Shown piece by piece: positions 1-64,000 of a stretch of 64,000 nt of DNA. The stretch is from Xanthobacteraceae bacterium (GTDB taxonomy: Bacteria; Pseudomonadota; Alphaproteobacteria; Rhizobiales; Xanthobacteraceae), in the NCBI GenBank assembly GCA_049512975.1, contig JBEKWO010000005.1, positions 22,073 to 86,072 of the forward strand, read 5' to 3'. The notes below the pieces were generated by a model. The model ran no database searches. It saw only the letters and a program-made list of their open reading frames with translations, and was not told where the DNA came from. The number at the start of each line of letters is the position of its first letter. Position 1 is the first letter of the stretch. A program made the position numbers and the translations under genes.

Positions 1-1153
1 TGACGTCCTGCAGCATGGGGCGAAGGAGCCCCGCGATCGCCGCCGAGGTGAGCGCCCGGGTGTTCATCTGGGCGACGATGCCCTCATAGGAGACCTGCAC
101 CTGCTTGATGCCGGTCTCGGTGAGCTGGCCGGCAAAGGAGCCGAGTTTTTCCGCCAGCGCCACGAAGGGTTTGAGCCGCGGCGCTTCCTCGGCGCTGATT
201 GAGGGAAAGTTGACGGCGTTGGAGATGGCGCCACGAATGAGATAATCGGACATCTGCTCGGCGATCTGCAACGCGACGTTCTCCTGCGCCTCCGTGGTCG
301 AGGCGCCGAGATGCGGGGTGCAGACCACGTTGTGCAGCCCGAACAGCGGGCTGTCCGCGGCCGGCTCGGTAGCGAACACGTCGAGCGCGGCGCCGGCGAC
401 GCGCCCGGATTTAAGCGCCTCGAACAGCGCCGCCTCGTCGACCAACCCGCCGCGGGCGCAATTGATCAGGCGAACGCTCTTCTTGGTCAAAGCCAGCGAC
501 TCGGCGTTGATGATGTTGCGGGTCTTGTCGGTGAGTGGGGTATGCAGCGTGATGAAGTCGGCGCGACGCATCAGCTCATCGAGCTCGACCTTTTCGACGC
601 CGAGGTTGAGTGCGCGCTCGTCGGAGAGATACGGATCGTAGGCAATCACCTTCATCTTCATGCCGAGCGCGCGGTCGGCGACGATCGAGCCGATGTTGCC
701 GCAGCCGATGACGCCGAGCGTCTTGCCGAAGATCTCGACGCCGAGAAACTTGTTCTTTTCCCATTTGCCGGCGCGGGTCGAGGCATCGGCCTCGGGGATT
801 TGCCGCGCCAACGACAGCATCAGCGTGATCGCGTGCTCGGCTGTAGTGATCGAATTGCCGAACGGCGTATTCATCACGATGATGCCGCGCGCCGTGGCCG
901 CCGGGATGTCGACGTTATCGACGCCGATGCCGGCGCGGCCGATCACTTTCAGACTTTTCGCCTGTTCCAGAATTTTTGCGGTGACCTTGGTGGCGGAGCG
1001 GATCGCCAGCCCGTCAAAGCCGTCGATGGTCGCGGCGAGCTTGTCTTTGTCCTTGCCGAGACCGGGCTGGAAGTCGACCTCGATGCCGCGCTCCTTGAAG
1101 ATCGCCACGGCGGCGGGTGACAGCGCATCGGAGATGAGCACTTTGGGAGACAT
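1..1153 (-). CDS. serA: D-3-phosphoglycerate dehydrogenase, N-terminal part (3' end lies beyond the window start)
   Basis: Absent from the ORF track because it runs off the edge. Hand translation of the minus strand from the ATG at 1153-1151 gives MSPKVLISDALSPAAVAIFKERGIEVDF. A Rossmann GxGxxG motif (GVIGCGNIGS) is encoded around 690-720. It lies directly upstream of serC. Confidence 0.88.
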   Translation of the reverse strand, partial: MSPKVLISDALSPAAVAIFKERGIEVDFQPGLGKDKDKLAATIDGFDGLAIRSATKVTAKILEQAKSLKVIGRAGIGVDNVDIPAATARGIIVMNTPFGNSITTAEHAITLMLSLARQIPEADASTRAGKWEKNKFLGVEIFGKTLGVIGCGNIGSIVADRALGMKMKVIAYDPYLSDERALNLGVEKVELDELMRRADFITLHTPLTDKTRNIINAESLALTKKSVRLINCARGGLVDEAALFEALKSGRVAGAALDVFATEPAADSPLFGLHNVVCTPHLGASTTEAQENVALQIAEQMSDYLIRGAISNAVNFPSISAEEAPRLKPFVALAEKLGSFAGQLTETGIKQVQVSYEGIVAQMNTRALTSAAIAGLLRPMLQDV

Positions 1154-1227
1154 GGTGTGGATCCAGAAACGTTGGTGTTAAGGGAGCTAGCTCAAAACCC
1201 GCTCTTGCAAGGGAGAGGGAAACTTGG

Positions 1228-2400
1228 TTACGCCGCTTGCGCCAGCGCATCCTTGGCCTGGGCATAGGCCCAGTCGAGCCAGTATGTGAGCGCCTCGATG
1301 TCGGCGCGCTCGACGGTCGAACCGCACCAGATGCGCAGCCCCGGCGGCGCATCGCGGTAGGCGGCGATGTCGTAGGCGATGCCTTCCTTCTCCAACGCCG
1401 CGGCGATGCCCTTGACGAATGCCGCCTGGGCCTCGGCCGCAAGGCCGGCGACGGCCGGATCGACGACCTTCAGGCAGACGGAGGTGTTGGAGCGCGCCGC
1501 CGGCTCGCGGGCGAGAAAATCGATCCACGCCGAGCGCGCGACCCAATCGGCGACGACCTGGGCATTGCCGTCGGCGCGGGCGCGCAGTGCCGATAATCCG
1601 CCGATCGATTTCGCCCATTCGAGCGCATCGATGTAATCCTCCACGCACAGCATCGACGGCGTGTTGATGGTCTCGCCCTGGAAGATGCCTTCGATCAGCT
1701 TGCCGCCTTTGGTCATGCGGAAGATTTTCGGCAGCGGCCATGGCGGCGTATAGCTCTCGAGCCGTGCCACCGCGCGCGGGGAGAGGATGAGCATGCCGTG
1801 CGCGGCCTCGCCGCCCAGCGCCTTCTGCCAGGAGAAGGTGACGACATCGAGCTTGCCCCAATCGAGCGGCTGCGCGAAGGCGGCCGAGGTCGCGTCGCAG
1901 ATCGCCAGTCCGGCCCGGTCGGCGGCGATCCAATCGGCGTTGGCGACCCGTACCCCCGACGTCGTGCCGTTCCAGGTGAAGACGATGTCGCTTGCCGGAT
2001 CGACCTTGGAAAAGTCGGGCAATTCGCCGTAGCCGGCCTTCAGCACGGTCGCATCTTTGAGCTTGAGCTGTTTGACGACGTCGGTCACCCAGCCTTCGCC
2101 AAAGGATTCCCAGGCCAGCACGGTCACCGGGCGCGGGCCCAGCAGCGACCAAAGCGCCATTTCGACGGCGCCGGTATCGGAAGCCGGCACGATGCCGATA
2201 CGATAATCGGCGGGGACCTGCAGAACCTCACGGGTGAGATCGATGGCGCGCTTGAGCCGCGCCTTGCCGATTTTCGAGCGATGCGAGCGGCCAAGGACGG
2301 CGCCGCTGAGGGCTTGTGGGGTCCATCCGGGGCGCTTGGCGCAGGGGCCGGATGAAAAATGCGGCACGGTCGGCCGCACGGCGGGCTTCGCTATGGTCAT
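1228..2400 (-). CDS. serC: phosphoserine aminotransferase
   Basis: 390-aa ORF ([26 protein letters not shown]...). It has alphaproteobacterial SerC-type sequence and length, and is adjacent to serA. Confidence 0.9.
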
Positions 2401-2614
2401 GATCTATCCTTCCAGATAGGCGCCCCTCGGTGGGGAGGGGTGTCCCGCGGTCGGACATACGGAAGTGGCGGGGGGACGTCAAGTCGGATAGCGGGCGTCG
2501 GACGACGATGGCGGATGACAGACGGCGGACGAAATAAAGACTATCCGGCAGATCGGCTGACCTGAGCCCCGAGAACTCCTCCAAAAATGGGTAGAGTCCA
2601 TCACCTGGAAGGGG

Positions 2615-2887
2615 ATGGACATGAAGCCTAGCCGGTTCACGGAAGAACAGATCATCGGGATTTTGCGGGAGCAGGAGGCCGGAGCGAAGACGGCTGACGT
2701 GTGTCGCAAGCACGGGATCAGCAGCGCGACGTTTTACAAGTGGAAGGCCAAGTATGGCGGCCTCGATGTCTCGGACGCCAAGCGCCTGAAGGCGCTGGAA
2801 GACGAGAACGTCAAGCTGAAGAAGCTTTTGGCCGAGGCGATGCTCGACAACGCGATGTTGAAGGATATCGCCGCAAAAAAATGGTGA
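2615..2887 (+). CDS. IS3-family transposase OrfA (HTH domain)
   Basis: 90 aa: [50 protein letters not shown], followed by a leucine-zipper-like [13 protein letters not shown]. This is a typical IS407-group OrfA. Confidence 0.9.
2875..2881 (+). other. programmed -1 ribosomal frameshift heptamer A AAA AAA (orfA to orfB)
   Basis: The orfA frame reads gcA AAA AAA tgg tga. A -1 slip continues into ATG GTG ACG (MVTPAARRE...), which is the orfB frame. Confidence 0.8.
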
Positions 2888-3816
2888 CGCCCGCCGCCAG
2901 GCGAGAGGCCGTCGCTCAGCTTCGGGTCGCGTATGAGGTCAGCGAACGGCGGGCGTGTTCGACACTCGGAGCGGATCGCACCTCGGTGCGCTATCGCAGC
3001 AGCCGGCCTGACGACGGGGCGGCGCGGGCTCGGCTACGTGAGCTGGCCGGCGTTCGCCGGCGGTTCGGCTATCGGCGGCTCCACATCCTGCTCACGCGCG
3101 AAGGTATCATCATGAACCACAAGAAGCTCCGCCGGCTCTACCGCGAGGAGCAGCTGCAGGTTCGTAGACGCGGCGGCCGCAAGCGTGCGCTGGGCACAAG
3201 AGCGCCGATGGCGATCCCACAGGGTGCCAATCAGCGCTGGAGCTTGGACTTCCTGTCGGATGCATTCGCCGATGGCCGGCGGTTCCGCATCCTGGCAATC
3301 GTTGACGACTTCACGCGGGAATGCCTGGCGCTGGTGCCCGACACCTCGCTGCCGGGGATGCGCGTCGTGCGTGAGCTTGATACCCTCATTGCGGCTCGCG
3401 GCCGTCCCGCGATGTGCGTCTCTGACAACGGTACTGAGCTCACCGGCATGGCGATCCTGCGCTGGGCTCAGGAGACCCGGGTCGAATGGCATTACATCGC
3501 GCCGGGCAAGCCGCAGCAAAATGCCTTCATCGAGAGCTTCAACGGACGACTGCGGGACGAGCTGTTGAACGAGACGCTCTTCACTTCGCTCAACCACGTC
3601 CGCGAAGCGCTGGCAATCTGGATAGAGGATTACAACACCGTCCGGCCGCACAGCTCGCTCGGCAATCTGCCGCCAGCCGACTATGCCAAACTCAGCGCTC
3701 CCGAAATGCAACGGGACGGGGCGCTGCGCTACATCGAGGGCTTCGCGCCCCGCCCCGTTGCATTGCCGAGCCATCAAGGCTCAAATGGAGCTAGGACTCT
3801 ACCCATCGGCGGATGA
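2881..3816 (+). CDS. IS3-family transposase OrfB (integrase-core/rve domain), expressed as an OrfAB fusion by -1 frameshift
   Basis: [16 protein letters not shown]...QRWSLDFLSD...IVDDFTRECL...SDNGTELTG...HYIAPGKPQQNAFIESFNGRLRDE...YNTVRPHSSLG. This is a DDE/rve signature. Confidence 0.9.
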   Translation: MVTPAARREAVAQLRVAYEVSERRACSTLGADRTSVRYRSSRPDDGAARARLRELAGVRRRFGYRRLHILLTREGIIMNHKKLRRLYREEQLQVRRRGGRKRALGTRAPMAIPQGANQRWSLDFLSDAFADGRRFRILAIVDDFTRECLALVPDTSLPGMRVVRELDTLIAARGRPAMCVSDNGTELTGMAILRWAQETRVEWHYIAPGKPQQNAFIESFNGRLRDELLNETLFTSLNHVREALAIWIEDYNTVRPHSSLGNLPPADYAKLSAPEMQRDGALRYIEGFAPRPVALPSHQGSNGARTLPIGG

Positions 3817-3878
3817 AACTCGGGGCTCAGGTCACGTCTTCGATCCGTCCTCCGTCGTTCGTTGTCTATCGCCTGTTT

Positions 3879-4730
3879 TTAGAACTTGAAGCCGGCGCCG
3901 ACGCGGGCACTGACAATGGAAGCCACTATGTTCGCTATCGGTGCAAATTGGACGTATTCAAGCTCGCCGCGCAGGAAAATATTTTGCGTGAGCGCCCAGT
4001 CGAGACCGCCGCCGATGGACAAGCCATACAGCAGCGCGCCATTTTGCCCAGCACTGTTGCTGTAGTCGTAGTCAACGCAGGTCGGGCCTACCGTGCACGG
4101 AAAAGTAGCGGGCGTCGCTGAATTTCCTTGGCCATACACCTGCGAGGTGACGCTGTAATTTCCTCGCCCGAGCGCCAAGCCAGCGAAGCCGTACGGCAGG
4201 AAGTTGCCGAGGGCCCATCCCGCGCGGGCGCGGAGCGACGCATAATCGGTGATCTCCAACTGACCCGTGCCGGTCAGGTTGACACTGTACTGGGTGCTCC
4301 CAGCGGATACGATACGACCAGCCTGACCGACCATCGGCGCAGAGCTGGCGGTGGTTGCGAAGGCGGTGTGCGTATAATTGCCCTCGAGACCGAGGACGAG
4401 GTCCTGCCATTGCGTATTGTACCCGACAAACGCACCATAGCCGACAGCGTCACTGCCCCCGCGGCCAAGCACCGGCCAAGTCGATATCGAATTTTCACTC
4501 TCGAGCGTCGATTCGCGTAAACTGTAGTGTACGAGCGGCTGCGTTGCCCCCGAAAAGTCCGCGTTGGCGTCGCCGAAGCCGATGTGGCCGCCGAAGTAGA
4601 AGCCGCTCCAGCGGGTGAAGGTCGCGGGCCCGACCGGTTGCGAGCCGCGCAATATGTCGAGGTCAAGGTCGGCTGCGAACGCCGGCGACGCCAGCGCCAG
4701 CACAGTTAGAGCACAGATCACCCGACGCAT
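3879..4730 (-). CDS. outer-membrane beta-barrel protein (Omp25/Omp31/OmpA-like beta-barrel family)
   Basis: Signal peptide MRRVICALTVLALASPAFA. Gly/Tyr-rich alternating strands, and the C-terminus ends in ...VGAGFKF. The start is set at the second Met (4730), which follows the AGG-containing stretch aaggatgagagg. The ORF track start is 4763. Confidence 0.8.
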   Translation of the reverse strand: MRRVICALTVLALASPAFAADLDLDILRGSQPVGPATFTRWSGFYFGGHIGFGDANADFSGATQPLVHYSLRESTLESENSISTWPVLGRGGSDAVGYGAFVGYNTQWQDLVLGLEGNYTHTAFATTASSAPMVGQAGRIVSAGSTQYSVNLTGTGQLEITDYASLRARAGWALGNFLPYGFAGLALGRGNYSVTSQVYGQGNSATPATFPCTVGPTCVDYDYSNSAGQNGALLYGLSIGGGLDWALTQNIFLRGELEYVQFAPIANIVASIVSARVGAGFKF

Positions 4731-4891
4731 CGCCCGCCTCTCATCCTTTTGGCGCGTATTCAAGCGGCACGATCATCGAGCATTAACCTTAATGGAGCGT
4801 TAGCTCGGGGCGCGCGCCGCCAAACGAAAACGGCGCGGTTGCCCGCGCCGTTCGTCGTCCGTCAGGATTTGCAGCGTGCAGCAGGAACGGC

Positions 4892-5695
4892 TCAGCCGCG
4901 GCTCATCAGCGGCATCACCGGCATTGGTTCCGGTTGCAGCAGGAAGCGCACGCCCAGCATGATGTCCTGCGAGGACAGGTTGCCGAACTTGTAGGAGTCC
5001 GGATTGCAGCCGCCGGCGCAGTCGATGGTATCGGTGACCGAGCCGTAATTGAGGTAACGGTAGGTGAGGTCGACCTTGAAACTCTGCGTCACGTTGTAGG
5101 TGAGGCCGGCATAGAGCGCCCAAGCGGGGCTCCATGAGGCGCTGTTGCGGCCGATGCCGCTGCCGGCAGTGGGAATTCCAATATCGGTCAAGCCGGCCAT
5201 AGTATTGTAGGCGCCGCCGATGCCGGCGCCGACAAACGGCGTGATGCACCACCAAGTGCCGAGATCGACATAGCCGTTGGCCAGCACGACCCAGGAGTTC
5301 AAGTTGCCTTGATAGGAATCGATGGCCGTGCCGCCGCTGCTATTCGTATAGGTGCCGAAGGCATTGACCGCCGTTTTGGCGCGATATTCCCCGGTCACGT
5401 CGAAGCGGAGCCAGTTGTTCAGCTCATAGCCGACGCCGACATTGAAGAACATGGTATCGGCCATCGAGGAGTGCTGGAAGGCGAAGTTATTGGGTGCGTT
5501 GAGCGGATTCGGCAGATATTCGAGACTGAAGTTGTCGGTCATGCCGATGCCGATGTCGCCCCGCAAATACCAGCCGCTCGCGACTGGCTGGTAGGGAATC
5601 TGAGGCGGAGGAGGAAGCGCCATATCGGCGGCGCACGCCGCAGTGCTGATAAAGGCTGCCGCTCCGGCGGCAATGAAGGATTTTACGCTGACCAT
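4892..5695 (-). CDS. outer-membrane beta-barrel protein (Omp25/Omp31-like), tandem paralogue
   Basis: MVSVKSFIAAGAAAFISTAACAADMA signal peptide, WYLRGDIGIG strand motif, and beta-barrel composition. The start is chosen at the internal Met (5695). Confidence 0.78.
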   Translation of the reverse strand: MVSVKSFIAAGAAAFISTAACAADMALPPPPQIPYQPVASGWYLRGDIGIGMTDNFSLEYLPNPLNAPNNFAFQHSSMADTMFFNVGVGYELNNWLRFDVTGEYRAKTAVNAFGTYTNSSGGTAIDSYQGNLNSWVVLANGYVDLGTWWCITPFVGAGIGGAYNTMAGLTDIGIPTAGSGIGRNSASWSPAWALYAGLTYNVTQSFKVDLTYRYLNYGSVTDTIDCAGGCNPDSYKFGNLSSQDIMLGVRFLLQPEPMPVMPLMSRG

Positions 5696-5871
5696 TGGCT
5701 TCGTCCTTTCCTCAGCGCGGCCGCACAGGGGGCAACGCGTCGTTGAGGAAGCCAAAATGTCAGGAAATCCTTAAATGGGTCTTAACCTTAACGCTTAACC
5801 GTAATCGTTCAGCTTTTCCCTCGGGTTATACCAAATCCGGCTCAGCCGGCGGCGGGTCTGTCTCGCCGCGC

Positions 5872-6360
5872 TCAGTCGGCGTCGTCGTCGAGCTTGCCGA
5901 TGTGGTGTTGGGCGTAGAGCTCGAGGCCGAGCTTGGCGACCAGGTCGAGCTGCGTTTCGAGGAAATCGATGTGCTCTTCCTCGTCGTGCATCAGCTTCTC
6001 GAACAAGTCGCGCGACACGTAATCCTTGACGGCATGGCAATGGGTCGCGGCTTCTTCGTACAGCGCGCGGGCCGACAGTTCCGCGCGAAGGTCGCAATCG
6101 AGCACCTCCTTCACGGTCTGGCCGATGTGTAGCGGGTCGAGCACCTGCATATTCGGGAAGCCGTCGAGGAAGATGACGCGCTCGACCAGCTTGTCGGCGT
6201 GCTGCATCTCCTCGATCGATTCTTTGCGCCATTGCTTGGCGAGCGACTTGTAGCCCCAGTTGTCGAGCAAACGATAGTGCAGCCAGTACTGGTTGACCGC
6301 CGTCAGTTCGTGCCGGAGGGCCTTGTTCAGGTAGTCGAGGACTCCGGGCTCGCCTCTCAT
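5872..6360 (-). CDS. bfr: bacterioferritin
   Basis: [37 protein letters not shown]...[18 protein letters not shown]...[12 protein letters not shown]. These are the canonical Bfr ferroxidase-centre motifs. Start is at the ATG at 6360. Confidence 0.93.
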
Positions 6361-6490
6361 GATCGTGCTCCTGCAACGCAATGTCGACGCCGCACGGAAT
6401 CGTGCGCCTGCCAATTATAGCCCTTAGCACGAACGCGGAAAGCCGCCGCGGCGGTTGCGCAACCCCGATTGCCGGACGCTAGAGCTGAGG

Positions 6491-6700
6491 TCAGGAACGG
6501 CCGCCGGCCTGGCAACAGGTCTCGGCGCAGCCGAGTGCTTCGTCCATGATGCGGCGGATGGTCCGGGCGCATCGCCCGCATTGGGCGCTGCAGCCGAGGC
6601 AGCCATAGACTTGGCCGGCGGTACGCGGGGCAGCCGGGTCGCCGGACAGGATCGACCGGACGTCGTGGTCGGTGAATACGTTGCAGGAGCAGACGATCAT
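6491..6700 (-). CDS. bfd: bacterioferritin-associated ferredoxin, BFD-like [2Fe-2S]
   Basis: 69 aa: MIVCSCNVFTDHDV...CLGCSAQCGRCARTI. It has the CxC...CxxC cluster motif and lies immediately upstream of bfr. Confidence 0.88.
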   Translation of the reverse strand: MIVCSCNVFTDHDVRSILSGDPAAPRTAGQVYGCLGCSAQCGRCARTIRRIMDEALGCAETCCQAGGRS

Positions 6701-6942
6701 CGGAGAGCGGCCCGGCGTTGCGTTGGTATCACTTGAAACTATGCCTATCTAGAGCCGACGAGAATTGATTTCAATCAAAAAGGGCCGTGTTTTTAGCTTT
6801 TCTAAGCTGATTGCGTTCCAACACTCTCACCGGCCCTATCGTCCCTTAGCGCGCCCTTTATAGCGCGCGACGGCTATCAAATTCCTGCCGGCCGCCGGCA
6901 TTTCGACCGATGGTCAAGAATGGGTAAGGACCGGTGCGCGGA

Positions 6943-7017
6943 CTAGTGTCCCGATTCCGAAGTTCGCATCATCATGCGGCACCCTTGTTTGCGAACTTCG
7001 GAATCGAAGAACACTAG
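6943..7017. repeat. 75-bp palindromic intergenic element (REP/MITE-like), copy 1
   Basis: CTAGTGT ccc GATTCCGAAGTTCGCA [loop] TGCGAACTTCGGAATC gaaga ACACTAG. It has perfect 16-bp inner arms and 7-bp outer arms. Confidence 0.8.
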
Positions 7018-7029
7018 CAACGTATTGAT

Positions 7030-7107
7030 CTAGTGTGGCTTTGGTTCAGAAGTCCGCATGACAAGTTCGCGGCAAAAATGATGCGGACTTCTGAACCGCC
7101 ACACTAG
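7030..7107. repeat. 78-bp palindromic intergenic element (REP/MITE-like), copy 2
   Basis: CTAGTGTGG cttt GGTTCAGAAGTCCGCAT [loop] ATGCGGACTTCTGAACC g CCACACTAG. It has perfect 17-bp inner arms and 9-bp outer arms, and overlaps the stop codon of the TetR gene. Confidence 0.8.
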
Positions 7108-7829
7108 GCCGCGGCGGCTTCCTCGGAATCCTCGTCGCGGTGCCGCCGGGGGCGCAGCCGGCAGATGCGCGAGGGGATGTAGCAGAGATCGTCGAGAAAG
7201 CCGGCAAAGCGCTGACCGCGCGCCAGCGCGCGATCGAGCGCGGCCATGGTGCGCGCGTGCCCCGGATCTTCGTCGTGGGTCCAAGTGCGCAGCACCGAAG
7301 CAAACAGCATGGCAAGGCCTTGCGCGCGCAGGATACCGCGCGGGCCGGACGCGTTGATTCCGGCGGCGGTCAGCATCCATTGCTGCGAGCGCACGCCGAG
7401 CGCGTTGAGCGCGACGGCGAGCGGCGGATTGCGGCGAGCCGACCGCAACAGCGAGCGCACCGCTTCGCGATGCGGCGCCAGCGCTTCCAGCCGCCGCATC
7501 AACACGTCGAACAGCCGTTCGCGCGGGGATTCCTCGGCCATGTCGCTCAAATCCTCGGCAAGCACGGCGCGGTCGGTCGCTTTGATGTGGGCGGCGAGCA
7601 TCGCCAGCGTCGAGGCAAACTCGCCGCGCAATTGGGTCAGCGACACGCCGGCCCGGCCGGCGATATCGGCAAAGCCGATCTCCTCGAAAGGTTTCTCCGC
7701 CAGGAGCGCCAGAAAGGCGGCGACGATCTTATCGCGCTCGCTGACCGGGGCCGCCGGGCGTGCCGGCCTGCGGCTGGAGGAGGATCGGGCGGATTTGGCG
7801 GCGGATTTACGGGCGGGTCTGCGGGCCAT
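7104..7829 (-). CDS. TetR/AcrR family transcriptional regulator
   Basis: 241 aa with a basic N-terminal tail. The HTH region is IVAAFLALLAEKPFEEIGFADIAGRAGVSLTQLRGEF. Confidence 0.75.
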   Translation of the reverse strand: MARRPARKSAAKSARSSSSRRPARPAAPVSERDKIVAAFLALLAEKPFEEIGFADIAGRAGVSLTQLRGEFASTLAMLAAHIKATDRAVLAEDLSDMAEESPRERLFDVLMRRLEALAPHREAVRSLLRSARRNPPLAVALNALGVRSQQWMLTAAGINASGPRGILRAQGLAMLFASVLRTWTHDEDPGHARTMAALDRALARGQRFAGFLDDLCYIPSRICRLRPRRHRDEDSEEAAAA

Positions 7830-7914
7830 GACCGAACTCCTGGACGGGGACTTGAACGCGGGACTGATAAATCAATGTAGGCGCCCGCGCCCCCGGTTCC
7901 AAGGCGGCATGCTG

Positions 7915-8766
7915 TCAGTCGGCCAGCTCCCGCGAACGTCGCGTCGCGGCCGCGACCGCCTTATTCATCAGTGGCGCCAAGCCGTCCTTGCCCATCAGCA
8001 CGTTCAGCGCCGCGGCGGTGGTGCCGCCCGGCGAGGCGACATTCTCGCGCAGCGCGCTGGCGTCGAGCGCGGAGCGGTGGAGCAATTCGCCCGCGCCGGC
8101 GACGGTTTCGCGGGCGAGCTTTGCCGCCAGCGGCGGCGGCAAGCCGGCCGCGGCGCCGGCTTGCGCCAGCGCTTCGGCGAGCAAAAAGACGTAGGCCGGT
8201 CCCGAGCCGGACACGGCCGTCACCGCATCCATCAGCGCCTCGTCCTCGATCCATTCGACCGTCCCGGTCGCCGACAGCAGGAGGTGCGCGAGTTCGCGCT
8301 GCGCGGTGTTCGCATGCAGCGGCACGGCGACGGTGATGCCGCGCCCGATCGCGGCCGGCATGTTCGGCATGGCGCGCACCAAGGCGCTCGCGCTCTCGAG
8401 CGTGCGGGACAGGAATTGCAGCGTCCGCCCGGCCATGATCGAAATCACGATCGTCGACGCAGCGATCATCGGCGCCAGCGCCGGCATCACCTGCTCGGCG
8501 ATTTGCGGCTTCACCGCAATGACGATGGCGGCAGCGCCGGTCAGTGCGCCGGCGCGGGGATTGAGCCGCACGCCGCGCTCGGCCAGCGCCCTGATTTGCG
8601 GCGACGGCGAGGGTTCGATGACCGCGACATTCGTCGGCTTCAGGCCGAACCGCAGCCAGCCGTCGAGCAGCCCGCTGCCCATCTTGCCGGCGCCGACCAG
8701 CACGAGCAGACCGGAAAAGTCGCGCAAATCTGAAACGCCGGCGATTGCAGGATCTGAAGCGCTCAT
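7915..8766 (-). CDS. proC: pyrroline-5-carboxylate reductase
   Basis: Start is at the internal ATG at 8766. LVLVGAGKMGSGLLDGW is a Rossmann motif. The C-terminal ASPGGTTAAAL motif is typical of ProC. Confidence 0.88.
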   Translation of the reverse strand: MSASDPAIAGVSDLRDFSGLLVLVGAGKMGSGLLDGWLRFGLKPTNVAVIEPSPSPQIRALAERGVRLNPRAGALTGAAAIVIAVKPQIAEQVMPALAPMIAASTIVISIMAGRTLQFLSRTLESASALVRAMPNMPAAIGRGITVAVPLHANTAQRELAHLLLSATGTVEWIEDEALMDAVTAVSGSGPAYVFLLAEALAQAGAAAGLPPPLAAKLARETVAGAGELLHRSALDASALRENVASPGGTTAAALNVLMGKDGLAPLMNKAVAAATRRSRELAD

Positions 8767-8776
8767 CGGCGTCTTG

Positions 8777-9277
8777 TTACGCCTCGCCGGATGTCTCGAA
8801 CATGGCGGAGTCCATGGCTTCGCGCGCGGATTTGCCCGCCCAAACGACGAACTGGAACGCCGGATAATAGCGTTCACACGCGTCGAGCGCGGCGCCGAAC
8901 ACCGCCTCGCACTGCCGGCCCGAAGCGGCGACGCCGCCTGGCAGCAGCAGCGCATGGCGGAACATCACCACGCCGTTCTGCATCCAGACGTCGAAATGCC
9001 CGACCCACAATTGCTCGTTGATCAGCGCGACGAGCTGCTGCACCTCGGACAGCCGCGGCTCCGGCACGCGCATGTCGAAGGCGCAGGCCAGATGCAGCGC
9101 TTCGATCTCGCTCATCCAGGTGAATGAAATCTGATAATCGGTCCATCGGCCGGTGACGACGATCGAGATTTCGTCCTCGCCGGCGCGTTCGAACGGCCAG
9201 TTGTGGCCGGCCGCCATGTGCTCGACCACGTCGAGGGGATTGGCGGCCGGGTCTCGCGCGATTTCGATAATGGACAT
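8777..9277 (-). CDS. YbjN-domain protein
   Basis: MSIIEIARDPAANPLDVVEHMAAGHNWPFERAGEDEISIVVTGRWTDYQISFTW.... This has a YbjN-like layout and lies upstream of proC. The family assignment is from memory. Confidence 0.6.
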   Translation of the reverse strand: MSIIEIARDPAANPLDVVEHMAAGHNWPFERAGEDEISIVVTGRWTDYQISFTWMSEIEALHLACAFDMRVPEPRLSEVQQLVALINEQLWVGHFDVWMQNGVVMFRHALLLPGGVAASGRQCEAVFGAALDACERYYPAFQFVVWAGKSAREAMDSAMFETSGEA

Positions 9278-9693
9278 GCCGCCTCCACAGCGCCGCTCGA
9301 GTGGAAATGCGCACGCCACTGAACATTGCCGATAGCCGGGCTGCGATTTGACGCAGGACAACTCGCCCGGCGGCTTGACTGAACGTCGCGAATCACTCGG
9401 CGCACCGACTATAGAACGCGCGATTCCTTCCAACAAAACCGGCGCTGGAGCTGTCCGGCGCGCGGCTCGTACCGGCACTCATGAAGTGATTTGCCGCCGC
9501 GGCACAAGCGGGAAGACAGGCCGTCCACAGACCAGTCTGCGACAGTTTGACTCGGGGGTAGGGTGGGGGCGGCGGAAGCGGCCTTGAGGGCCTGGATTGA
9601 ACTAGACGTAACTCATTGAAATGACTCGTTCCCGTCTCGCGAAGCGGCAAGACAGAGTCAGTTCAATGGGTTGGCTCCAATTGAATACGGCCG

Positions 9694-10650
9694 CTAGTCG
9701 AAGAACAGGCTCGATACCGACTCGGCACCGGCGATCCGGTTGATCGCCTCCCCGATCAGCGTCGCGATCGGCAGCACCCGGATGTTGCGGGAGGCGGTGA
9801 CCGCCTCGGTGGGTTGGATCGAGTCGGTAATCACCAGTTCCTTGAGGTTGGAATTATTCACCCGGGCGACTGCCCCGCCCGACAGCACGCCGTGACTGAT
9901 ATAGGCGTAGACTGCGCTGGCGCCCTTTTCCAGCAAGGCGTCGGCGGCGTTGAGCAGCGTGCCGCCGGAATCCACGATATCGTCGACCAGGATGCAGATG
10001 CCGCCGTCCACCTCGCCGATGACGTTGGCCACCTCGGACTCGCCCGGCCGCTCGCGCCGCTTGTCGACGATGGCGAGCGGCGCATTGATGCGCTTGGCGA
10101 GGCCGCGGGCGCGCACCACGCCGCCGACGTCGGGCGACACCACGATGACCTTGGCGAGATCGAAGCGCTGTTTGATGTCCCGTACCATGACCGGCGAGGC
10201 AAACAGGTTGTCGGTGGGGATATCGAAGAAGCCCTGAATCTGTCCGGCGTGCAGATCGAGCGTCAGCACGCGGTCGGCGCCGGCGCGGGTAATCAGGTTG
10301 GAGACCAGCTTGGCGGAAATCGGCGTGCGCGGGCCGGGTTTGCGATCCTGCCGGGCGTAGCCGAAATAGGGGATCACCGCGGTGATGCGCTGTGCCGAGG
10401 CGCGGCGCAGCGCGTCGATGATGATGAGCAATTCCATCAGGTGGTCGTTGGCCGGGTATGACGTCGACTGAATGGCAAAAACGTCGGCGCCGCGCACGTT
10501 CTCCTGGATTTCGACAAAAATCTCCATGTCGGCGAAACGGCGCACCACCGCCTTGGTCAACGGGATGCCGGTATAGGCGCCGATCCCCTCGGCCAGCACA
10601 GGATTCGAGTTGCCGGCGATGAGCTTGATGGCTCCGTTGTTGCTCGCCAT
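9694..10650 (-). CDS. prs: ribose-phosphate pyrophosphokinase
   Basis: [21 protein letters not shown]...[10 protein letters not shown]...[11 protein letters not shown]...[13 protein letters not shown]. These are the canonical PRPP synthetase motifs. Start is at the ATG at 10650. Confidence 0.93.
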
Positions 10651-10676
10651 TCCGCTCCCCTGCGCGCCCGCGCGGT

Positions 10677-10737
10677 CAGAGCATGATCCCGAAAAGTAGT
10701 ACCGGTTTTCGGACAAGATCAGGCTCAAACAAAAGCC
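10677..10737. repeat. short palindromic intergenic repeat (GAGCATGATCCCGAAAAG...CGGTTTTCGGACAAGATCAGGCTCAAACAAAAGCC)
   Basis: Imperfect hairpin TGATC-CCGAAAA / TTTTCGG-acaa-GATCA. It resembles a repeat family I recall as common in Bradyrhizobiaceae intergenic regions. That recollection is not verifiable here. Confidence 0.5.
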
Positions 10738-10904
10738 AGGACCTGATACAAGCCGCTTCGGGGGCTGGCAACATGAATCGCGGTCTTGTCCCCGCAGGAT
10801 TTCGGCTGCAATCGCAATAGCTTTGCGGCTTGGTAAATGGTGGGCAGCGAATGGCGAATGTGAGCAGCAGATAGGACCGGGTCTACGTACCCGTTCGCCG
10901 CTCG

Positions 10905-11684
10905 CTACGCGCCATTCGCGCTGGTCAGGGCAATGGCGTTGACGTGACGTCCGTAATCCGCTTCGGCGCGGTGGGTCGAGCGGCGGAAGCTGAAAAACCG
11001 CACCGGATCGGCGTAGGTGCACAGGCCCACATCCTCGACCTCGCGAATACCCGCCCGATGCAGCTGGGCCGCGATATAGGCCGCCAGATCGAACAGCGCA
11101 TGGCCGCTGCGCGATGCCGGCACGAAGAAACGCTCGCTGGCCGAATCCTCGGCGGCAAAGCGCGCGATGAGGTCGGCGCCGACCTCGTAATTATGTTGCC
11201 GGATCATCGGGCCGAGCGCGGCGCGGATCCGGCTGCGTTCGGCGCCGAGCCGCTCCATCGCCGCGACCGTTGCCTCCAGAATACCGGCCAGCGCACCGCG
11301 CCAGCCGGCATGCGCCGCGCCGATCACGCGGGCCCGCGGATCGGCGAGAAGGATCGGACCGCAATCGGCGGTCGTCACCGCGATCGCGAGGCCGGGCATC
11401 GAGGTGACGATGGCATCGCCGCGCGGACGCGATTCCGGCGGCCAAGGCGCCGTAGCGACGACGACATGCGGCGAGTGGACCTGGTGGGCGGCGAGCAAAC
11501 GGTGCGGCTCGACATCAAGCGCCACCGCCATGCGCGCACGATTTTCCGCGACATGGGCGGCACTGTCGCGCGAACCGACACCGCCATTGAGACTGGCATA
11601 GAGGCCGCCGGAGACGCCGCCTTGCCGCGTGAAGAAGGCGTGGCGGACGCCGGGAAGCGCAAGGGTCTGGGCTTGGATCATCAT
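10905..11684 (-). CDS. pgeF: peptidoglycan editing factor PgeF (YfiH/laccase-domain, DUF152)
   Basis: 259 aa: ...[11 protein letters not shown]...HQVHS...[14 protein letters not shown]...GAAHAGWRG.... Confidence 0.85.
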
Positions 11685-11686
11685 CG

Positions 11687-12793
11687 CTACGTCTCGAAGG
11701 CCGGCAGTTCTCCGAGCTTCGGGTCGGCGATGGCAAGCGCCTTGAACAACTCACCCATGCCGCGGGGGCCGGTCGCGGTCAGCCGGGCGAGCGCCTGGTC
11801 GATCTCGGCTGCCCTCTCCGGCGCGCGCGCCTTGAGCGCGGCCGCGCGTTGGTCGATGCCGAGCCCGCGCAGCAGATCGCGCTGAGAAATAGGGCCGTGG
11901 ATGCGCCCGCCGATAATTTGCGCGCTTTGCGCCAGCGCCGCAAAATCGACATGCGCCGTGAGATCGGCTTCGCCCGGCGCGCGCAGCGGGTCGGTAAAGG
12001 AATGCCCGGTAACAGCCTGCAACGTCTCGCCCAGCCCGTACCAGGCGTGACCGTAGTCAATGATCAGAGCGGCGCCGTCGGTCCGCACCCGCCGTCCGAT
12101 TTCGAGCGCGACGGTGTCGGAGCGCCATTCATAGACCGAGCCCACGGGCGACTGACGCAAGCCCCGAGGCAGTGTCGCCTCGAAATGCGGCAGCGGATCG
12201 CGCGCGATGCCGATGGCAAGTTCTCCGCTGGGCGCGATCTCGACAACGCGCTCCTGCCAGCCGTCGGCTTGTTTGATCGCCTGGTGAACCGGCAGCGCGT
12301 CGACGAATTCGTTGGCTATGATGATGGTGGGGCCGCTCGGAATCTCGGCGAGGACGCTATGCCACAGGATCGGCACGCCGAGACTTTCCAGCCGCTGCTG
12401 TTGCACTTGCTGCAGCTTGGGGCTGATTTCGACCAAATGAACGACGGCGGCTGCATAAAAGTCGGCTGCGACTTTCGCCGCGCGCAAAGCATCGCTCATC
12501 AGCGTGCCGCGGCCGGGCCCGAGTTCGACGACGCGCACGTTTTCCGGCGACCCCATCTGCTGCCACACCGCCACCATCCACACTCCGATCAGCTCGCCGA
12601 ACATCTGGCTGACCTCGGGCGCGGTGACGAAGTCGCCATGGGCGCCGAGCGGATCGCGGGTGACGTAATAGCCGTATTGCGGATGCGTAAGGCACAGCCG
12701 CATGTATTCGGCGATCGACATCGGCCCGGCGATGGCGATCAAGCGCCGGATCGCGTTTTCCAGCGGCGAGCGTTCCTCAGCCATGTTCGGCAA
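11687..12793 (-). CDS. class I SAM-dependent methyltransferase, DUF185 (MidA/NDUFAF7-like)
   Basis: 368 aa: ...[18 protein letters not shown]...[13 protein letters not shown].... It lies between lgt and pgeF. Confidence 0.8.
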
Positions 12794-13607
12794 TCGGCTG
12801 GCGGGTCAAGGCAAAGCCGAGCACGGCGATGCCGGCCAATATCAGCGGAATGCAGAGCAGCATCCCCATGGTGAGGCCGCCCCAGAGAAAGCCGAGCTGC
12901 GCGTCCGGCTCGCGAAAAAATTCGCAGACAATGCGGGCGACACCATAGCCGAGAAAGAAAGCTCCGGTGACGACACCGGGCCGCTTGAGCGCGCCCATGC
13001 GCACCAGCAGTCCAAGCACGACGAGCAGGACCAGGCCTTCGAGCACCGCCTCGTAGAGCTGGCTGGGATGGCGCGGGATCGGGCCGCCGTAAGGAAAGAT
13101 CATGGCCCAGGGCACGTCGGTCGGCCGGCCCCACAACTCGCCATTGATGAAATTGGCGACACGGCCGAGAAACAGTCCGATCGGGGCGACCGCGGTCGTG
13201 ACGTCGCCGAGCGACAGCATCGGCACGTTGCGGCGCCACGCGAACAGCACGGTGGCTAGGATGCAGCCCAGCACGCCGCCGTGGAATGACATGCCGCCGT
13301 TCCACAGCTCGAAAATTTCCAGGGGGTGCGCCGCGAAGTGCGGCAGATTGTAGAACAGCACGTAGCCGATGCGGCCGCCGAGGATGATGCCGAGGGTGAT
13401 CCAAATCACGAAGTCGTCGAAGTCGACCAGAGTGAACGGCGCCGGCCCGCCCCACAGCCGCCGCGAAACGATGACGGCGCGCGCATAGAACCAGCCGGCG
13501 ATAATGCCGACGATATAGGCGAGCGCATACCAGCGCACCGCGAGCGGGCCGATGGAAATCAGCACCGGATTGATCGCAGGGAACGGCAGGACCGGCAGGA
13601 TCAGCAT
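12777..13607 (-). CDS. lgt: prolipoprotein diacylglyceryl transferase
   Basis: 276 aa polytopic membrane protein with the motifs GGMSFHGG and [16 protein letters not shown]. Confidence 0.92.
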
Positions 13608-13759
13608 CGGGGAGTCCCACGCGGGCGCGCCGCGCCCTTCTTCATGGTGCCGGGTTTCTCAGCCCCGCGCACTTGCGATGGCGCCGTACCATTGCCATTG
13701 TCTGCGAGCATAGCAAGCGTGCGGGCGACGGGGCTCGCCAACCGGGTTCGGAGGCGGAG

Positions 13760-14071
13760 ATGGTGCAGACGACGAACCGGTTTTTCGACGAGGTGGCTCG
13801 CTTGATGAACGACGCGGCCGGTGTTGCGCAAGGCGTGCGGCGCGAGTTTGAGACGCTGTTCCGCAGCCAGGCGGAGCGCATCCTGCGCGACCTCGCCGTC
13901 GTCCAGCGCGAGGAGTTCGAGGCCGTCAAGGACATGGCCCGTCTCGCCCGTGAAGAGAACGAAGTGCTCAAGACCCGGATCGCGGCGCTCGAAGCGAGGC
14001 TCGCCGGAGCAAATTCGCCGTCCGAGGCCCCGGGACCGGCCACTCCGGGGGTCAATCCTGGCAGGCTCTGA
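13760..14071 (+). CDS. ubiK: accessory factor UbiK family protein (BMFP coiled-coil)
   Basis: MVQTTNRFFDEVARLMNDAAGVAQGVRREFETLFRSQAERIL...EEFEAVKDM.... The GGAGGCGGAG Shine-Dalgarno sequence ends one nt upstream of the ATG at 13760. Confidence 0.75.
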   Translation: MVQTTNRFFDEVARLMNDAAGVAQGVRREFETLFRSQAERILRDLAVVQREEFEAVKDMARLAREENEVLKTRIAALEARLAGANSPSEAPGPATPGVNPGRL

Positions 14072-14218
14072 GGCCATAACGTCGCCCACGCGCCTTCCTT
14101 GTTTTTCACGACCCGCGCCGCTATAAGCGCCGCGACCGCGGCAAAGCACTGGATTTTTGCACCCCTGGAGGCAGCCGCGGGGATCCACGCTTATTAAGGC
14201 TAAGACGAGGACTACATC

Positions 14219-14980
14219 ATGGCGACCGTCAATCTGATCAAGGCGGCTGCGCGTCCACGGGCCGGCAAGGGGACCGCCCGGGCAGAGCGTCGCGCCGGCC
14301 GCGTACCCGGTATCATCTACGGCGACGGCAAGCCGCCGCTGCCGATCTCGCTCGACTACGCCGATCTGCGGCAGCGCATTTATGCGGGGCATTTTCTCAC
14401 CACCATTCACGACGTCGAGATCGACGGCGTGAAGCACCGCGTCATTCCCCGGGATTTCCAGCTCGACGCCGTCCGCGATCTGCCGCTGCATGTCGACTTC
14501 ATGCGGCTTGGCGAGGGCGCGACGATCCGCGTCAATATCCCGATCCACGTCAAGAACGCCGACCAGTCGCCGGGCGTCAAACGCGGCGGAACAGTCAGCA
14601 TCGTGACCCATAGCATCGAAGTGCGCTGTCAGGCCGACGCCATTCCCGGCGCCATCGAGGTCGACGTAAGCGAGCTGGAGATCAACTACTCCAAGCACCT
14701 CAGCGATATCACGCTGCCGCCGGGCGTCCGCGTTGTCGCCGCCAGGGACATAACGCTGGTCACGGTGGTGCCGCCGTCGGGCTATGCGGAAGAGATGAAA
14801 GCTGCCGCCGAGGCTGCTGCCGCCGCCGCCGCTGCGGCTGCTGCCGCGGCCGCCGCCGGCGCGCCCGCCGAGGGCGCAGCGCCCGGTGCGGCTCCTGGCG
14901 CAGCCCCCGCTGGCGCTGCTGCCGCTGCGGCGCCCGCCGCCGCTGCGGCGCCGGCCGCCGGAGCGGCCCAGAAGAAGTGA
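14219..14980 (+). CDS. rplY: 50S ribosomal protein L25/general stress protein Ctc, with a long Ala/Pro-rich C-terminal tail
   Basis: MATVNLIKAAARPRAGKGTARAERRAGRVPGIIYG.... It lies upstream of pth. Confidence 0.9.
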   Translation: MATVNLIKAAARPRAGKGTARAERRAGRVPGIIYGDGKPPLPISLDYADLRQRIYAGHFLTTIHDVEIDGVKHRVIPRDFQLDAVRDLPLHVDFMRLGEGATIRVNIPIHVKNADQSPGVKRGGTVSIVTHSIEVRCQADAIPGAIEVDVSELEINYSKHLSDITLPPGVRVVAARDITLVTVVPPSGYAEEMKAAAEAAAAAAAAAAAAAAAGAPAEGAAPGAAPGAAPAGAAAAAAPAAAAAPAAGAAQKK

Positions 14981-15004
14981 GGTCGCGCACGCGGGACGAA
15001 GCCG

Positions 15005-15625
15005 ATGCTGCTCCTGGTCGGACTCGGAAATCCGGGAGCACGCTATGTCGGCACCCGCCACAACGTCGGCTTCATGACGGTTCAGGCGATCGCGAAGCGC
15101 CACGGCATCGGGCCGTGGCGCCGCCGCTTCCAGGGCGTCGCCTGCGAGGGGACGCTCGGCGGCGCGCGCGTGCTGCTGCTCCTGCCCGGCACCTATATGA
15201 ATGAATCCGGCCGCGCCGTCGCCGAGGCGGCGCATTTTTACAAGCTGCCGCTTGCCGATATCACGGTGTTCCACGACGAGATCGAGCTGGCGCCGGGCAA
15301 GGTCAGGGTCAAGGTCGGCGGCGGCATTGCCGGGCATAACGGGCTGCGCTCGGTCAGCGAGCACATCGGCAACGATTACCATCGCGTGCGCATCGGCGTC
15401 GGCCATCCCGGCCACAAGGATCTAGTGGAGCATTATGTGCTCAGCGATTTCGCCAAGAGCGAGCAGCGCTGGGTCGAGGCGCTCACCGACATCCTCGCCG
15501 ACAATGTCGATTTTCTCGTCCGCGGCGAGGACGCGAGTTTTCAGAACAAGGTCCACCTCGCCATGGTGGCGAAGGGATTTGGACAGCAAGACCAGGACTC
15601 CAACGGCGATCACGCCGGCGCGTGA
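15005..15625 (+). CDS. pth: peptidyl-tRNA hydrolase
   Basis: [23 protein letters not shown]...[11 protein letters not shown].... Confidence 0.93.
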
Positions 15626-15653
15626 ATCGCCGGCTAACCGGTGAAAATCGTTC

Positions 15654-16751
15654 ATGGGCTTCAAATGCGGCATCGTCGGCCTGCCGAATGTCGGCAAGTC
15701 GACCCTCTTTAACGCGTTGACCGAAACCGCGGCGGCGCAGGCGGTGAATTATCCGTTCTGCACCATCGAGCCGAATGTCGGCGAGGTCGCGGTGCCGGAC
15801 CCGCGGCTGGAAACGCTGGCGGTGCTCGCCAAATCGGCGACGATCGTGCCGACGCGGCTCACCTTCGTCGACATCGCCGGCCTGGTGCGCGGCGCCTCGA
15901 AAGGCGAGGGGCTGGGCAACCAGTTTCTCGCCAATATCCGCGAGGTCGACGCCATCGCGCATGTGGTGCGCTGCTTCGAGGACACCGACGTGACCCACGT
16001 CGAAGGCCGCATCGATCCGATCGCCGATATCGAAACCGTCGAGACCGAATTGATGCTCGCCGATCTCGACAGCCTGGAGCGGCGCGTCGACGGATTAAGC
16101 AAAAAGGCCAAAGGCGGCGACAAAGAAGCGAAGGAAACGCTCGACCTGATCAATCGCGCGCTGGCGCTCTTGCGCGAGGGCAAGCCCGCGCGCCTGACCG
16201 CGCGCAAGCCCGAGGAGGAGCGCGCGTTCCACATGCTCGGGCTCCTCACCTCGCTGCCGGTGCTCTACGTCTGTAATGTCGAGGAGGCTTCGGCCGCGAG
16301 CGGCAACGCTTATGCGCGCCAGGTCGAAGCCAGAGCCGCGGCGGAGGGCGCCGCCGCCATCGTCATCTCGGCCAAGATCGAGGCCGAGATCGCGGTGCTC
16401 GCGCGCGACGAACGCAACGATTATCTGGCCGCTGTCGGTCTTGAGGAAGCTGGACTCGATCGCCTGATCCGTGCCGGTTATGCGCTGCTCGACCTCGTGA
16501 CCTTCTTCACCGCCGGGCCGAAGGAGACGCGCGCCTGGACGGTGACGCGCGGCACCAAGGCGCCGCAAGCCGCGGGTGTCATCCACACCGATTTCGAGCA
16601 TGGCTTTATTCGCGCCGAGACGATCGCCTACGGCGACTACGTCGCGTACGGCGGCGAAGCCGGAACGCGCGATGCCGGCAAGATGCGGCTGGAGGGCAAG
16701 GACTACGTCGTCCAGGACGGCGACGTCATGCACTTCCGGTTCGCGACGTGA
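15654..16751 (+). CDS. ychF: redox-regulated ATPase YchF
   Basis: MGFKCGIVGLPNVGKSTLFNALT...FVDIAGLVRGASKGEGLGNQFL.... The C-terminal TGS-like region ends with MHFRFAT. Confidence 0.95.
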   Translation: MGFKCGIVGLPNVGKSTLFNALTETAAAQAVNYPFCTIEPNVGEVAVPDPRLETLAVLAKSATIVPTRLTFVDIAGLVRGASKGEGLGNQFLANIREVDAIAHVVRCFEDTDVTHVEGRIDPIADIETVETELMLADLDSLERRVDGLSKKAKGGDKEAKETLDLINRALALLREGKPARLTARKPEEERAFHMLGLLTSLPVLYVCNVEEASAASGNAYARQVEARAAAEGAAAIVISAKIEAEIAVLARDERNDYLAAVGLEEAGLDRLIRAGYALLDLVTFFTAGPKETRAWTVTRGTKAPQAAGVIHTDFEHGFIRAETIAYGDYVAYGGEAGTRDAGKMRLEGKDYVVQDGDVMHFRFAT

Positions 16752-16761
16752 ATCTCAGTGT

Positions 16762-16794
16762 CAGTAATCAGTAATCAAAGGAATCTGATTACTG
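16762..16794. repeat. hairpin CAGTAATCAG-N13-CTGATTACTG between convergent ychF and the DUF4282 gene
   Basis: Perfect 10-bp stem. The same CAGTAATCA/TGATTACTG arms recur at 23155-23199. No U-run follows, so it is not a canonical intrinsic terminator. Confidence 0.7.
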
Positions 16795-17091
16795 TCCTCT
16801 GATCCCTGTTCCCTGATTCCTGATGGCGCCAAGGTGCTCGTTGATGCGGAACACGATGAGCACGAATTCGGCCATGATGCGCGCGAAGATGACGCCCATG
16901 CAGGCGCCGAGCAGGCTGGCGATGAGAGTGATCATGCCGACGAAGGGATTGAACGCCATGGTGGCGAGCGAGGACACCGCGCCGGCGACCCCGAGCAGGA
17001 TCGAAATCACGACGGCGAGCCAGTAGAAGACCTTGATGATCGTGGGCGTTACGAACCGCTCCCACTGGAACAAGTCGCCAATGCCGAACAT
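16789..17091 (-). CDS. DUF4282-domain small membrane protein
   Basis: 100 aa: MFGIGDLFQWERFVTPTIIKVFYWLAVVISILLG.... It has two TM helices. The family is recalled from memory. Confidence 0.7.
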   Translation of the reverse strand: MFGIGDLFQWERFVTPTIIKVFYWLAVVISILLGVAGAVSSLATMAFNPFVGMITLIASLLGACMGVIFARIMAEFVLIVFRINEHLGAIRNQGTGIRGQ

Positions 17092-17565
17092 GCTGGATCC
17101 TCCCCGGCGCGAACCACATGACCGTGACTGGGCGCCTGGCGTGCCGAATCTGCGCTGCTTGAGAAGCCCCTTATAGAGTGCACGCCGCCTTTGCGGTGGT
17201 CAAATCGAGCCTCCTTTGGCGGCGCGCGGACATATCCCGCCGCAAAAGTATGGCCCGACCACGGTTGCGCGTCGGCAATTTTGCGGCGCCGGAACGCCGG
17301 GAGTGGCGTTCGGCAACCACTTGCGCCGAGCAGGGACGCACCACGTGGCCGCGCGTTGGGTCGGCATGCTCGGATCGTTGCGTCCGACGCAAATGATGGA
17401 GTTCTCGATGAGAAACCACATCTCCTACACAGTTCTTTGCAGCGCAGCCACGGGGAGAATCGGCGGCGGTCAACACTTCTTTGCCGCGAGGGCGAAAAGC
17501 TGCTTGCTGCTTCCGCGGCGACCGGGTGTTATAATAACCCCAGCGATGGCACGGAGAACACGAAC

Positions 17566-17943
17566 ATGATTCTACCCGCGGCGCTGGCGCTTGGCGCGCA
17601 GCTCATGATGCCGGTCGCCGACGGCGTTCCTGTGCTCAACGTCGAGCAGGTCTGTGAGGGTATCGCCCAGCAGGGCGGCGTGACGTTCCATGATCCCGCC
17701 ATCGCCCAGGAGAAGAAGAACTGCCTGGACAGCGAGCAGGCCGTCCGCGAGGAACTCGTCAAGCAATGGTCGAGCTTTGCCGCCGCCGACGAGACCTCTT
17801 GCGTGAACGAATCGAGGATGGGTGGGGAGTCCAGCTACACCGAGCTGCTGACATGTCTGGAAATGGCGCGCGACGTCAGAGCCATGCGCAATGAGCAGCA
17901 GCAGCAGCAGGGTGCACCGAGCGGCGCCAAGCCGGCGCGCTAA
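17566..17943 (+). CDS. hypothetical secreted protein (Cys-containing, Gln-rich tail)
   Basis: GGAG Shine-Dalgarno sequence, then the ATG at 17566. MILPAALALGAQLMMPVADG looks like a signal peptide. The upstream extension to 17191 in the ORF track is Arg-rich junk. Confidence 0.55.
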   Translation: MILPAALALGAQLMMPVADGVPVLNVEQVCEGIAQQGGVTFHDPAIAQEKKNCLDSEQAVREELVKQWSSFAAADETSCVNESRMGGESSYTELLTCLEMARDVRAMRNEQQQQQGAPSGAKPAR

Positions 17944-17984
17944 CCGACTTTCCCCGCGGCCTTAAGATCGGCCGCAGTGCGAAC

Positions 17985-18806
17985 CTAATAGCCGAGCAGA
18001 ATTTCGCTGACCGCCGGGTTGACCGCCCGCAGCGCCGGATCGGACGAACTGTATTCATGGTCGGCCGGCAACGCGGTCACTGCATCGGCGGGGGCCTTCG
18101 GGTCGGCCTGCAGGCTGACGCCGGACTTGCAGCCGCCGGCAAGCGTCGCCAGCGCGCCGCCATCCCAGTCGCTGACGGTCGCGGCATTCGCTTTATCTTT
18201 GTCAAAGCCTTTGAGCTTGAACGGCTTGTGATTGAGCTTTTCCAGCTCCGCCAACGTCAGGCCGAGCCGCATACCGCCCGGCGCCCCCCAGGTCGATTGG
18301 CCGTTGATCAGGATGAGATAGATACCGCTGCGGTTCGTCGAATTGGACCACCAAATTTCGAGGCGGCGCTTGGGGTCTTTGGGGAACAGGATTGAGGCCC
18401 CCACCTTGGTGCCGTTGACGTCGATATCGCTAAAGGTGACGTTTCTCGAGTCGAAGGCCATGGCGAGCTTCAGATTGCCCGAGTCTTTGGCGAACGGACC
18501 GCTGCAGGCGACGTCGCGAAAGATCGCAGCCCGCGGTTGTTTCCGGGTGGCGGTGTGAGGCGCGGCCGGTGCGTCGCTCGCGGCATGCTTGGCCGCGTGC
18601 GCGTGACCGGGGACGGTCGGCGTCGGGACCGCAGCCGGCATGGGCTGTGTCACCTGCGACGGCGCGAGCTGATCATTGGCATCGAGGCTTGGATCGTACT
18701 GCAGCGCCGGAGCCGGTCTCGTCTGCGGCTGCTGCGCCCAGGGCGAGCCGGCCATTCCCAGGGCGAGGCCGGCTATCAACGCTGCTTCGATCAATCGCCG
18801 ATGCAT
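17985..18806 (-). CDS. hypothetical secreted protein
   Basis: MHRRLIEAALIAGLALGMAGSPWAQQ is a signal peptide, followed by a Pro/Ala-rich linker and a globular C-terminal domain. I do not recognise a family. Confidence 0.6.
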   Translation of the reverse strand: MHRRLIEAALIAGLALGMAGSPWAQQPQTRPAPALQYDPSLDANDQLAPSQVTQPMPAAVPTPTVPGHAHAAKHAASDAPAAPHTATRKQPRAAIFRDVACSGPFAKDSGNLKLAMAFDSRNVTFSDIDVNGTKVGASILFPKDPKRRLEIWWSNSTNRSGIYLILINGQSTWGAPGGMRLGLTLAELEKLNHKPFKLKGFDKDKANAATVSDWDGGALATLAGGCKSGVSLQADPKAPADAVTALPADHEYSSSDPALRAVNPAVSEILLGY

Positions 18807-18939
18807 TCTAAGCGCCTCCCGTGCCGCGCGTGACGTAAAAGCATAGCATAGCAATCGGGGCTGCGAAAATTCCGTTGGTGGTGATTGTGTGCTCAGGCCC
18901 GCCGTGTTCGGCGTCGGTCAGCTTGGTGGGATAATGTTT

Positions 18940-18981
18940 TGGTGGAGCCAGGGGAGTCGAACCCCCGACCTCTTGAATGCC
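18940..18981 (-). repeat. direct repeat of the 3' half of tRNA-Ala(GGC) (att-like islet boundary)
   Basis: TGGTGGAGCCAGGGGAGTCGAACCCCCGACCTCTTGAATGCC equals 23046-23088 except for one fewer G in a G-run. It has the same orientation as the intact tRNA. Confidence 0.85.
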
Positions 18982-19406
18982 CATTTTAAGGGTGGCTAAT
19001 TCCTGCTGCTTCCTCAACCTTCCTAGATATTTCAATAAATCCCTTGGAATGGGCATTTTTCAGCGTAATTGGCTCCCTTGATCAGTGCGCCGCTGGAGAT
19101 GGCTGCCTAGGAGGAGGCAGCGCGATCAGTGCTAATCGGGCAAGCCTTGTGCTCGCAAAGTCCCGCGCTAGGCGCGTGACCAGACGGCCGGCCTCCTCCG
19201 CATTGATCATGAGCAGCTTGATGATATCCTGCACGGTGCATCATGGTCAGGATCGAAGTCAGTGACCATAGCGCCAGAATGGCACGAGTGGCCCTGCTTC
19301 ACAGGCAGCGCCGAAACTTATCGATCGCACTGGGCAATCGAGATTTGTGGGTCAGGGCCGTCATGCAACCTCCATCGTTCCCTGAAATCCGCAATGCTTG
19401 AGAAGG

Positions 19407-20558
19407 ATGTCAGCAGGTGTTAACTGCATATGGTCGGCTGCAGTGAAGCTGAACTTTTTCCGTCGACGGCGTCTGCCAGCGAAATATGCGGCTCTTAACT
19501 ACTTCGGGACAAACAATCTCGGGGACGAAATTCAAACGATTGCGGCCTTGCGGTTTCTGCCGCGCGTCGATGCATGGGCGGATCGCGACCAGTTGAGTGC
19601 TTTTTTATCGGATACAACCCACAAAATCATTTTGAACGGATGGTTTCTTCGCCGGCCAGAGCATTGGCCGCCCTCTCGATGTCTTCATCCCCTGATTGTT
19701 TCGTTCCATCTGACACGCCGAGTTTCGGACTTGAATTTCAGCAAGGTCGCGCCAAGCTCGACGGTTCTTGGCCCAAAGGGGATCAGATATCTCAAAAATC
19801 ATGAACCCATCGGCGCGCGCGACCTGGACACTCTTGAGCAACTTCGAGCAGCGGGCGTGCGCGCGTACTTTTCGGGCTGCCTGACTCTGACTTTGCGTGC
19901 ACCACATTCTCCCCGCCGGGGCGAGATCTATGCCGTCGACGTTTCAGATGAGGTTTTTGCATTTCTTGCCTGCCACAGCGATGTCCCAATCACCCGGCTG
20001 ACGCACGCTGACCATGATCTGACCGGTCAAGCTCGCTTCGATAGGGCGGCATGGCTGCTTGCGCACTATTCTTCGGCCAAAGCTGTTGTGACCGGAAGGT
20101 TGCACTGTGCGCTTCCCTGCCTGGCACTGGGCACGCCAGTTTTGTTCGTCGAATCGGCTGACGATCCGTATCGTTTTCATGGCCTGAGAGATTGGCTAAG
20201 GCACGTTTCGGAGCCGCAGCTTCTCGAGGGTCGATACCAATTCGACCTGCGCTCGCCAACGCCGAACGGCAATGATTGGTGCGTCTTGCGTGATCAACTC
20301 GAGGAGAGATCAGATCGGCGAGTTGAAACTCGAGCTGTCTTTCGTTTGATGGTTTCCCTCCGTTTGAGTATGGCCGGGCCTCGGCGTCCGAAAGCTTGCG
20401 GGCCGGCGGTCGCCCTGAGGTATTCGAAACTCCATGCCCTCCACATTCGACCCAACGACCCATTTGCCTTCGCAGCTCGCGCTCGAGCCGCAATCCGATA
20501 CCCGACACACGGCGGTGCTTGCCAGACCCGGCAGGCAGCCCGTCGGTATCTCGTTTGA
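19407..20558 (+). CDS. polysaccharide pyruvyl transferase family protein (start uncertain: TTG 19398, ATG 19407 or GTG 19443)
   Basis: Motifs NYFGTNNLGDEIQ, IGARDLDTLEQLRAAGV, FSGCLTL and VVTGRLHCALPCLALGTPVLFVES match the PS_pyruv_trans family as I remember it. GC is about 52% by hand count. The last 40 or so codons are Arg-rich and overlap the next gene. Confidence 0.72.
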   Translation: MSAGVNCIWSAAVKLNFFRRRRLPAKYAALNYFGTNNLGDEIQTIAALRFLPRVDAWADRDQLSAFLSDTTHKIILNGWFLRRPEHWPPSRCLHPLIVSFHLTRRVSDLNFSKVAPSSTVLGPKGIRYLKNHEPIGARDLDTLEQLRAAGVRAYFSGCLTLTLRAPHSPRRGEIYAVDVSDEVFAFLACHSDVPITRLTHADHDLTGQARFDRAAWLLAHYSSAKAVVTGRLHCALPCLALGTPVLFVESADDPYRFHGLRDWLRHVSEPQLLEGRYQFDLRSPTPNGNDWCVLRDQLEERSDRRVETRAVFRLMVSLRLSMAGPRRPKACGPAVALRYSKLHALHIRPNDPFAFAARARAAIRYPTHGGACQTRQAARRYLV

Positions 20559-21609
20559 GAGTCTCGGGCGACGCCTAGAGACGTCTGAGCATCTCGATGG
20601 TTTCATTGCCGTGTTGCTGCCCGCGCTTCTCCGCGCCGATGGCGCCGTGCATGTCGCGGGCACACTGACGCGGGAAATCGTGCGAAATCTGATCGACGCC
20701 AGTGAAGGCTGGGAAAATTGGAATGTCGATCACTACCGTGCCCTGCGCATCAGCGCAGACTGCATCATCGATCCGCCGGTGCCAACGTTGTCCCCGCGAG
20801 CGGCTTTCGCCTGGTCGGGTAGTTTGAGATCTACTCATACCCTCGTGCGCCATTACGCCCGCAGCGTGCCGGGAGCGGTTCAGGTTGCTCGGATTGTTCA
20901 CGTTATCGGCCTGCAGGGTGACGCGCGAACGGTCTCTACCGATGCGATTGCGGCTGAAGTGAACAAGCATGCCGAACGACTCGGCGCGACAGCCGAATGC
21001 GTGGTGACGAACGCGCATGAGGTCGGTCTCGTCGAAACCGAGATGGGCGTGTTGCCAGTGATTGCGGCAGCGCTGCATCTCACCGCCACGGACCTGAAGC
21101 TCGGCTTTCACGCTCGACGATGGCCTTTCTCGGCACAGCTTCGTTACCCGAGGCCAGAACCCGCATTTCCCGATGTATTCTGCGGTTCTCGAATGCTGAT
21201 ACGTGCTGATGGCGGGGCGACAACCCCGACGCAGATGGTGCGCGAGGTTCGCGAGCATGCTCCGTTTCTGCTGGCTGCCATCAGCGGCTGCAGCGAGCGA
21301 CCTCGCTTCACTTCTCCCTGCGGAGCCTGCTCGGGCTGCATCATCACGTCGCTCGCATTCGCGGCCGCCGGCACCTCTCACCATGCTTTGCCCCCGCCAA
21401 CCGCATTTGAGGTTGCGCGGCTGCAGTGGAGCGATCCGATCGTCGCCGCGGAAGCAACCGAGATTGCTTCAGACTGGTCAACACCCGGATCGCGCTTACA
21501 TCTGGCACTTCGTCGCCGAGTCGAACGGGATCGCGCAAACGCCGCGAGCGTGGAAGTGCGCCGCTGGCTCGCCTCCGCCACCGGCCTGGGGCCCATCTGG
21601 CCACGCTGA
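20434..21609 (+). CDS. QueC-like PP-loop superfamily paralogue with a degenerate PP-loop (SGSLRS); unknown N-terminal domain
   Basis: 391 aa. It aligns by eye along its length with the next gene: AFAWSGSLRSTHTLVRH vs IAALSGGLDSTFTAVRH, VVTN vs VRTN, and GCSERPRFTSPCGACSGCIITSLAFAAAG vs VCWAGDDPGKNCGACEKCVMTRLNFLAAG. Confidence 0.6.
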   Translation: MPSTFDPTTHLPSQLALEPQSDTRHTAVLARPGRQPVGISFESLGRRLETSEHLDGFIAVLLPALLRADGAVHVAGTLTREIVRNLIDASEGWENWNVDHYRALRISADCIIDPPVPTLSPRAAFAWSGSLRSTHTLVRHYARSVPGAVQVARIVHVIGLQGDARTVSTDAIAAEVNKHAERLGATAECVVTNAHEVGLVETEMGVLPVIAAALHLTATDLKLGFHARRWPFSAQLRYPRPEPAFPDVFCGSRMLIRADGGATTPTQMVREVREHAPFLLAAISGCSERPRFTSPCGACSGCIITSLAFAAAGTSHHALPPPTAFEVARLQWSDPIVAAEATEIASDWSTPGSRLHLALRRRVERDRANAASVEVRRWLASATGLGPIWPR

Positions 21610-22826
21610 TGTCGCAACCCGTCCACATCTGGTTCGTGGAAGGTCAGGAGGGCGGCGAAGTCGTTCGCCGGCTCGTCTGCAAGGGCGTCGTGGGCCGCGG
21701 CGCGCCTCGTCTCGACCTGTGGTGGCGTATTCCGGGTATCGCTTCCCTCCCAACGCCGCCAGTACTCGACTCCCTGCTCGGGGGCCCGTTGCTCTGGGCA
21801 GCGATGTCGGACCAGGACGTCGTCGTGCACGGGCCGGTCAGCACCGGTGGCCTGTACAACCTGAGTCAGCTGATCGAAGTCCGTCAACGGCTCTCGCCCG
21901 AGCGCTACCCGCGCGTGATCGAAGTGCGTCCGGACAGTATCCTCGAAGTCGCGCGCGACGCTCATGAGCCGTCGAAGGCGATCGCTGCGTTGTCCGGCGG
22001 CCTAGACTCAACCTTCACCGCCGTACGGCATGGGCTCGGGCTGGCAGGCGAGGCCACGATCCCCATCGAGGCGATGGTGATGATCCATGGCTTCGACGCA
22101 TCGCTCGATCGCATGGATCAATTCGATGCGATGCGCCGCCGCGCCGAGCCGACGATAAAGCTGCTCGACGTTCCCTTTCATGTCGTGCGCACCAACAGCA
22201 AGCTGGACGGACGGACCTGGCCGCATTCCGCGATCCCGCTGACAGTGAGTGCTCTCTCGCATTTCGGCCATCTGGCGCCGATCGCCCTGGTCTCCTCCGG
22301 CGCACCGTACGGAATCCCACGGTTCGGCATTTCGCATCCTACGGCAGTCGAATCGCTAGCATCAGGCGACTGGTTCCGCGTGGTGACGGACGGGAGCGGA
22401 TTTGGCCGTACTGAAAAGGTGGAGATGTTGACGCCGTACCCGGCCGTGCTCGCTGCCGTCAAGGTCTGCTGGGCGGGCGACGACCCCGGTAAGAACTGCG
22501 GAGCGTGCGAAAAGTGCGTGATGACTCGCCTTAACTTCCTGGCGGCGGGTATCCGCGATGCACCCTGCTTCGACACGCCGCTGACTCCAGAACTGATCGC
22601 AGGCCTCTCCATGCCGTCGATGAACGCGGTACGCGACCTGTTCCGGACGTGCTGGAACGAGTTAGAGGCGCGCAATTGCAGCGGGCCGGAAGTCGACCTA
22701 CTGCGCAGGCGCCTGAGCCGTGTTCCGCCGGACGTTGTGGTCGAGTGGAGGAAGAAAACTCACGACAACATTGCGCGATGGCTGCCACGGTGGGTCAAGC
22801 AACTCATTAAACGCGCGCTCGCCTAG
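21609..22826 (+). CDS. QueC-like PP-loop ATP pyrophosphatase with an unknown ~125-aa N-terminal domain
   Basis: The ATG at 21609 overlaps the upstream TGA (TGATG). It has a canonical PP-loop AIAALSGGLDSTFTAV and a QueC-type Cys tetrad C-x9-C-x2-C-x2-C (VCWAGDDPGKNCGACEKC). Confidence 0.7.
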   Translation: MSQPVHIWFVEGQEGGEVVRRLVCKGVVGRGAPRLDLWWRIPGIASLPTPPVLDSLLGGPLLWAAMSDQDVVVHGPVSTGGLYNLSQLIEVRQRLSPERYPRVIEVRPDSILEVARDAHEPSKAIAALSGGLDSTFTAVRHGLGLAGEATIPIEAMVMIHGFDASLDRMDQFDAMRRRAEPTIKLLDVPFHVVRTNSKLDGRTWPHSAIPLTVSALSHFGHLAPIALVSSGAPYGIPRFGISHPTAVESLASGDWFRVVTDGSGFGRTEKVEMLTPYPAVLAAVKVCWAGDDPGKNCGACEKCVMTRLNFLAAGIRDAPCFDTPLTPELIAGLSMPSMNAVRDLFRTCWNELEARNCSGPEVDLLRRRLSRVPPDVVVEWRKKTHDNIARWLPRWVKQLIKRALA

Positions 22827-23045
22827 CGCCTACGCGTCACTTTGCGTCGCTCGAGATTCACGAAGCCACGACCCGACGCCCTGGTGTAATGCTTCGAACG
22901 CGGAGGCCGCGAGTTCTTCCTGCTTTTCAGCAGGCCAGTCCCGGAAAAGCGCTTGCGCTGCTTTCCAGGTGCTTCCCCCGCGGCGAGCCCATCACGGCTC
23001 GCCGGGAATCTCTCATATAATATGTATAAAAATCAGTAGCTTAAG

Positions 23046-23121
<76 letters not shown>

Positions 23122-23154
23122 TCCAGAGAACAGGTATCGGTAATCATGGAACAG

Positions 23155-23199
23155 TAGTCAGTAATCATGGGCACGTTCTGATTACTGATTGCTGACTAC
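23155..23199. repeat. bulged hairpin GTAGTCAGTAATCA...TGATTA(ctgattg)CTGACTAC downstream of the TIGR02300-family gene
   Basis: 8-bp and 6-bp stems. It shares the CAGTAATCA/TGATTACTG core with 16762-16794. GTAATCATGG is also repeated at 23140 and 23161. Confidence 0.65.
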
Positions 23200-23209
23200 C
23201 GATGCCTGA

Positions 23210-23623
23210 TTAGCCTTCCTCCTCGTCTTCGATGTCGCCGCCGATGATGTCGGTGACATCGGCGTCCTCTTCCTCCTGCTCCTCGATGAGGGCGGCATCG
23301 TCCAGGCTCTCGCCGATCTCGACATCTTCTTCGATGTCGGGCTCGGTGGTTTCGACCGCCTTCTTGCCGCCCTGCGCCTCGGCGTCGGCATCTTCCAGCG
23401 AGACGAATTCGGCTTCCACCGGCTCCGGCACCGCGACTTCTTCTGCCGGAACGGGAGTGCGTGGAGCCGCCGCCTGCTGCTCGGGCCGCGCCCGCGAGAT
23501 CGGCGTTTCCACCGGCACGACTTTGCCGGTATACGGCGAGATCACGGGATCCTTGTTGAGGTCATAAAACTTGCGCCCAGTGTCGGGGCAGATGCGCTTG
23601 GTGCCAAGTTCCGCTTTCGCCAC
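23210..23623 (-). CDS. TIGR02300 (FYDLN_acid) family protein, acidic C-terminal tail
   Basis: [34 protein letters not shown]..., followed by an Asp/Glu-rich tail. Confidence 0.85.
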
Positions 23624-23731
23624 GGCCGAAATCCTTCAATTTGGGAGCTTCACTTGGCTAGTCGTGGTGCGCCTGTCAATAGCGGATTGCCGCCGCCCCG
23701 TGATAGAGGACGCGGGCTGGATTCTTTCCCT

Positions 23732-25060
23732 ATGCACGCCGATCCCCCGACCCTCACCGCCCGCCGCCATGGCCCCTTGAAAGGCCGTGTGCGCGTACCC
23801 GGCGATAAATCGATCTCGCATCGGGCCCTGATCATCGGCGCGCTCGCGGTCGGCGAGACGGCGATCAGCGGCTTGCTCGAAGGCGAGGATGTCCTCAATA
23901 CCGCCAAGGCGTTGCGGGCGCTCGGCGCGCAGGTCGAGCGGCCCGCGGCGGGGGAATGGCGGGTCCGCGGCGTTGGGGTCGGCGGCTTCGCCGAGCCTGC
24001 GGCGCTCCTTGATTTCGGCAATTCCGGCACCGGGTGCCGGCTCATGCTCGGGGCGGTAGCCGGCTGCCCCATCACCGCGACCTTCGACGGCGACGCCTCA
24101 TTGCGCAAGCGCCCGATGCAACAGGTGCTCGACCCGTTGCAACGCATCGGTGCGCGTACGCTCGCGGCGACGGCCGGCCGCTTGCCGCTGACGCTTGCCG
24201 GCGCGCGCGCGCCCATCCCCATCGTGTTCGAGCCGCCGGTGCCGTCGGCGCAATTGAAGTCGGCGGTGCTGCTTGCCGGCTTGGCAGCGCCGGGCGAGAC
24301 GGTCGTCATCGAAGCGGAAGTGACGCGCGACCATACCGAAAAGATGTTGGCCCTGTTCGGCGCCGACGTCCGGGTCGAGCCGCAGGGGGCGAATGGCCGC
24401 CGCGTTACGCTAGCCGGCCAGCCGGAGCTTTCGCCGCAGCCGATCAGGGTCCCCGCCGACCCGTCCTCGGCGGCGTTTCCGCTCATCGCCGCGCTGATCA
24501 CGCCGGGCTCTGACGTGATTCTCGACGGCGTGATGCTCAATCCGCTGCGCACCGGCCTGATCACGACTTTGCGCGAGATGGGGGCCTCGATCGAGCAGAT
24601 CGAGAGGCGCCAGGAAGGCGGCGAGGACGTTGCCGACCTGCGCGTGCGGGCTGGCGCACTGCGCGGTGTCGAGGTCCCGGCCGCGCGCGCGCCGGCGATG
24701 ATCGACGAATATCCGGTGCTGGCGATTGCCGCCGCCTTTGCCGAGGGCACGACGGTGATGCGCGGTCTCAAGGAGTTGCGGGTGAAGGAGTCCGACCGCC
24801 TCGCCGCGACCGCCGACCTGTTGCGCGCCAATGGGATTGCGGCCGACATCGAAGGTGACGATCTTATCGTGGACGGCAAGGGCCGGGCCCCCGGCGGCGG
24901 CCTCGTCGCAACCCACATGGATCACCGCATCGCCATGGCGGCGCTGGTGCTGGGGCTTGCCAGCGAGCAGCCGGTGAAGATCGACGACGCCAGCTTCATC
25001 GCCACGAGTTTTCCGGGTTTTCTGGATTTGATGCGATCGCTGGGCGGGATTTTGTCATGA
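23732..25060 (+). CDS. aroA: 3-phosphoshikimate 1-carboxyvinyltransferase (EPSP synthase)
   Basis: [39 protein letters not shown]...LDFGNSGTG...KESDRL.... Start is at the ATG at 23732. Confidence 0.93.
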
Positions 25061-25695
25061 TCATCGCCATCGACGGACCGGCCGCCTCGGGCAAGGGGAC
25101 GATCGCCAGACAAGTCGCGGCCGTCTATGGACTGCATCATCTCGATACCGGGCTGCTCTACCGCGCCGTAGCCAAGGCGGTGCTCGACGCCGGCTATTCG
25201 CCCAGCGATGTGGAACGCGCCATCGAAGCCGCCATCGCGCTCGATCCGGCAAAATTCGATGACAATGTGCTGAAATTGCCGGCCATTACCGAGGCCGCTT
25301 CGGTGGTCGCAGCGATCCCGCAGGTGCGTCAGGCGCTGATGAGCTATCAGCGCCAATTCGCGACGCGGCCGCCCGGCGCGGTGCTCGACGGCCGCGATAT
25401 CGGCACCGTCATCGCCCCCGGCGCCGACGTGAAATTGTTCGTGGTAGCGAGCCCGGAGGTGCGGGCCGCTAGGCGCGTCCGTGAGCTTCGGGCGCGCGGC
25501 GAAGAGGCCGATGAGAAGGAGGTCTTAGCCGACCTCCTCCGGCGCGACGAACGCGACTCCCGGCGCACCGCTGCGCCGCTCAAGGCGGCGCCGGATGCGC
25601 ACTTGCTCGACACCACCCATTTAGGTATAGACGCCGCATTCCGGGCCGCTGTTGAGATCATCGAGGCCGCCCGAACGGGCCGAAGGCGCGGTTGA
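25057..25695 (+). CDS. cmk: cytidylate kinase
   Basis: [21 protein letters not shown].... It has an ATGA overlap with aroA. Confidence 0.93.
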
Positions 25696-25855
25696 CTGCG
25701 CTTTCGTCATTGGAGGTTCCGCCCGTTCGCCGCTTCGCATGCGAGGCCCCGGACAAAGCTTCGTCCCGATCGTCTGGCTTTGGCCCCAACCGCCGGCTTC
25801 CCCGGCGGCTGCTGTGCGTTCGGGACCGTTCCATTTCACGGGGCTCGGAGTATTC

Positions 25856-27598
<1,743 letters not shown>

Positions 27599-27707
27599 CG
27601 CGGCTCATGGGCGGCCGGCGACCGAGCTGCGTCCTGGCCGCTCAAGTCATCGTCGCGCCGGCGCGCCGGCCTCCGCCGCGCCTTGTCCTGGCGCATACCG
27701 CGTGAAC

Positions 27708-29241
27708 ATGCGGCGCGGTATGGCCAAGCGATCCTTGTTGCAGGGGCTGCAGGTGCGAGCCGCGGCGCTTATCTCGCCGTTCACGGACAACTCGCGCGTC
27801 GTGACGTTCTGCCTGTTCGGCTACGCGGTTCTTTTGGTGCCGATTCTGGTTGGCGTAAAGTGGCCGCAGGACCTATTCCAGGATAGCGTCGAGGCCTACG
27901 CCTGGGGCCAGCAATTCCTCGGCGGCTACGGTCGGCATCCGCCGATGACCGGTTGGATCGCCGGCGTTTGGTATCGCCTGTTCCCGGCGGCCAACTGGTC
28001 CTCCTATCTGCTTTCCCACGTTATGGTCGCGATTTCGTTGATCTCGGTCTACTTTATCGGGCGGCGCGCTCGACGCTCGCCGGGCCACGTTCGCCATCTT
28101 TGTTCTAATGTTGTATCCGCTGTTTCATCTGAACTCGGATCGCTACAACTGCTACCAGGTGCTGCTGGCGCTGCTGCCGCTTCTGGTTCTCGCTTTCCTG
28201 AACGCGTTCGAAAGGCGCACCGCCGGCTCCGGGGTGTTGCTCGGCCTCGCCGCAGGGGCGGCCACGTTGACCAATTATTCGGTGCTGATTTGTGTTGTTG
28301 GGATCGGGCTTGCGGCCGTTCTGCACCGGGATCGCCGCCGCTTTTTTACTTCGCCATCGCCATATTGGGCCACCGCCGTTTGCTTTCTTGCTTTGTCTCC
28401 TCACCTCGTTTGGCTGGTCAATCGGAACTATTCCTCACTACGATGGGTCGAGGCGCAAATAACGGGAGAGAGTACCGCCGAAAGCGTGCTTCATTATCTG
28501 TATGATCACGCATTCTTATTCATCATGCCGCTTGTCGGCGCCGCATTGGCGCTTTGGCCGATTCGGTGGAGCGGGGCGGGCAAGGAGCGGAAACTTACCT
28601 CTCCGGCATTTCTCGTCCTGGTGATTGGCGCGGTGCTGGTCTGCTCGCCGCTGCTGCTGGCCATTCCTTTGCACGTTCACTTGAAATCGGATTGGGGAAA
28701 GTCGCTGTTTTTCCTGGTGCCGATCATGGCATTGCTGCTTGTGCCGCGGCTGCGGATCACCCGTCGCGCCGTGGCCTCGAGCGCGCTGATTGTGGGTGTT
28801 TGGCTGTTGCTGATGGTGGTCGCTGCCCCGGTCTATCCTTGGCTGAGCTTCCGCGTGCGGCCGAACGCAGGGTCCTACCACCCGTTCTCTGAGATCGCTC
28901 CGGAGGTTACGCGTCTTTGGCGGGAGCGTTACAACTCGCCGCTGCCGCTCGTCGTTTCCAGGTTCTCCGTCGCGGCGGCCGTAGTCTTTTACAGTCCCGA
29001 TCACCCCCGAATGTATGCTGACTTTAACCCAGACCATAATCCTTGGCTCGATTATCCCACCGAGCTTCACCGCAAGGGATTTGTTGGCGTATGCGTCGAA
29101 GACGATGAATACTGCACAACAGAACTCGACAAGATCGCCCCTAACGCCGAACGACTTATTATTGGGGTATCGCGTAAATTCGCCGGCATGAGCGGCAATA
29201 TCGTGAAAGCTCAAGTTCGCATCGTGGGTCCGGGCTCATGA
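27708..29241 (+). pseudogene. glycosyltransferase family 39 (ArnT/PMT_2-like), reading frame broken near 28060-28070
   Basis: The N-terminal part is in one frame (...AYAWGQQFLGGYGRHPPMTGWIAGVWYRLF...ISLISVYFIGRR). The polytopic remainder is in the next frame (ALDARRATFAIFVLMLYPLFHLNSDRYNCYQVLL...). The second frame is open only from 28042. Confidence 0.7.
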
Positions 29242-29373
29242 AAGGCACTTATTCTCTGCGGTTCGAAATAACATTTCCGAGGTTTGTCACAATCGCGACG
29301 CTTCAGTGGTTGCCATTGACCGACACTAGGGGACGCGGCACTGTCGCGCGAATTATTCGAAGGAGACGAGCAC

Positions 29374-30354
29374 ATGTCGCTTGACGCTGACTTGATCGTC
29401 GATCGCCGCCGCATGCGGCGCAAGCTGACCTTTTGGCGCGTGTTTGCCATCGTGATCTTCGCTCTCGCCGTTATCGGCGCGGCCGTGCAGGTGAGCGATC
29501 GCACCGGTTTTGCCGGCGCCGGCGCTTACATCGCGCGGGTGACGATCAAGGGATTGATCCGCGACGATCAGGAACGGGTGCAGCAGCTCGATCGACTGGC
29601 CCGGTCGTCGACGGCGCGCGCCGTTGTCGTGCATGTCGACAGCCCCGGCGGCACCACCGCCGGATCGGAGCAGCTGTACGACGCGCTGATGCGACTGAAG
29701 GACAAGAAGCCGCTGGTCATCGTCGTCGACGGGCTCGCCGCCTCCGGCGGCTACATCACGGCGCTGGCCGGCGATCACATCGTCGCCAAGCAGACCTCGC
29801 TGGTCGGCTCGATCGGCGTTTTGTTCCAATATCCCAACGTCGTCGATCTTCTCGACAAGATCGGCGTCAAGGTCGAGAGCATCAAATCGTCGCCGCTCAA
29901 GGCGGCGCCGAACGGCTACGAGCCGACCTCGCCGGAGGCGCGCGGGGCGATCGAGTCGATTATCAAGGATTCCTACGCCTGGTTCCGCGGCCTCGTGCAG
30001 GATCGCCGCCATCTCAACGACGACGAGCTGCAGGCCGTCGCCGATGGCCGCGTGTTTACCGGCCACCAGGGGATCGGGCTGAAGCTGGTCGACGAGATCG
30101 GCGACGAGCGGGCCGGCATCGCCTGGCTCGCCAGCGCCAAGAGCGTCGACTCAAAGCTGCCGGTCCGCGACTATCAGCTGCACAGCCGCTTCGGCGATCT
30201 GCCGTTCCTGCACGCGATGGCCGCGGCGGCGCTCGACGCGGCGGGGCTTTCCACGCTCGCCCGCCGCATCGACGATTGGGGCGGCATCCAGGCGGTCGAA
30301 CGGCTCAACCTTGACGGTCTGCTGGCGCTTTGGCACCCTGCGGGCGCGAATTGA
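29374..30354 (+). CDS. sppA: signal peptide peptidase SppA, 36K type
   Basis: 326 aa: ...[16 protein letters not shown]...[16 protein letters not shown].... An AAGGAG Shine-Dalgarno sequence lies upstream. Confidence 0.9.
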
Positions 30355-30424
30355 GCGGCGGAGCGTGCGTCGGCGCTCCGTTATGTCACCCTCCGATGAC
30401 CGAAGGCATGCTCGCGGGCACCCC

Positions 30425-30715
30425 ATGATCAAGTCCGAACTCGTGCAACGCATTTCCGCGCAGAACCCCCATCTTTACCAGCGCGACGTCGAGAAAATCG
30501 TCAATGCCATCCTCGGCGAGATCATCGCGGCGATGGCGCGCGGCGACCGCGTCGAGCTGCGCGGCTTTGGTGCGTTCTCGGTGAAGCAACGCCCGGCACG
30601 CACCGGGCGCAATCCGCGCACCGGCGCGCACGTCGCCGTCGACCAGAAGTGCGTGCCGTTCTTCAAAACCGGCAAGGAAATGCGCGAACGGCTCAATCAG
30701 GCGGCCGAGGCCTGA
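30425..30715 (+). CDS. ihfB: integration host factor subunit beta
   Basis: [33 protein letters not shown]...[21 protein letters not shown].... Confidence 0.93.
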
Positions 30716-30760
30716 GCCGCTCGCACATGATCCTCCACCGCGATACGCAGCGGAGCGGGG

Positions 30761-31156
30761 ATGGATGCATACCGAGGTCGCAAGTTGCTCCGTAGGATCG
30801 TCACCTTTGTCGTCCTGGTGCCGCTCGCCGTCATCATCATCGCCTTTGCGGTGGCGAACCGCCATGGCGTCACGGTTTCGTTCGATCCGTTCAACGCCAA
30901 TGCGCCGGCCGCAGCGGTGACGCTGCCGCTGTTCGCGCTGGTCATCCTTTTGCTCATTTTCGGCGTGCTGATCGGCGGCTTGGCGGTATGGCTACGGCAA
31001 GGCCGGTGGCGGCAGGCCGCACGCCGCCTCGAGCGCGAACTGCAGCATCTGCGCGGAAAAGTCGCCGCGCTTGAAGGTGCGCAAACCGAGCCCACCGTCG
31101 TGCCGAAAGAGAGCGAGCCTCCGCCGCACCTGCGGCTGCGGCCGCCGGTCCGATAG
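30761..31156 (+). CDS. LapA-domain (DUF1049) inner-membrane protein
   Basis: 131 aa with two TM helices followed by a coiled coil. It has the usual position between ihfB and trpF. Confidence 0.7.
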   Translation: MDAYRGRKLLRRIVTFVVLVPLAVIIIAFAVANRHGVTVSFDPFNANAPAAAVTLPLFALVILLLIFGVLIGGLAVWLRQGRWRQAARRLERELQHLRGKVAALEGAQTEPTVVPKESEPPPHLRLRPPVR

Positions 31157-31222
31157 CCATCGCGGCTCTTGCGCAAGACAAAGCTCGCGCGGCGATGTAG
31201 AACCGCGGCGCAGGAACAGGCG

Positions 31223-31903
31223 ATGTCACCGATCGTTAAAATTTGCGGCCTTTCGACCCCGGACGCCCTCGATGTCGCACTCGAAGCCGGGGCCGATATG
31301 GTCGGCTTCGTGTTCTTCCCGCCGTCGCCGCGTCATCTCGCATTCGCGGCGGCGCGGATGCTTTCCGCGCGCGTGCGTGGTCGGGCGCAAAAGGTGGCGC
31401 TCACGGTCGACGCCGACGATGCGCTGCTCGAAGCGGTAGCAGAAGCCTTGCGGCCGGACCTGCTGCAGCTTCACGGCAAGGAGCCGCCCGCCCGCGTCGC
31501 GGCCCTCAAAAAACGCTTCGGCCTGCCGGTCATGAAGGCGATCGCGGTTGCGGCGAGGGACGATGTTGCCGCGGCGGCTTCCTACGTTGCGGTCGCCGAC
31601 CGCCTGCTGTTCGACGCCCAGGCACCGCGCGAAGCGACCCGTCCCGGCGGTCTTGGCCGGCCGTTCGACTGGCGGCTTCTGGAAAATCTCGATGCCGGCC
31701 TGCCGTTCATGCTGTCCGGCGGACTCGATGCCGGCAATGTCGGCGAAGCTCTGCGCATCACCGGGGCGCCGGCCGTCGATGTGTCTTCGGGCGTCGAGCG
31801 CGGACCGGGACAGAAAGACCCGGATAAGATCCGGACCTTTGTGCGCGCGGCCCGCGATGCCGCCGCCCGTCTTGCCGCCAAGCCAGTGACGAGTCCGGCA
31901 TGA
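31223..31903 (+). CDS. trpF: phosphoribosylanthranilate isomerase
   Basis: [38 protein letters not shown].... It has an ATGA overlap with trpB. Confidence 0.9.
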
Positions 31904-33120
31904 CCGTGCAGCAACCCAACTCGTTCCGCACCGGGCCGGACGACAACGGGCACTTCGGCATTTATGGCGGCCGTTTCGTCGCCGAAACGCTGATGCCGTT
32001 GATCCTCGAACTGGAGAAAGCTTACGCGCAAGCGAAAGCCGATCCACAATTCCAGAAAGAGATGGACGGCTACCTCGCGCACTACGTCGGCCGGCCGTCG
32101 CCGCTCTACTTTGCCGAGCGGCTTTCCGCGCACTGCGGCGGCGCCAAAATCTATCTCAAGCGCGAGGAGCTCAATCACACCGGCGCGCACAAGGTCAACA
32201 ACGTGCTCGGGCAGATCCTGGTGGCGCGGCGCATGGGCAAGAAGCGCATCATCGCCGAGACCGGCGCCGGCATGCACGGGGTGGCGACCGCGACGCTGTG
32301 CGCGCGCTTCGGGCTGGAATGCATCGTTTATATGGGCTCGGTCGACGTCGAGCGGCAGAAGGCGAACGTCTTTCGCATGAACATGCTCGGCGCCAAGGTG
32401 GTGCCCGTCGAGTCCGGATCGAAGACGCTCAAGGACGCGATGAACGAGGCGCTGCGCGACTGGGTGACCAACGTCGAGAATACGTTCTATTGCATCGGCA
32501 CCGTCGCCGGGCCGCACCCGTACCCGATGATGGTGCGCGACTTCCAATCGATCATCGGCCGCGAGACCCGCGAGCAGATGCTTGCGGCCGAGGGTCGGCT
32601 GCCGGATTCGCTGATTGCCTGCATCGGTGGCGGCTCGAATGCGATGGGCCTGTTTCATCCGTTCCTCGACGAGAAAGAGATCGAGATCTATGGCGTCGAG
32701 GCTGCCGGCCATGGTCTCAAAAGCGGCCAGCACGCCGCCTCGATCGCCGGGGGGCGGCCCGGCGTGCTGCACGGCAATCGCACCTATCTCCTCATGAACG
32801 AGGACGGGCAGATCAACGAAGCGCATTCGATCTCGGCCGGTCTCGATTATCCCGGCGTCGGCCCCGAACACGCATGGCTCAACGATGTCGGCCGCGTCAC
32901 CTTCCTCTCGGCCACGGATGACGAGGCGCTCAACGCCTTCCAGCTCCTCTCCAAGCTCGAAGGCATCATCCCGGCGCTGGAGCCGGCGCACGCCATCGCC
33001 AAGGTGCTCGACCTGGCGCCGCAAAAGCCCAAGGATCACCTGATGGTGGTCAATCTCTCCGGCCGCGGCGACAAGGATCTCGATACGGTCGCGCGGCACT
33101 TGGGTGGCAAAGGGCGATGA
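31900..33120 (+). CDS. trpB: tryptophan synthase beta chain
   Basis: ...[15 protein letters not shown]...[12 protein letters not shown]...GGGSNAMG.... Confidence 0.95.
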
Positions 33121-33974
33121 CCACCCGCATCGATCGCCGCTTCGCCGCGCTCCGGGAAGAAGGCCGCGCCGCGCTGATGACTTTCGTCATGGCCGGCGAC
33201 CCGGATCACGAGACCTCGCTCGCCATTCTCAAGGCGCTGCCGCAGGCCGGCGCCGACCTGATTGAGCTCGGCATGCCGTTCACCGATCCGATGGCGGACG
33301 GGCCCGCGATCCAGGCCGCGGAACTGCGCGCGCTTGCCTCCGGGCAGAACATGAAGCGCACGCTTGCGCTGGTCCGCGACTTCCGCCGCGGCGACGAGGC
33401 GACGCCGATCGTGCTCATGGGCTACTACAATCCGATCTACGTCTACGGGGTCGAGCGTTTTTTGACGGATGCCAAGAGCGCCGGCGTCGACGGGCTGATC
33501 GTCGTCGATCTGCCGCCGGAAGAAGACGACGAATTGTGCCTGCCGGCGCTCAAGGCCGGCTTAAATTTCATCCGCTTGGCGACGCCGACGACCGACGACA
33601 AGCGGCTGCCGGCGGTGCTTAAGAACACGTCGGGCTTCGTCTATTACGTGTCGATCACCGGCATCACCGGCTCTGCGGCGCCGGATAGCGCCAAGGTCGC
33701 GGCAGCGGTCAAGCGCATCAAGCAGCACACCAAGCTTCCGGTCTGCGTCGGCTTCGGCGTGCGCGCAGCCGAACAAGCACGCGCCATTGCGGCGGCCGCC
33801 GATGGCGTCGTGGTCGGCTCGGCGCTGGTCGAAGCGATCCGCAAAAGCCTGAGCGCGGAAGGCAAGGCGACGGCGGCGACCGTCGGCTCGGTGACCGATC
33901 TCGTTCGGACGCTTGCCGAAGGCGTGCTGGAAGCCCGTCATTCCGGCCTCGCGGCCAAAAGCCTGCGCCGCTGA
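33117..33974 (+). CDS. trpA: tryptophan synthase alpha chain
   Basis: ...[21 protein letters not shown]...YVSITGITG.... It has an ATGA overlap with trpB. Confidence 0.93.
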
Positions 33975-33993
33975 CCAGCCGGCGTTGAATTTC

Positions 33994-34029
33994 GCCCCTC
34001 CACTCCACACATTTCATCAGACTGGAGGG
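33994..34029 (+). promoter_or_regulatory. hairpin pairing CCCCTCCA with the hsp20 Shine-Dalgarno region TGGAGGGG (candidate translational control / RNA thermometer)
   Basis: Perfect 8-bp stem with a 20-nt loop. The 3' arm ends 8 nt before the hsp20 ATG (34038). Confidence 0.45.
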
Positions 34030-34037
34030 GAATACCC

Positions 34038-34449
34038 ATGGCCCGTGACGTGGCGCGCGATTGGATGTGGTCGGAGGCGTGCGAGATGCTCGCGCGCGCC
34101 GAGCGCATGCATCGTGAGCTGTTTCGACCCGGCGTCACCCAGGCGCGGCAGCCGGTCTGGGAGCCGCCGGTCGATATTCTAGAGACCGAGTACGAAGTCT
34201 TGGTCCTGGTGGCGCTGCCCGGCGCCGATGCCGAGCAGGCGCAGGCCGTGATCGAGGACGGCGACCTTGTCATCACCGGCGTGCGTACCTATCCGGCCGC
34301 CTTACGCACGGCTGTGATTCATAGGCTCGAACTGCCGCAAGGCCGCTTTTACCGCCGGTTGCAGCTTCCGGCCGGACACTACAGCGCCGTGCGCCGCGCC
34401 GTCGTCGACGGCTGCCTGGTGATCACGTTGCAGAAAGCGGGGCCGAGCC

Positions 34450-34457
<8 letters not shown>
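34038..34457 (+). CDS. Hsp20/alpha-crystallin family small heat-shock protein
   Basis: 139 aa: ...PPVDILETEYEVLVLVALPGA...LVITGVR...LELPQGRFYRRLQLP.... This is an alpha-crystallin domain pattern. Confidence 0.8.
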
Positions 34458-36879
<2,422 letters not shown>

Positions 36880-36930
36880 GCTTTTCAGTCGGCGTCGACC
36901 AACTCCGGCACCCGGCCGGCATGGCGACGG

Positions 36931-37926
36931 TCAAAGCGCGAGCACCTGCGGGTTGACGCAATTGGGCGGCCGCCGGCCGGCAAGAAAGGCGACAATATTA
37001 TCGACGACGAGGTGCGCCATCTGCTCGCGTATTTCGCCGATGGCGCTACCGAGGTGCGGCGTCAGCACGACGTTGGATAATTTGCGCAATTCCTTGCCGA
37101 CCTTGGGCTCGTGCTCGAACACGTCGAGGCCGGCGCCGGCGATCTGCTTGTTGGTCAATGCGCGAATGAGCGCGGCCTCATCGACAATGGCGCCGCGGGC
37201 AGTATTGATCAGATAAGCCGTCTTCTTCATCAGCTTGAGTTCGCGCGCGCCGATCTGATGCCGTGTCTCGCTGTTGAGCGGCGAGTGAATCGAGACGAAA
37301 TCGGATTCGCGCAGCAATTGGTCGAGCGGCACGTAGGTCAATCCCGCCTCGCGTTCTTCGCTTTCCGGCTTGCGGCGCGGCGCCCAGTAGAGCACCCGCA
37401 TGTCGAAACCGCGGGCACGGCGCGCCACCGCCTTGCCGATCAGGCCGCCGCCGCCGACGAGGCCGATCGTCTTGCCGCAGACGAAGGAGCCGAGCAGATA
37501 GCTCGATTGTGCGCCGGGAAATTTGCCGGCGCGCACCAGGCGGTCGCCTTCGACGATCCGCCGCGCCACCGCAAGCATCAGACCGAAAGCGAGATCGGCG
37601 GTGGTCTCGGCGGTGAGCGGCGGCACCACGGTGACGGGAATGCCGCGCGCGGTCGCCGCCGCGACGTCGACATGCGAGGGCGTGATCGATTGCGCGGCGA
37701 TCAGGCGCAGCCGCGGATTGGCGCCGATCACGCCGGCATCGATGCGGTCGTGCAACAGGCAAAACAAAATATCGCAGCGGCGCACGGCGGCGAGCAGCGC
37801 CGGGCGGGGGATGATGCGGCTTGCGTCCGGGTTGACCGTGACGGCCGCGATTTGGCGCAGCCGCGCGACGGCGCTTTTCGCCACCGGCTGGGTGACGAAG
37901 ATGCGCGGGCGTGGCGCGGCGCGCAT
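36931..37926 (-). CDS. D-isomer-specific 2-hydroxyacid dehydrogenase (glyoxylate/hydroxypyruvate reductase-like)
   Basis: GLVGGGGLIGKAVARRA is a Rossmann motif. ...NTARGAIVDE...LDVFEHEP...TPHLGSA.... The ATG at 37926 shares one nt with the upstream TGA. Confidence 0.85.
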   Translation of the reverse strand: MRAAPRPRIFVTQPVAKSAVARLRQIAAVTVNPDASRIIPRPALLAAVRRCDILFCLLHDRIDAGVIGANPRLRLIAAQSITPSHVDVAAATARGIPVTVVPPLTAETTADLAFGLMLAVARRIVEGDRLVRAGKFPGAQSSYLLGSFVCGKTIGLVGGGGLIGKAVARRARGFDMRVLYWAPRRKPESEEREAGLTYVPLDQLLRESDFVSIHSPLNSETRHQIGARELKLMKKTAYLINTARGAIVDEAALIRALTNKQIAGAGLDVFEHEPKVGKELRKLSNVVLTPHLGSAIGEIREQMAHLVVDNIVAFLAGRRPPNCVNPQVLAL

Positions 37927-39215
37927 CAAGCGAGCCAGCGCACGATGCCGGCAACGCCGTCGACGGCGACCTGGGCGCCGTCGGGAATGCGTTGCGTCGC
38001 GTCAAGCACGCCGAGCACCATCGGAATACCACGCTCGCGCGCCAGCGAGGCGAGGTGCGAGGTCGAGCCGCCGAGCTCGGCGACGACACCGGCGACGCGC
38101 GGCAGGATATGGCTCAGCGCCGGACCGGCGACGCGGGTGACGAGAATGTCGCCGGGCGCGACGCGGCTGAGCTCGCATTCGCAATTCACCACCACGGCGC
38201 GGCCGGAGCCCCAGCCGATGCCGGCGGGATGGCCATTGAGGCCGGGATGCTTGAGCCAGATTTCGTCCGGCACGTGCGCGGGCGCAACGCGCAGCGGCCG
38301 CGCCTGCAGGAGCTTGAAGCCGGTCGCGTCGAGCGCCCACTCGACTTCGACCGGCATGCCGAGCACGCTTTCGGTCTTGCGCATGAGCCGGCCGAGCGCG
38401 GTAGCCTGGCCGGCCTCGAGGCAAGGCGCGTGCACCAGAGCTTCGGGCACCGCCTGCGGCTGCGCGCCGGCGCCGTGCACGCAGATTTCGCGGTGGTGCT
38501 TGCGCCCGCTGTCCATCGTGCGCAGAAAGCCCGCCCGGCTGAGCACGATGCGGTCCGGCACTACTTCGCCTTGTGCGATCGCGGAGCCGAGCCCCCAGGT
38601 CGCGCTGATCAGCATGTGGCCGTCGGCGGTCTCGCTCAAGCCGCCGCCCGAGGCGGTCGCGGCGATCAGCGGCTGAATGAGCACGGCCATCGCGGTGCCG
38701 GCCGGAGCGAGGCCGTGCTGCGCCATCGAGCGCCGCGCGTTGCTGGTCCACAGTGCCGCCCAGCAGGCGCGCAACGCGGTCAAGAATTCCGTCTCGTCGC
38801 TGATGCCGAGGAAACTTTCGAACTGGCCGGCAAAGCTGGTATCGGCGCGATCCTCGACCAGCGCCGAGGAGCGCACCGCGAGCGGCTTTGGTTGATCGCG
38901 CCAGGCCGCCAGGATTTCCGCTGAAAGCTCCGGCGCGAGGTCGCCCTGATAAAGCTTGAGCCGGATCTCGACGGCGAGCCGGCGTTGCAGCGGCGGGTCC
39001 GCGTCGGCGTAATCGCGCACCACGTCTGCTAGACCAAGATGAGCGATCTGCCGCCGATAAGCCGCCGCGGTGAGACAGCAACCGCCTGGCGTCGGCAGCC
39101 CCGCCTGCGCCAGCGCCGCCAGATTCGCGGCCTTCGGTCCGGCGCGCTCGGCATCGGCCGTGGCAGGGTCGGAGAGTGGAAGGAGGAAACGCATCATACC
39201 AGAGCTCGACGTCAC
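37926..39215 (-). CDS. PEP/pyruvate-binding (PPDK_N ATP-grasp) plus PEP-utilizer swivel-His domain protein, lacking a C-terminal TIM-barrel domain
   Basis: The N-terminus GPKAANLAALAQAGLPTPGG...VRSSALVEDRADTSFAGQFESFLG is ATP-grasp-like. The C-terminus ILVTRVAGPALSHILPRVAGVVAELGGSTSHLASLARERGIPMVLGV is the mobile His domain. Confidence 0.75.
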   Translation of the reverse strand: MTSSSGMMRFLLPLSDPATADAERAGPKAANLAALAQAGLPTPGGCCLTAAAYRRQIAHLGLADVVRDYADADPPLQRRLAVEIRLKLYQGDLAPELSAEILAAWRDQPKPLAVRSSALVEDRADTSFAGQFESFLGISDETEFLTALRACWAALWTSNARRSMAQHGLAPAGTAMAVLIQPLIAATASGGGLSETADGHMLISATWGLGSAIAQGEVVPDRIVLSRAGFLRTMDSGRKHHREICVHGAGAQPQAVPEALVHAPCLEAGQATALGRLMRKTESVLGMPVEVEWALDATGFKLLQARPLRVAPAHVPDEIWLKHPGLNGHPAGIGWGSGRAVVVNCECELSRVAPGDILVTRVAGPALSHILPRVAGVVAELGGSTSHLASLARERGIPMVLGVLDATQRIPDGAQVAVDGVAGIVRWLA

Positions 39216-40480
39216 TTCACATGGTCGCCGTAGCCGGGAAGCGGATCGACCACAGTGATTTGTTTGACCGGGAAGTTGGACACGATCTCGATCGAATCCT
39301 TTTGCACGATCAGCATTTCCTCGATGCGCACGCCGTAGCGGAATTTCTTGCCGTGCTGGGTCTCGAGCGCAAAGGTCATGCCCTCCTTGATCTCGACCGG
39401 ATGATCGAGCGACCAGATGCGCGAGATCACCGGCTGGTCATATTGCGCCAGCCCGAGCCCGTGGCCCCACAGGTTGGCCGCCGCCTGGTCTTCGTCCTCG
39501 TAGCCCCAGGTCTCCATCGCCGAGGGCCATTGCAGCGCGATGTCGCGGGTGGTGGCGCCGACTTTCACCGCGCCGATCGAATCGTACAGCCACTTCAGCG
39601 CGATCTCGTAGGTGTCCTTCTGCTCCTGGGTCGGTTCCTTGCCGACGCAATAGGTGCGGTAATAGCAGGACTTGTAGCCGTTCCAGGTCAGCGCCGCCAA
39701 ATCCATGAACACGATGTCGCCGGGCTGGATGATGCGGTCGGAAAAATTGCGCCAATTCGGCCAGGTGTTCGGGCCGGAGGAGACGATGACGTCCTCGACG
39801 TCCTCCATGCCGGCGAAATTGTAGAGATATTGCATCAGGTGCGCCGTCACCTGGTTCTCGGTGATGCCGGGGCGCAGGAATTTCATGCACTCCCAGTGCG
39901 TGGCGTCGCCGATGGCGCCGACAATGCGCATGCATTCCTGCTCGTCGACGTTCTTGACCGCGCGCGCCTCCATCATCGGCGTCATGCCGTCGACCCAGGC
40001 GATGTTTTTCTCCTTGAAGATGGTGAGCATGTTGATGTCGATGAAATCGACGCCGAGCTTTTGCCCGGCGACACCGTGACGCTTCATCTCTTCGAGGACG
40101 GCGTTGCTGAACTTGGTCACCTGCTGGGTCGAGGCCGGCCCGGCCGCGCCCTTGATCCAGGCGAAGGAGTGGCGGACGTTTTCCTTCGGCAGCCACGGCG
40201 AATGCCGCTCGATCTGGAAGCCGAGGTCGCCCTGCTCGAACAGGATCGGCGCGCCGTCGCCGCAGAGCATGGCATAGCGCAGCCCCGGCTTCAGCCGGTT
40301 CCAGCCCGGCGTCAGCGTGCCGGTCAGGTAGCGCACGTTCTCGTCGTACATGCAGAGCATGGCGCCAAGGCCGTGCTTTTTCATCATCGCGCGGGCGCGC
40401 TCGGTGCGGTAGTTGCGCAGCCGGTCCCAATTGACCCGCTGCTGCCAGTCCATGCCGACGGTGCCGAAATTCGCTCCCAT
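39212..40480 (-). CDS. M24-family metallopeptidase-fold protein (Xaa-Pro peptidase/creatinase/DddP-like)
   Basis: 422 aa. The pita-bread region GDIVFMDLAALTWNGYKSCYYRTY...GHGLGL...EEMLIV carries the metal-ligand pattern. Confidence 0.7.
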   Translation of the reverse strand: MGANFGTVGMDWQQRVNWDRLRNYRTERARAMMKKHGLGAMLCMYDENVRYLTGTLTPGWNRLKPGLRYAMLCGDGAPILFEQGDLGFQIERHSPWLPKENVRHSFAWIKGAAGPASTQQVTKFSNAVLEEMKRHGVAGQKLGVDFIDINMLTIFKEKNIAWVDGMTPMMEARAVKNVDEQECMRIVGAIGDATHWECMKFLRPGITENQVTAHLMQYLYNFAGMEDVEDVIVSSGPNTWPNWRNFSDRIIQPGDIVFMDLAALTWNGYKSCYYRTYCVGKEPTQEQKDTYEIALKWLYDSIGAVKVGATTRDIALQWPSAMETWGYEDEDQAAANLWGHGLGLAQYDQPVISRIWSLDHPVEIKEGMTFALETQHGKKFRYGVRIEEMLIVQKDSIEIVSNFPVKQITVVDPLPGYGDHVK

Positions 40481-40517
40481 GGCGTTCTCCCGCTGCGTGT
40501 TCCAGGGCTTGCTACGT

Positions 40518-41369
40518 TCACATCCTAAACTTCACGATCTTCTGCTGTTGCTCGCCGAGCCCGTCGATGCCGAGCCGCACCACGTCGCCGGCGCGCAAGT
40601 ATTTCGGCTCCGGCTTGAAGCCCATGCCGACGCCGGGCGGTGTGCCGGTGATGATGACGTCGCCCGGCTCCAGCACGAAGAACTGCGAGCAGTACCAGAC
40701 CAGATGCGCGACGCCGAACACCATGTTGCGGGTGGTGCCCTTCTGCCTACTCTCGCCGTTGACCGTGAGCCACATATCGAGCCGCTGCGGGTCCCTGATC
40801 TCGTCCTTGGTGACCAGCCACGGCCCGAGCGGACCGAAGGTCTCGCAGCCCTTGCCCTTGGTGAATTGGCCGACGCGCTCGAGCTGAAAGACGCGCTCGG
40901 AGACGTCGTTGGCGAGGCAATAGCCGGCGACCGCCTCCATCGCCTTGTTCTTGGCCAGATAACGCGCGCGGCTGCCGATGACGACGCCGAGCTCGACTTC
41001 GTAGTCGAGCTTGGTCGAGCCTTTCGGAATCACGGTGTCGTCGTTCGGCCCGCAAATGCAGCTCGGCGCCTTATTGAAGATCAGCGGCTCCGTCGGCAAC
41101 GGCATGCCGGCTTCGGCGGCGTGGTCGGCATAATTGAGCCCGATGGCGATGTAATTGCCGACCTTGCCGGCGCAGGCGCCGAGCCGCGGCGTGCCGCGAA
41201 CAAGCGGCAGCGTGTCGGGCTTGAGCTTGCGCAGTTTGGCGAGGCCCTTGGGCGACAGCACGTCGCCGGCGATGTCCGGCACGATTTTCGACAGATCGCG
41301 GATGCGCCCTTGGGCATCGAGCATGCCGGGTTTTTCCCGGCCGGGCGCGCCGTAGCGGACGAGTTTCAT
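40518..41369 (-). CDS. fumarylacetoacetate hydrolase (FAH) family protein
   Basis: 283 aa: ...DYEVELGVVIG...NDVSER...KGKGCETFGPLGPWLVT...GDVIITGTPPGVG.... Confidence 0.88.
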   Translation of the reverse strand: MKLVRYGAPGREKPGMLDAQGRIRDLSKIVPDIAGDVLSPKGLAKLRKLKPDTLPLVRGTPRLGACAGKVGNYIAIGLNYADHAAEAGMPLPTEPLIFNKAPSCICGPNDDTVIPKGSTKLDYEVELGVVIGSRARYLAKNKAMEAVAGYCLANDVSERVFQLERVGQFTKGKGCETFGPLGPWLVTKDEIRDPQRLDMWLTVNGESRQKGTTRNMVFGVAHLVWYCSQFFVLEPGDVIITGTPPGVGMGFKPEPKYLRAGDVVRLGIDGLGEQQQKIVKFRM

Positions 41370-41417
41370 CGGGATACTCCTTGTCTGGACGCGACCGTGG
41401 CGAGCACGCGCCGGTTG

Positions 41418-42197
41418 TCAGAACGCGCCGGGGAATGCGCCGCCGTCGATGAGCAGGTTCTGGCCGGTGATATAGCCGGCTTGCGCCGAGCAGAGGAAGG
41501 CGCAGGCGGCACCGAACTCGGCGGGATCGCCGACGCGCCGCGCCGGAACCGTGGCAACGCGCTCGGCCATGACGGCTTCCTCGCTGATGCCTTTCGTCTT
41601 CATCGTTGTCTCAACGTAGGAGCGCAAGCGGTCGGTCGCAAAGGCTCCGGGCAGCAGGAAATTGATGGTGACGTTCGATGCAGCGACGCTGCGCGCGACG
41701 CCGGCGAGGAAGGAGGTGAGGCCGGCGCGGGCGCCGGACGACAGGTCGAGCCCTACGAGCGGCATCTTCACCGAGAACGAGGTGATGTTGACGATGCGGC
41801 CGAATTTTTTAGCGATCATCGGGTCGATGGCTTTCTGGATCAGTTCCACCGCCACGATCATGTTGGCGACGACGCCGTCGAGCATCTTTTGCCGGTCGAG
41901 TTCGCGGAAGTCGCGGAAGGGCGGGCCGGCATTGTTGTTGACCAGGATATCCGGCTCGGGGCAGGCCGCGAACAACGCCTTCTGCCCGTCGGCCGAGGCG
42001 ACGTCGGCCGCGACGGCAGTGATCTTAGCGCCCGTCGCTTGGCGGAGTTCCGCGGCGGTCGCGGCGACGCGGTCGCCGTCGCGGCCGTTGATCACGACGT
42101 CGCAGCCGGCCTGCGCCAGCGCCGTGGCGCAGGCGCGCCCGAGCCCGCGGCTCGAGGCGCAGACGATGGCCTTGCGGCCGGCTATTCCAAGGTCCAT
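41418..42197 (-). CDS. SDR family oxidoreductase
   Basis: MDLGIAGRKAIVCASSRGLGRACA.... An NNAG motif is present. Start is at the ATG at 42197. Confidence 0.85.
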   Translation of the reverse strand: MDLGIAGRKAIVCASSRGLGRACATALAQAGCDVVINGRDGDRVAATAAELRQATGAKITAVAADVASADGQKALFAACPEPDILVNNNAGPPFRDFRELDRQKMLDGVVANMIVAVELIQKAIDPMIAKKFGRIVNITSFSVKMPLVGLDLSSGARAGLTSFLAGVARSVAASNVTINFLLPGAFATDRLRSYVETTMKTKGISEEAVMAERVATVPARRVGDPAEFGAACAFLCSAQAGYITGQNLLIDGGAFPGAF

Positions 42198-42228
42198 GCC
42201 TAACCTCCCCAAATATTTTTTACGGCGC

Positions 42229-43122
42229 TTACGGCCATTTCACCACCGGCGGCATCGAAGAAAGAATCGACTCGACATTGCCGCCGGTGCGCAGGCCAAA
42301 GACCGTGCCCCGGTCGTAGAGCAGATTGAACTCGACGTAACGTCCGCGCTGCACGAGTTGTTCCTCGCGCTCGGCTTCGGTCCAGGGCTTGTTGAAATTT
42401 CTGCGCACCAACTCGGGGTAGATGCCGAGGAAAGCGCGGCCGACTTCCTGAGTGAAGGCGAAATCGGCCTCGAAGTCGCCGCTATCGAGCCAATCGTAGA
42501 AGATGCCGCCGATGCCGCGCGCTTCGCCGCGGTGTTTCAGAAAAAAATACTCGTCGCACCACGCCTTGAATTTATCGTATGGGGCGACCGCGGCATGGGC
42601 ATTGCAGGCGGCCTGCATCGCGGCGTGGAAGGCGATCGTGTCGGGATCGTCCTGGGTGCGGCGGCGCGCCAGCACCGGCGTCAGGTCGGCGCCGCCGCCG
42701 AACCACGATTTGGTGGTGACGACGAAGCGCGTGTTCATGTGCGCCGCCGGCACGTGCGGATTGTGCGGATGCGCGATCAGTGAAATGCCGGTGGCGAAAA
42801 AGCGGGGGTCGTCGGCGACTCCGGGTATGTGGTTGCGGAATTCCGGGGCGAACTCGCCGAACACGGTCGAGACGTGGACGCCGACTTTTTCGAACACGCG
42901 GCCTTTCATCATCGCCATGACGCCGCCGCCACCCGGCGTGCCGCGGTGATCGGTGCGGTTCCAGGGCTTGCGCACAAAGCGGCCGGCGGCGCGATCCGCC
43001 AGCGGTGCGCCGGCGGGCAGGGCGTCCTCCAGCTCCTCGAAGGCGGCCACGATCCGATCGCGCAGCGTTTCGAACCAGGCGCGGGCGCGGTCTTTCCGCG
43101 TTTCGATCAGGTTGGCGTCCAT
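42229..43122 (-). CDS. hemF: oxygen-dependent coproporphyrinogen III oxidase
   Basis: ...[23 protein letters not shown]...[17 protein letters not shown]...[10 protein letters not shown]...[13 protein letters not shown].... Confidence 0.93.
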
Positions 43123-43228
43123 CGGTCGGTTTGAGGTTCGCACGGCTTGCAGCGTCGCGGTACAACTGCTCGCGGGCCTTGTCCAGAATGTCACATTCCT
43201 GCGCGACTATACTGATCTTTCCAGCCGC

Positions 43229-44890
43229 ATGGCGAAACCCACGATGGGAACACCAATGGCGCCGATCATGATATCCGCGAACCGCCCGACGCGGCGCCGC
43301 CTGCTCACGGGCGCGGCCGGCGCCGCCCTTGCCATGATCGCGGCGCCCGCCGTGTTGCGGCGGGCCGCGGCGCAGAGCTGGCGGGCGGGCGGCACTGGCG
43401 GAGCGGGCGGGGGCGATCCGTTCAGCCTCGGGGTCGCTGCCGGCGCACCCCGTCCTGACGGCTTTGTGCTGTGGACGCGGCTGGCGCCCAAGCCCTTATC
43501 GAACAATCCGGAAACCCCCGGCGGCATGAGCGGCAACGATGTCACCGTGGCCTATGAGATCGCGACCGACCCCGCCATGCGCGACATCGTCCGGCGCGGC
43601 GAAGCAACCGCCGAGCAGGCCTACGCCTATTCGGTGCATCTCGACGTCGCGGGGCTCAAATCCGGCCGGCCGTATTGGTATCGCTTCATGAGCGCCGATG
43701 CCGCGAGCCGCATCGGGCGCGCCGTCACGCTGCCCGCGCCGGGGACGGCGCTCGACCGGCTGCGCTTCGGCTTCGTGTCCTGCTCCAATTACGAGCACGG
43801 CTATTTCTCCGGTTACCGGCATCTGGCCGATGAAAATCCGGAATTCGTGCTCTATCTCGGCGACTACATCTACGAATACATCGAGGAAAAGCGTCCGATC
43901 GTGCGCCGCCACTCCGACGGCATCGAGGCGGCGACGCTGCCGACCTACCGCAATCGCTACGCGCAATATCGGCTCGACCCGGACCTGCAACGGCTCCATG
44001 CCGAGGTCCCGGCGCTGGTCACCTGGGACGACCATGAGGTGCAGAACGATTACGCCGACAAATGGTCGCAATATTTCGACGACCCGGAGCGGTTCCTTGT
44101 TCGGCGCGCGGCGGCCTACCGCGCCTTCTACGAGCACATGCCGGTGCGGCCGATCCTGTCGCGGCCCGAAGGCCCGGCAATGCGGATCTATGATCGCTTC
44201 ACCTTCGGCGACCTCATCGAAATCTCGATGATCGACGGCCGGCAATACCGTTCGCGCGAAGCCTGTTACGCGCCGCCGGACAAGGGCGGCACGCACCTGG
44301 AGACCGACGCGAGCTGTCCGGAGCGGCGTGATGCCGGGCGGACCATGCTCGGCTTCGCGCAGGAAGCGTGGCTTCATTCCGCGCTCGCCCACAGCAAGGC
44401 GCAATGGAATCTGATCGCGCAGGACGTGCTGATGGCGCAGTTCCGATTGAAGCACGACAACGCCGACGCCTTCTCGACGGATGATTGGGACGGCTATCCA
44501 GCCAATCGTGCGCGGCTGCTCAAGCATATCCGCGACACCCGAGTGTCCAATGCGGTCGTTGTCGGCGGCGATGCCCATTCTTTCCTCGCCAACGACCTGC
44601 GGCTGGATTTCGACGATGCGGCATCGCCCGTTGTTGCGACCGAGTTCGTCGGCACCTCGATCTCGGCGTACGGGCCGCCCTACGAATGGATCGCACGGGC
44701 GCTGTCCGACAACCCGCATGTGCATTTCTTCGAAAGCCGGCGGCGCGGCTATGTCTGCGTCGATCTTGAGCGCGCACACATGCAGGTACGCATGCGTGTC
44801 GTCTCCGATGCCGCCGACCCCAAGGCCGACATTGCGACGCTGCGGACGTTCGCGGTCGAGGGCGGCCGTGCCGGCGTAGTGGCGGCTTAA
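43229..44890 (+). CDS. phoD: alkaline phosphatase D family protein with Tat signal
   Basis: RPTRRRLLTGAAGAALAMIAAP is a twin-arginine signal. ...FGFVSCSNYEHGYF...LGDYIYEY...WDDHEVQNDY.... Confidence 0.88.
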   Translation: MAKPTMGTPMAPIMISANRPTRRRLLTGAAGAALAMIAAPAVLRRAAAQSWRAGGTGGAGGGDPFSLGVAAGAPRPDGFVLWTRLAPKPLSNNPETPGGMSGNDVTVAYEIATDPAMRDIVRRGEATAEQAYAYSVHLDVAGLKSGRPYWYRFMSADAASRIGRAVTLPAPGTALDRLRFGFVSCSNYEHGYFSGYRHLADENPEFVLYLGDYIYEYIEEKRPIVRRHSDGIEAATLPTYRNRYAQYRLDPDLQRLHAEVPALVTWDDHEVQNDYADKWSQYFDDPERFLVRRAAAYRAFYEHMPVRPILSRPEGPAMRIYDRFTFGDLIEISMIDGRQYRSREACYAPPDKGGTHLETDASCPERRDAGRTMLGFAQEAWLHSALAHSKAQWNLIAQDVLMAQFRLKHDNADAFSTDDWDGYPANRARLLKHIRDTRVSNAVVVGGDAHSFLANDLRLDFDDAASPVVATEFVGTSISAYGPPYEWIARALSDNPHVHFFESRRRGYVCVDLERAHMQVRMRVVSDAADPKADIATLRTFAVEGGRAGVVAA

Positions 44891-45369
44891 GTTCGCCGTT
44901 CACTGTGTGTTGAAACAGCGATCCCGTCGGTCTGCCGCAGCCCTTCGCCGGCGGCCATTGCGGCTGCGACCGCGACGTTGAGCGAACGCAGGCCGCGGCG
45001 CATCGGGATCGTAAGGCGGGCATCGGCCGCGGCGTGGACCGCTTCTGGCACGCCCGCCGATTCACGCCCGAACAGCAGGATGTCGTCTGCCCGGTAGCGG
45101 TAATCCAGATAGGAGACGGAAGCCGCGGTGGTGAACAGCACCAGACGATGCCCCTGGCTGCTGCGCCAGGCTGCGAAACTTTGCCACGATCGGTGCCGCG
45201 TGATCGCGACGGCGTCGAGGTAGTCCATCCCGGCGCGGCGGAAGGCGCGGTCGGTAACGGGGAAACCGGCCGGCTCGATGATATCGGCCCCGACGCCGAG
45301 GCAGGCGCAGAGCCGCAAAATCGTTCCGGTGTTCTGCGGAATGTCGGGCTCATAGAGGGCGATGCGCAT
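44887..45369 (-). CDS. trmL: tRNA (cytidine/uridine(34)-2'-O)-methyltransferase, SpoU/TrmL type
   Basis: MRIALYEPDIPQNTGTILRLCACLG...LLFGRESAGVP...RSLNVAVAAAMA.... Confidence 0.88.
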   Translation of the reverse strand: MRIALYEPDIPQNTGTILRLCACLGVGADIIEPAGFPVTDRAFRRAGMDYLDAVAITRHRSWQSFAAWRSSQGHRLVLFTTAASVSYLDYRYRADDILLFGRESAGVPEAVHAAADARLTIPMRRGLRSLNVAVAAAMAAGEGLRQTDGIAVSTHSERRT

Positions 45370-45610
45370 GCGGAACACTCGAGACTGGCAGGAGGAGGGC
45401 CGTCAATTGCAAGCTGTTCCCGGCTGCGGCGCGGGCGGACAGGCCGCCGTGCCGAGCTTTCAGGGTGCCCTCGATGGCACACTTGCGCTCTCGCGGTAAG
45501 GGTGCCAATAAAACGCCGCCGGATTGCGTCGTTTCTCTACCTTCCCCGGGTTACTGCTGCCCTATCAACTCGTTTCCAAGACCGCGCCCGAGAACGCACA
45601 AGGTTGGACC

Positions 45611-46879
45611 ATGAGCGGACATTCCATCTACAAACCGCAGAGCCCTCTCATACAATGGCTGGAGCGGCGCCTGCCGGTTGCCAGCCTGGTCTATTCGTCC
45701 TTCATCGTCTATCCGACGCCGCGCAACCTGAACTACTGGTGGACGTTCGGCGCCATTCTCAGCTTCATGCTGGGCGTGCAAATCATCACCGGCATCGTGC
45801 TGGCGATGCATTACACGCCGCATGTCGACTTCGCGTTCAATTCCGTCGAAACGATCATGCGGGACGTCAACTACGGCTGGCTGTTGCGTTACTTGCATGC
45901 CAACGGCGCCTCGTTCTTCTTCGTCGCCGTCTATGCCCACATCGCCCGCGGCATGTATTACGGCTCCTACAAGGAGCCGCGCGAGGTGCTGTGGATCCTC
46001 GGCGTCATCCTGTTCTTGCTGATGGTGGTCACCGGCTTCATGGGCTACGTGCTGCCGTGGGGCCAGATGAGCTTCTGGGCGGCGACCGTCATCACCAACC
46101 TGTTCTCGGCGTTCCCGATCGTCGGCGACCCCATCGTCACCTGGCTGTGGGGCGGCTACGCGGTCGGCAATCCGACGCTCAATCGTTTCTACTCGCTGCA
46201 CTACCTGTTGCCGTTCGTCATCGCCGGCGTCGTGGTGCTTCACGTCTGGGCGCTGCACGTGGTCGGGCAAAACAACCCGACCGGCGTCGAGCCGAAGACC
46301 GAGAAGGATACCGTTGCCTTCACGCCCTGCGCGACCGTCAAGGACGCCTTCTTTATCGGCGTGTTCTGCCTGTTCCTTGTCTGGTTCGTCTTTTACATCC
46401 CCAACTATCTCGGCCATTCCGACAATTACATTCCGGCTAATCCCAGCCAGACCCCGACGCACATCGTTCCGGAATGGTACTATCTGCCGTTCTACGCCAT
46501 TCTCCGCGCCATCCCGAGCAAGCTTTTCGGCGTCATCGCACTTGGCGGCTCGATCGTCCTGCTCGCCTTTCTGCCGTGGCTCGATACCTCGCGTGTACGC
46601 TCGGCGAATTATCGGCCGCTCTACCGGCAGTTTCTGCTGATTTTCTTCTTAGTCGTGATCGGCCTGGGTTATCTCGGCTCGAAGCCGCCGGAGGGCGGCT
46701 ACGTGATCGCGGGGCGGATCTTGACCGTGTATTACTTCGCGTTCCTGTTGATCATCCTGCCGCTGCTCGGGTTGTTCGAGAAAACCAAACCGCTGCCGAA
46801 CTCGATCTCGGAGGCGGTGCTGCGCGAAGGCGTTCCGCTCGGTGCCTCGGCGCCGCCGCCGTCGGGCGGACGGGCTTAA
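45611..46879 (+). CDS. petB: cytochrome b of the bc1 complex
   Basis: [23 protein letters not shown]...NLNYWWTFG...[12 protein letters not shown]...[13 protein letters not shown].... Confidence 0.95.
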
Positions 46880-46890
46880 AGGGGCCGGCC

Positions 46891-47781
46891 ATGAACCTTC
46901 ATCGCAGCACCATCCTCGCGCTCGCGGTCGCGGCATCTCTCTCGGCGCCTTGCCTGCGAGCGGCGCTGGCGCAAGAGCAGGAAGTTCCGCCGCCGCCGCA
47001 ACGTTGGTCGTTTGCCGGGCCGTTCGGGCTCTACGATCCGGAGCAGCTCCAGCGCGGCTTCAAGATCTATCGTGAGGTCTGCTCCACCTGTCACGGCCTG
47101 AAGCTGTTGGCGTTCCGCAACCTCGCCGATCCCGGCGGCCCCGGCTTCACCGAAGCGCAGGCGGAGGCGATCGCGGCCGGATTTCAGGTGACCGACGGTC
47201 CGAACGACCAGGGCCAGATGTTCCAGCGGCCTGGCCGGCTGGCCGATCATTTCCAGCCGCCGTTTCCCAACGATCAGGCGGCGCGCGCCGCGCTGGGCGG
47301 AGCGTTGCCGCCCGATATGTCGGTGCTTGCCAAGGGGCGCGGCTACGAGCGCGGCTTTCCGTGGTTTATTTTCGACGCCATCACGCAATACCAGGAGGAA
47401 GGCCCCGACTACATCCACGCCCTTCTCAACGGTTACGAGAATCCGCCTGCCGGCTTCACGCTGCCGCCGGGCGCGGAGTATAACAAATATTTCCCCGGCC
47501 ATGCCATCGGCATGCCCAAGCCGCTGAGCGACGGCCAGGTCGCTTATACCGACGGCACTCCCACCACAGTGGATCAATATGGCCGCGACATCGCCGCTTT
47601 CCTGGCCTGGGCGTCGGAGCCGAAGCTCGATGAGCGCAAGCGGCTCGGCTTCCAGGTGTTCGTGTATCTCATCGTGCTGACCGGCCTGCTCTATTTCACC
47701 AAGAAGCGCATCTGGCATGAGGTCAAGCATCACCCCGAGCTCACCGAGCCGCGGCCGCCGACCGAATACCGGCGCAGCTGA
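46891..47781 (+). CDS. petC: cytochrome c1
   Basis: It has its own ATG 11 nt after the petB stop. Signal peptide MNLHRSTILALAVAASLSAPCLRAALA, haem motif CSTCHGL, and a C-terminal TM anchor. Confidence 0.92.
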   Translation: MNLHRSTILALAVAASLSAPCLRAALAQEQEVPPPPQRWSFAGPFGLYDPEQLQRGFKIYREVCSTCHGLKLLAFRNLADPGGPGFTEAQAEAIAAGFQVTDGPNDQGQMFQRPGRLADHFQPPFPNDQAARAALGGALPPDMSVLAKGRGYERGFPWFIFDAITQYQEEGPDYIHALLNGYENPPAGFTLPPGAEYNKYFPGHAIGMPKPLSDGQVAYTDGTPTTVDQYGRDIAAFLAWASEPKLDERKRLGFQVFVYLIVLTGLLYFTKKRIWHEVKHHPELTEPRPPTEYRRS

Positions 47782-47788
47782 TTTCCGC

Positions 47789-47989
47789 TCAGAACGACCA
47801 GCGCCGCATCATGAGGAAGCCGCCGTCGCCGAAGACGGCGGCGATAGCGGCGGCCAGCAGCGTCAGCAGGAAACCGACGATGATCGCCGCCGGAATGGCG
47901 GCGAGCGCCGCTTTGACGAAGAACAGCACCAGGCGGACAAACGGGATGCGCAGGTCGACGATGACAAAGCGCTGGGCGGTATCGCTCAT
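47789..47989 (-). CDS. small hypothetical membrane protein (66 aa)
   Basis: It has a hydrophobic core (PFVRLVLFFVKAALAAIPAAIIVGFLLTLLAAAIAAVF). I do not recognise a family. Confidence 0.45.
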   Translation of the reverse strand: MSDTAQRFVIVDLRIPFVRLVLFFVKAALAAIPAAIIVGFLLTLLAAAIAAVFGDGGFLMMRRWSF

Positions 47990-48150
47990 GACGAGGTTCT
48001 CCGGTTGCGTCGGCCATCATCGTTCGCCAGAGTGCGGCTGGCTGCAAGTCCGCCTTGCCGGGATGCAATGGATGTGCTGCTGGGATGAATGAACCCGGAT
48101 GACTGGCTTAAATTTCCGCTCGTCGCGTGCAGCAATGAGCGGAGGATGAG

Positions 48151-48711
48151 ATGGGCCCGACCATGACCACCGTGGCGTTCGACAATGACCTCAAGGCTGC
48201 GATCCGCAGCATTCCGGATTATCCCAAACCGGGCATCATGTTTCGCGACATCACCACGCTCCTCGGCGACGCGCGGGCGTTCCGCCGCACCGTCGATGAG
48301 CTGGTGCAGCCCTGGGCCGGCGGCAAGATCGACAAGGTTGCCGGGATCGAGGCGCGCGGTTTCATCCTCGGCGGCGCCGTCGCCCATCAGGTTTCGGCCG
48401 GCTTCGTCCCGATCCGAAAAAAGGGCAAGCTGCCGTTCAAGCGCGTGAGCATCGGCTATTCGCTCGAATACGGCATCGACGAAATGGAGATGCACGAGGA
48501 CGCGGTAGCCAAAGGCGAGCGCGTGATCCTGGTCGACGATCTGGTCGCCACCGGCGGCACCGCCGAGGCCGCGGTCAAGCTGTTGAAACAGCTTGGCGCC
48601 GATGTTTTGGCCGCCTGCTTCATCGTCGATCTGCCGGATCTTGGTGGCGCCGACAAGATCAGGAGGCTCGGCGTGCCGGTCCGCACGCTGGTCAGCTTCG
48701 AGGGGCATTAG
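48151..48711 (+). CDS. apt: adenine phosphoribosyltransferase
   Basis: ...[18 protein letters not shown]...[14 protein letters not shown].... A GGAGGA Shine-Dalgarno sequence lies upstream. Confidence 0.93.
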
Positions 48712-48846
48712 CGGCGCAGCACCGGCGTCGCGTGTCGCATTGCCGCGGGCGGGGCGGCGCCTATATCACCTGCATTGGCCGGCCCTCTGGCGGAATCAAG
48801 GCCGCGAGGGCAGACTGGCCGAGGACCCAAGTAGAGGCCACCCCCC

Positions 48847-51800
48847 ATGGCGCTGCGCGACGTCAATCTGGACGACAAATACGACCTCGGCCACAGCCAC
48901 GTGTTCGTCACCGGGTTCCAGGCGCTGGTTCGCCTCTGCCTGATGCAGAAGGAACTCGACCGCCGCCGCGGGCTCAATACCGCGGGCTACGTTACCGGCT
49001 ATCGCGGCTCGCCGCTGGGCGGTCTCGACGGCCAGTTCCAACGCGCTGCACCGTTCCTGACCAAGAGCGACGTCCGCTTCCAGGGCGGAATCAATGAGGA
49101 CTTGGCCGCCACCGCGGTGTGGGGCACCCAACAGGCCGAGTTGCGCGGCGAAGGCAAATACGACGGCGTCTTTGCCATGTGGTATGGCAAGGGCCCCGGC
49201 GTCGACCGCACCGGCGACGTCTTCCGCCATGCCAATCTGGCCGGCACCGCCAAAAACGGCGGCGTGCTGGCGTTGATGGGCGACGACCACACCGCCGAAT
49301 CTTCGACCACGGCGCACCAGTCCGAATACCACTTCATCGACGTCATGATTCCGATCCTCAATCCGGCGGGGGTGCAGGAGGTTCTCGACTACGGTCTCTA
49401 CGGCTGGGCCATGTCGCGCTTCACCGGCGCCTGGGTCGCGCTGAAGACGATGCACGAGACCATCGAGTCGACCGCCGCCGTCGACGCCAGCCTGGAGCGG
49501 ATCAACATCGTCATCCCGAGCGATTTTCAGATACCGGAAGGCGCGCTGAACATCCGGCTCAACGATCCCATCCTGGCGCAGGAAGCCCGGCTGCATGACT
49601 TCAAGCGCGACGCCATGCTCGCCTTCGTGCGCGCCAACAAGCTCAACCGCACCATCACCTCGGGCGGGCGCGATCCGAAGATCGGCATCATCACCACTGG
49701 CAAGAGCTATCTCGACGTCCGCCAGGCGTTCGATGAGCTCGGCATCGACGAGGTCAAATGCAACGAACTGGGCCTGCGCCTTTACAAGGTGGGATGCCCT
49801 TGGCCGCTCAGCCGGCGTGAGCTCCAGGACTTCGCCAGCGGGCTCGATCTTGTCATCGTGGTCGAGGAGAAGCGCTCGCTGATCGAGGTGCAGGTCCGCG
49901 AGGAGCTCTACGGCACGGCCAACCAGCCGGTCTGCATCGGCAAGCGCGACGAAGAGGGCAATTGGCTGTTCCCGGTCAAGGGTGCGCTCGATCCCAACGA
50001 GGTCGCGATCTGCATCGGTGAGCGACTGTTGAAGTACCACCGCAACGACGACATCGCGCAGCGTGTGGCGCGCTTGAAGGAATTCCAGCGCATCGCGGCG
50101 GAGACGCGCGACATCGCCCAGCGCATTCCTTATTTCTGCTCCGGCTGTCCGCATAATTCGTCGACCGTGGTGCCGGAGGGCATGCGCGCCTATGCCGGAA
50201 TCGGCTGCCATTTCATGGCGCAGTGGATGGACCGTTCGACGCTCGGCTACACGCAAATGGGCGGCGAGGGCGCCAACTGGGTCGGCGAGGCGCCGTTCTC
50301 CAATCGCGCTCACGTTTTCCAGAATATCGGCGACGGTACCTACAACCATTCCGGCTACATGGCGATCCGCGCCGCGATCGCCGCCAAGACCAACATCACC
50401 TACAAGATCTTGTTCAACGACGCTGTGGCAATGACCGGCGGCCAGGCCAATGACGGCGGCCTGACCGTCCCGCAAGTCGCCCGCCAGGTCGCCGCCGAAG
50501 GCGCCAAGCGGGTGGTCGTGGTCACCGACGAGCCGGACAAATATCCGCGCGGCACGGCATGGCCGGCCGGCCTCACCGTGCACCATCGCGACGATTTGAT
50601 GGAAGTGCAGAAACAGCTCGCGGAAATTCCCGGCGTCACCGTGCTGATCTACGACCAGACCTGTGCGGCGGAAAAGCGCCGCCGCCGCAAGCGCCACACG
50701 TTTCCCGATCCCGATAAGCGCGTCATCATCAACGAACTCATCTGCGAGGGCTGCGGCGATTGTGGCGTGAAGTCGAACTGCGTCTCGGTGCAGCCGCTGG
50801 AGACCGAGTGGGGACGAAAGCGCACCATCGATCAATCGAGCTGCAACAAGGACTTTTCCTGCGTCAAGGGCTTCTGCCCGTCCTTCGTCACCGTGCACGG
50901 CGCCAAGCTGAAGAAGGGTGCCGGCGTCGCCGCCGATCACGAGCTGCCGGTGCTGCCCGAGCCGAAGCTGCCGGCCATTGCGCGGACCTACAACATCATC
51001 GTCACCGGCGTCGGCGGCACCGGCATCGTCACCATCGGCGGCATCTTGGGCATGGCCGCGCATCTTGAAGGCCGCGGCGTCGGCGTGCTCGACATGGCAG
51101 GCCTGGCGCAGAAGGGCGGCGCGGTGTTCAGTTACATTCGCTTCGCCGAAAACCCCGAAGACATCCACGCCATCCGCGTCGCCGCCGGCCGCGCCGATCT
51201 CGTGCTCGGCGGCGACATCGTGGTCGCCGGCACGCGCAAGGTGCTCGCCGCGGTCAAGCGTGGTGCCACCGAAATGGTGGTCAATACCGCGGAATTCCTG
51301 CCCGGCGAATTTACCCGCAACGCCGATTTTTCGCTGCCGAGCGAACGGCTCAAGCGCACCATCACCGCCGATGCCGGCAGCGACAAGACGCATTTCATCA
51401 ATGCCACGCGCTTGACCACTGCGCTGTTCGGGCAATCGATCGGCAGCAACATGTTCCTGGTCGGCTACGCCTATCAGCTTGGCGCCATTCCGTTGTCGGC
51501 GACCGCCATCGAGCGGGCGATCGAGCTCAACGGCGAGGCGGTCGGCATGAACAAGGCTGTCTTCCACTGGGGGCGCCGCGCCGCAGTCGATCGCGCGCAA
51601 GTCGAAGCGCTGGCCAGCCCGGCGGCGGCGGCGACCAGCGACGCGCGGCATCTCTCCGAATCGTTCGATGAGACGGTAGCGCGGCGGGTGAAGTTCCTCA
51701 CCGCTTATCAGAATGCCGCCTACGCGGCGCGCTACCAGGCGGCGGTCGACCGGGTCAAGGCGGCGGAGGCCGCGCGCGCGCCCGGCAAGTGCGGGCTGGC

Positions 51801-52326
51801 CGATGCGGTGGCGCGCTATCTCTTCAAGCTGATGGCTTACAAGGACGAGTACGAGGTGGCGCGGCTCTATAGCGACGTCGCCTTCCTCCAGCAGGTTGCC
51901 GGCACGTTCGAGGGCGAGAATCTGCGCTTCGAGTTTCATCTGGCGCCGCCGCTGCTGGCGCGGCGCGACCGCACCACCGGACTGCCGCGCAAGATGAGTT
52001 TCGGCCCCTGGCTGTTGCCGGCCTTCCGGCTGCTGGCGAAGCTCAAATTCCTGCGCGGCACGCTGTTCGATCCATTCGGCCGCACGCTCGAGCGCCGCAC
52101 CGAGCGCAAGCTGATCGAGGACTACGAGTCCATGCTCGATCAGGTGCTCGCCGCGCTGACGTCCGACAATCACCACCTCGCGGTCGGACTGGCGGCGATC
52201 CCGGAGAAGATCCGCGGCTTCGGCTACGTCAAGGAGCGGCATCTCCTCGCCGCCAAGGCCGACGAGGCGGCTCTCCTTGAACAATTCCGCGCCGGCTCAC
52301 CGGTGCTGCTCAAAGCCGCGGAATGA
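48847..52326 (+). CDS. indolepyruvate ferredoxin oxidoreductase family protein (fused alpha-beta, 1159 aa)
   Basis: It has the N-terminal LDDKY motif, a TPP-binding region GDGTYNHSG, a ferredoxin-like cluster CEGCGDCGVKSNC, and a GGTGIVT nucleotide-like loop. Confidence 0.88.
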   Translation: MALRDVNLDDKYDLGHSHVFVTGFQALVRLCLMQKELDRRRGLNTAGYVTGYRGSPLGGLDGQFQRAAPFLTKSDVRFQGGINEDLAATAVWGTQQAELRGEGKYDGVFAMWYGKGPGVDRTGDVFRHANLAGTAKNGGVLALMGDDHTAESSTTAHQSEYHFIDVMIPILNPAGVQEVLDYGLYGWAMSRFTGAWVALKTMHETIESTAAVDASLERINIVIPSDFQIPEGALNIRLNDPILAQEARLHDFKRDAMLAFVRANKLNRTITSGGRDPKIGIITTGKSYLDVRQAFDELGIDEVKCNELGLRLYKVGCPWPLSRRELQDFASGLDLVIVVEEKRSLIEVQVREELYGTANQPVCIGKRDEEGNWLFPVKGALDPNEVAICIGERLLKYHRNDDIAQRVARLKEFQRIAAETRDIAQRIPYFCSGCPHNSSTVVPEGMRAYAGIGCHFMAQWMDRSTLGYTQMGGEGANWVGEAPFSNRAHVFQNIGDGTYNHSGYMAIRAAIAAKTNITYKILFNDAVAMTGGQANDGGLTVPQVARQVAAEGAKRVVVVTDEPDKYPRGTAWPAGLTVHHRDDLMEVQKQLAEIPGVTVLIYDQTCAAEKRRRRKRHTFPDPDKRVIINELICEGCGDCGVKSNCVSVQPLETEWGRKRTIDQSSCNKDFSCVKGFCPSFVTVHGAKLKKGAGVAADHELPVLPEPKLPAIARTYNIIVTGVGGTGIVTIGGILGMAAHLEGRGVGVLDMAGLAQKGGAVFSYIRFAENPEDIHAIRVAAGRADLVLGGDIVVAGTRKVLAAVKRGATEMVVNTAEFLPGEFTRNADFSLPSERLKRTITADAGSDKTHFINATRLTTALFGQSIGSNMFLVGYAYQLGAIPLSATAIERAIELNGEAVGMNKAVFHWGRRAAVDRAQVEALASPAAAATSDARHLSESFDETVARRVKFLTAYQNAAYAARYQAAVDRVKAAEAARAPGKCGLADAVARYLFKLMAYKDEYEVARLYSDVAFLQQVAGTFEGENLRFEFHLAPPLLARRDRTTGLPRKMSFGPWLLPAFRLLAKLKFLRGTLFDPFGRTLERRTERKLIEDYESMLDQVLAALTSDNHHLAVGLAAIPEKIRGFGYVKERHLLAAKADEAALLEQFRAGSPVLLKAAE

Positions 52327-52414
52327 TGCCGTCAGACGGTTGAGATGCGTGCTGCAGCCAAATACGTCGGCGAGCGTTGGCTCGCGACCAATCAAGTTGC
52401 GTGGGGCGCGCCGA

Positions 52415-52669
52415 TCATATGCCGTGGCCCTTCAGCATCTCGTTGCACGCTTTACTGAGTTTCGCCCGATGCTCCTGCAAGCAGGACAACATTTCGAATT
52501 GATCCGGAGGCAGGTCGCGCTGCGCAGGAAATACGTGCTGGCAATAGCGGTGGGTGTCGGCCTTGCATGCGTCGTCGCCCGGCGCGGCGTTTGGCCGGAC
52601 TCGGTTTTGCGCTGAGGCGACATTCGCGATCAAAAATAAGGCCATGACCAACGAGATACCGCGAACCAT
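52415..52669 (-). CDS. small secreted cysteine-rich-repeat protein
   Basis: MVRGISLVMALFLIANVASA is a signal peptide. The 4-Cys pattern is C-x5-C ... C-x11-C (ACKADTHRYC...SCLQEHRAKLSKAC). Confidence 0.55.
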   Translation of the reverse strand: MVRGISLVMALFLIANVASAQNRVRPNAAPGDDACKADTHRYCQHVFPAQRDLPPDQFEMLSCLQEHRAKLSKACNEMLKGHGI

Positions 52670-52827
52670 GATCGCTTCCTTGTTGAGGCGATAAATCGGT
52701 ATGCCGCCGAATAGGGCCACATTGAGGTTTCGGCCGTCAATGCGCAAATGCGTCCTGCCGGCAGGTATTTACGCGGCGTGGCGTTTGCGCGCATGCAAGG
52801 GAATTCGCAATCGAGTATGGTGAAGCC

Positions 52828-53958
52828 ATGAACGACGTGCCGCCCGTCCCGCCAATTCCGGACACGCCTGCCGACGAACTGGCGCCGCCCATTCAGCCGG
52901 GTGAGCCCGAGCGGCCGATGGTCGGGCCGGCTCTCGGCGAGCCGGCCGCCCCGGCCGCGGCGCCGGCGGCATCCGGTATCGGCGTGCTCCTGGTCAATCT
53001 CGGCACGCCGGACGCCGCCGAGCCGGCGGCGGTCCGCCGTTATCTGAAGGAATTCCTCACCGATCCGCGCGTGATCGAGAAAAATTCGCTGCTTTGGAAA
53101 TTCGTGCTCAACGGGATCATCCTGCCGCTGCGGTCGCGGCGCAAGGCGCGCGATTACCAGAAAATCTGGAACAACGAGAAGGATGAATCGCCGCTCAAGA
53201 CCATCACCCGGTCGCAGGCGGAAAAACTCGCCGGCATTCTCGAGCCGCTCGGCCAGCATGTCGTCGTCGACTGGGCGATGCGCTACGCCAATCCCTCGAT
53301 CGTGTCGCGGCTCGAGGCGCTGATCGCCAGCGGTTGCGACCGCATCCTGCTCATGCCGCTCTATCCGCAATATGCGGCGCCGACCACCGCGACGGTGTGC
53401 GACGAGGTGTTCCGCTATCTGATGACGCTGCGCCGGCAGCCGGCGTTGCGCATCCTGCCGGCCTACTACGACGATCCGTATTACATCGAGGTGCTGGCAT
53501 CTTCGCTCAAGGCCGAGCTGAAGGCGCTGCCGTTCGCGCCGGACGTCATCGTCGCCTCCTATCACGGCATGCCGCAGGAGTACGTGCAAAAGGGCGATCC
53601 GTACGAAAGCCAGTGCGTGACCACGACGCAGCTGTTGCGCGCGCAACTCGGCTACGACGAAAACAAGCTGATGTTGACCTACCAGTCCCGCTTCGGCCGC
53701 GCCCGCTGGCTGCAGCCCTACACGATCAAGACGGTGAAGGCGCTCGCCAAGAAGGGCGTGAAGAACCTGGTCATGATCATGCCCGGTTTCTCCGCCGATT
53801 GTCTGGAAACGCTGGACGAGATCGCGGTCGAGAACGCGCACGTGTTCAAGCGCTACGGCGGGCAGAACTTCGCCACCATACCGTGCCTCAACGACAGCGA
53901 GGCCGGCATGCTGATGATCTGGCAGCTCGCCATGCGCGAGCTCAAGGGCTGGGTGTGA
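52828..53958 (+). CDS. hemH: ferrochelatase
   Basis: ...GVLLVNLGTPD...LPLYPQY...ASYHGMP...LTYQSRFG.... It has a Pro-rich N-terminal extension. Confidence 0.92.
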   Translation: MNDVPPVPPIPDTPADELAPPIQPGEPERPMVGPALGEPAAPAAAPAASGIGVLLVNLGTPDAAEPAAVRRYLKEFLTDPRVIEKNSLLWKFVLNGIILPLRSRRKARDYQKIWNNEKDESPLKTITRSQAEKLAGILEPLGQHVVVDWAMRYANPSIVSRLEALIASGCDRILLMPLYPQYAAPTTATVCDEVFRYLMTLRRQPALRILPAYYDDPYYIEVLASSLKAELKALPFAPDVIVASYHGMPQEYVQKGDPYESQCVTTTQLLRAQLGYDENKLMLTYQSRFGRARWLQPYTIKTVKALAKKGVKNLVMIMPGFSADCLETLDEIAVENAHVFKRYGGQNFATIPCLNDSEAGMLMIWQLAMRELKGWV

Positions 53959-54150
53959 TCGTACGGCGCCGTCCGGGCTCGCTGCCGTGCGAGCCGAAAT
54001 GACGGCAGCCGCGTCCGCATCATCAACCTGTCGTTAACCATATCCGTTCTAACTCCGTTAACCATCGGGGCCAGCGCGGCGGCCCGTGCTGGTCATGGTG
54101 CGGCCGTCGCACGGGAAGGTCCGCGCGCCGGCGCAGTTCCTTGACGGTGG

Positions 54151-56064
54151 TTGGCTTTGGCAGCTTCCGGGGTGACGCGGACAGCGGGGACGGTGCGCTC
54201 GGGTGCGTGGAGGTCGCTCTTGACGCGCTGGTGCTCCGCGCCGAACGCCGTCGGCGTCGCGCTTGCCGCGGCGATCGGGTTGTCGCCGATGCCGGGCTTG
54301 GCGCAGACGGCTAGTCCCGGGAGTGATCTTCTGCAGCCCTCGCTTGATGGTAATCCGGCAAACCCGCCGCGCTTTCGTCAGCCAGGGGAAGCAGCGACGT
54401 CGGGAAATCGATCGCTTCCCCCCGGCACATTCACCGCGACCTCGCGCCTTGGCGCGACGCCGATCTACGGCAGTCCGGCCGGTTTCGGCGCGGCCGATAC
54501 CGGCTTCGATTCCATGAACACACCGCGGCGCAAGAAGCTGGCGCAAAATCCGCCTTCGAGCAGCGGGGCCGCGCCGCAGCCCGAAACGACTTTCGCGCCG
54601 GTGCGGAGCTACACGTCCCGCGCAACGTCCAAACCTGCCGCGCCGAAAAAGCCGCCGACGCCGGAGATCCATCCGATTAAGGCGGCGACACGGACCGGAG
54701 CCGTGTTGCCACCACCGCCCGAGCCGCCGCCGTTGAGCAATCCGCCGCCGGAGGTACATCCGTTGACGGCGGCCAACCGTCCCGGCGCCGTCTTGCCCGT
54801 CCCGCCGCCGGAATATTTTGACTACGCGGCGAGCACCCCACCGCCGACGACGCCGCAGCCCAATACGCTCTTGCCGGGAACGCTGCCGCAGCGGCCGCTG
54901 CCGCTCGCCGCGGGCGATCCCTACGCGGCGCTCGGCATCCGCGCCGGTTCGTTCCTGTTGCTGCCGTCGCTCGATCTGACCGCCGGCTACAACACCAATC
55001 CCGAACGTGTGACCGGCGCCGGCGGCGCTCCCTATTTTATCGAGGCACCGGAACTACAAGTGCGGTCCGATTGGGAGCGCCACTCGCTCACCGCCGACAT
55101 CATCGGCTCCTACACCGAATACGGCGAGAACCTCGTGCCCTCGCTCAACGTTCCCTATCTCAATGCCAAGATCGACGGTCGCGTCGACGTCACCCGCGAC
55201 ACTCAGATCCTTCTCGATCAGCGTTTCCTCATCAACACCGACAATCCGGGCAGCCCCAACCTACGGACCAACCTGCAGGCGCAACTTGCGCAACTGCCGC
55301 TCAACTTCGACGTCGGCGAGACGGTCGGCGTGGCGCAGCAGTTCAACCGGCTATCCTTTTCACTCCGCGGCACCTTCGATCGCTCCACCTACGACGAATC
55401 GCTCCTCACCGACGGCGAGACTTCGAGCAACGCCGATCGTAACTTTAACCAGTATGCCGGCATCATGCGCGTCGGCTATGAGCTCGACCCCGGGTTGAAG
55501 CCGTTCGTGGAGCTGGAGGGAGATCAGCGCATCCACGACGAGCAGTTCGATCGCAACGGGCTACAGCGCGACTCGGTGGGAGCGAGCGGCAAGGTCGGGG
55601 CGGCCGTCGATCTGTTCGGTTCGCTCACCGGCGAGATGGCCGTCGGCTATGTCGAGCGCACCTACCAGGATCCGACGCTGCCGAACGTCAGCGGCGTGAT
55701 CGCCGACGGTTCGCTGTTGTGGCAGGCGACGCCGCTGACCAGCGCCAAGCTCACCGCCACTTCGCAGGTTTACGAGACCATCGTGGCCGGCGCTTCCGGC
55801 GAGCTCAGCCGCGACGTCAGCCTGCAGATCGATCACGCGTTCCAATACTGGCTCGTCGGCACGCTGAAAGGCGGCTATGGCAACGACAATTATGTCGGCG
55901 TCTTCACCGACAATCGCTATTTCGTGTCCGTCGGGCTGGCCTATAAATTGACGCGCGAGATGCAGATCCGCACGGAGTTGCGGCAGGATTGGTTGACCAC
56001 TACCGAGCCCGGATTCACCTACACCGCGACCACGGCTCTCATCGGCCTGCGCTTGCAGCGCTGA
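54151..56064 (+). CDS. outer-membrane beta-barrel protein with Pro-rich N-terminal region (BBP2_2/DUF2320-like; start uncertain)
   Basis: ...AAIGLSPMPGLAQT is signal-like. A Pro-rich linker contains a 29-aa tandem duplication. It then continues GIRAGSFLLLPSLDLTAGYNTNP... into an alternating-strand barrel. Confidence 0.65.
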   Translation: MALAASGVTRTAGTVRSGAWRSLLTRWCSAPNAVGVALAAAIGLSPMPGLAQTASPGSDLLQPSLDGNPANPPRFRQPGEAATSGNRSLPPGTFTATSRLGATPIYGSPAGFGAADTGFDSMNTPRRKKLAQNPPSSSGAAPQPETTFAPVRSYTSRATSKPAAPKKPPTPEIHPIKAATRTGAVLPPPPEPPPLSNPPPEVHPLTAANRPGAVLPVPPPEYFDYAASTPPPTTPQPNTLLPGTLPQRPLPLAAGDPYAALGIRAGSFLLLPSLDLTAGYNTNPERVTGAGGAPYFIEAPELQVRSDWERHSLTADIIGSYTEYGENLVPSLNVPYLNAKIDGRVDVTRDTQILLDQRFLINTDNPGSPNLRTNLQAQLAQLPLNFDVGETVGVAQQFNRLSFSLRGTFDRSTYDESLLTDGETSSNADRNFNQYAGIMRVGYELDPGLKPFVELEGDQRIHDEQFDRNGLQRDSVGASGKVGAAVDLFGSLTGEMAVGYVERTYQDPTLPNVSGVIADGSLLWQATPLTSAKLTATSQVYETIVAGASGELSRDVSLQIDHAFQYWLVGTLKGGYGNDNYVGVFTDNRYFVSVGLAYKLTREMQIRTELRQDWLTTTEPGFTYTATTALIGLRLQR

Positions 56065-56100
56065 GGCCGGCTGCCGAAACCAACCCGGCACGGCTTCGCG

Positions 56101-56622
56101 TCACCAGGGAAGCCCGCACAGATCGAGCGCGCCGTCCTGCGGCGACGGACGCAGATCGAACACGAATGCCGCCATGACGTCGAAGCGGACCCGGCCTCCC
56201 GGCTGCTCGGCAAATACCGGGCCGGCGAATTGGCGCCATCCCAAGCCGCGATAGAAGGCGAAGTTGTGCGGCTCGCAAAACAACAGTCCGAAATCGGCGT
56301 CATCTTCTTCCTTCATATGCGCGACGGCAACACGCATCGCCGCCGAGGCGTAACCCTTGTTGCGTGAATCTTGGCGGGTGATGACGCCGCCGATGCCGCC
56401 GATCCGCACCGCGCTGTCGGTCCACTTCGCCGGCCGTGAATGGATGCCGACATGACAAACAAGTTCGCCGGCGTCGTTCCAGACCAGCACGCGCTGCTGC
56501 GCATGGGCAAAGACCACACGCCCCCAGGAAAGGGTCGCCAGCGCCTCGGGCGGCCATACGGCCGCGAAGAGCGGTTCCGCCTGTTGCCAGGCGGCGTCGC
56601 CGGGATGAATCTCAATGCGCAT
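56101..56622 (-). CDS. GNAT family N-acetyltransferase
   Basis: 173 aa: ...IGGVITRQDSRNKGYASAAM.... This is an acetyl-CoA-binding motif A-like sequence. Confidence 0.75.
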   Translation of the reverse strand: MRIEIHPGDAAWQQAEPLFAAVWPPEALATLSWGRVVFAHAQQRVLVWNDAGELVCHVGIHSRPAKWTDSAVRIGGIGGVITRQDSRNKGYASAAMRVAVAHMKEEDDADFGLLFCEPHNFAFYRGLGWRQFAGPVFAEQPGGRVRFDVMAAFVFDLRPSPQDGALDLCGLPW

Positions 56623-56715
56623 GTTTGCACCGCACGGTGAGGCTGGCGAAATACGGCCCTAGTCTAGCCACGCGCCACGTCGCTGTGTGGAAAAGAAACC
56701 GAACTGCCGCCGCCT

Positions 56716-58044
56716 TTAGGCTGTCATGATCTGCACCGTCTGCCGCGCCTCGCTCTCCATCTCGCGTCGGACGCGAACGGCCTGCGAGTTGCCGTCCAGC
56801 GCAACGTCGGCCGCTCTCACGAATTCCCCCGCAGCAACGTTGCGCGCGAGCTGGACGCGATGGGCAAGGCCGATCGGCAACGCGCCGAGCGCGAGACTGC
56901 GCGCCGCCGGGATGAGCTTGGCATAAACGGTATAGCCGCCTTCGCCGTCGAGCATCTCGCCGGCCTGCAAGGCGCGCTTGGCCACCGCCACGGCATCGCC
57001 GCGCCAGGCCCGGCAGCTTCCGGTCGGCTCGCCGCGCAGCGCGACGTTGAGCACCGAGATCGACAGTTCAAGCCCGATCAGATGGTAGGGCTTGTACATC
57101 GCCGCATAGCGGCCGGTAGCATCGGTCGGCAGGCCGTATTGCTTGAAACACGCCGCGGCGTAGTCGTTCGCCGCCTTGAACACCACATAGACGCCCCAGC
57201 GCAGATCGCGCTCGACCGGCTGGCCGTCGCGGCGAAGCGACGAGACGACCTCGACCATGGCGTCAGCGGCCAGCACGCCGCCGAGCTGCCGCGGCCGCAA
57301 GACGCTGGCAAGGTCGTCGGCGCCGCACGGCGGAAAGCTCAAGCCGTCATGCGGCACATCAAGCCCGCAGGCATTCGCCACCGCGGCCATCTCGATCGCC
57401 GACTTGGTGCCGTCGAGAAACGAGTTGAACATTTGCGCGTTCATGCCGGCGCGCTTGGCCTCTGCGGCGGAAAGACCGTAATGCTCCCAAACGCCGTCCG
57501 GCGTGACCGTGTGATAGGCCGGCAGATATTTGGTGCCCTTGCCCGCCGCCGCGACGCTGAAGCCGGCCGCGCGCGCCCAGTCGACCATTTCGGCAATCAG
57601 CGCCGGCTGATCGCCGTAGGCCATGGAATAGGTCACGTCGGCGGCGCGGGCCTGGCGTGCGATGAAGGCGCCGGCGAGTGCGTCGGCTTCGACATTGACC
57701 ATGACGATATGCTTTTTCGCCTCGATCGCTTCGATGGCGTGGGCGATGCCGGCCGCGGGATCGCCGGTCGCCTCGACGACCACCTCGACGCCTTCGTCGC
57801 GACAGGCATCGCGCCCGCGTTCGGCGAACCGCGTGCGCGCGATGCGGGCGGCGTCCCAGCCGACGCTGCGGCACGCCGCCTTGGCGCGCTCCGGATCGAG
57901 GTCTGCGATCACCGCGACGTCGAGGCCGGCGATCGACGGCACTTGCGCCAAAAACATCGAGCCGAATTTTCCCGCGCCGATGAGCCCGACGCGGACCGGC
58001 TTACCGGCCGCAACGCGCGCGGTGAGGAGGGATTGCAGATTCAT
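56716..58044 (-). CDS. NAD(P)-binding oxidoreductase with C-terminal SAF domain (COG4091-like)
   Basis: The N-terminus is VRVGLIGAGKFGSMFLAQV. It is 442 aa long. The family is recalled from memory. Confidence 0.6.
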   Translation of the reverse strand: MNLQSLLTARVAAGKPVRVGLIGAGKFGSMFLAQVPSIAGLDVAVIADLDPERAKAACRSVGWDAARIARTRFAERGRDACRDEGVEVVVEATGDPAAGIAHAIEAIEAKKHIVMVNVEADALAGAFIARQARAADVTYSMAYGDQPALIAEMVDWARAAGFSVAAAGKGTKYLPAYHTVTPDGVWEHYGLSAAEAKRAGMNAQMFNSFLDGTKSAIEMAAVANACGLDVPHDGLSFPPCGADDLASVLRPRQLGGVLAADAMVEVVSSLRRDGQPVERDLRWGVYVVFKAANDYAAACFKQYGLPTDATGRYAAMYKPYHLIGLELSISVLNVALRGEPTGSCRAWRGDAVAVAKRALQAGEMLDGEGGYTVYAKLIPAARSLALGALPIGLAHRVQLARNVAAGEFVRAADVALDGNSQAVRVRREMESEARQTVQIMTA

Positions 58045-58335
58045 GTTTCCCTCGCGGTTCCGTCACCCTGGTATGCGCGGCGCGCAGCGTCTCCATGCAG
58101 GATGGCGGGCGCAGGAGGGATTGTACCTGCGGTCTCGCCCGTGTGAAGGGAATCCACGAGCGCGAACTTCTCGGTCATGCGGCAGCGATGCGCTCGTTCC
58201 GAAGCCGTTATCGTTGCTCGATAGACAACACCCCACCCCGACCATAGACTTGAGTTTTCGAAATCCCGATCCAATGCCGAACGACACAGTATTGGGTTAA
58301 CTCACAGACGCGGTCATTGGTGAAGGGCTTCACCC

Positions 58336-59256
58336 ATGGAGATGGCGAGCGGCGCCCAGGCGACACAGCGGCGCCGTGCGATAGTACTCGTGGGTTGCAT
58401 GGTCCTAATTTGGGGCTGCAACTGGCCCATCAATAAGGTCATTCTCACTTACATCAGCCCGCTGTGGTTCGCTTGCATCCGCATGGCGGTGGGAGCCGCC
58501 AGTCTGTTTTTGGTCCAGGCCTTCCGCAGCGGCGGCATCAGACTGCCGGCGCGGGCCGATCTGCCCATCGTGCTCAGCGTTGGCCTGGTGCAAATGGCGG
58601 CCATGCTGGCATTGATGAATCTCGGCTTGGCCAACGTAGCGGCTGGGCGCTCTGCCATTCTCTGCTACACGACGCCGCTCTGGGTGGTTCCGGGAGCCAT
58701 CCTGATCCTCGGCGAGCGGCTGCGTTTGGCCAAGGCGGTGGCACTGCTGCTGGGGCTCGCCGGCGTCGCTTTCATGTTCAATCCGGTGGGATTTGACTGG
58801 AGCGACCGCAAGGCGATCATCGGCAACGGCTACCTGCTGGCGGCCGCTGTGTTGTGGGCGGGAACGACGGTCCACGTGCGCGCCCATCACTGGCGCGGTA
58901 CGCCGCTGGCGCTGGCGCCATGGCAGATGCTGGTCGGCCTCATCCCAATGCTCGCCTTGGCGCGCTGGATCGAGGGGCCGGCCCCCGACTTCCGCTTTTC
59001 CTTGGATACCGTGCTGCTGGCACTTTACAGCGGTCCCGTGATCACCGCCTTTCCGTTCTGGGCCTTCGTCACGATCGCGCGGACGCTGCCGGCGTTGACC
59101 ACCTCCTTGACTCTGTTGCTGGTGCCGGTGGTCGGCCTGCTGAGTTCAGCCGCGTTTCTCGCAGAACCCTTGGACGCCACGACGGTAGTCGGCCTGTTGC
59201 TCATCGTCGGCGCGGTCGCCGCGGTGAGTTTGGCCGATGCCAGAGAGGTCCGGTAA
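58336..59256 (+). CDS. DMT superfamily (EamA-like) transporter
   Basis: 306 aa with about 10 TM helices in two EamA-type halves. Confidence 0.8.
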   Translation: MEMASGAQATQRRRAIVLVGCMVLIWGCNWPINKVILTYISPLWFACIRMAVGAASLFLVQAFRSGGIRLPARADLPIVLSVGLVQMAAMLALMNLGLANVAAGRSAILCYTTPLWVVPGAILILGERLRLAKAVALLLGLAGVAFMFNPVGFDWSDRKAIIGNGYLLAAAVLWAGTTVHVRAHHWRGTPLALAPWQMLVGLIPMLALARWIEGPAPDFRFSLDTVLLALYSGPVITAFPFWAFVTIARTLPALTTSLTLLLVPVVGLLSSAAFLAEPLDATTVVGLLLIVGAVAAVSLADAREVR

Positions 59257-59282
59257 TCACCGACCCATCGGCCGCGACGGTC

Positions 59283-60083
59283 CTACTCCGCCGCGACGCG
59301 GCGGTTGCGCGCATAAGTGAGCAGCGCGTCGTCGGCGACCGGGACGATCGGCGAAAAATCGCGGTGCGCGATCCATTCCGGCCGCGTGAACTTGGTGATG
59401 TGGTTGGAGACCGCGCACAGCGTCAGATAGACGATCTTGCGCGGGTACGGCGTGATGTTGGGCGGCGAGGCGTGCACGAGATTGCCGTGGAACATCAGCA
59501 CCGCGCCGGGCTTGCCGGTCGGCGCCACGATGCCGCCCTCGGCAGCAAGCCGCGTCACCGTCTCCTTGTCCAGCGTCCACAGCGGATAGGACGTGGTCAG
59601 CGTGTCGTGTCCGGCCGACAGCACGCCCTGCTTGTGGCTCTTCGGGATCAGCATCAGCGCGCCGTTGATCGGCATCACCTCGTCGAGGAACACGGCGATA
59701 TTCATGGCGCGCGGTTGCGGCATGCCGTCGTCGCGCGCCCAGGTGCCGTAATCCTGATGCCATTGCCAGACGTCGCCTTCGAACGCCGCCTTGGCGTTGA
59801 GCTTGAACTGATGCACGTAGACGTCCTCGCCGAACAGTTGGCGCAACGGCTCGACCAGCCGCGGATGGCAGGCGAGCAGACGAAACGTCTCGTTGAAGGT
59901 ATGGGCGGCAAAGGCGGTGCGCGGCGCGCCGGTCTTCTCGCGCCACACCTCCTGGCGATCGAGTTTCAGGATCGCTTCGGCATCGTCGCGCAGTTGCGCG
60001 ATTTCCTCTTCGTTGAAGCAGTTCGGAAAGAACAGATAGCCCTGCTCGTCGAACTCGCGGAGCTGACCCGGCGATAGCTGCAT
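59283..60083 (-). CDS. phytanoyl-CoA dioxygenase (PhyH) family Fe(II)/2-oxoglutarate dioxygenase, ectoine-hydroxylase-like
   Basis: MQLSPGQLREFDEQGYLFF...VWQWHQDYGTWARDDGMP...LMLIPKSH...FHGNLVHASPPN.... Start is at the ATG at 60083. Confidence 0.72.
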   Translation of the reverse strand: MQLSPGQLREFDEQGYLFFPNCFNEEEIAQLRDDAEAILKLDRQEVWREKTGAPRTAFAAHTFNETFRLLACHPRLVEPLRQLFGEDVYVHQFKLNAKAAFEGDVWQWHQDYGTWARDDGMPQPRAMNIAVFLDEVMPINGALMLIPKSHKQGVLSAGHDTLTTSYPLWTLDKETVTRLAAEGGIVAPTGKPGAVLMFHGNLVHASPPNITPYPRKIVYLTLCAVSNHITKFTRPEWIAHRDFSPIVPVADDALLTYARNRRVAAE

Positions 60084-60264
60084 GGCGTTTCCGGAGGTTG
60101 GCGTTTCCAGATGGCTTGTTTGTCGGCCTGCGGCATCGTGCCGGCAGGCACGGAGCAACTTAGCCGATATTCCAGGCACGATCCACATCGGGTCGGCTCG
60201 GCGGCGCCGCACTGCGGACGCGGCATGGGTCGGCGGCGGCGATGTCCGCGTTTGCGCCTGACTG

Positions 60265-61217
60265 CTATCCGAGGACGACAAGCGTGCCGCTTACGCCGGC
60301 GAGCGCGTTGGCGATGTTGGGCGGGTTGGTAATAAGCGCCTGTTTCCCGCCGGCCTCCAGGAATTCGACCAGCGCCGTGATCTTCGGTCCCATGCTGCCC
60401 TTGTCAAACTGCCCCGCCGCGTAATAGCGCCGCGCGTCGCTCACCGTCATGCGGTCGAGCCAGCGCTGCCGGGGGGTGTTGAAATCGATGGCGACCCGTT
60501 CGACTCCAGTCGCGATCAGGAAGAGGTCGGCGCCGATTGAACGCGCCAGCAGGCTGGAGGCAAGATCCTTGTCGACCACCGCCTCGATGCCGACGAGATC
60601 TCCGTTCTCGTCCTCGACTACCGGGACGCCGCCGCCGCCGCAGCCGATCACAACAAAACCGGAGCGGGCAAGCTGATTGATGGCCTGAGAATCGATGATC
60701 TGCCGCGGCACCGGGGAGGCGACAACGCGCCGCCAGCCGCGTCCGGCATCTTCCTTGACGCTCCACCCCTGGGCCGCCGCCAATGCCTTGGCCTTGGCTT
60801 CGTCCATGTATGATCCAATAGGCTTGCTTGGCTCGCTGAACGCGGGTCGTTGCGATCGACGAGAATCTCGGTCACGACCGCGACCGGCTCGCGGCGTAAG
60901 CCGCGCCGGCGGAATTCATTATGGAAGGCTTTGACGAACATGTAGCCGATCGAGCCCTGCAAGTCGGCTCCTGCATAGTCCATCGGCACCGGCGGCAGTT
61001 CATGGATGGCGAGTTCCGAGCGGCGCAGGATGAAGCCCATCTGCGGACCATTGCCGTGTGTGACAATGACGTTCCATCCGGCCTCGATCATGTCGCTGAT
61101 TTGACGCACCGTGACCGTCACGGTTTCGTACTGATCAGGGATCGACTGGTGGTCCTGGTCGCGGATCAGCGAATTTCCTCCAATCGCGACCACCGCCAGT
61201 TTCGCGCTTGCGCTCAT
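60265..61217 (-). pseudogene. arcC: carbamate kinase, frame broken by an apparent 1-nt deletion near 60843
   Basis: The N-terminal part is KLAVVAIGGNSL...VIVTHGNGPQMG...VTEILVDRNDP. It continues in another frame as AFSEPSKPIGSYMDEAKAKALAAAQGW...VIGCGGGGVPVV...ATGVERV.... The two parts together total about 317 aa. Confidence 0.75.
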
Positions 61218-61242
61218 CTGTTGCTCCCATTCCGCGTTTCCG

Positions 61243-62079
61243 TCATTCCTCCCAAGCGGTGCAGCCCATCAACAGGCCGAGAATGCCGCAGGCTCCCGAG
61301 CTATGGCCAACGTTCAATGCCGCCTCCGCGGCAAAGGTGACGGTTTCCTCCCCAGCTCCTGTGGCGATGCAGGTCGCAAGCGCAAAGAGCCGCTCCGAAA
61401 TCTGTCCTTCGGCGGCCGCCTCGAGATAAAACCGGCTCACACGATGTGTTCGCGACGCCGCGGCCTTGAGCTGTTCGCACAGCGTCAATACTAGGCGCGC
61501 CCGCGCCTCGATGATACCGACGCTCGACAGCAGCCCGGCGACATAGCCGACAAGAAAGTCGTCAGCGGCGGGCGTCGTCCCCTCGCCCAGACCGACCAGG
61601 GCGGCGACGATCTCGCCGGCCGCACCGGCTGCGAAGCCACGCGCCGCTGCGGTCAAATCTCGAATTGTGGAGCCGGCCGCCCGTTGCAATCCGCTGCTTC
61701 GCCCGTCTCGGCGTAGTGCGTCGAGCGCCGCCTGCCATGCCTGACGGACCGGCACGCTATTAATGTCGAGCTTCAAACTGGTGAGGTCGCATTGCCAGCG
61801 GCGCGAGCGACGCAAATCGACCGAAAGAGTGCTTGCCGAAAAACGCAGGATTCCAGCGCGCGCGGCAAATTCGCAGCCGGGTGCCACGTGACTCGGGAAT
61901 TCCGCCGACCAATCGAGGGTGATGCCGCGCGGCAAATGGCCGACGGCAGAAGTCGCCAGCGTCACAAGCGTTTGATCGGCGAGCCCGAGCAGGCAGACCC
62001 GCGGATAGACGTGCTCAACCGTCCCGGCAAAACCGCCGTCCGGCACACCAGCCGCTGTCGCGATCGCGGCGAGGCGCAT
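61243..62079 (-). CDS. DUF2877 (YlbF/AllH-like) protein
   Basis: 278 aa with GLGEGTTPAADDFLVGYVAGL and GHSSGACGILGL motifs. It lies adjacent to carbamate kinase, as in fdrA-ylbE-ylbF-ybcF type clusters. The family is recalled from memory. Confidence 0.5.
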   Translation of the reverse strand: MRLAAIATAAGVPDGGFAGTVEHVYPRVCLLGLADQTLVTLATSAVGHLPRGITLDWSAEFPSHVAPGCEFAARAGILRFSASTLSVDLRRSRRWQCDLTSLKLDINSVPVRQAWQAALDALRRDGRSSGLQRAAGSTIRDLTAAARGFAAGAAGEIVAALVGLGEGTTPAADDFLVGYVAGLLSSVGIIEARARLVLTLCEQLKAAASRTHRVSRFYLEAAAEGQISERLFALATCIATGAGEETVTFAAEAALNVGHSSGACGILGLLMGCTAWEE

Positions 62080-62222
62080 GACCGCTCCTCTCCGAAGTCT
62101 TCACCTGCTGTCGTCGGCGCCAGCAGAGCTTCCTTCCGGCGCCGCTGTTACAAAATCTTGTCCAAAAGATCCGCCATCTCGCGGTCCCCGCCGGCCGGCG
62201 TGATCGCTACGGCCGGACTTTG

Positions 62223-62546
62223 CTAAAGCTCCGGGAGATGGAAGCGCCGTCGCGCCATGCGGCAGGCGGCGTCGCCCGGTAGGCAGGCTTTGCAAACCTC
62301 GGGTCTCACGCGGTAGATCGCGCAGGCCGTGGTGACGCCGACTTCCCCGATCAGCGCGGCACAGCGATTGCCGCTGCACCGCATGCGTCCGTGTTCGTCA
62401 TCGACATAGGCGCCGGGGATTTGAGCGAGATCGGCGTCCGTTTCCAATGAGAACCGCGGCCACTCCGCCGAAAACGCGCAGCACGCCCCACAAATCCGGC
62501 AGTCGGCGGCGGTCAACGCCGCCCGCCGCCCCGATAGGGCCGTCAC
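62223..62546 (-). CDS. YkgJ family cysteine-cluster protein (UPF0153)
   Basis: 107 aa with [10 protein letters not shown]...C..C...C clusters. The GTG start overlaps the cspA stop (GTGA). Confidence 0.7.
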
Positions 62547-62746
62547 TTGACCTTGAGCTTGACCGCGGCGTCTTTGCCCCGATTACTCTCGATCTCGTAT
62601 TCGATGGATTGTCCCTCATTGAGCGTGCTCAACCCGGCCTGCTCGACGGCCGAAATATGGACGAAGACGTCCCGGCCGCCCCCCGAGGGCTGAATGAAGC
62701 CATATCCCTTGGTCGGGTTGAACCACTTCACGGTCCCTGTAGCCAT
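62543..62746 (-). CDS. cspA: cold-shock protein (CspA family)
   Basis: [34 protein letters not shown].... RNP1 and RNP2 motifs are present. Confidence 0.95.
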
Positions 62747-62867
62747 TTCAATCTCCAGCGTTGCGCGCGCAGGATACAGGCTGCGTCCCGCCGCAACAAG
62801 GCGTTTAACGGCGCCGCGCCACCCGATCGCATCGAGGGCGCCAGCCGCCGATATTCAAAAATTGACG

Positions 62868-63761
62868 CTACTCGGCTTCGCCGTTGATCTCGGCGAGGAT
62901 TTTTTTGATCTCGGCGCGAAAACCGGGCGCAATATCGGGGCGCGCCAGCGCGTAGGACACGTTGGCGGCCAGGAATCCGATCTTCGAGCCGCAGTCGAAG
63001 CTGCGGCCGTCGAATTTCAGGCCGTAGAACGGCTGCGTGCGGGCGAGCGCGATCATAGCGTCGGTGAGCTGAATCTCGCCGCCGGTGCCGCGGTCCTGCT
63101 TGGCCAGAACATCGAGGATCTCCGGCTGCAGGATGTAGCGGCCGGTGAGGATGAGGTTCGATGGCGCCCGCTCGCGCGACGGCTTCTCCACCATGCCGGT
63201 GATCGAGAACATCTTGCCCTTGCGGGCGCCGACGCCGACCACGCCATATTGGTCGACGCGCTCGGGCGGCACCTCCTCGACGGCGACGATATTCGCCCGC
63301 TCGCCGAGTTCGCGCGCCGCGTCGATCATCTGCGCCAGGCAGCCGCGCTCGTGCTGCACCAGCACGTCCGGCAACAGCAGCGCGAACGGCTCGTGGCCGA
63401 TGAGTTCGCGGGCGCACCACACCGCATGGCCGAGCCCGAGCGGCTCCTGCTGGCGGGTGAAACTCGTCGAGCCCGGATCCGGCAGGTCTTGCCGCAGCAC
63501 GTCGAGCGCGTGCTGCTTCTGCCGCTCCTGCAGCGCCATTTCCAGCTCGAACTGGCGGTCGAAATGGTCTTCGATGACGGCCTTGTTGCGGCCGGTGACG
63601 AAGATGAAATGTTCGATGCCGGCCTGCCGGGCCTCATCGACGACGTGCTGGATCAGCGGCCGGTCGACCACCGGCAGCATCTCCTTGGGCATGGCCTTGG
63701 TGGCCGGCAGGAACCGGGTGCCGAGCCCGGCGACGGGAAAGACGGCTTTGCGGAGCTTCAT
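62868..63761 (-). CDS. galU: UTP--glucose-1-phosphate uridylyltransferase
   Basis: [38 protein letters not shown].... Start is at the ATG at 63761. Confidence 0.93.
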
Positions 63762-64000
63762 TTGTTGCCGTTGGGCGAAAAGGTGAAGGAGGAAACGAGG
63801 CGAGACGCTTTGTTGCCTAAATCTTTGTCCAAGTCTCCGTCCAGGTTTTGGTCCAAGTCTGTTCCGGTAACATAGCAGGTGCCCCTTCGTGCGGCCACAG
63901 ATCGAGCGAGCGCGGTGCATTTGAAGTTTCGACGATTGAAGCCGCAAGCGAGACGACCGGTCATGGCAACTTTGAAGCCGATCCATCGCCTCGCCGCGGC

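Follow-up and report, generated by a model that had tools for sequence, protein, structure and literature searches.

A three-gene islet at a tRNA-Ala gene

The window, that is, the entire analyzed stretch of 64,000 nucleotides from a Xanthobacteraceae bacterium, harbors an islet of approximately 4.1 kb (18982-23045, supported by the GC dip and the ORF list) at the 3' end of a tRNA-Ala(GGC) gene (23046-23121, minus strand; ARAGORN, and Rfam RF00005 with 67 bits), the integration target. The distal edge is marked by a 42-nt partial duplicate of the tRNA-Ala 3' end (18940-18981, minus strand), read in the sequence as an att-like direct repeat, and an exact 31-nt direct repeat occupies positions 18951-18981 and 23058-23088 (spacing 4107). 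The GC content falls to 0.55-0.60 in the islet vs 0.63-0.70 in the flanks, which contain the core genes pth, ychF, FYDLN_acid, aroA, cmk and rpsA; no integrase was detected within the islet. The same arrangement is present in a near-identical metagenome contig, L088. An earlier note on this DNA had placed the genes in a horizontally acquired, tRNA-linked islet, a reading confirmed here by the tRNA-Ala gene, its partial 3' copy and the GC dip. According to the ORF list, its sole cargo consists of three genes on the plus strand, g1, g2 and g3.

g1 encodes a predicted polysaccharide pyruvyl transferase

The product of g1 (19407-20558; ATG start, the mechanical ORF beginning at TTG 19398) matches the PS_pyruv_trans profile PF04230 over residues 37-249 (E 5e-13, 50 bits vs a cut-off of 25.3), and contains the NNLGDEIQ, GARD and GRLH motifs, with the donor-site motifs intact. 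The only PDB sequence match is Pvg1p from Schizosaccharomyces pombe, via the TxRLH motif. By profile and motifs, g1 is a polysaccharide pyruvyl transferase (PT), as called in the earlier note, and can be predicted to possess the corresponding activity.

A blastn comparison of L088 with the window yields two blocks, L088 1-5319 aligned with 14992-20310 (99.9%) and 5529-10914 aligned with 20311-25696 (98.3%), such that 209 bp of L088 (5320-5528) are missing in the window at the junction 20310/20311. The PT of L088 has 309 aa and its own stop, followed by a spacer of approximately 300 bp; the missing segment comprises the last 9 or so codons of g1, the stop and part of this spacer. Due to this deletion, g1 runs on from its native part (19407-20310, about 301 codons) into an out-of-frame read-through tail of about 80 aa (20311-20558), which may impair the protein in this strain. 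Judging from the alignment, the 125-nt overlap between g1 and g2 is not native but a strain-specific deletion artifact. Hence, of the three co-directional, overlapping genes initially noticed, the shared direction and the g2/g3 overlap hold, whereas a native g1/g2 overlap does not. The similarity of g1 to the PT of a sister cassette that is 85% identical is marginal (E 0.03) and the gene order also differs; at the sequence level, g1 is not an ortholog of the sister-cassette PTs.

g2 and g3 are a degenerate and an active-type PP-loop protein

The gene g3 (21609-22826, plus strand), the ATG of which shares one base with the TGA of g2 (TGATG), encodes a protein that, on the basis of motifs and a structural model, can be assigned as an active-type QatC-like PP-loop ATP pyrophosphatase. 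Readily recognizable in the sequence are the PP-loop SGGLDS (21993-22010, plus strand) and a Zn tetrad of the form C-x9-C-x2-C-x2-C, CWAGDDPGKNCGACEKC (22467-22517, plus strand); S129, G131, D133 and the four cysteines are invariant among 28 g3 homologs. The core is extended by an N-terminal domain of about 120 aa and a basic helical C-terminal region. A Foldseek search of the PDB initiated with the AF2 model of g3 (pLDDT 90.5) returned QatC (9y01_B, E 4e-7, 353 columns) as the best match, followed by Cap9 (9nto_B, the third PDB match), with NcsA among the weak fold matches; in BFVD, the library of viral structures, phage QueC is the top hit. By this model comparison, QatC rather than QueC is the closest solved structure to g3.

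The gene immediately upstream, g2 (20434-21609, plus strand), encodes a degenerate QatC/QueC-like protein, with the altered PP-loop SGSLRS (20815-20832, plus strand) and the Zn tetrad CSERPRFTSPCGACSGC (21289-21339, plus strand) read directly in the sequence. BLASTP aligns g2 and g3 over 271 aa with 25% identity (E 8e-8), and hhalign comparison of the family profiles gives a probability of 99.9% (E 4.8e-31, 316 columns), indicating that the two are paralogs. The g2 protein has lost the PP-loop aspartate and the R/K of the TDGxGFGRxxK motif, with the fold and the Zn site retained; its AF2 model (pLDDT 88.9) shows weak matches to PP-loop folds (NcsA, Cap9, ArtA, TilS). Given that the altered loop AWSGSLRSTHTLVRH, the Zn cysteines and the C-terminal ...WPR are conserved across 21 g2 homologs, g2 does not appear to be a decaying copy and is predicted to be a non-catalytic partner subunit. 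The N-termini of the g2 homologs are variable, with no conserved Gly motif.

The motifs, profiles and models thus agree with the layout originally proposed for the cassette, in which a PT accompanies two QueC-like proteins, one active and one degenerate, both extended at the N- and C-termini. Neither g2 nor g3 is assigned to a characterized family by any profile. The QueC profile PF06508 aligns with the Zn region of g3 only, at 18.7 bits vs a cut-off of 22; the score with TIGR00364 is 10.9 bits vs 150; and the NCBIfam and Pfam models of WbpG/WbuX-type amidotransferases and AsnB-like uronamide synthases give no match at E<=1. The QueC/Cap9 substrate motifs YxQxHxxE and YPDC are missing from both g3 and the family consensus.

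Family size, fusions and genomic neighborhoods

The g3-like family encompasses 6,553 clusters at 50% identity (E<=1e-10), and database records call its members "hypothetical". Among 78 distinct loci from Alpha-, Beta- and Gammaproteobacteria, Cyanobacteria, Actinobacteria, Verrucomicrobiota, Binatia and Planctomycetes, a PT is encoded within 6 kb of the g3-like gene in approximately 41, usually adjoining it directly and in the same direction; Pfam adds 4 PTs in the flanking ORFs (at most 2 per side) of the remaining loci. In about 40% of the loci, there is no PT within the flanks available. Eighteen of the top 150 representatives exceed 540 aa, and 11 of the 15 such long proteins examined are fusions of a g3-like protein with a PT domain, which is located C-terminally so that its N-terminus is not free. 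In two other representatives (P0180 and P0253), Methyltransf_24 takes the place of the PT as the fusion partner, and P0126 and P0243 are independent tandem fusions of a degenerate N-terminal half with an active C-terminal half.

In the clade at least 44% identical to g3, each of the 14 distinct loci has g2 directly upstream of g3, with overlaps of 1-4 nt across the clade, and three to four clade loci show no PT in the available flanks (L010 and L014 with full flanks, L009 and L013 on short contigs). The g2 partner is confined to this one clade, and the trio elaborates, in this clade only, a far wider two-gene, or fused, g3-like/PT module. Co-occurrence of these genes is strongly conserved, and the association between PT and ligase outlasts non-orthologous replacement of the PT.

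The most common neighbors of the g3-like genes are wzx flippases, PTs and glycosyltransferases, and wzc, EpsG, GT2, GT1, wzm/wzt and sulfotransferases are also found. In Psychrobacter, the order is wzc - Polysacc_synt_2 - wzx - g3-like - PT - GT2 ... EpsG - GT1; in L001, the cassette lies amid seven glycosyltransferases; in L094, it adjoins wzm/wzt with a Wzt_C cap-recognition domain, wzm/wzt being recurrent among the neighbors; and in L089, TupA-like ATP-grasp genes and Methyltransf_21 are nearby. An Asn_synthase-like gene adjoins g3-like genes in five loci, which implies that its product is not redundant with the g3-like protein. Thus, pairing of a PT with a QatC-like protein recurs, often as a fusion, in capsule and O-antigen clusters of many phyla. 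The context of the module is glycan biosynthesis, not defense, and of the two readings initially considered, glycan tailoring is supported by the polysaccharide neighbors and the natural g3-like/PT fusions. Defense or nucleobase modification is disfavored: no dpd or other partners, PADLOC matches or phage homologs were found, and the QueC motifs are absent.

Some modules stand alone: the cassette in the window is surrounded by housekeeping genes, the one in L003 is located between tRNA synthetases, and a pair on plasmid p3 of A. brasilense Sp7 is flanked by genes for a multicopper oxidase and an ABC permease.

Proposed function and alternative explanations

These observations suggest that pyruvylated surface sugars undergo a type of chemical modification not described so far. 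The explanation that we moderately favor is that the cassette is a glycan-tailoring module in which the carboxylate of a pyruvate ketal added by the PT is adenylated by a heterodimer of g2 and g3, with an amide as the likeliest product. In this scheme, g1 would use PEP as the donor and attach enolpyruvate to a sugar within a surface glycan that is lipid-linked or still being assembled, yielding a pyruvate ketal (1-carboxyethylidene). The g3 protein, the only subunit with an intact PP-loop, would bind ATP and adenylate a carboxylate, most plausibly the one newly installed by the PT, and pass the acyl-adenylate to an amine. The cassette encodes no other donor, which makes ammonia the simplest candidate for this amine. 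The reaction would then yield a neutral pyruvate-ketal carboxamide or, after a second ATP, a nitrile. This chemistry is predicted by analogy with the QueC/Cap9/QatC superfamily: the characterized members of the fold all use ATP to activate a carboxylate or amide, yielding an amide or nitrile, as in QueC, Cap9 and QatC (PMC13329287, PMC13279940), and nitrile synthetases combine the same fold with the same ATP-dependent chemistry (PMC13060819). A 2019 review of pyruvylated glycoconjugates (PMC6801904) records no amidated or otherwise derivatized pyruvate ketal, and the proposed product would have no precedent there.

The g2 protein would be the non-catalytic half of the heterodimer, replacing one protomer of an ancestral dimer, as suggested by the adjacency of g2 and g3, the conservation of the degenerate motif and the tandem fusions. 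The module would have arrived at tRNA-Ala by horizontal transfer and could act as a stand-alone 'serotype-modifying' unit on a glycan produced by genes at other genomic sites. The stand-alone pairs off any glycan locus count against this explanation, as do the PT-less loci, the Methyltransf_24 fusions, the lack of a precedent for the product and, in this strain, the deletion-generated tail of g1.

It is possible, but considerably less probable, that the g3-like ligase leaves pyruvate alone and the PT is a frequent co-tailoring partner. The ligase could then convert a uronic or nonulosonic acid to its amide, couple a small carboxylic acid to an amino sugar through an amide bond (the acid being an amino acid or, as in Cap9, even 7-carboxy-7-deazaguanine), or form a chain-terminating cap. 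The O-methyltransferase fusions with Methyltransf_24 imply that a carboxylate other than that of the pyruvyl group could be the substrate, and the loci without a nearby PT and the wzm/wzt genes with Wzt_C fit the same scenario; the canonical QueC substrate motifs are missing from QatC, too, although use of CDG has been proposed for it (PMC13329287). However, PT fusion is the dominant architecture among the long representatives, UDP-sugar dehydrogenase and nonulosonate genes are absent from the 25 most frequent neighbor families, and minimal stand-alone modules consist of PT and ligase only, so that the PT product is the sole carboxylate supplied by the module itself. A non-glycan pathway, in which the PT-like enzyme and the ligase make or modify a small molecule or protein-linked group and polysaccharide loci are merely one of several homes, appears improbable: the stand-alone modules amid unrelated genes would be the real unit, but to our knowledge, every characterized PF04230 member pyruvylates a glycan, the commonest neighbors are glycan genes, and horizontally acquired stand-alone O-antigen-modifying genes (acetyl- and glucosyltransferases) are a well-known precedent.

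A role in anti-phage defense or protein modification of the Qat or type IV CBASS kind, whereby g3 would join the carboxylate of a deazaguanine to the N-terminal end of a partner protein (g2 or g1), is highly unlikely. The nearest solved structures, QatC in the QatB-QatC complex and Cap9, the QatC-like extensions of g3 (PMC13279940) and the horizontally acquired, tRNA-linked islet are compatible with such a role. Nevertheless, PADLOC gives zero matches for the three proteins, the NCBIfam QatC model NF041925 scores 10.8 bits vs a cut-off of 280, no homolog was detected in 50,697 phage records, and no qatA/B/D, CD-NTase or TGT-like neighbors occur in about 90 loci; the neighborhoods are polysaccharide loci rather than defense islands. 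The variable g2 N-termini lack a conserved Gly motif, and the PT N-terminus that is not free in the fusions excludes N-terminal modification of the PT in the Cap9/QatC style as a general mechanism. Equally little probability can be assigned to sulfur transfer by a LarE/TtuA/NcsA-like pair that would turn a carboxylate or carbonyl group into a thio-derivative: a gene of the cysteine-desulfurase family (Aminotran_5) lies directly 5' of g2-g3 in L001 and L002, and NcsA is among the weak matches, but this gene occurs in one lineage only, the folds that match best, those of QatC, Cap9 and QueC, belong to amide-forming enzymes, and the four-Cys Zn site is of the QueC type, unlike the three-Cys [4Fe-4S] site of LarE/TtuA (PMC13329287).

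Comparison with known systems

The best structural match to g3 is the anti-phage protein QatC of QatABCD (PDB 9y01/9y02; PMC13279940). Both have a QueC-type Rossmann core that carries SGGxDS and a Zn site of four cysteines, flanked by an alpha/beta extension at the N-terminus and a helical one at the C-terminus, and each is paired with a dedicated partner protein. However, the sequence identity is 13%, the Zn spacing differs (C-x9-CGxCxKC in g3 vs C-x19-CGxCxxRR), and g3 is partnered by a paralogous pseudo-enzyme and/or a PT in a polysaccharide context, with no qatA, qatB or qatD. QueC (7-cyano-7-deazaguanine synthase, PF06508) and Cap9 (type IV CBASS) are likewise PP-loop ATP pyrophosphatases with a C-terminal Cys4 Zn site that convert a carboxylate via acyl-AMP to an amide (and on to a nitrile), as predicted for g3; unlike these, g3 is some 170-220 aa longer and has no queD, queE, TGT or CD-NTase genes nearby.

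The g1 protein resembles CsaB, WcaK, ExoV, GumL, WcfO and Pvg1p (PF04230) by profile and by the NxGD (N-terminal), RD (central) and TxRLH (C-terminal) motifs, although it is only distantly related even to the sister-cassette PTs; we know of no characterized PF04230 member for which fusion or pairing with a PP-loop enzyme has been reported. Functional analogs of the proposed g3 step are WbpG/WbuX and the AsnB-like uronamide synthases, ATP-dependent PP-loop enzymes that are encoded in surface-polysaccharide loci and turn an acyl or carboxyl group on a sugar into an amidine or amide, although the WbpG-type motifs, SGGxDSxY and CxxC-x6-CxC, occur in a different order. The combination of an active PP-loop enzyme with a degenerate paralog has a counterpart in Ncs6/Ncs2 (Ctu1/Ctu2), the eukaryotic or archaeal tRNA thiolase, an obligate heterodimer that uses Fe-S-based sulfur chemistry; the analogy with the putative g2/g3 complex is architectural only.

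A tRNA-linked islet with three genes

The 4.1-kb islet (18982-23045) is bounded by a tRNA-Ala(GGC) gene on the minus strand (23046-23121) and by a partial, 42-nt copy of the 3' end of this tRNA gene (18940-18981), which forms a direct repeat with 31 nt matching exactly. The GC content of the islet is 0.55-0.60 vs 0.63-0.70 in the flanks, which consist of housekeeping genes, namely pth, ychF, a gene for a FYDLN_acid protein, aroA, cmk and rpsA. The duplicated tRNA end and the deviant composition bear out the proposal of the earlier note that this is a horizontally acquired, tRNA-linked islet. The ORF list contains no integrase or recombinase at 18982-23045, and the islet is a remnant. Its only cargo is three plus-strand ORFs: g1 (19407-20558), encoding a pyruvyl transferase (PT), and g2 (20434-21609) and g3 (21609-22826), encoding, respectively, a degenerate and an active QueC/QatC-like PP-loop paralogue. 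The stop codon of g2 and the ATG of g3 share one base (TGATG).

Elsewhere in the window, a gene for a PMT_2 (ArnT-like, GT-C) membrane glycosyltransferase (27381-29241, plus strand) is broken across two overlapping frames, with Pfam profile positions 2-60 in the ORF 27381-28505 and 65-160 in the ORF 28108-29241. This stretch is lower in GC and strongly T-skewed, and the split is due either to a frameshift in a pseudogene or to a sequencing error. Besides the tRNA, the only Rfam match above the gathering score in the window is a serC leader (RF00517, 70 bits) at 2399-2450 on the minus strand.

The g3 protein represents a large QatC-like branch of the QueC superfamily

The g3 protein contains the PP-loop SGGLDS and the Zn site CWAGDDPGKNCGACEKC (C-x9-C-x2-C-x2-C), both invariant among 28 homologues, and thus combines the SGGxDS loop with the C-x8/9-C-x2-C-x2-C tetrad of QueC, as had been predicted from the sequence alone. 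Nevertheless, in keeping with the novelty claimed in the earlier note, profile searches place g3 in no characterized family. The score against QueC PF06508 is 18.7 bits (cut-off 22) and comes from the Zn region only (residues 268-309), and the scores against TIGR00364 (QueC; 10.9 bits, cut-off 150.3) and NF041925 (QatC; 10.8 bits, cut-off 280) are lower still. PADLOC, with its QatC model included, gave no match for g3, and an NCBIfam search at E<=1 returned nothing beyond the QatC and QueC traces, leaving unmatched the model of the WbpG/WbuX amidotransferases, which we take to be TIGR03573. The WbpG/WbuX signature SGGxDSxY / CxxC-x6-CxC differs from g3 in motif order and spacing. The signature of QueC for binding 7-carboxy-7-deazaguanine (CDG) comprises YxQxHxxE, VPxRN and YPDC, and YxQxHxxE and YPDC are substrate motifs of Cap9 as well (PMC13329287). 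Compared by eye, without structural superposition, neither g3 nor the family consensus contains these motifs, and the equivalent positions read HGFD, V.TN and WP.

Searches of the PDB with the g3 sequence and the family profile yielded, apart from a spurious PPR-repeat match, no more than traces to GMP and NAD synthetases at the level of the PP-loop, so that fold comparison was needed. The AlphaFold2 model of g3 (pLDDT 90.5) finds its best PDB matches in QatC, namely 9y01_B from the QatB-QatC complex (E 4e-7, 353 aligned columns) and 9y02_B (E 2e-6); the two align over 351-353 columns with a TM of about 0.45, and Cap9 (9nto_B) ranks after QatC. In a viral structure library, the top matches are phage QueC proteins. 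The layout of g3, with an N-terminal alpha/beta domain of about 120 aa, a Rossmann core, the Zn site and C-terminal helices, mirrors the N- and C-terminal extensions described for QatC (PMC13279940).

The family is large and unnamed. With g3 and g2 as queries, a word-seeded search identified 77 and 47 proteins, respectively, all named 'hypothetical', the RefSeq name of the Azospirillum members being 'hypothetical protein'. In an exhaustive search with an HMM of the g3 family, 8,479 cluster representatives (50% identity) matched at E<=1e-3, of which 6,553 reached E<=1e-10 and 3,069 reached E<=1e-30. In a few members, DUF6395 of Pfam overlaps marginally with the Zn region, and the family is missing from a recent similarity-network survey of PF06508. 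When one genome per species was scanned with a 16-sequence alignment, at least 558 loci were detected, of which 80 were analyzed. Distant members (29-39% identity) are mostly single, with some tandem pairs in which both copies are active. The cassette thus belongs to a large, uncharacterized QatC-like branch of the QueC superfamily. Since its carriers include cultivable organisms, such as Psychrobacter, Azospirillum brasilense Sp7, Thiobacillus denitrificans, Gloeothece and Nostoc, hypotheses on its function are directly testable.

A conserved pair of active and degenerate paralogues

The paralogy of g2 and g3, which had been noticed from the sequence, is firmly supported by BLASTP (E 8e-8) and by hhalign (99.9% probability, E 4.8e-31, 316 columns). 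The pair does consist of an active and a degenerate copy: the SGGLDS loop of g3 is replaced by SGSLRS in g2, which also lacks the R/K of the TDGxGFGRxxK motif of g3 and retains the Cys tetrad. The altered loop, the Zn cysteines, RADGG, YPRP and a C-terminal ...WPR are kept across 21 g2 homologues, so that g2 is not a decaying gene. No QueC profile matches g2, and its model (pLDDT 88.9) finds only weak PP-loop matches in the PDB (NcsA, Cap9, ArtA, TilS), none of them significant; the placement of g2 relies on the profile-profile homology to g3.

Within the clade whose members are at least 44% identical to g3, which spans Alphaproteobacteria, Planctomycetes, Verrucomicrobiota, Binatia and Tepidisphaerales, a g2-type gene lies directly upstream of g3 in all 14 distinct loci, and the word-seeded search recovered 13 g2/g3 pairs, each on one shared contig. 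Furthermore, two cluster representatives, P0126 (778 aa) and P0243 (689 aa), are tandem fusions of a degenerate N-terminal and an active C-terminal copy of the family; in the N-terminal copy of P0126, the PP-loop reads GGGLDG and the Zn cysteines are gone. These fusions represent an independent route to the same arrangement of an inactive and an active copy. Because g2 and g3 are translationally coupled and strictly adjacent, and because tandem fusions occur in nature, we infer that g2 is probably the non-catalytic half of a g2/g3 heterodimer. QueC has been crystallized as a dimer, and the co-encoding of an active and a degenerate paralogue in every locus of the clade follows the architecture of Ncs6/Ncs2, the analogue of such an active/pseudo-enzyme pair.

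In the alphaproteobacterial MAG nearest to the window (L004/L008, 6831-8001; g3 80% identical), g2 is split into two overlapping ORFs, which reflects either a frameshift or a long-read assembly error. An idea that we do not advance as a claim is that the C-terminal ...WPR of g2 could itself provide the carboxylate on which the enzyme acts; a precedent would exist in PesC, which resembles asparagine synthetases and, as an ATP-dependent nitrile synthetase, modifies the C-terminus of a peptide (PMC13060819).

The pyruvyl transferase g1 is altered by a strain-specific deletion

The identification of g1 as a polysaccharide pyruvyl transferase in the earlier note is confirmed by the match to PF04230 (E 5e-13, 50 bits, gathering cut-off 25.3), which covers profile positions 1-277 of 280. 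The conserved donor-site motifs of PF04230 are NxGD, RD and TxRLH; g1 accordingly carries NNLGDEIQ in the N-terminal part, GARD in the center and TGRLHCAL in the C-terminal part. The sole sequence relative of g1 in the PDB is the yeast protein Pvg1p (5ax7), in which TDRLH aligns with TGRLH of g1.

A near-identical metagenome contig, L088, carries the same islet, with 99.9% and 98.3% identity to the window on the two sides of 20310/20311. In L088, a 309-aa PT with its own stop codon is followed by a spacer of about 300 bp and then by g2. Compared with this contig, the window carries a strain-specific deletion of 209 bp (at 20310/20311, corresponding to L088 5320-5528) that takes out the g1 stop and part of the spacer, so that the last nine codons of g1 are replaced by a read-through tail of about 80 aa overlapping g2. 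The PT core of g1 is intact; the function of g1 in the window strain may be affected. Thus, of the gene overlaps pointed out previously, the one between g2 and g3 stands, whereas that between g1 and g2 is an artefact of the deletion.

Association with pyruvyl transferases and glycan loci

According to a PT HMM built from the loci, about 41 of the 78 distinct loci have a PT at a distance of at most 6 kb, mostly adjacent and co-directional; these loci include 17 from Psychrobacter as well as those of Azospirillum, Thiobacillus, Denitrobaculum, Ilumatobacter and several cyanobacteria. For the remaining loci, Pfam searches of the flanking ORFs (at most two on each side) revealed four further PTs, and these ORFs also encode wzx flippases, GT2 and GT1 glycosyltransferases, sulfotransferases and Wzt_C. 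The Psychrobacter locus (wzc - Polysacc_synt_2 - wzx - g3-like - PT - GT2 ... EpsG - GT1) is a classical capsule or O-antigen locus. Glycosyltransferases are found all around g2-g3 in L001, and TupA-type ATP-grasp genes are located at the cassette in L089.

The link to PTs extends to gene fusions. Eighteen of the top 150 representatives exceed 540 aa; 15 of these were examined, and in 11 of them an N-terminal g3-like domain is fused to a C-terminal PT. In P0180 and P0253, a C-terminal Methyltransf_24 / O-methyltransferase domain is present instead of the PT, implying that the ligase is also wired to other tailoring enzymes, and P0210 contains a C-terminal repeat region without a Pfam match. 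Sister cassettes with 79-85% identity are ordered g2-g3-PT. We expected g1 to be an orthologue of their PT, but it is not: the gene order differs, and the comparison of the two gives E 0.03; a g1-like PT (38% identity) was seen at one planctomycete locus only. The association between the ligase and a PT has thus been re-made with a different PT, which argues for selection on the pairing itself. Taken together, these observations establish the co-occurrence for which the earlier note proposed a test, which is complete for g2-g3 within the clade and recurrent for the PT, and support the glycan-tailoring reading of that note: this QatC-like branch is functionally wedded to polysaccharide pyruvyl transferases.

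Several loci show additional features. In L094 (1-17191), wzm and wzt (with a Wzt_C domain) come after a g2-g3-PT sister cassette, and the whole array is flanked on one side by the gene for a giant polyketide synthase and on the other by a serine recombinase with DUF2924; this context hints at mobility and at capping of glycans exported by ABC transporters. In L005 (21-9220), where a PT was not seen on the contig, the g3 homologue is distant, with an identity of about 35% in the tblastn segment and 28% in the alignment, and adjoins a NosD-like beta-helix protein of 843 aa and a series of ORFs, large and small, that have no Pfam match, a layout that resembles a phage tail or depolymerase module. 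Directly upstream (about 1.6 kb) of the g3-like gene in L015, L074, L082, L083 and L087, from Thiobacillus, a deltaproteobacterial MAG (L074) and cyanobacteria, there is a gene for a PP-loop protein of about 600 aa similar to Asn_synthase/QueC/DUF7411, so that some glycan loci possess a second, different ATP-dependent amidotransferase-type enzyme. Finally, in one lineage (L001 5714-6856, L002 217-1359), the start of g2 overlaps with an Aminotran_5 gene (class V aminotransferase/cysteine desulfurase family), whose product could supply a donor of an amine or of sulfur.

Proposed function and its implications

In the characterized enzymes with the g3 fold, ATP adenylates a carboxylate (or amide), which is converted to an amide or a nitrile. 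QueC converts CDG via ADG to preQ0, and Cap9 and QatC attach CDG to a protein N-terminus through an amide link (PMC13329287, PMC13279940); related adenine-nucleotide hydrolases are nitrile synthetases (PMC13060819). Stand-alone modules are present in the window, in the locus L003 and on plasmid p3 of A. brasilense Sp7. Because the minimal module supplies one new carboxylate, that of the pyruvate ketal, and encodes no other donor, we infer a substrate, a nucleophile and a product that define a three-step scheme. The PT (g1) is predicted to install a pyruvate ketal by PEP-dependent transfer onto a glycan acceptor; g3, with g2 as the putative non-catalytic half of the heterodimer, would adenylate the ketal carboxylate; and the acyl-adenylate would be turned by g3, most simply with ammonia, into a carboxamide, possibly onward into a nitrile. 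In its most far-reaching form, which we consider slightly less likely than not, an unnamed, very large QueC/QatC branch would function in surface-glycan biosynthesis, converting pyruvate-ketal carboxylates to a carboxamide, a nitrile or an amide conjugate with another molecule; in one clade, the enzyme would have become a heterodimer of an active subunit and a pseudo-enzyme, which together with a PT would make up a mobile 'surface-recoding' cassette of three genes.

Pyruvate ketals confer negative charge on bacterial capsules, O-antigens, EPS and cell-wall polymers and are recognized by SLH domains, lectins, antibodies and phage receptor-binding proteins. If the proposal is correct, masking or derivatization of the ketal carboxylate would alter charge, antigenicity and phage susceptibility. 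Keyword matches in the 2019 review of pyruvylated glycoconjugates (PMC6801904) include no mention of amidated or nitrile pyruvate; the proposed product would therefore be new chemistry, which counts against the hypothesis until demonstrated. The literature searched contained no chemistry joining pyruvyl groups to amides, nitriles, QueC, PP-loop enzymes or DUF6395, and no Psychrobacter or Azospirillum polysaccharide structure with a modified pyruvate. Since acid and carboxamide are about 1 Da apart in mass and similar in 13C shift, a carboxamide would easily be missed in routine structural analysis.

Alternative functions and comparison with known systems

A different glycan-borne substrate, or a capping role, is plausible, if of rather low probability, in that some loci lack a PT, some members are fused to a methyltransferase and wzt occurs among the neighbors. 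Sulfur transfer, for which the cysteine desulfurase-like neighbor could supply the donor, is unlikely given that this neighbor is limited to a single lineage and that the metal site of g3 is a QueC-type Cys4. The fold of g3 would also suit a Qat/CBASS-type role; however, the defence or nucleobase-modification reading entertained in the earlier note is unlikely and not upheld, considering the negative PADLOC result, the missing partner genes and the glycan neighborhoods. No homologues of the family were found in the phage collection, and PHROGs gave a single weak Zn-region match to a 'QueC-like' phrog. Modification of a partner N-terminus by g3, as by Cap9 and QatC, was rejected as a general mechanism: the PT is C-terminal in the fusions, a topology incompatible with modification of its N-terminus, and the N-termini of g2 are not conserved.

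In contrast to QatABCD, the islet consists of g1-g3 only and lacks qatA (ATPase), qatB and qatD (TatD nuclease), families that were not found in the homologue neighborhoods either; and in contrast to type IV CBASS, which includes Cap9, the CD-NTase and the TGT-like Cap10 are absent from the window and from every inspected locus. What g3 shares with QatC, by structural match, is the fold with its N- and C-terminal extensions. The cassette is also a bacterial example of an active/inactive PP-loop pair. If the proposal holds, glycan chemistry would be a fourth arena for QueC-like enzymes, whose roles so far lie in queuosine synthesis, in DNA modification and, in Qat and CBASS, in protein deazaguanylation.

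Follow-up and report, generated by a model that had tools for sequence, protein, structure and literature searches.

Why should a bacterium keep, immediately upstream of a gene for a predicted PP-loop ATPase, a paralogue of the same protein whose ATP-binding loop is degenerate? The question is raised by two genes (hereafter gene 2 and gene 3) of the window, the 64,000-nucleotide stretch of DNA analysed here, which follow a gene of the polysaccharide pyruvyl transferase family (gene 1). The original prediction regarded them as an obligate heteromer of an enzyme and a pseudo-enzyme or scaffold subunit. The best explanation, to which we give a probability of about 0.6, is that the pair encodes a heteromeric PP-loop enzyme (an adenine-nucleotide alpha-hydrolase, QueC/QatC-like) in which gene 3 would be catalytic and which would have a PF04230 pyruvyl transferase as its working partner; we infer that the two proteins form a complex and that gene 2 is inactive, as well as what the enzyme acts on and makes.

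A canonical PP-loop protein and its degenerate paralogue

Gene 2 (391 aa; 20434..21609, + strand) and gene 3 (405 aa; 21609..22826, + strand) overlap in the sequence TGATG (21607..21611, +). The stop codon TGA occupies 21607-21609 and the start codon ATG 21609-21611, so that base 21609 is common to both genes. This start of gene 3 is preferred over an upstream GTG at 21426, since the N-termini of 28 homologues coincide. Gene 3 harbors the canonical PP-loop SGGLDS (residues 129-134; 21993..22010, +) and a Cys tetrad, CWAGDDPGKNCGACEKC (22467..22517, +), in the region of a weak Pfam QueC match. The corresponding loop of gene 2 is the relic WSGSLRST (residues 127-134; 20812..20835, +), with Ser and Arg in place of the second Gly and the Asp of SGGxDS, and its tetrad is CSERPRFTSPCGACSGC (21289..21339, +), a QueC-type Zn-site motif. 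Both tetrads (C-x9-C-x2-C-x2-C) follow the QueC-type pattern C-x(8-9)-C-x2-C-x2-C, from which binding of a metal may be predicted. These features, as well as the paired segments VVTN/VRTN and LAFAAAG/LNFLAAG, are all present where the original prediction had placed them.

The homology of SGSLRS to the PP-loop had been proposed from an alignment by eye, with a pairwise and a profile alignment suggested as a check. BLASTP aligns the two proteins with 25% identity over 271 residues (E 8e-8), loop against loop, and hhalign of the two family alignments yields a probability of ~100% over 345 columns (E 3.9e-39), again with the loops aligned. The AlphaFold2 models of gene 2 (pLDDT 88.2) and gene 3 (pLDDT 90.4) display the same order of secondary-structure elements, and both place the loop between a beta-strand and a helix (E122-126 and H131-141 in gene 2, E124-127 and H132-142 in gene 3), the classical position of a PP-loop. 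At the level of sequence, gene 2 and gene 3 are confirmed as true paralogues.

In gene 3 the SGGxDS motif lies between the first strand and the first helix of a Rossmann-like alpha/beta domain, which by sequence and model places the protein in the PP-loop ATP pyrophosphatase superfamily (adenine nucleotide alpha-hydrolases), with a predicted activity. Its profile matches weakly the PP-loops of GMP, NAD and tRNA-lysidine (TilS) synthetases, and a Foldseek search with its model ranks QatC first, followed by NMN/NAD synthetases. S129, G131, D133, D163, R267 and the Cys tetrad (C287, C297, C300 and C303) are invariant among 29 aligned members of its family. Gene 2, with SGSLRS instead of SGGxDS at the homologous position, would be a structural rather than a catalytic member of the superfamily, since it shares the fold of gene 3 and has lost the loop Asp.

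Both QueC models remain below their cut-offs on gene 3 (PF06508, 18.7 bits against 22, E 1.3e-3, in the Zn-motif region only; TIGR00364, 10.9 against 150.3). Searches of gene 2 against Pfam, NCBIfam and PADLOC found no match, QueC models included, and its AlphaFold2 model has no significant PDB match. A MurL epimerase identity was rejected for both genes because the Pfam scan lists neither MurL model (PF26299 MurL_N, PF26298 MurL_epimerase_C) at E <= 1, and an N-acetyl sugar amidotransferase (WbpG type) was likewise rejected for lack of a Pfam/NCBIfam match at E <= 1. The relatives of gene 3 in the superfamily amount to 8392 representatives at E <= 1e-3, most of them canonical proteins; this large QueC/QatC-like family, with thousands of representatives, is uncurated and has no Pfam or NCBIfam model.

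Conservation of the degenerate partner and of the gene pair

Homology searches retrieved 47 homologues of gene 2 and 77 of gene 3. Not one of 51 gene-2 orthologues, which range down to ~36% identity, has the loop Asp (47 have Arg, one Lys, one His and one Leu). Of six polar residues that vary little or not at all in the gene-3 family, the gene-2 family has kept not one: D133 is replaced by R, D163 by H, Q or R, R267 by P, K270 by an invariant M, N296 by P and K302 by G. Structural Gly and Cys positions are retained, and the family displays 40 invariant positions of its own, a variable N-terminus and specific motifs (AAALH, PRP, RADGG and a near-invariant C-terminal WPR). In the tree it forms a single long-branched clade, whose sub-clades match those of gene 3. 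In a single genome, motif loss in one of two adjacent paralogues resembles early decay, and gene 2 might have been a recently decayed duplicate, a functionless pseudogene in the making. However, its ORF is intact, the census of orthologues with the same replacement and the invariant positions refute such an origin, and the tree argues against it as well, which leaves it a probability close to nil. On a check that the original prediction had proposed, the degeneration proves to be conserved in homologous pairs, with no return of the canonical SGGxDS that would have spoken for recent decay, and the dead site of gene 2 is, judging from its orthologues, long maintained. The tetrad, which had been described as kept, is indeed so in both window genes, but at least six gene-2 orthologues have lost it (P0122-P0124 and the partners at loci L004, L017 and L026).

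Such strong purifying selection, acting on invariant positions that include His, Arg and Asp (H215, H226, R228, D247, R257 and D259), and the near invariance of WSGSLRST could also be expected if the two genes coded for independent active enzymes of successive steps, gene 2 using a remodelled nucleotide/phosphate site (Arg for Asp), for example with a phosphorylated or carboxylated intermediate. Consecutive pathway enzymes are, moreover, commonly translationally coupled. We consider this unlikely, as gene 2 has lost all six polar residues of the catalytic family, its Zn site is dispensable in the orthologues mentioned above, and its loop differs freely from one sub-lineage to the next (SGSLRS, SGGLRS, SGSLLS, SGSLHS and QNDLDS, the last from a more distant gene-2-type partner that carries WQNDLDS), as expected without catalytic constraint. 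The predominance of canonical proteins in the superfamily further implies that a second activity is not generally needed. Nor does gene 2 have to be inert: given its many invariant residues, a purely passive scaffolding role is improbable, and the almost invariant WSGSLRST and the conserved His, Arg and Asp suggest that it may have a ligand or a different reaction of its own.

Many metagenome contigs carry the pair, with members of both families on the same contig. In each of the nine further loci examined, gene 2 lies directly ahead of gene 3, and the two either overlap or are no more than 10 nt apart. Counting the window, stop and start overlap in eight of ten loci, the other two having spacers of 5 and 10 nt; seven of the nine junctions printed, window included, consist of TGATG, TAATG or ATGA, and an overlap of 13 nt is called at L016. 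A natural tandem fusion (P0126) joins a degenerate N-terminal half (FGGGLDG, no Cys motif) to a canonical C-terminal half. These halves group with each other as sisters in the tree, indicating that this fusion and its dead half arose independently. The conserved coupling, the fusion and the matching sub-clades support a heteromer indirectly. From these comparisons we define here a dedicated dead-partner subfamily, monophyletic and recognizable by its WSGSLRST loop, RADGG and C-terminal WPR, which always precedes one catalytic clade, and a second, probably independent, origin of a dead partner in the fused protein.

Glycan-related context and resemblance to QatC

Gene 1 (19398..20558, +; start codon and true C-terminus uncertain) belongs to Pfam family PF04230, which it matches over residues 40-252 above the gathering cut-off (50 bits against 25.3, E 5.1e-13); the NCBIfam CsaB equivalog model stays below its own (10.8 against 213.1). 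Its final 125 nt are shared with gene 2, in a different reading frame. A PF04230 pyruvyl transferase adjoins the pair in eight of the ten loci, window counted, and is absent beside it at L017 and L026. The order and orientation of these neighbours vary, and their subfamilies are non-orthologous; gene 1 is not orthologous to the PF04230 genes (303-308 aa) located 3' of the pair in L015, L024 and L025. The PP-loop domain is fused to PF04230 in nine of ten long representatives among the relatives, and glycosyltransferases or Wzm/Wzt-type exporter genes surround several loci. This linkage and fusion, and the position of loci within polysaccharide clusters, speak for glycan chemistry. At one locus (L001) the pair is coupled to a class-V aminotransferase/cysteine-desulfurase-like gene, which would suit sulfur chemistry instead.

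The three genes are carried on a 4.1-kb islet at a tRNA-Ala. The tRNA-Ala(GGC) gene found by ARAGORN (23046..23121, - strand) forms its right border, and an unstranded direct repeat of the tRNA 3' half (18940..18981), identical over 42 of 43 nt with 23046-23088, its left border. Among 200 other genomes of the same family, four have a match but lack the pair, and five genomes of the same genus have no match; the pair was likewise not found in the 400 other genomes of the phylum searched. This sporadic distribution, the islet, the prophage genes adjoining one related pair and the QatC-like fold of gene 3 would all be consistent with an anti-phage defence cassette resembling QatC/Cap9, with a protein rather than a glycan as the target of the PP-loop enzyme. 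However, PADLOC gives no match, the QatC model NF041925 scores 10.8 bits on gene 3 against a cut-off of 280, no qatA, qatB, qatD or CD-NTase neighbour was seen in any of the ten loci, and the pyruvyl transferase linkage and fusion and the polysaccharide clusters indicate glycan chemistry, so that we hold a defence role of this type to be improbable. A mobile glycan-modifying module could nevertheless alter phage receptors, which would make defence and glycan modification compatible.

The similarity to QatABCD is at the level of the fold; among the neighbours listed for the ten loci, none is of the QatA (PF07693) or QatD (PF01026) type. QatC (PDB 9y01/9y02; best Foldseek match 9y01_B, E 4.4e-7, probability 1.0, 351 columns, TM 0.44) resembles gene 3 in its length of ~400-430 aa, QueC-type Rossmann core, SGGxDS loop, four-Cys Zn site and N- and C-terminal extensions. 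Its signature C(x)19CGxCxxRR (PMC13329287) is absent from gene 3, which reads by eye as C-x9-CGxCxxC. QatC acts in a 1:1 complex with an adjacently encoded partner (PMC13279940), QatB, an unrelated helical protein, whereas the partner of gene 3 is a paralogue of the enzyme. QueC and Cap9 share with gene 3 the PP-loop and a C-terminal CxxCxxC Zn motif, and activate a carboxylate with ATP. On reading its sequence, gene 3 lacks the canonical QueC motifs YxQxHxxE, VPxRN and YPDC (PMC13329287); it is twice as long as QueC and has an extra N-terminal domain of ~120 aa.

The resemblance to QatC, whose complex with QatB is the top structural match of gene 3, also bears on the C-terminal tripeptide W-P-R of gene 2 (21598..21606, +). 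It terminates 51 of 53 gene-2 family members (one has YPR, and the partner at L026 ends in PWPR) and lies on a tail modelled as unstructured with low confidence (pLDDT ~50 in the last block). PP-loop enzymes are generally known to activate carboxylates. Gene 2 might accordingly be a protein substrate or carrier of gene 3, its invariant tail G-x4-W-P-R-COOH entering the active site to be adenylated at the carboxylate and then amidated or conjugated, as in the QatB-QatC and CD-NTase-Cap9 pairs; for QatC and Cap9, modification of a flexible terminus of a protein has been shown or proposed (PMC13279940, PMC13329287). However, QatB and the CD-NTase are modified at an N-terminal glycine, and the N-terminus of gene 2 is variable. 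In the fusion P0126, which belongs to a separate lineage, W-T-P-R is internal, at the linker before the second domain, and a free carboxylate is therefore unnecessary there. A substrate, moreover, need not be a full-length paralogue that retains the fold and the Zn site, and the pyruvyl transferase would be left without a role. A substrate function of gene 2 appears doubtful to us for these reasons.

A putative two-subunit enzyme

In the preferred heteromeric enzyme, gene 3 would be the catalytic subunit, with its SGGLDS loop binding ATP/Mg2+. It would adenylate an oxygen of the substrate, most likely of a carboxylate, and a nucleophile, for example ammonia or an amine, would then take the place of AMP. 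Gene 2 would be an ancient paralogue in which the ATP loop and the polar residues of the active site have disappeared, while the fold was kept and motifs of its own were gained; replacing the second protomer, it would most likely help to bind or position the substrate. The overlapping stop and start codons would allow coupled, near-equimolar synthesis of both subunits. The pair would act with the PF04230 pyruvyl transferase on a cell-surface glycan, where the most economical chemistry would be to use ATP to derivatise the carboxylate of the pyruvate ketal, by amidation or ligation. A literature search turned up no pyruvate-ketal amide, and to our knowledge none is known. More tentatively, and with clearly less confidence, one may picture an obligate heterodimer of an unnamed, very large QatC-like family, in which PF04230 installs a pyruvate ketal, the pair adenylates its carboxylate to form an amide, nitrile or amine conjugate, the dead subunit provides the binding site for the glycan or lipid carrier, and dead partners have evolved at least twice independently.

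A similar division of labour is found in Ctu1/Ctu2 (Ncs6/Ncs2), the eukaryotic cytosolic tRNA U34 thiolase, read as a duplicated homodimeric NcsA with one catalytic and one non-catalytic subunit; the non-catalytic paralogue keeps its zinc-binding sites, and both proteins are required in vivo (PMC10067955). In the window pair, likewise, a PP-loop ATPase is accompanied by a paralogue without the catalytic residues, and their loss in this partner is long conserved. Ctu1/Ctu2 belongs, in contrast, to the TtuA/NcsA-type PP-loop subfamily, is [4Fe-4S]-dependent, acts on tRNA and is encoded by unlinked eukaryotic genes, whereas the present pair is bacterial, translationally coupled, QueC/QatC-like, has a single Cys tetrad and is linked to a pyruvyl transferase. 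The trypanosomatid "prozymes" (AdoMetDC, PRMT1), in which a dead paralogue is needed for an active hetero-oligomer with the enzyme (PMC5201418; bioRxiv 10.1101/776112), are unrelated in fold and organism and illustrate the general pseudo-enzyme-activator paradigm only.

By analogy, the pair may represent a bacterial, operon-encoded counterpart of the Ctu1/Ctu2 arrangement, suggesting that PP-loop homodimers have repeatedly given rise to heterodimers of a catalytic and a non-catalytic subunit. It offers a clean experimental handle, with one subunit predicted to be active and the other predicted to be dead yet indispensable. Pyruvate ketals charge bacterial surface polymers and serve as anchoring and recognition signals. 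The two subunits probably form one enzyme that modifies a surface sugar in a way not yet described and, if this is true, an ATP-dependent carboxylate-editing enzyme would add a new layer of glycan tailoring, relevant to phage and immune recognition.

Homology and family assignment of gene 2 and gene 3

According to the ORF list, gene 2 (20434-21609, 391 aa) is followed on the same strand by gene 3 (21609-22826, 405 aa), which begins at an in-frame ATG inside an ORF of another frame. The sequence at 21600-21611 (gccacgcTGATG) contains both the stop TGA of gene 2 (21607-21609) and the start ATG of gene 3 (21609-21611), which therefore have base 21609 in common, exactly as read in the original prediction of a translationally coupled pair. 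Since 28 gene-3 homologues begin at the equivalent Met in the family alignment, the start of gene 3 is placed at 21609 and not at the upstream GTG at 21426. Every motif quoted in that prediction was found in the translations, including the relic loop WSGSLRST of gene 2 (nt 20812-20835), the PP-loop SGGLDS of gene 3 (nt 21993-22010) and a C-x9-C-x2-C-x2-C tetrad common to both.

The similarity between the two proteins is more than chance. BLASTP aligns them over 271 residues with 25% identity (E 8e-8), pairing AFA-WSGSLRSTHTLVRH with AIAALSGGLDSTFTAVRH, and a profile-profile comparison of alignments of 29 gene-3 and 27 gene-2 relatives recovers the same loop register over 345 columns (E 3.9e-39, probability around 100%). 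The AlphaFold2 models of gene 3 (pLDDT 90.4, pTM 0.87) and gene 2 (pLDDT 88.2, pTM 0.88) have collinear secondary-structure elements, and both place the loop after a beta-strand and ahead of the next helix, the position of a PP-loop. The alignments and this strand-loop-helix position therefore identify SGSLRS as homologous to the PP-loop, against the alternative that the two segments are unrelated. A paralogue pair with one canonical and one degenerate PP-loop is thus confirmed.

Gene 3 scores below every curated cut-off, for example those of QueC (PF06508, 18.7 versus 22), TIGR00364 (10.9 versus 150.3) and QatC (NF041925, 10.8 versus 280), and gene 2 has no match to the curated models of Pfam and NCBIfam. 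Nothing exceeded the cut-offs in NCBIfam, and PADLOC gave no matches. Sequence searches of the PDB returned no match to gene 3 as a single sequence, only marginal PP-loop matches and one spurious repeat-protein match to its profile, and none to the profile of gene 2. The only significant fold matches of the gene 3 model are to QatC of the QatB-QatC complex (9y01_B, E 4.4e-7; 9y02_B, E 1.5e-6; TM 0.44 over 351-371 columns), followed by weak matches to NMN and NAD synthetases, while Foldseek returned only noise for the gene 2 model (top matches with probability of at most 0.2). An exhaustive profile search collected 8392 family representatives at E <= 1e-3, of which 2892 also pass E <= 1e-30, and almost all of the best 148 carry a canonical SGGxD[S/A/G] loop. 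The pair is thus part of an uncurated family of very large size, whose usual form is the catalytic protein on its own. Four paralogues of the family, two of them in tandem, are encoded in one genome of 1.9 Mb from the same class (G306; L019/L020/L022); the canonical loop (SGGVDA) is clear in two of the four, and the motif pattern did not detect the loop of the other two.

Conservation and degeneration in the gene-2 family

Detectable relatives number 77 for gene 3 and 47 for gene 2, nearly all from metagenome contigs; none carries a name, and for many pairs the contigs have equal lengths. Nearly all gene-3 relatives have the loop SGGLDS, and a few have SAGLDS or SGGVDS. None of the 51 gene-2-type proteins having the loop region has the loop Asp at the fifth position, which is occupied by Arg in 47 of them and by Lys, His and Leu in one each; the second Gly is kept (SGGLRS) in eight. 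In the sister-clade locus L026, the gene-2-type partner has the loop WQNDLDS. None of these gene-2 homologues therefore retains SGGxDS, and the degeneration is conserved in homologous pairs. Moreover, D133, D163, R267 and N296 are invariant in the gene-3 family, and K270 and K302 are kept in 28 of 29 members. The joint alignment shows these positions replaced in the gene-2 family (D133 by R, D163 by H, Q or R, R267 by P, N296 by P, K270 by an invariant M and K302 by G); glycines and hydrophobic positions are retained, and so, usually, are the four Cys. The loss of six polar residues from a preserved framework has the signature of a pseudo-enzyme, and we infer that gene 2 is inactive.

Gene 2 is nevertheless under strong constraint: the alignment of 27 sequences has 40 columns without variation, among them the elements AAALH, H226-x-R228, P-R-P, R-A-D-G-G and a C-terminal W-P-R. 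The latter forms the very C-terminus of 51 of 53 family members and belongs to a tail without structure in the AlphaFold2 model of gene 2. The claim that the Cys tetrad is kept holds for gene 2 of the window but fails as a family rule, the tetrad being dispensable in at least six members.

Organization, origin and distribution of the pair

In all nine further loci that we read (L001, L003, L004, L015, L016, L017, L024, L025 and L026), the gene-2-type gene lies directly 5' of the gene-3-type gene on the same strand. Counting the window, seven of nine printed junctions are TGATG, TAATG or ATGA, and the called genes of L016 overlap by 13 nt, so stop and start overlap in eight of ten loci; the spacers are 5 nt in L004 and 10 nt in L026. 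In L015, the gene-2 orthologue (5816-6998) is split into two overlapping ORFs and annotated as a 228-aa protein (P0100), as a result of a frameshift or of faulty assembly. L004 harbors a third, canonical paralogue (9194-10360; FSGGVDS, CxxCxxC) following gene 3, and the loop of its gene-2-type partner reads WSGSLLS, the Cys motif of this partner being lost.

In a quick maximum-likelihood, unrooted tree, the gene-2 family is a single clade on a long branch (support 100), the gene-3 family forms one clade nested among canonical members, and the sub-clades of the two correspond. A direct duplication of gene 3 as the origin of gene 2 is not established, the gene-2 clade lying outside all canonical members in this tree. 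Among the family representatives, we also found a natural fusion of 778 aa (P0126), with a degenerate N-terminal half (FGGGLDG, without the Cys motif) and a canonical C-terminal half (FSGGADS, CxxCxxC). The halves group as sisters in the tree (support 85), and P0126 represents an independent duplication in which the upstream copy has died again. Because its linker retains a W-T-P-R motif just ahead of the second domain, the WPR element may dock onto the partner without needing a free carboxylate. Gene order, overlaps, matching sub-clades and this fusion support, without proving, a physical heteromer of gene 2 and gene 3.

Genes 1-3 alone fill an islet of 4.1 kb, bordered on one side by tRNA-Ala(GGC) (23046-23121) and on the other by a copy of its 3' half (18940-18981), which repeats 23046-23088 as a 42/43-nt direct repeat. 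No integrase is visible at the islet, and no further family copy was found in the source genome. No match was present in five sampled genomes of the same genus; 4 of 200 others sampled from the same family had matches, all weaker, and none had the pair. In a sample of 400 other genomes of the phylum searched with the gene-2 profile, no orthologue came up, and one genome has canonical paralogues only. From this tRNA-bordered setting and sparse distribution, the cassette looks rare and horizontally moved.

Pyruvyl transferase neighbours and relation to known systems

A polysaccharide pyruvyl transferase gene (PF04230) adjoins the pair in eight of the ten loci. In the window it precedes the pair on the same strand. 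It follows the pair on the same strand in L003, L004 (behind the third paralogue), L015, L024 and L025, on the opposite strand in L016 and, one gene farther along, in L001. These neighbours belong to non-orthologous PF04230 subfamilies, and the gene order of the window, with the pyruvyl transferase ahead of gene 2 and gene 3, is not a circular permutation of that in close relatives, where a pyruvyl transferase comes after them; the two transferases are not orthologous. Moreover, nine of ten long family representatives have the PP-loop domain fused to PF04230 in a single chain. L001 lies among glycosyltransferases, L015 with an initiating sugar transferase and L025 among Wzm/Wzt-type exporter genes. 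In L026 (1-3667), no pyruvyl transferase is in view and the pair adjoins prophage genes (T7-type capsid, head-tail connector, S24 repressor-like peptidase). In the window, gene 1, the pyruvyl transferase gene, overlaps gene 2 out of frame by 125 nt (20434-20558); its last 80 residues or so, rich in Arg and Ala, cannot be aligned to other PF04230 proteins, and it may have a different stop or a frameshift.

Pyruvyl transferases put a new carboxylate on a sugar. In PP-loop enzymes of the QueC branch, ATP activates a carboxylate and a nitrogen nucleophile replaces AMP, this nucleophile being ammonia for QueC and a protein N-terminus for Cap9, as likewise proposed for QatC (PMC13329287). We found no papers joining QueC-like or PP-loop proteins with pyruvyl transferases, or on DUF6395. 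Because the QueC branch activates carboxylates and the pyruvyl transferase creates one, it is simplest to infer that the pair would derivatise the pyruvate-ketal carboxylate. In the glycosyltransferase-rich cluster of L001, a PF00266 class-V aminotransferase/cysteine-desulfurase-like gene (5714-6856) lies upstream of the pair and is translationally coupled to it; it may hint at a nucleophile donor, of amine or sulfur, so that sulfur chemistry is also possible.

The closest analogue of the pair in logic is the eukaryotic Ctu1/Ctu2, a PP-loop tRNA thiolase and a paralogue without the catalytic cluster ligands that keeps the Zn sites, interpreted as a duplicated homodimer (PMC10067955). In structure, gene 3 is closest to QatC, a protein of around 430 aa with a QueC-type core and N- and C-terminal extensions, which forms a 1:1 complex with the product of a neighbouring gene (PMC13279940). 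The overall layout is alike, but reading of the gene 3 sequence shows none of the QatC motifs given in PMC13329287. Unlike both systems, the pair is bacterial and operon-coupled, is part of an unnamed family with ties to pyruvyl transferases, and has a dead partner that forms its own conserved subfamily. Every computational test available supports the reading of an enzyme with a pseudo-enzyme partner. New here are this conserved dead-partner subfamily and the convergent second origin of a dead partner in P0126, a known theme in a new form within a large family of proteins without assigned function.
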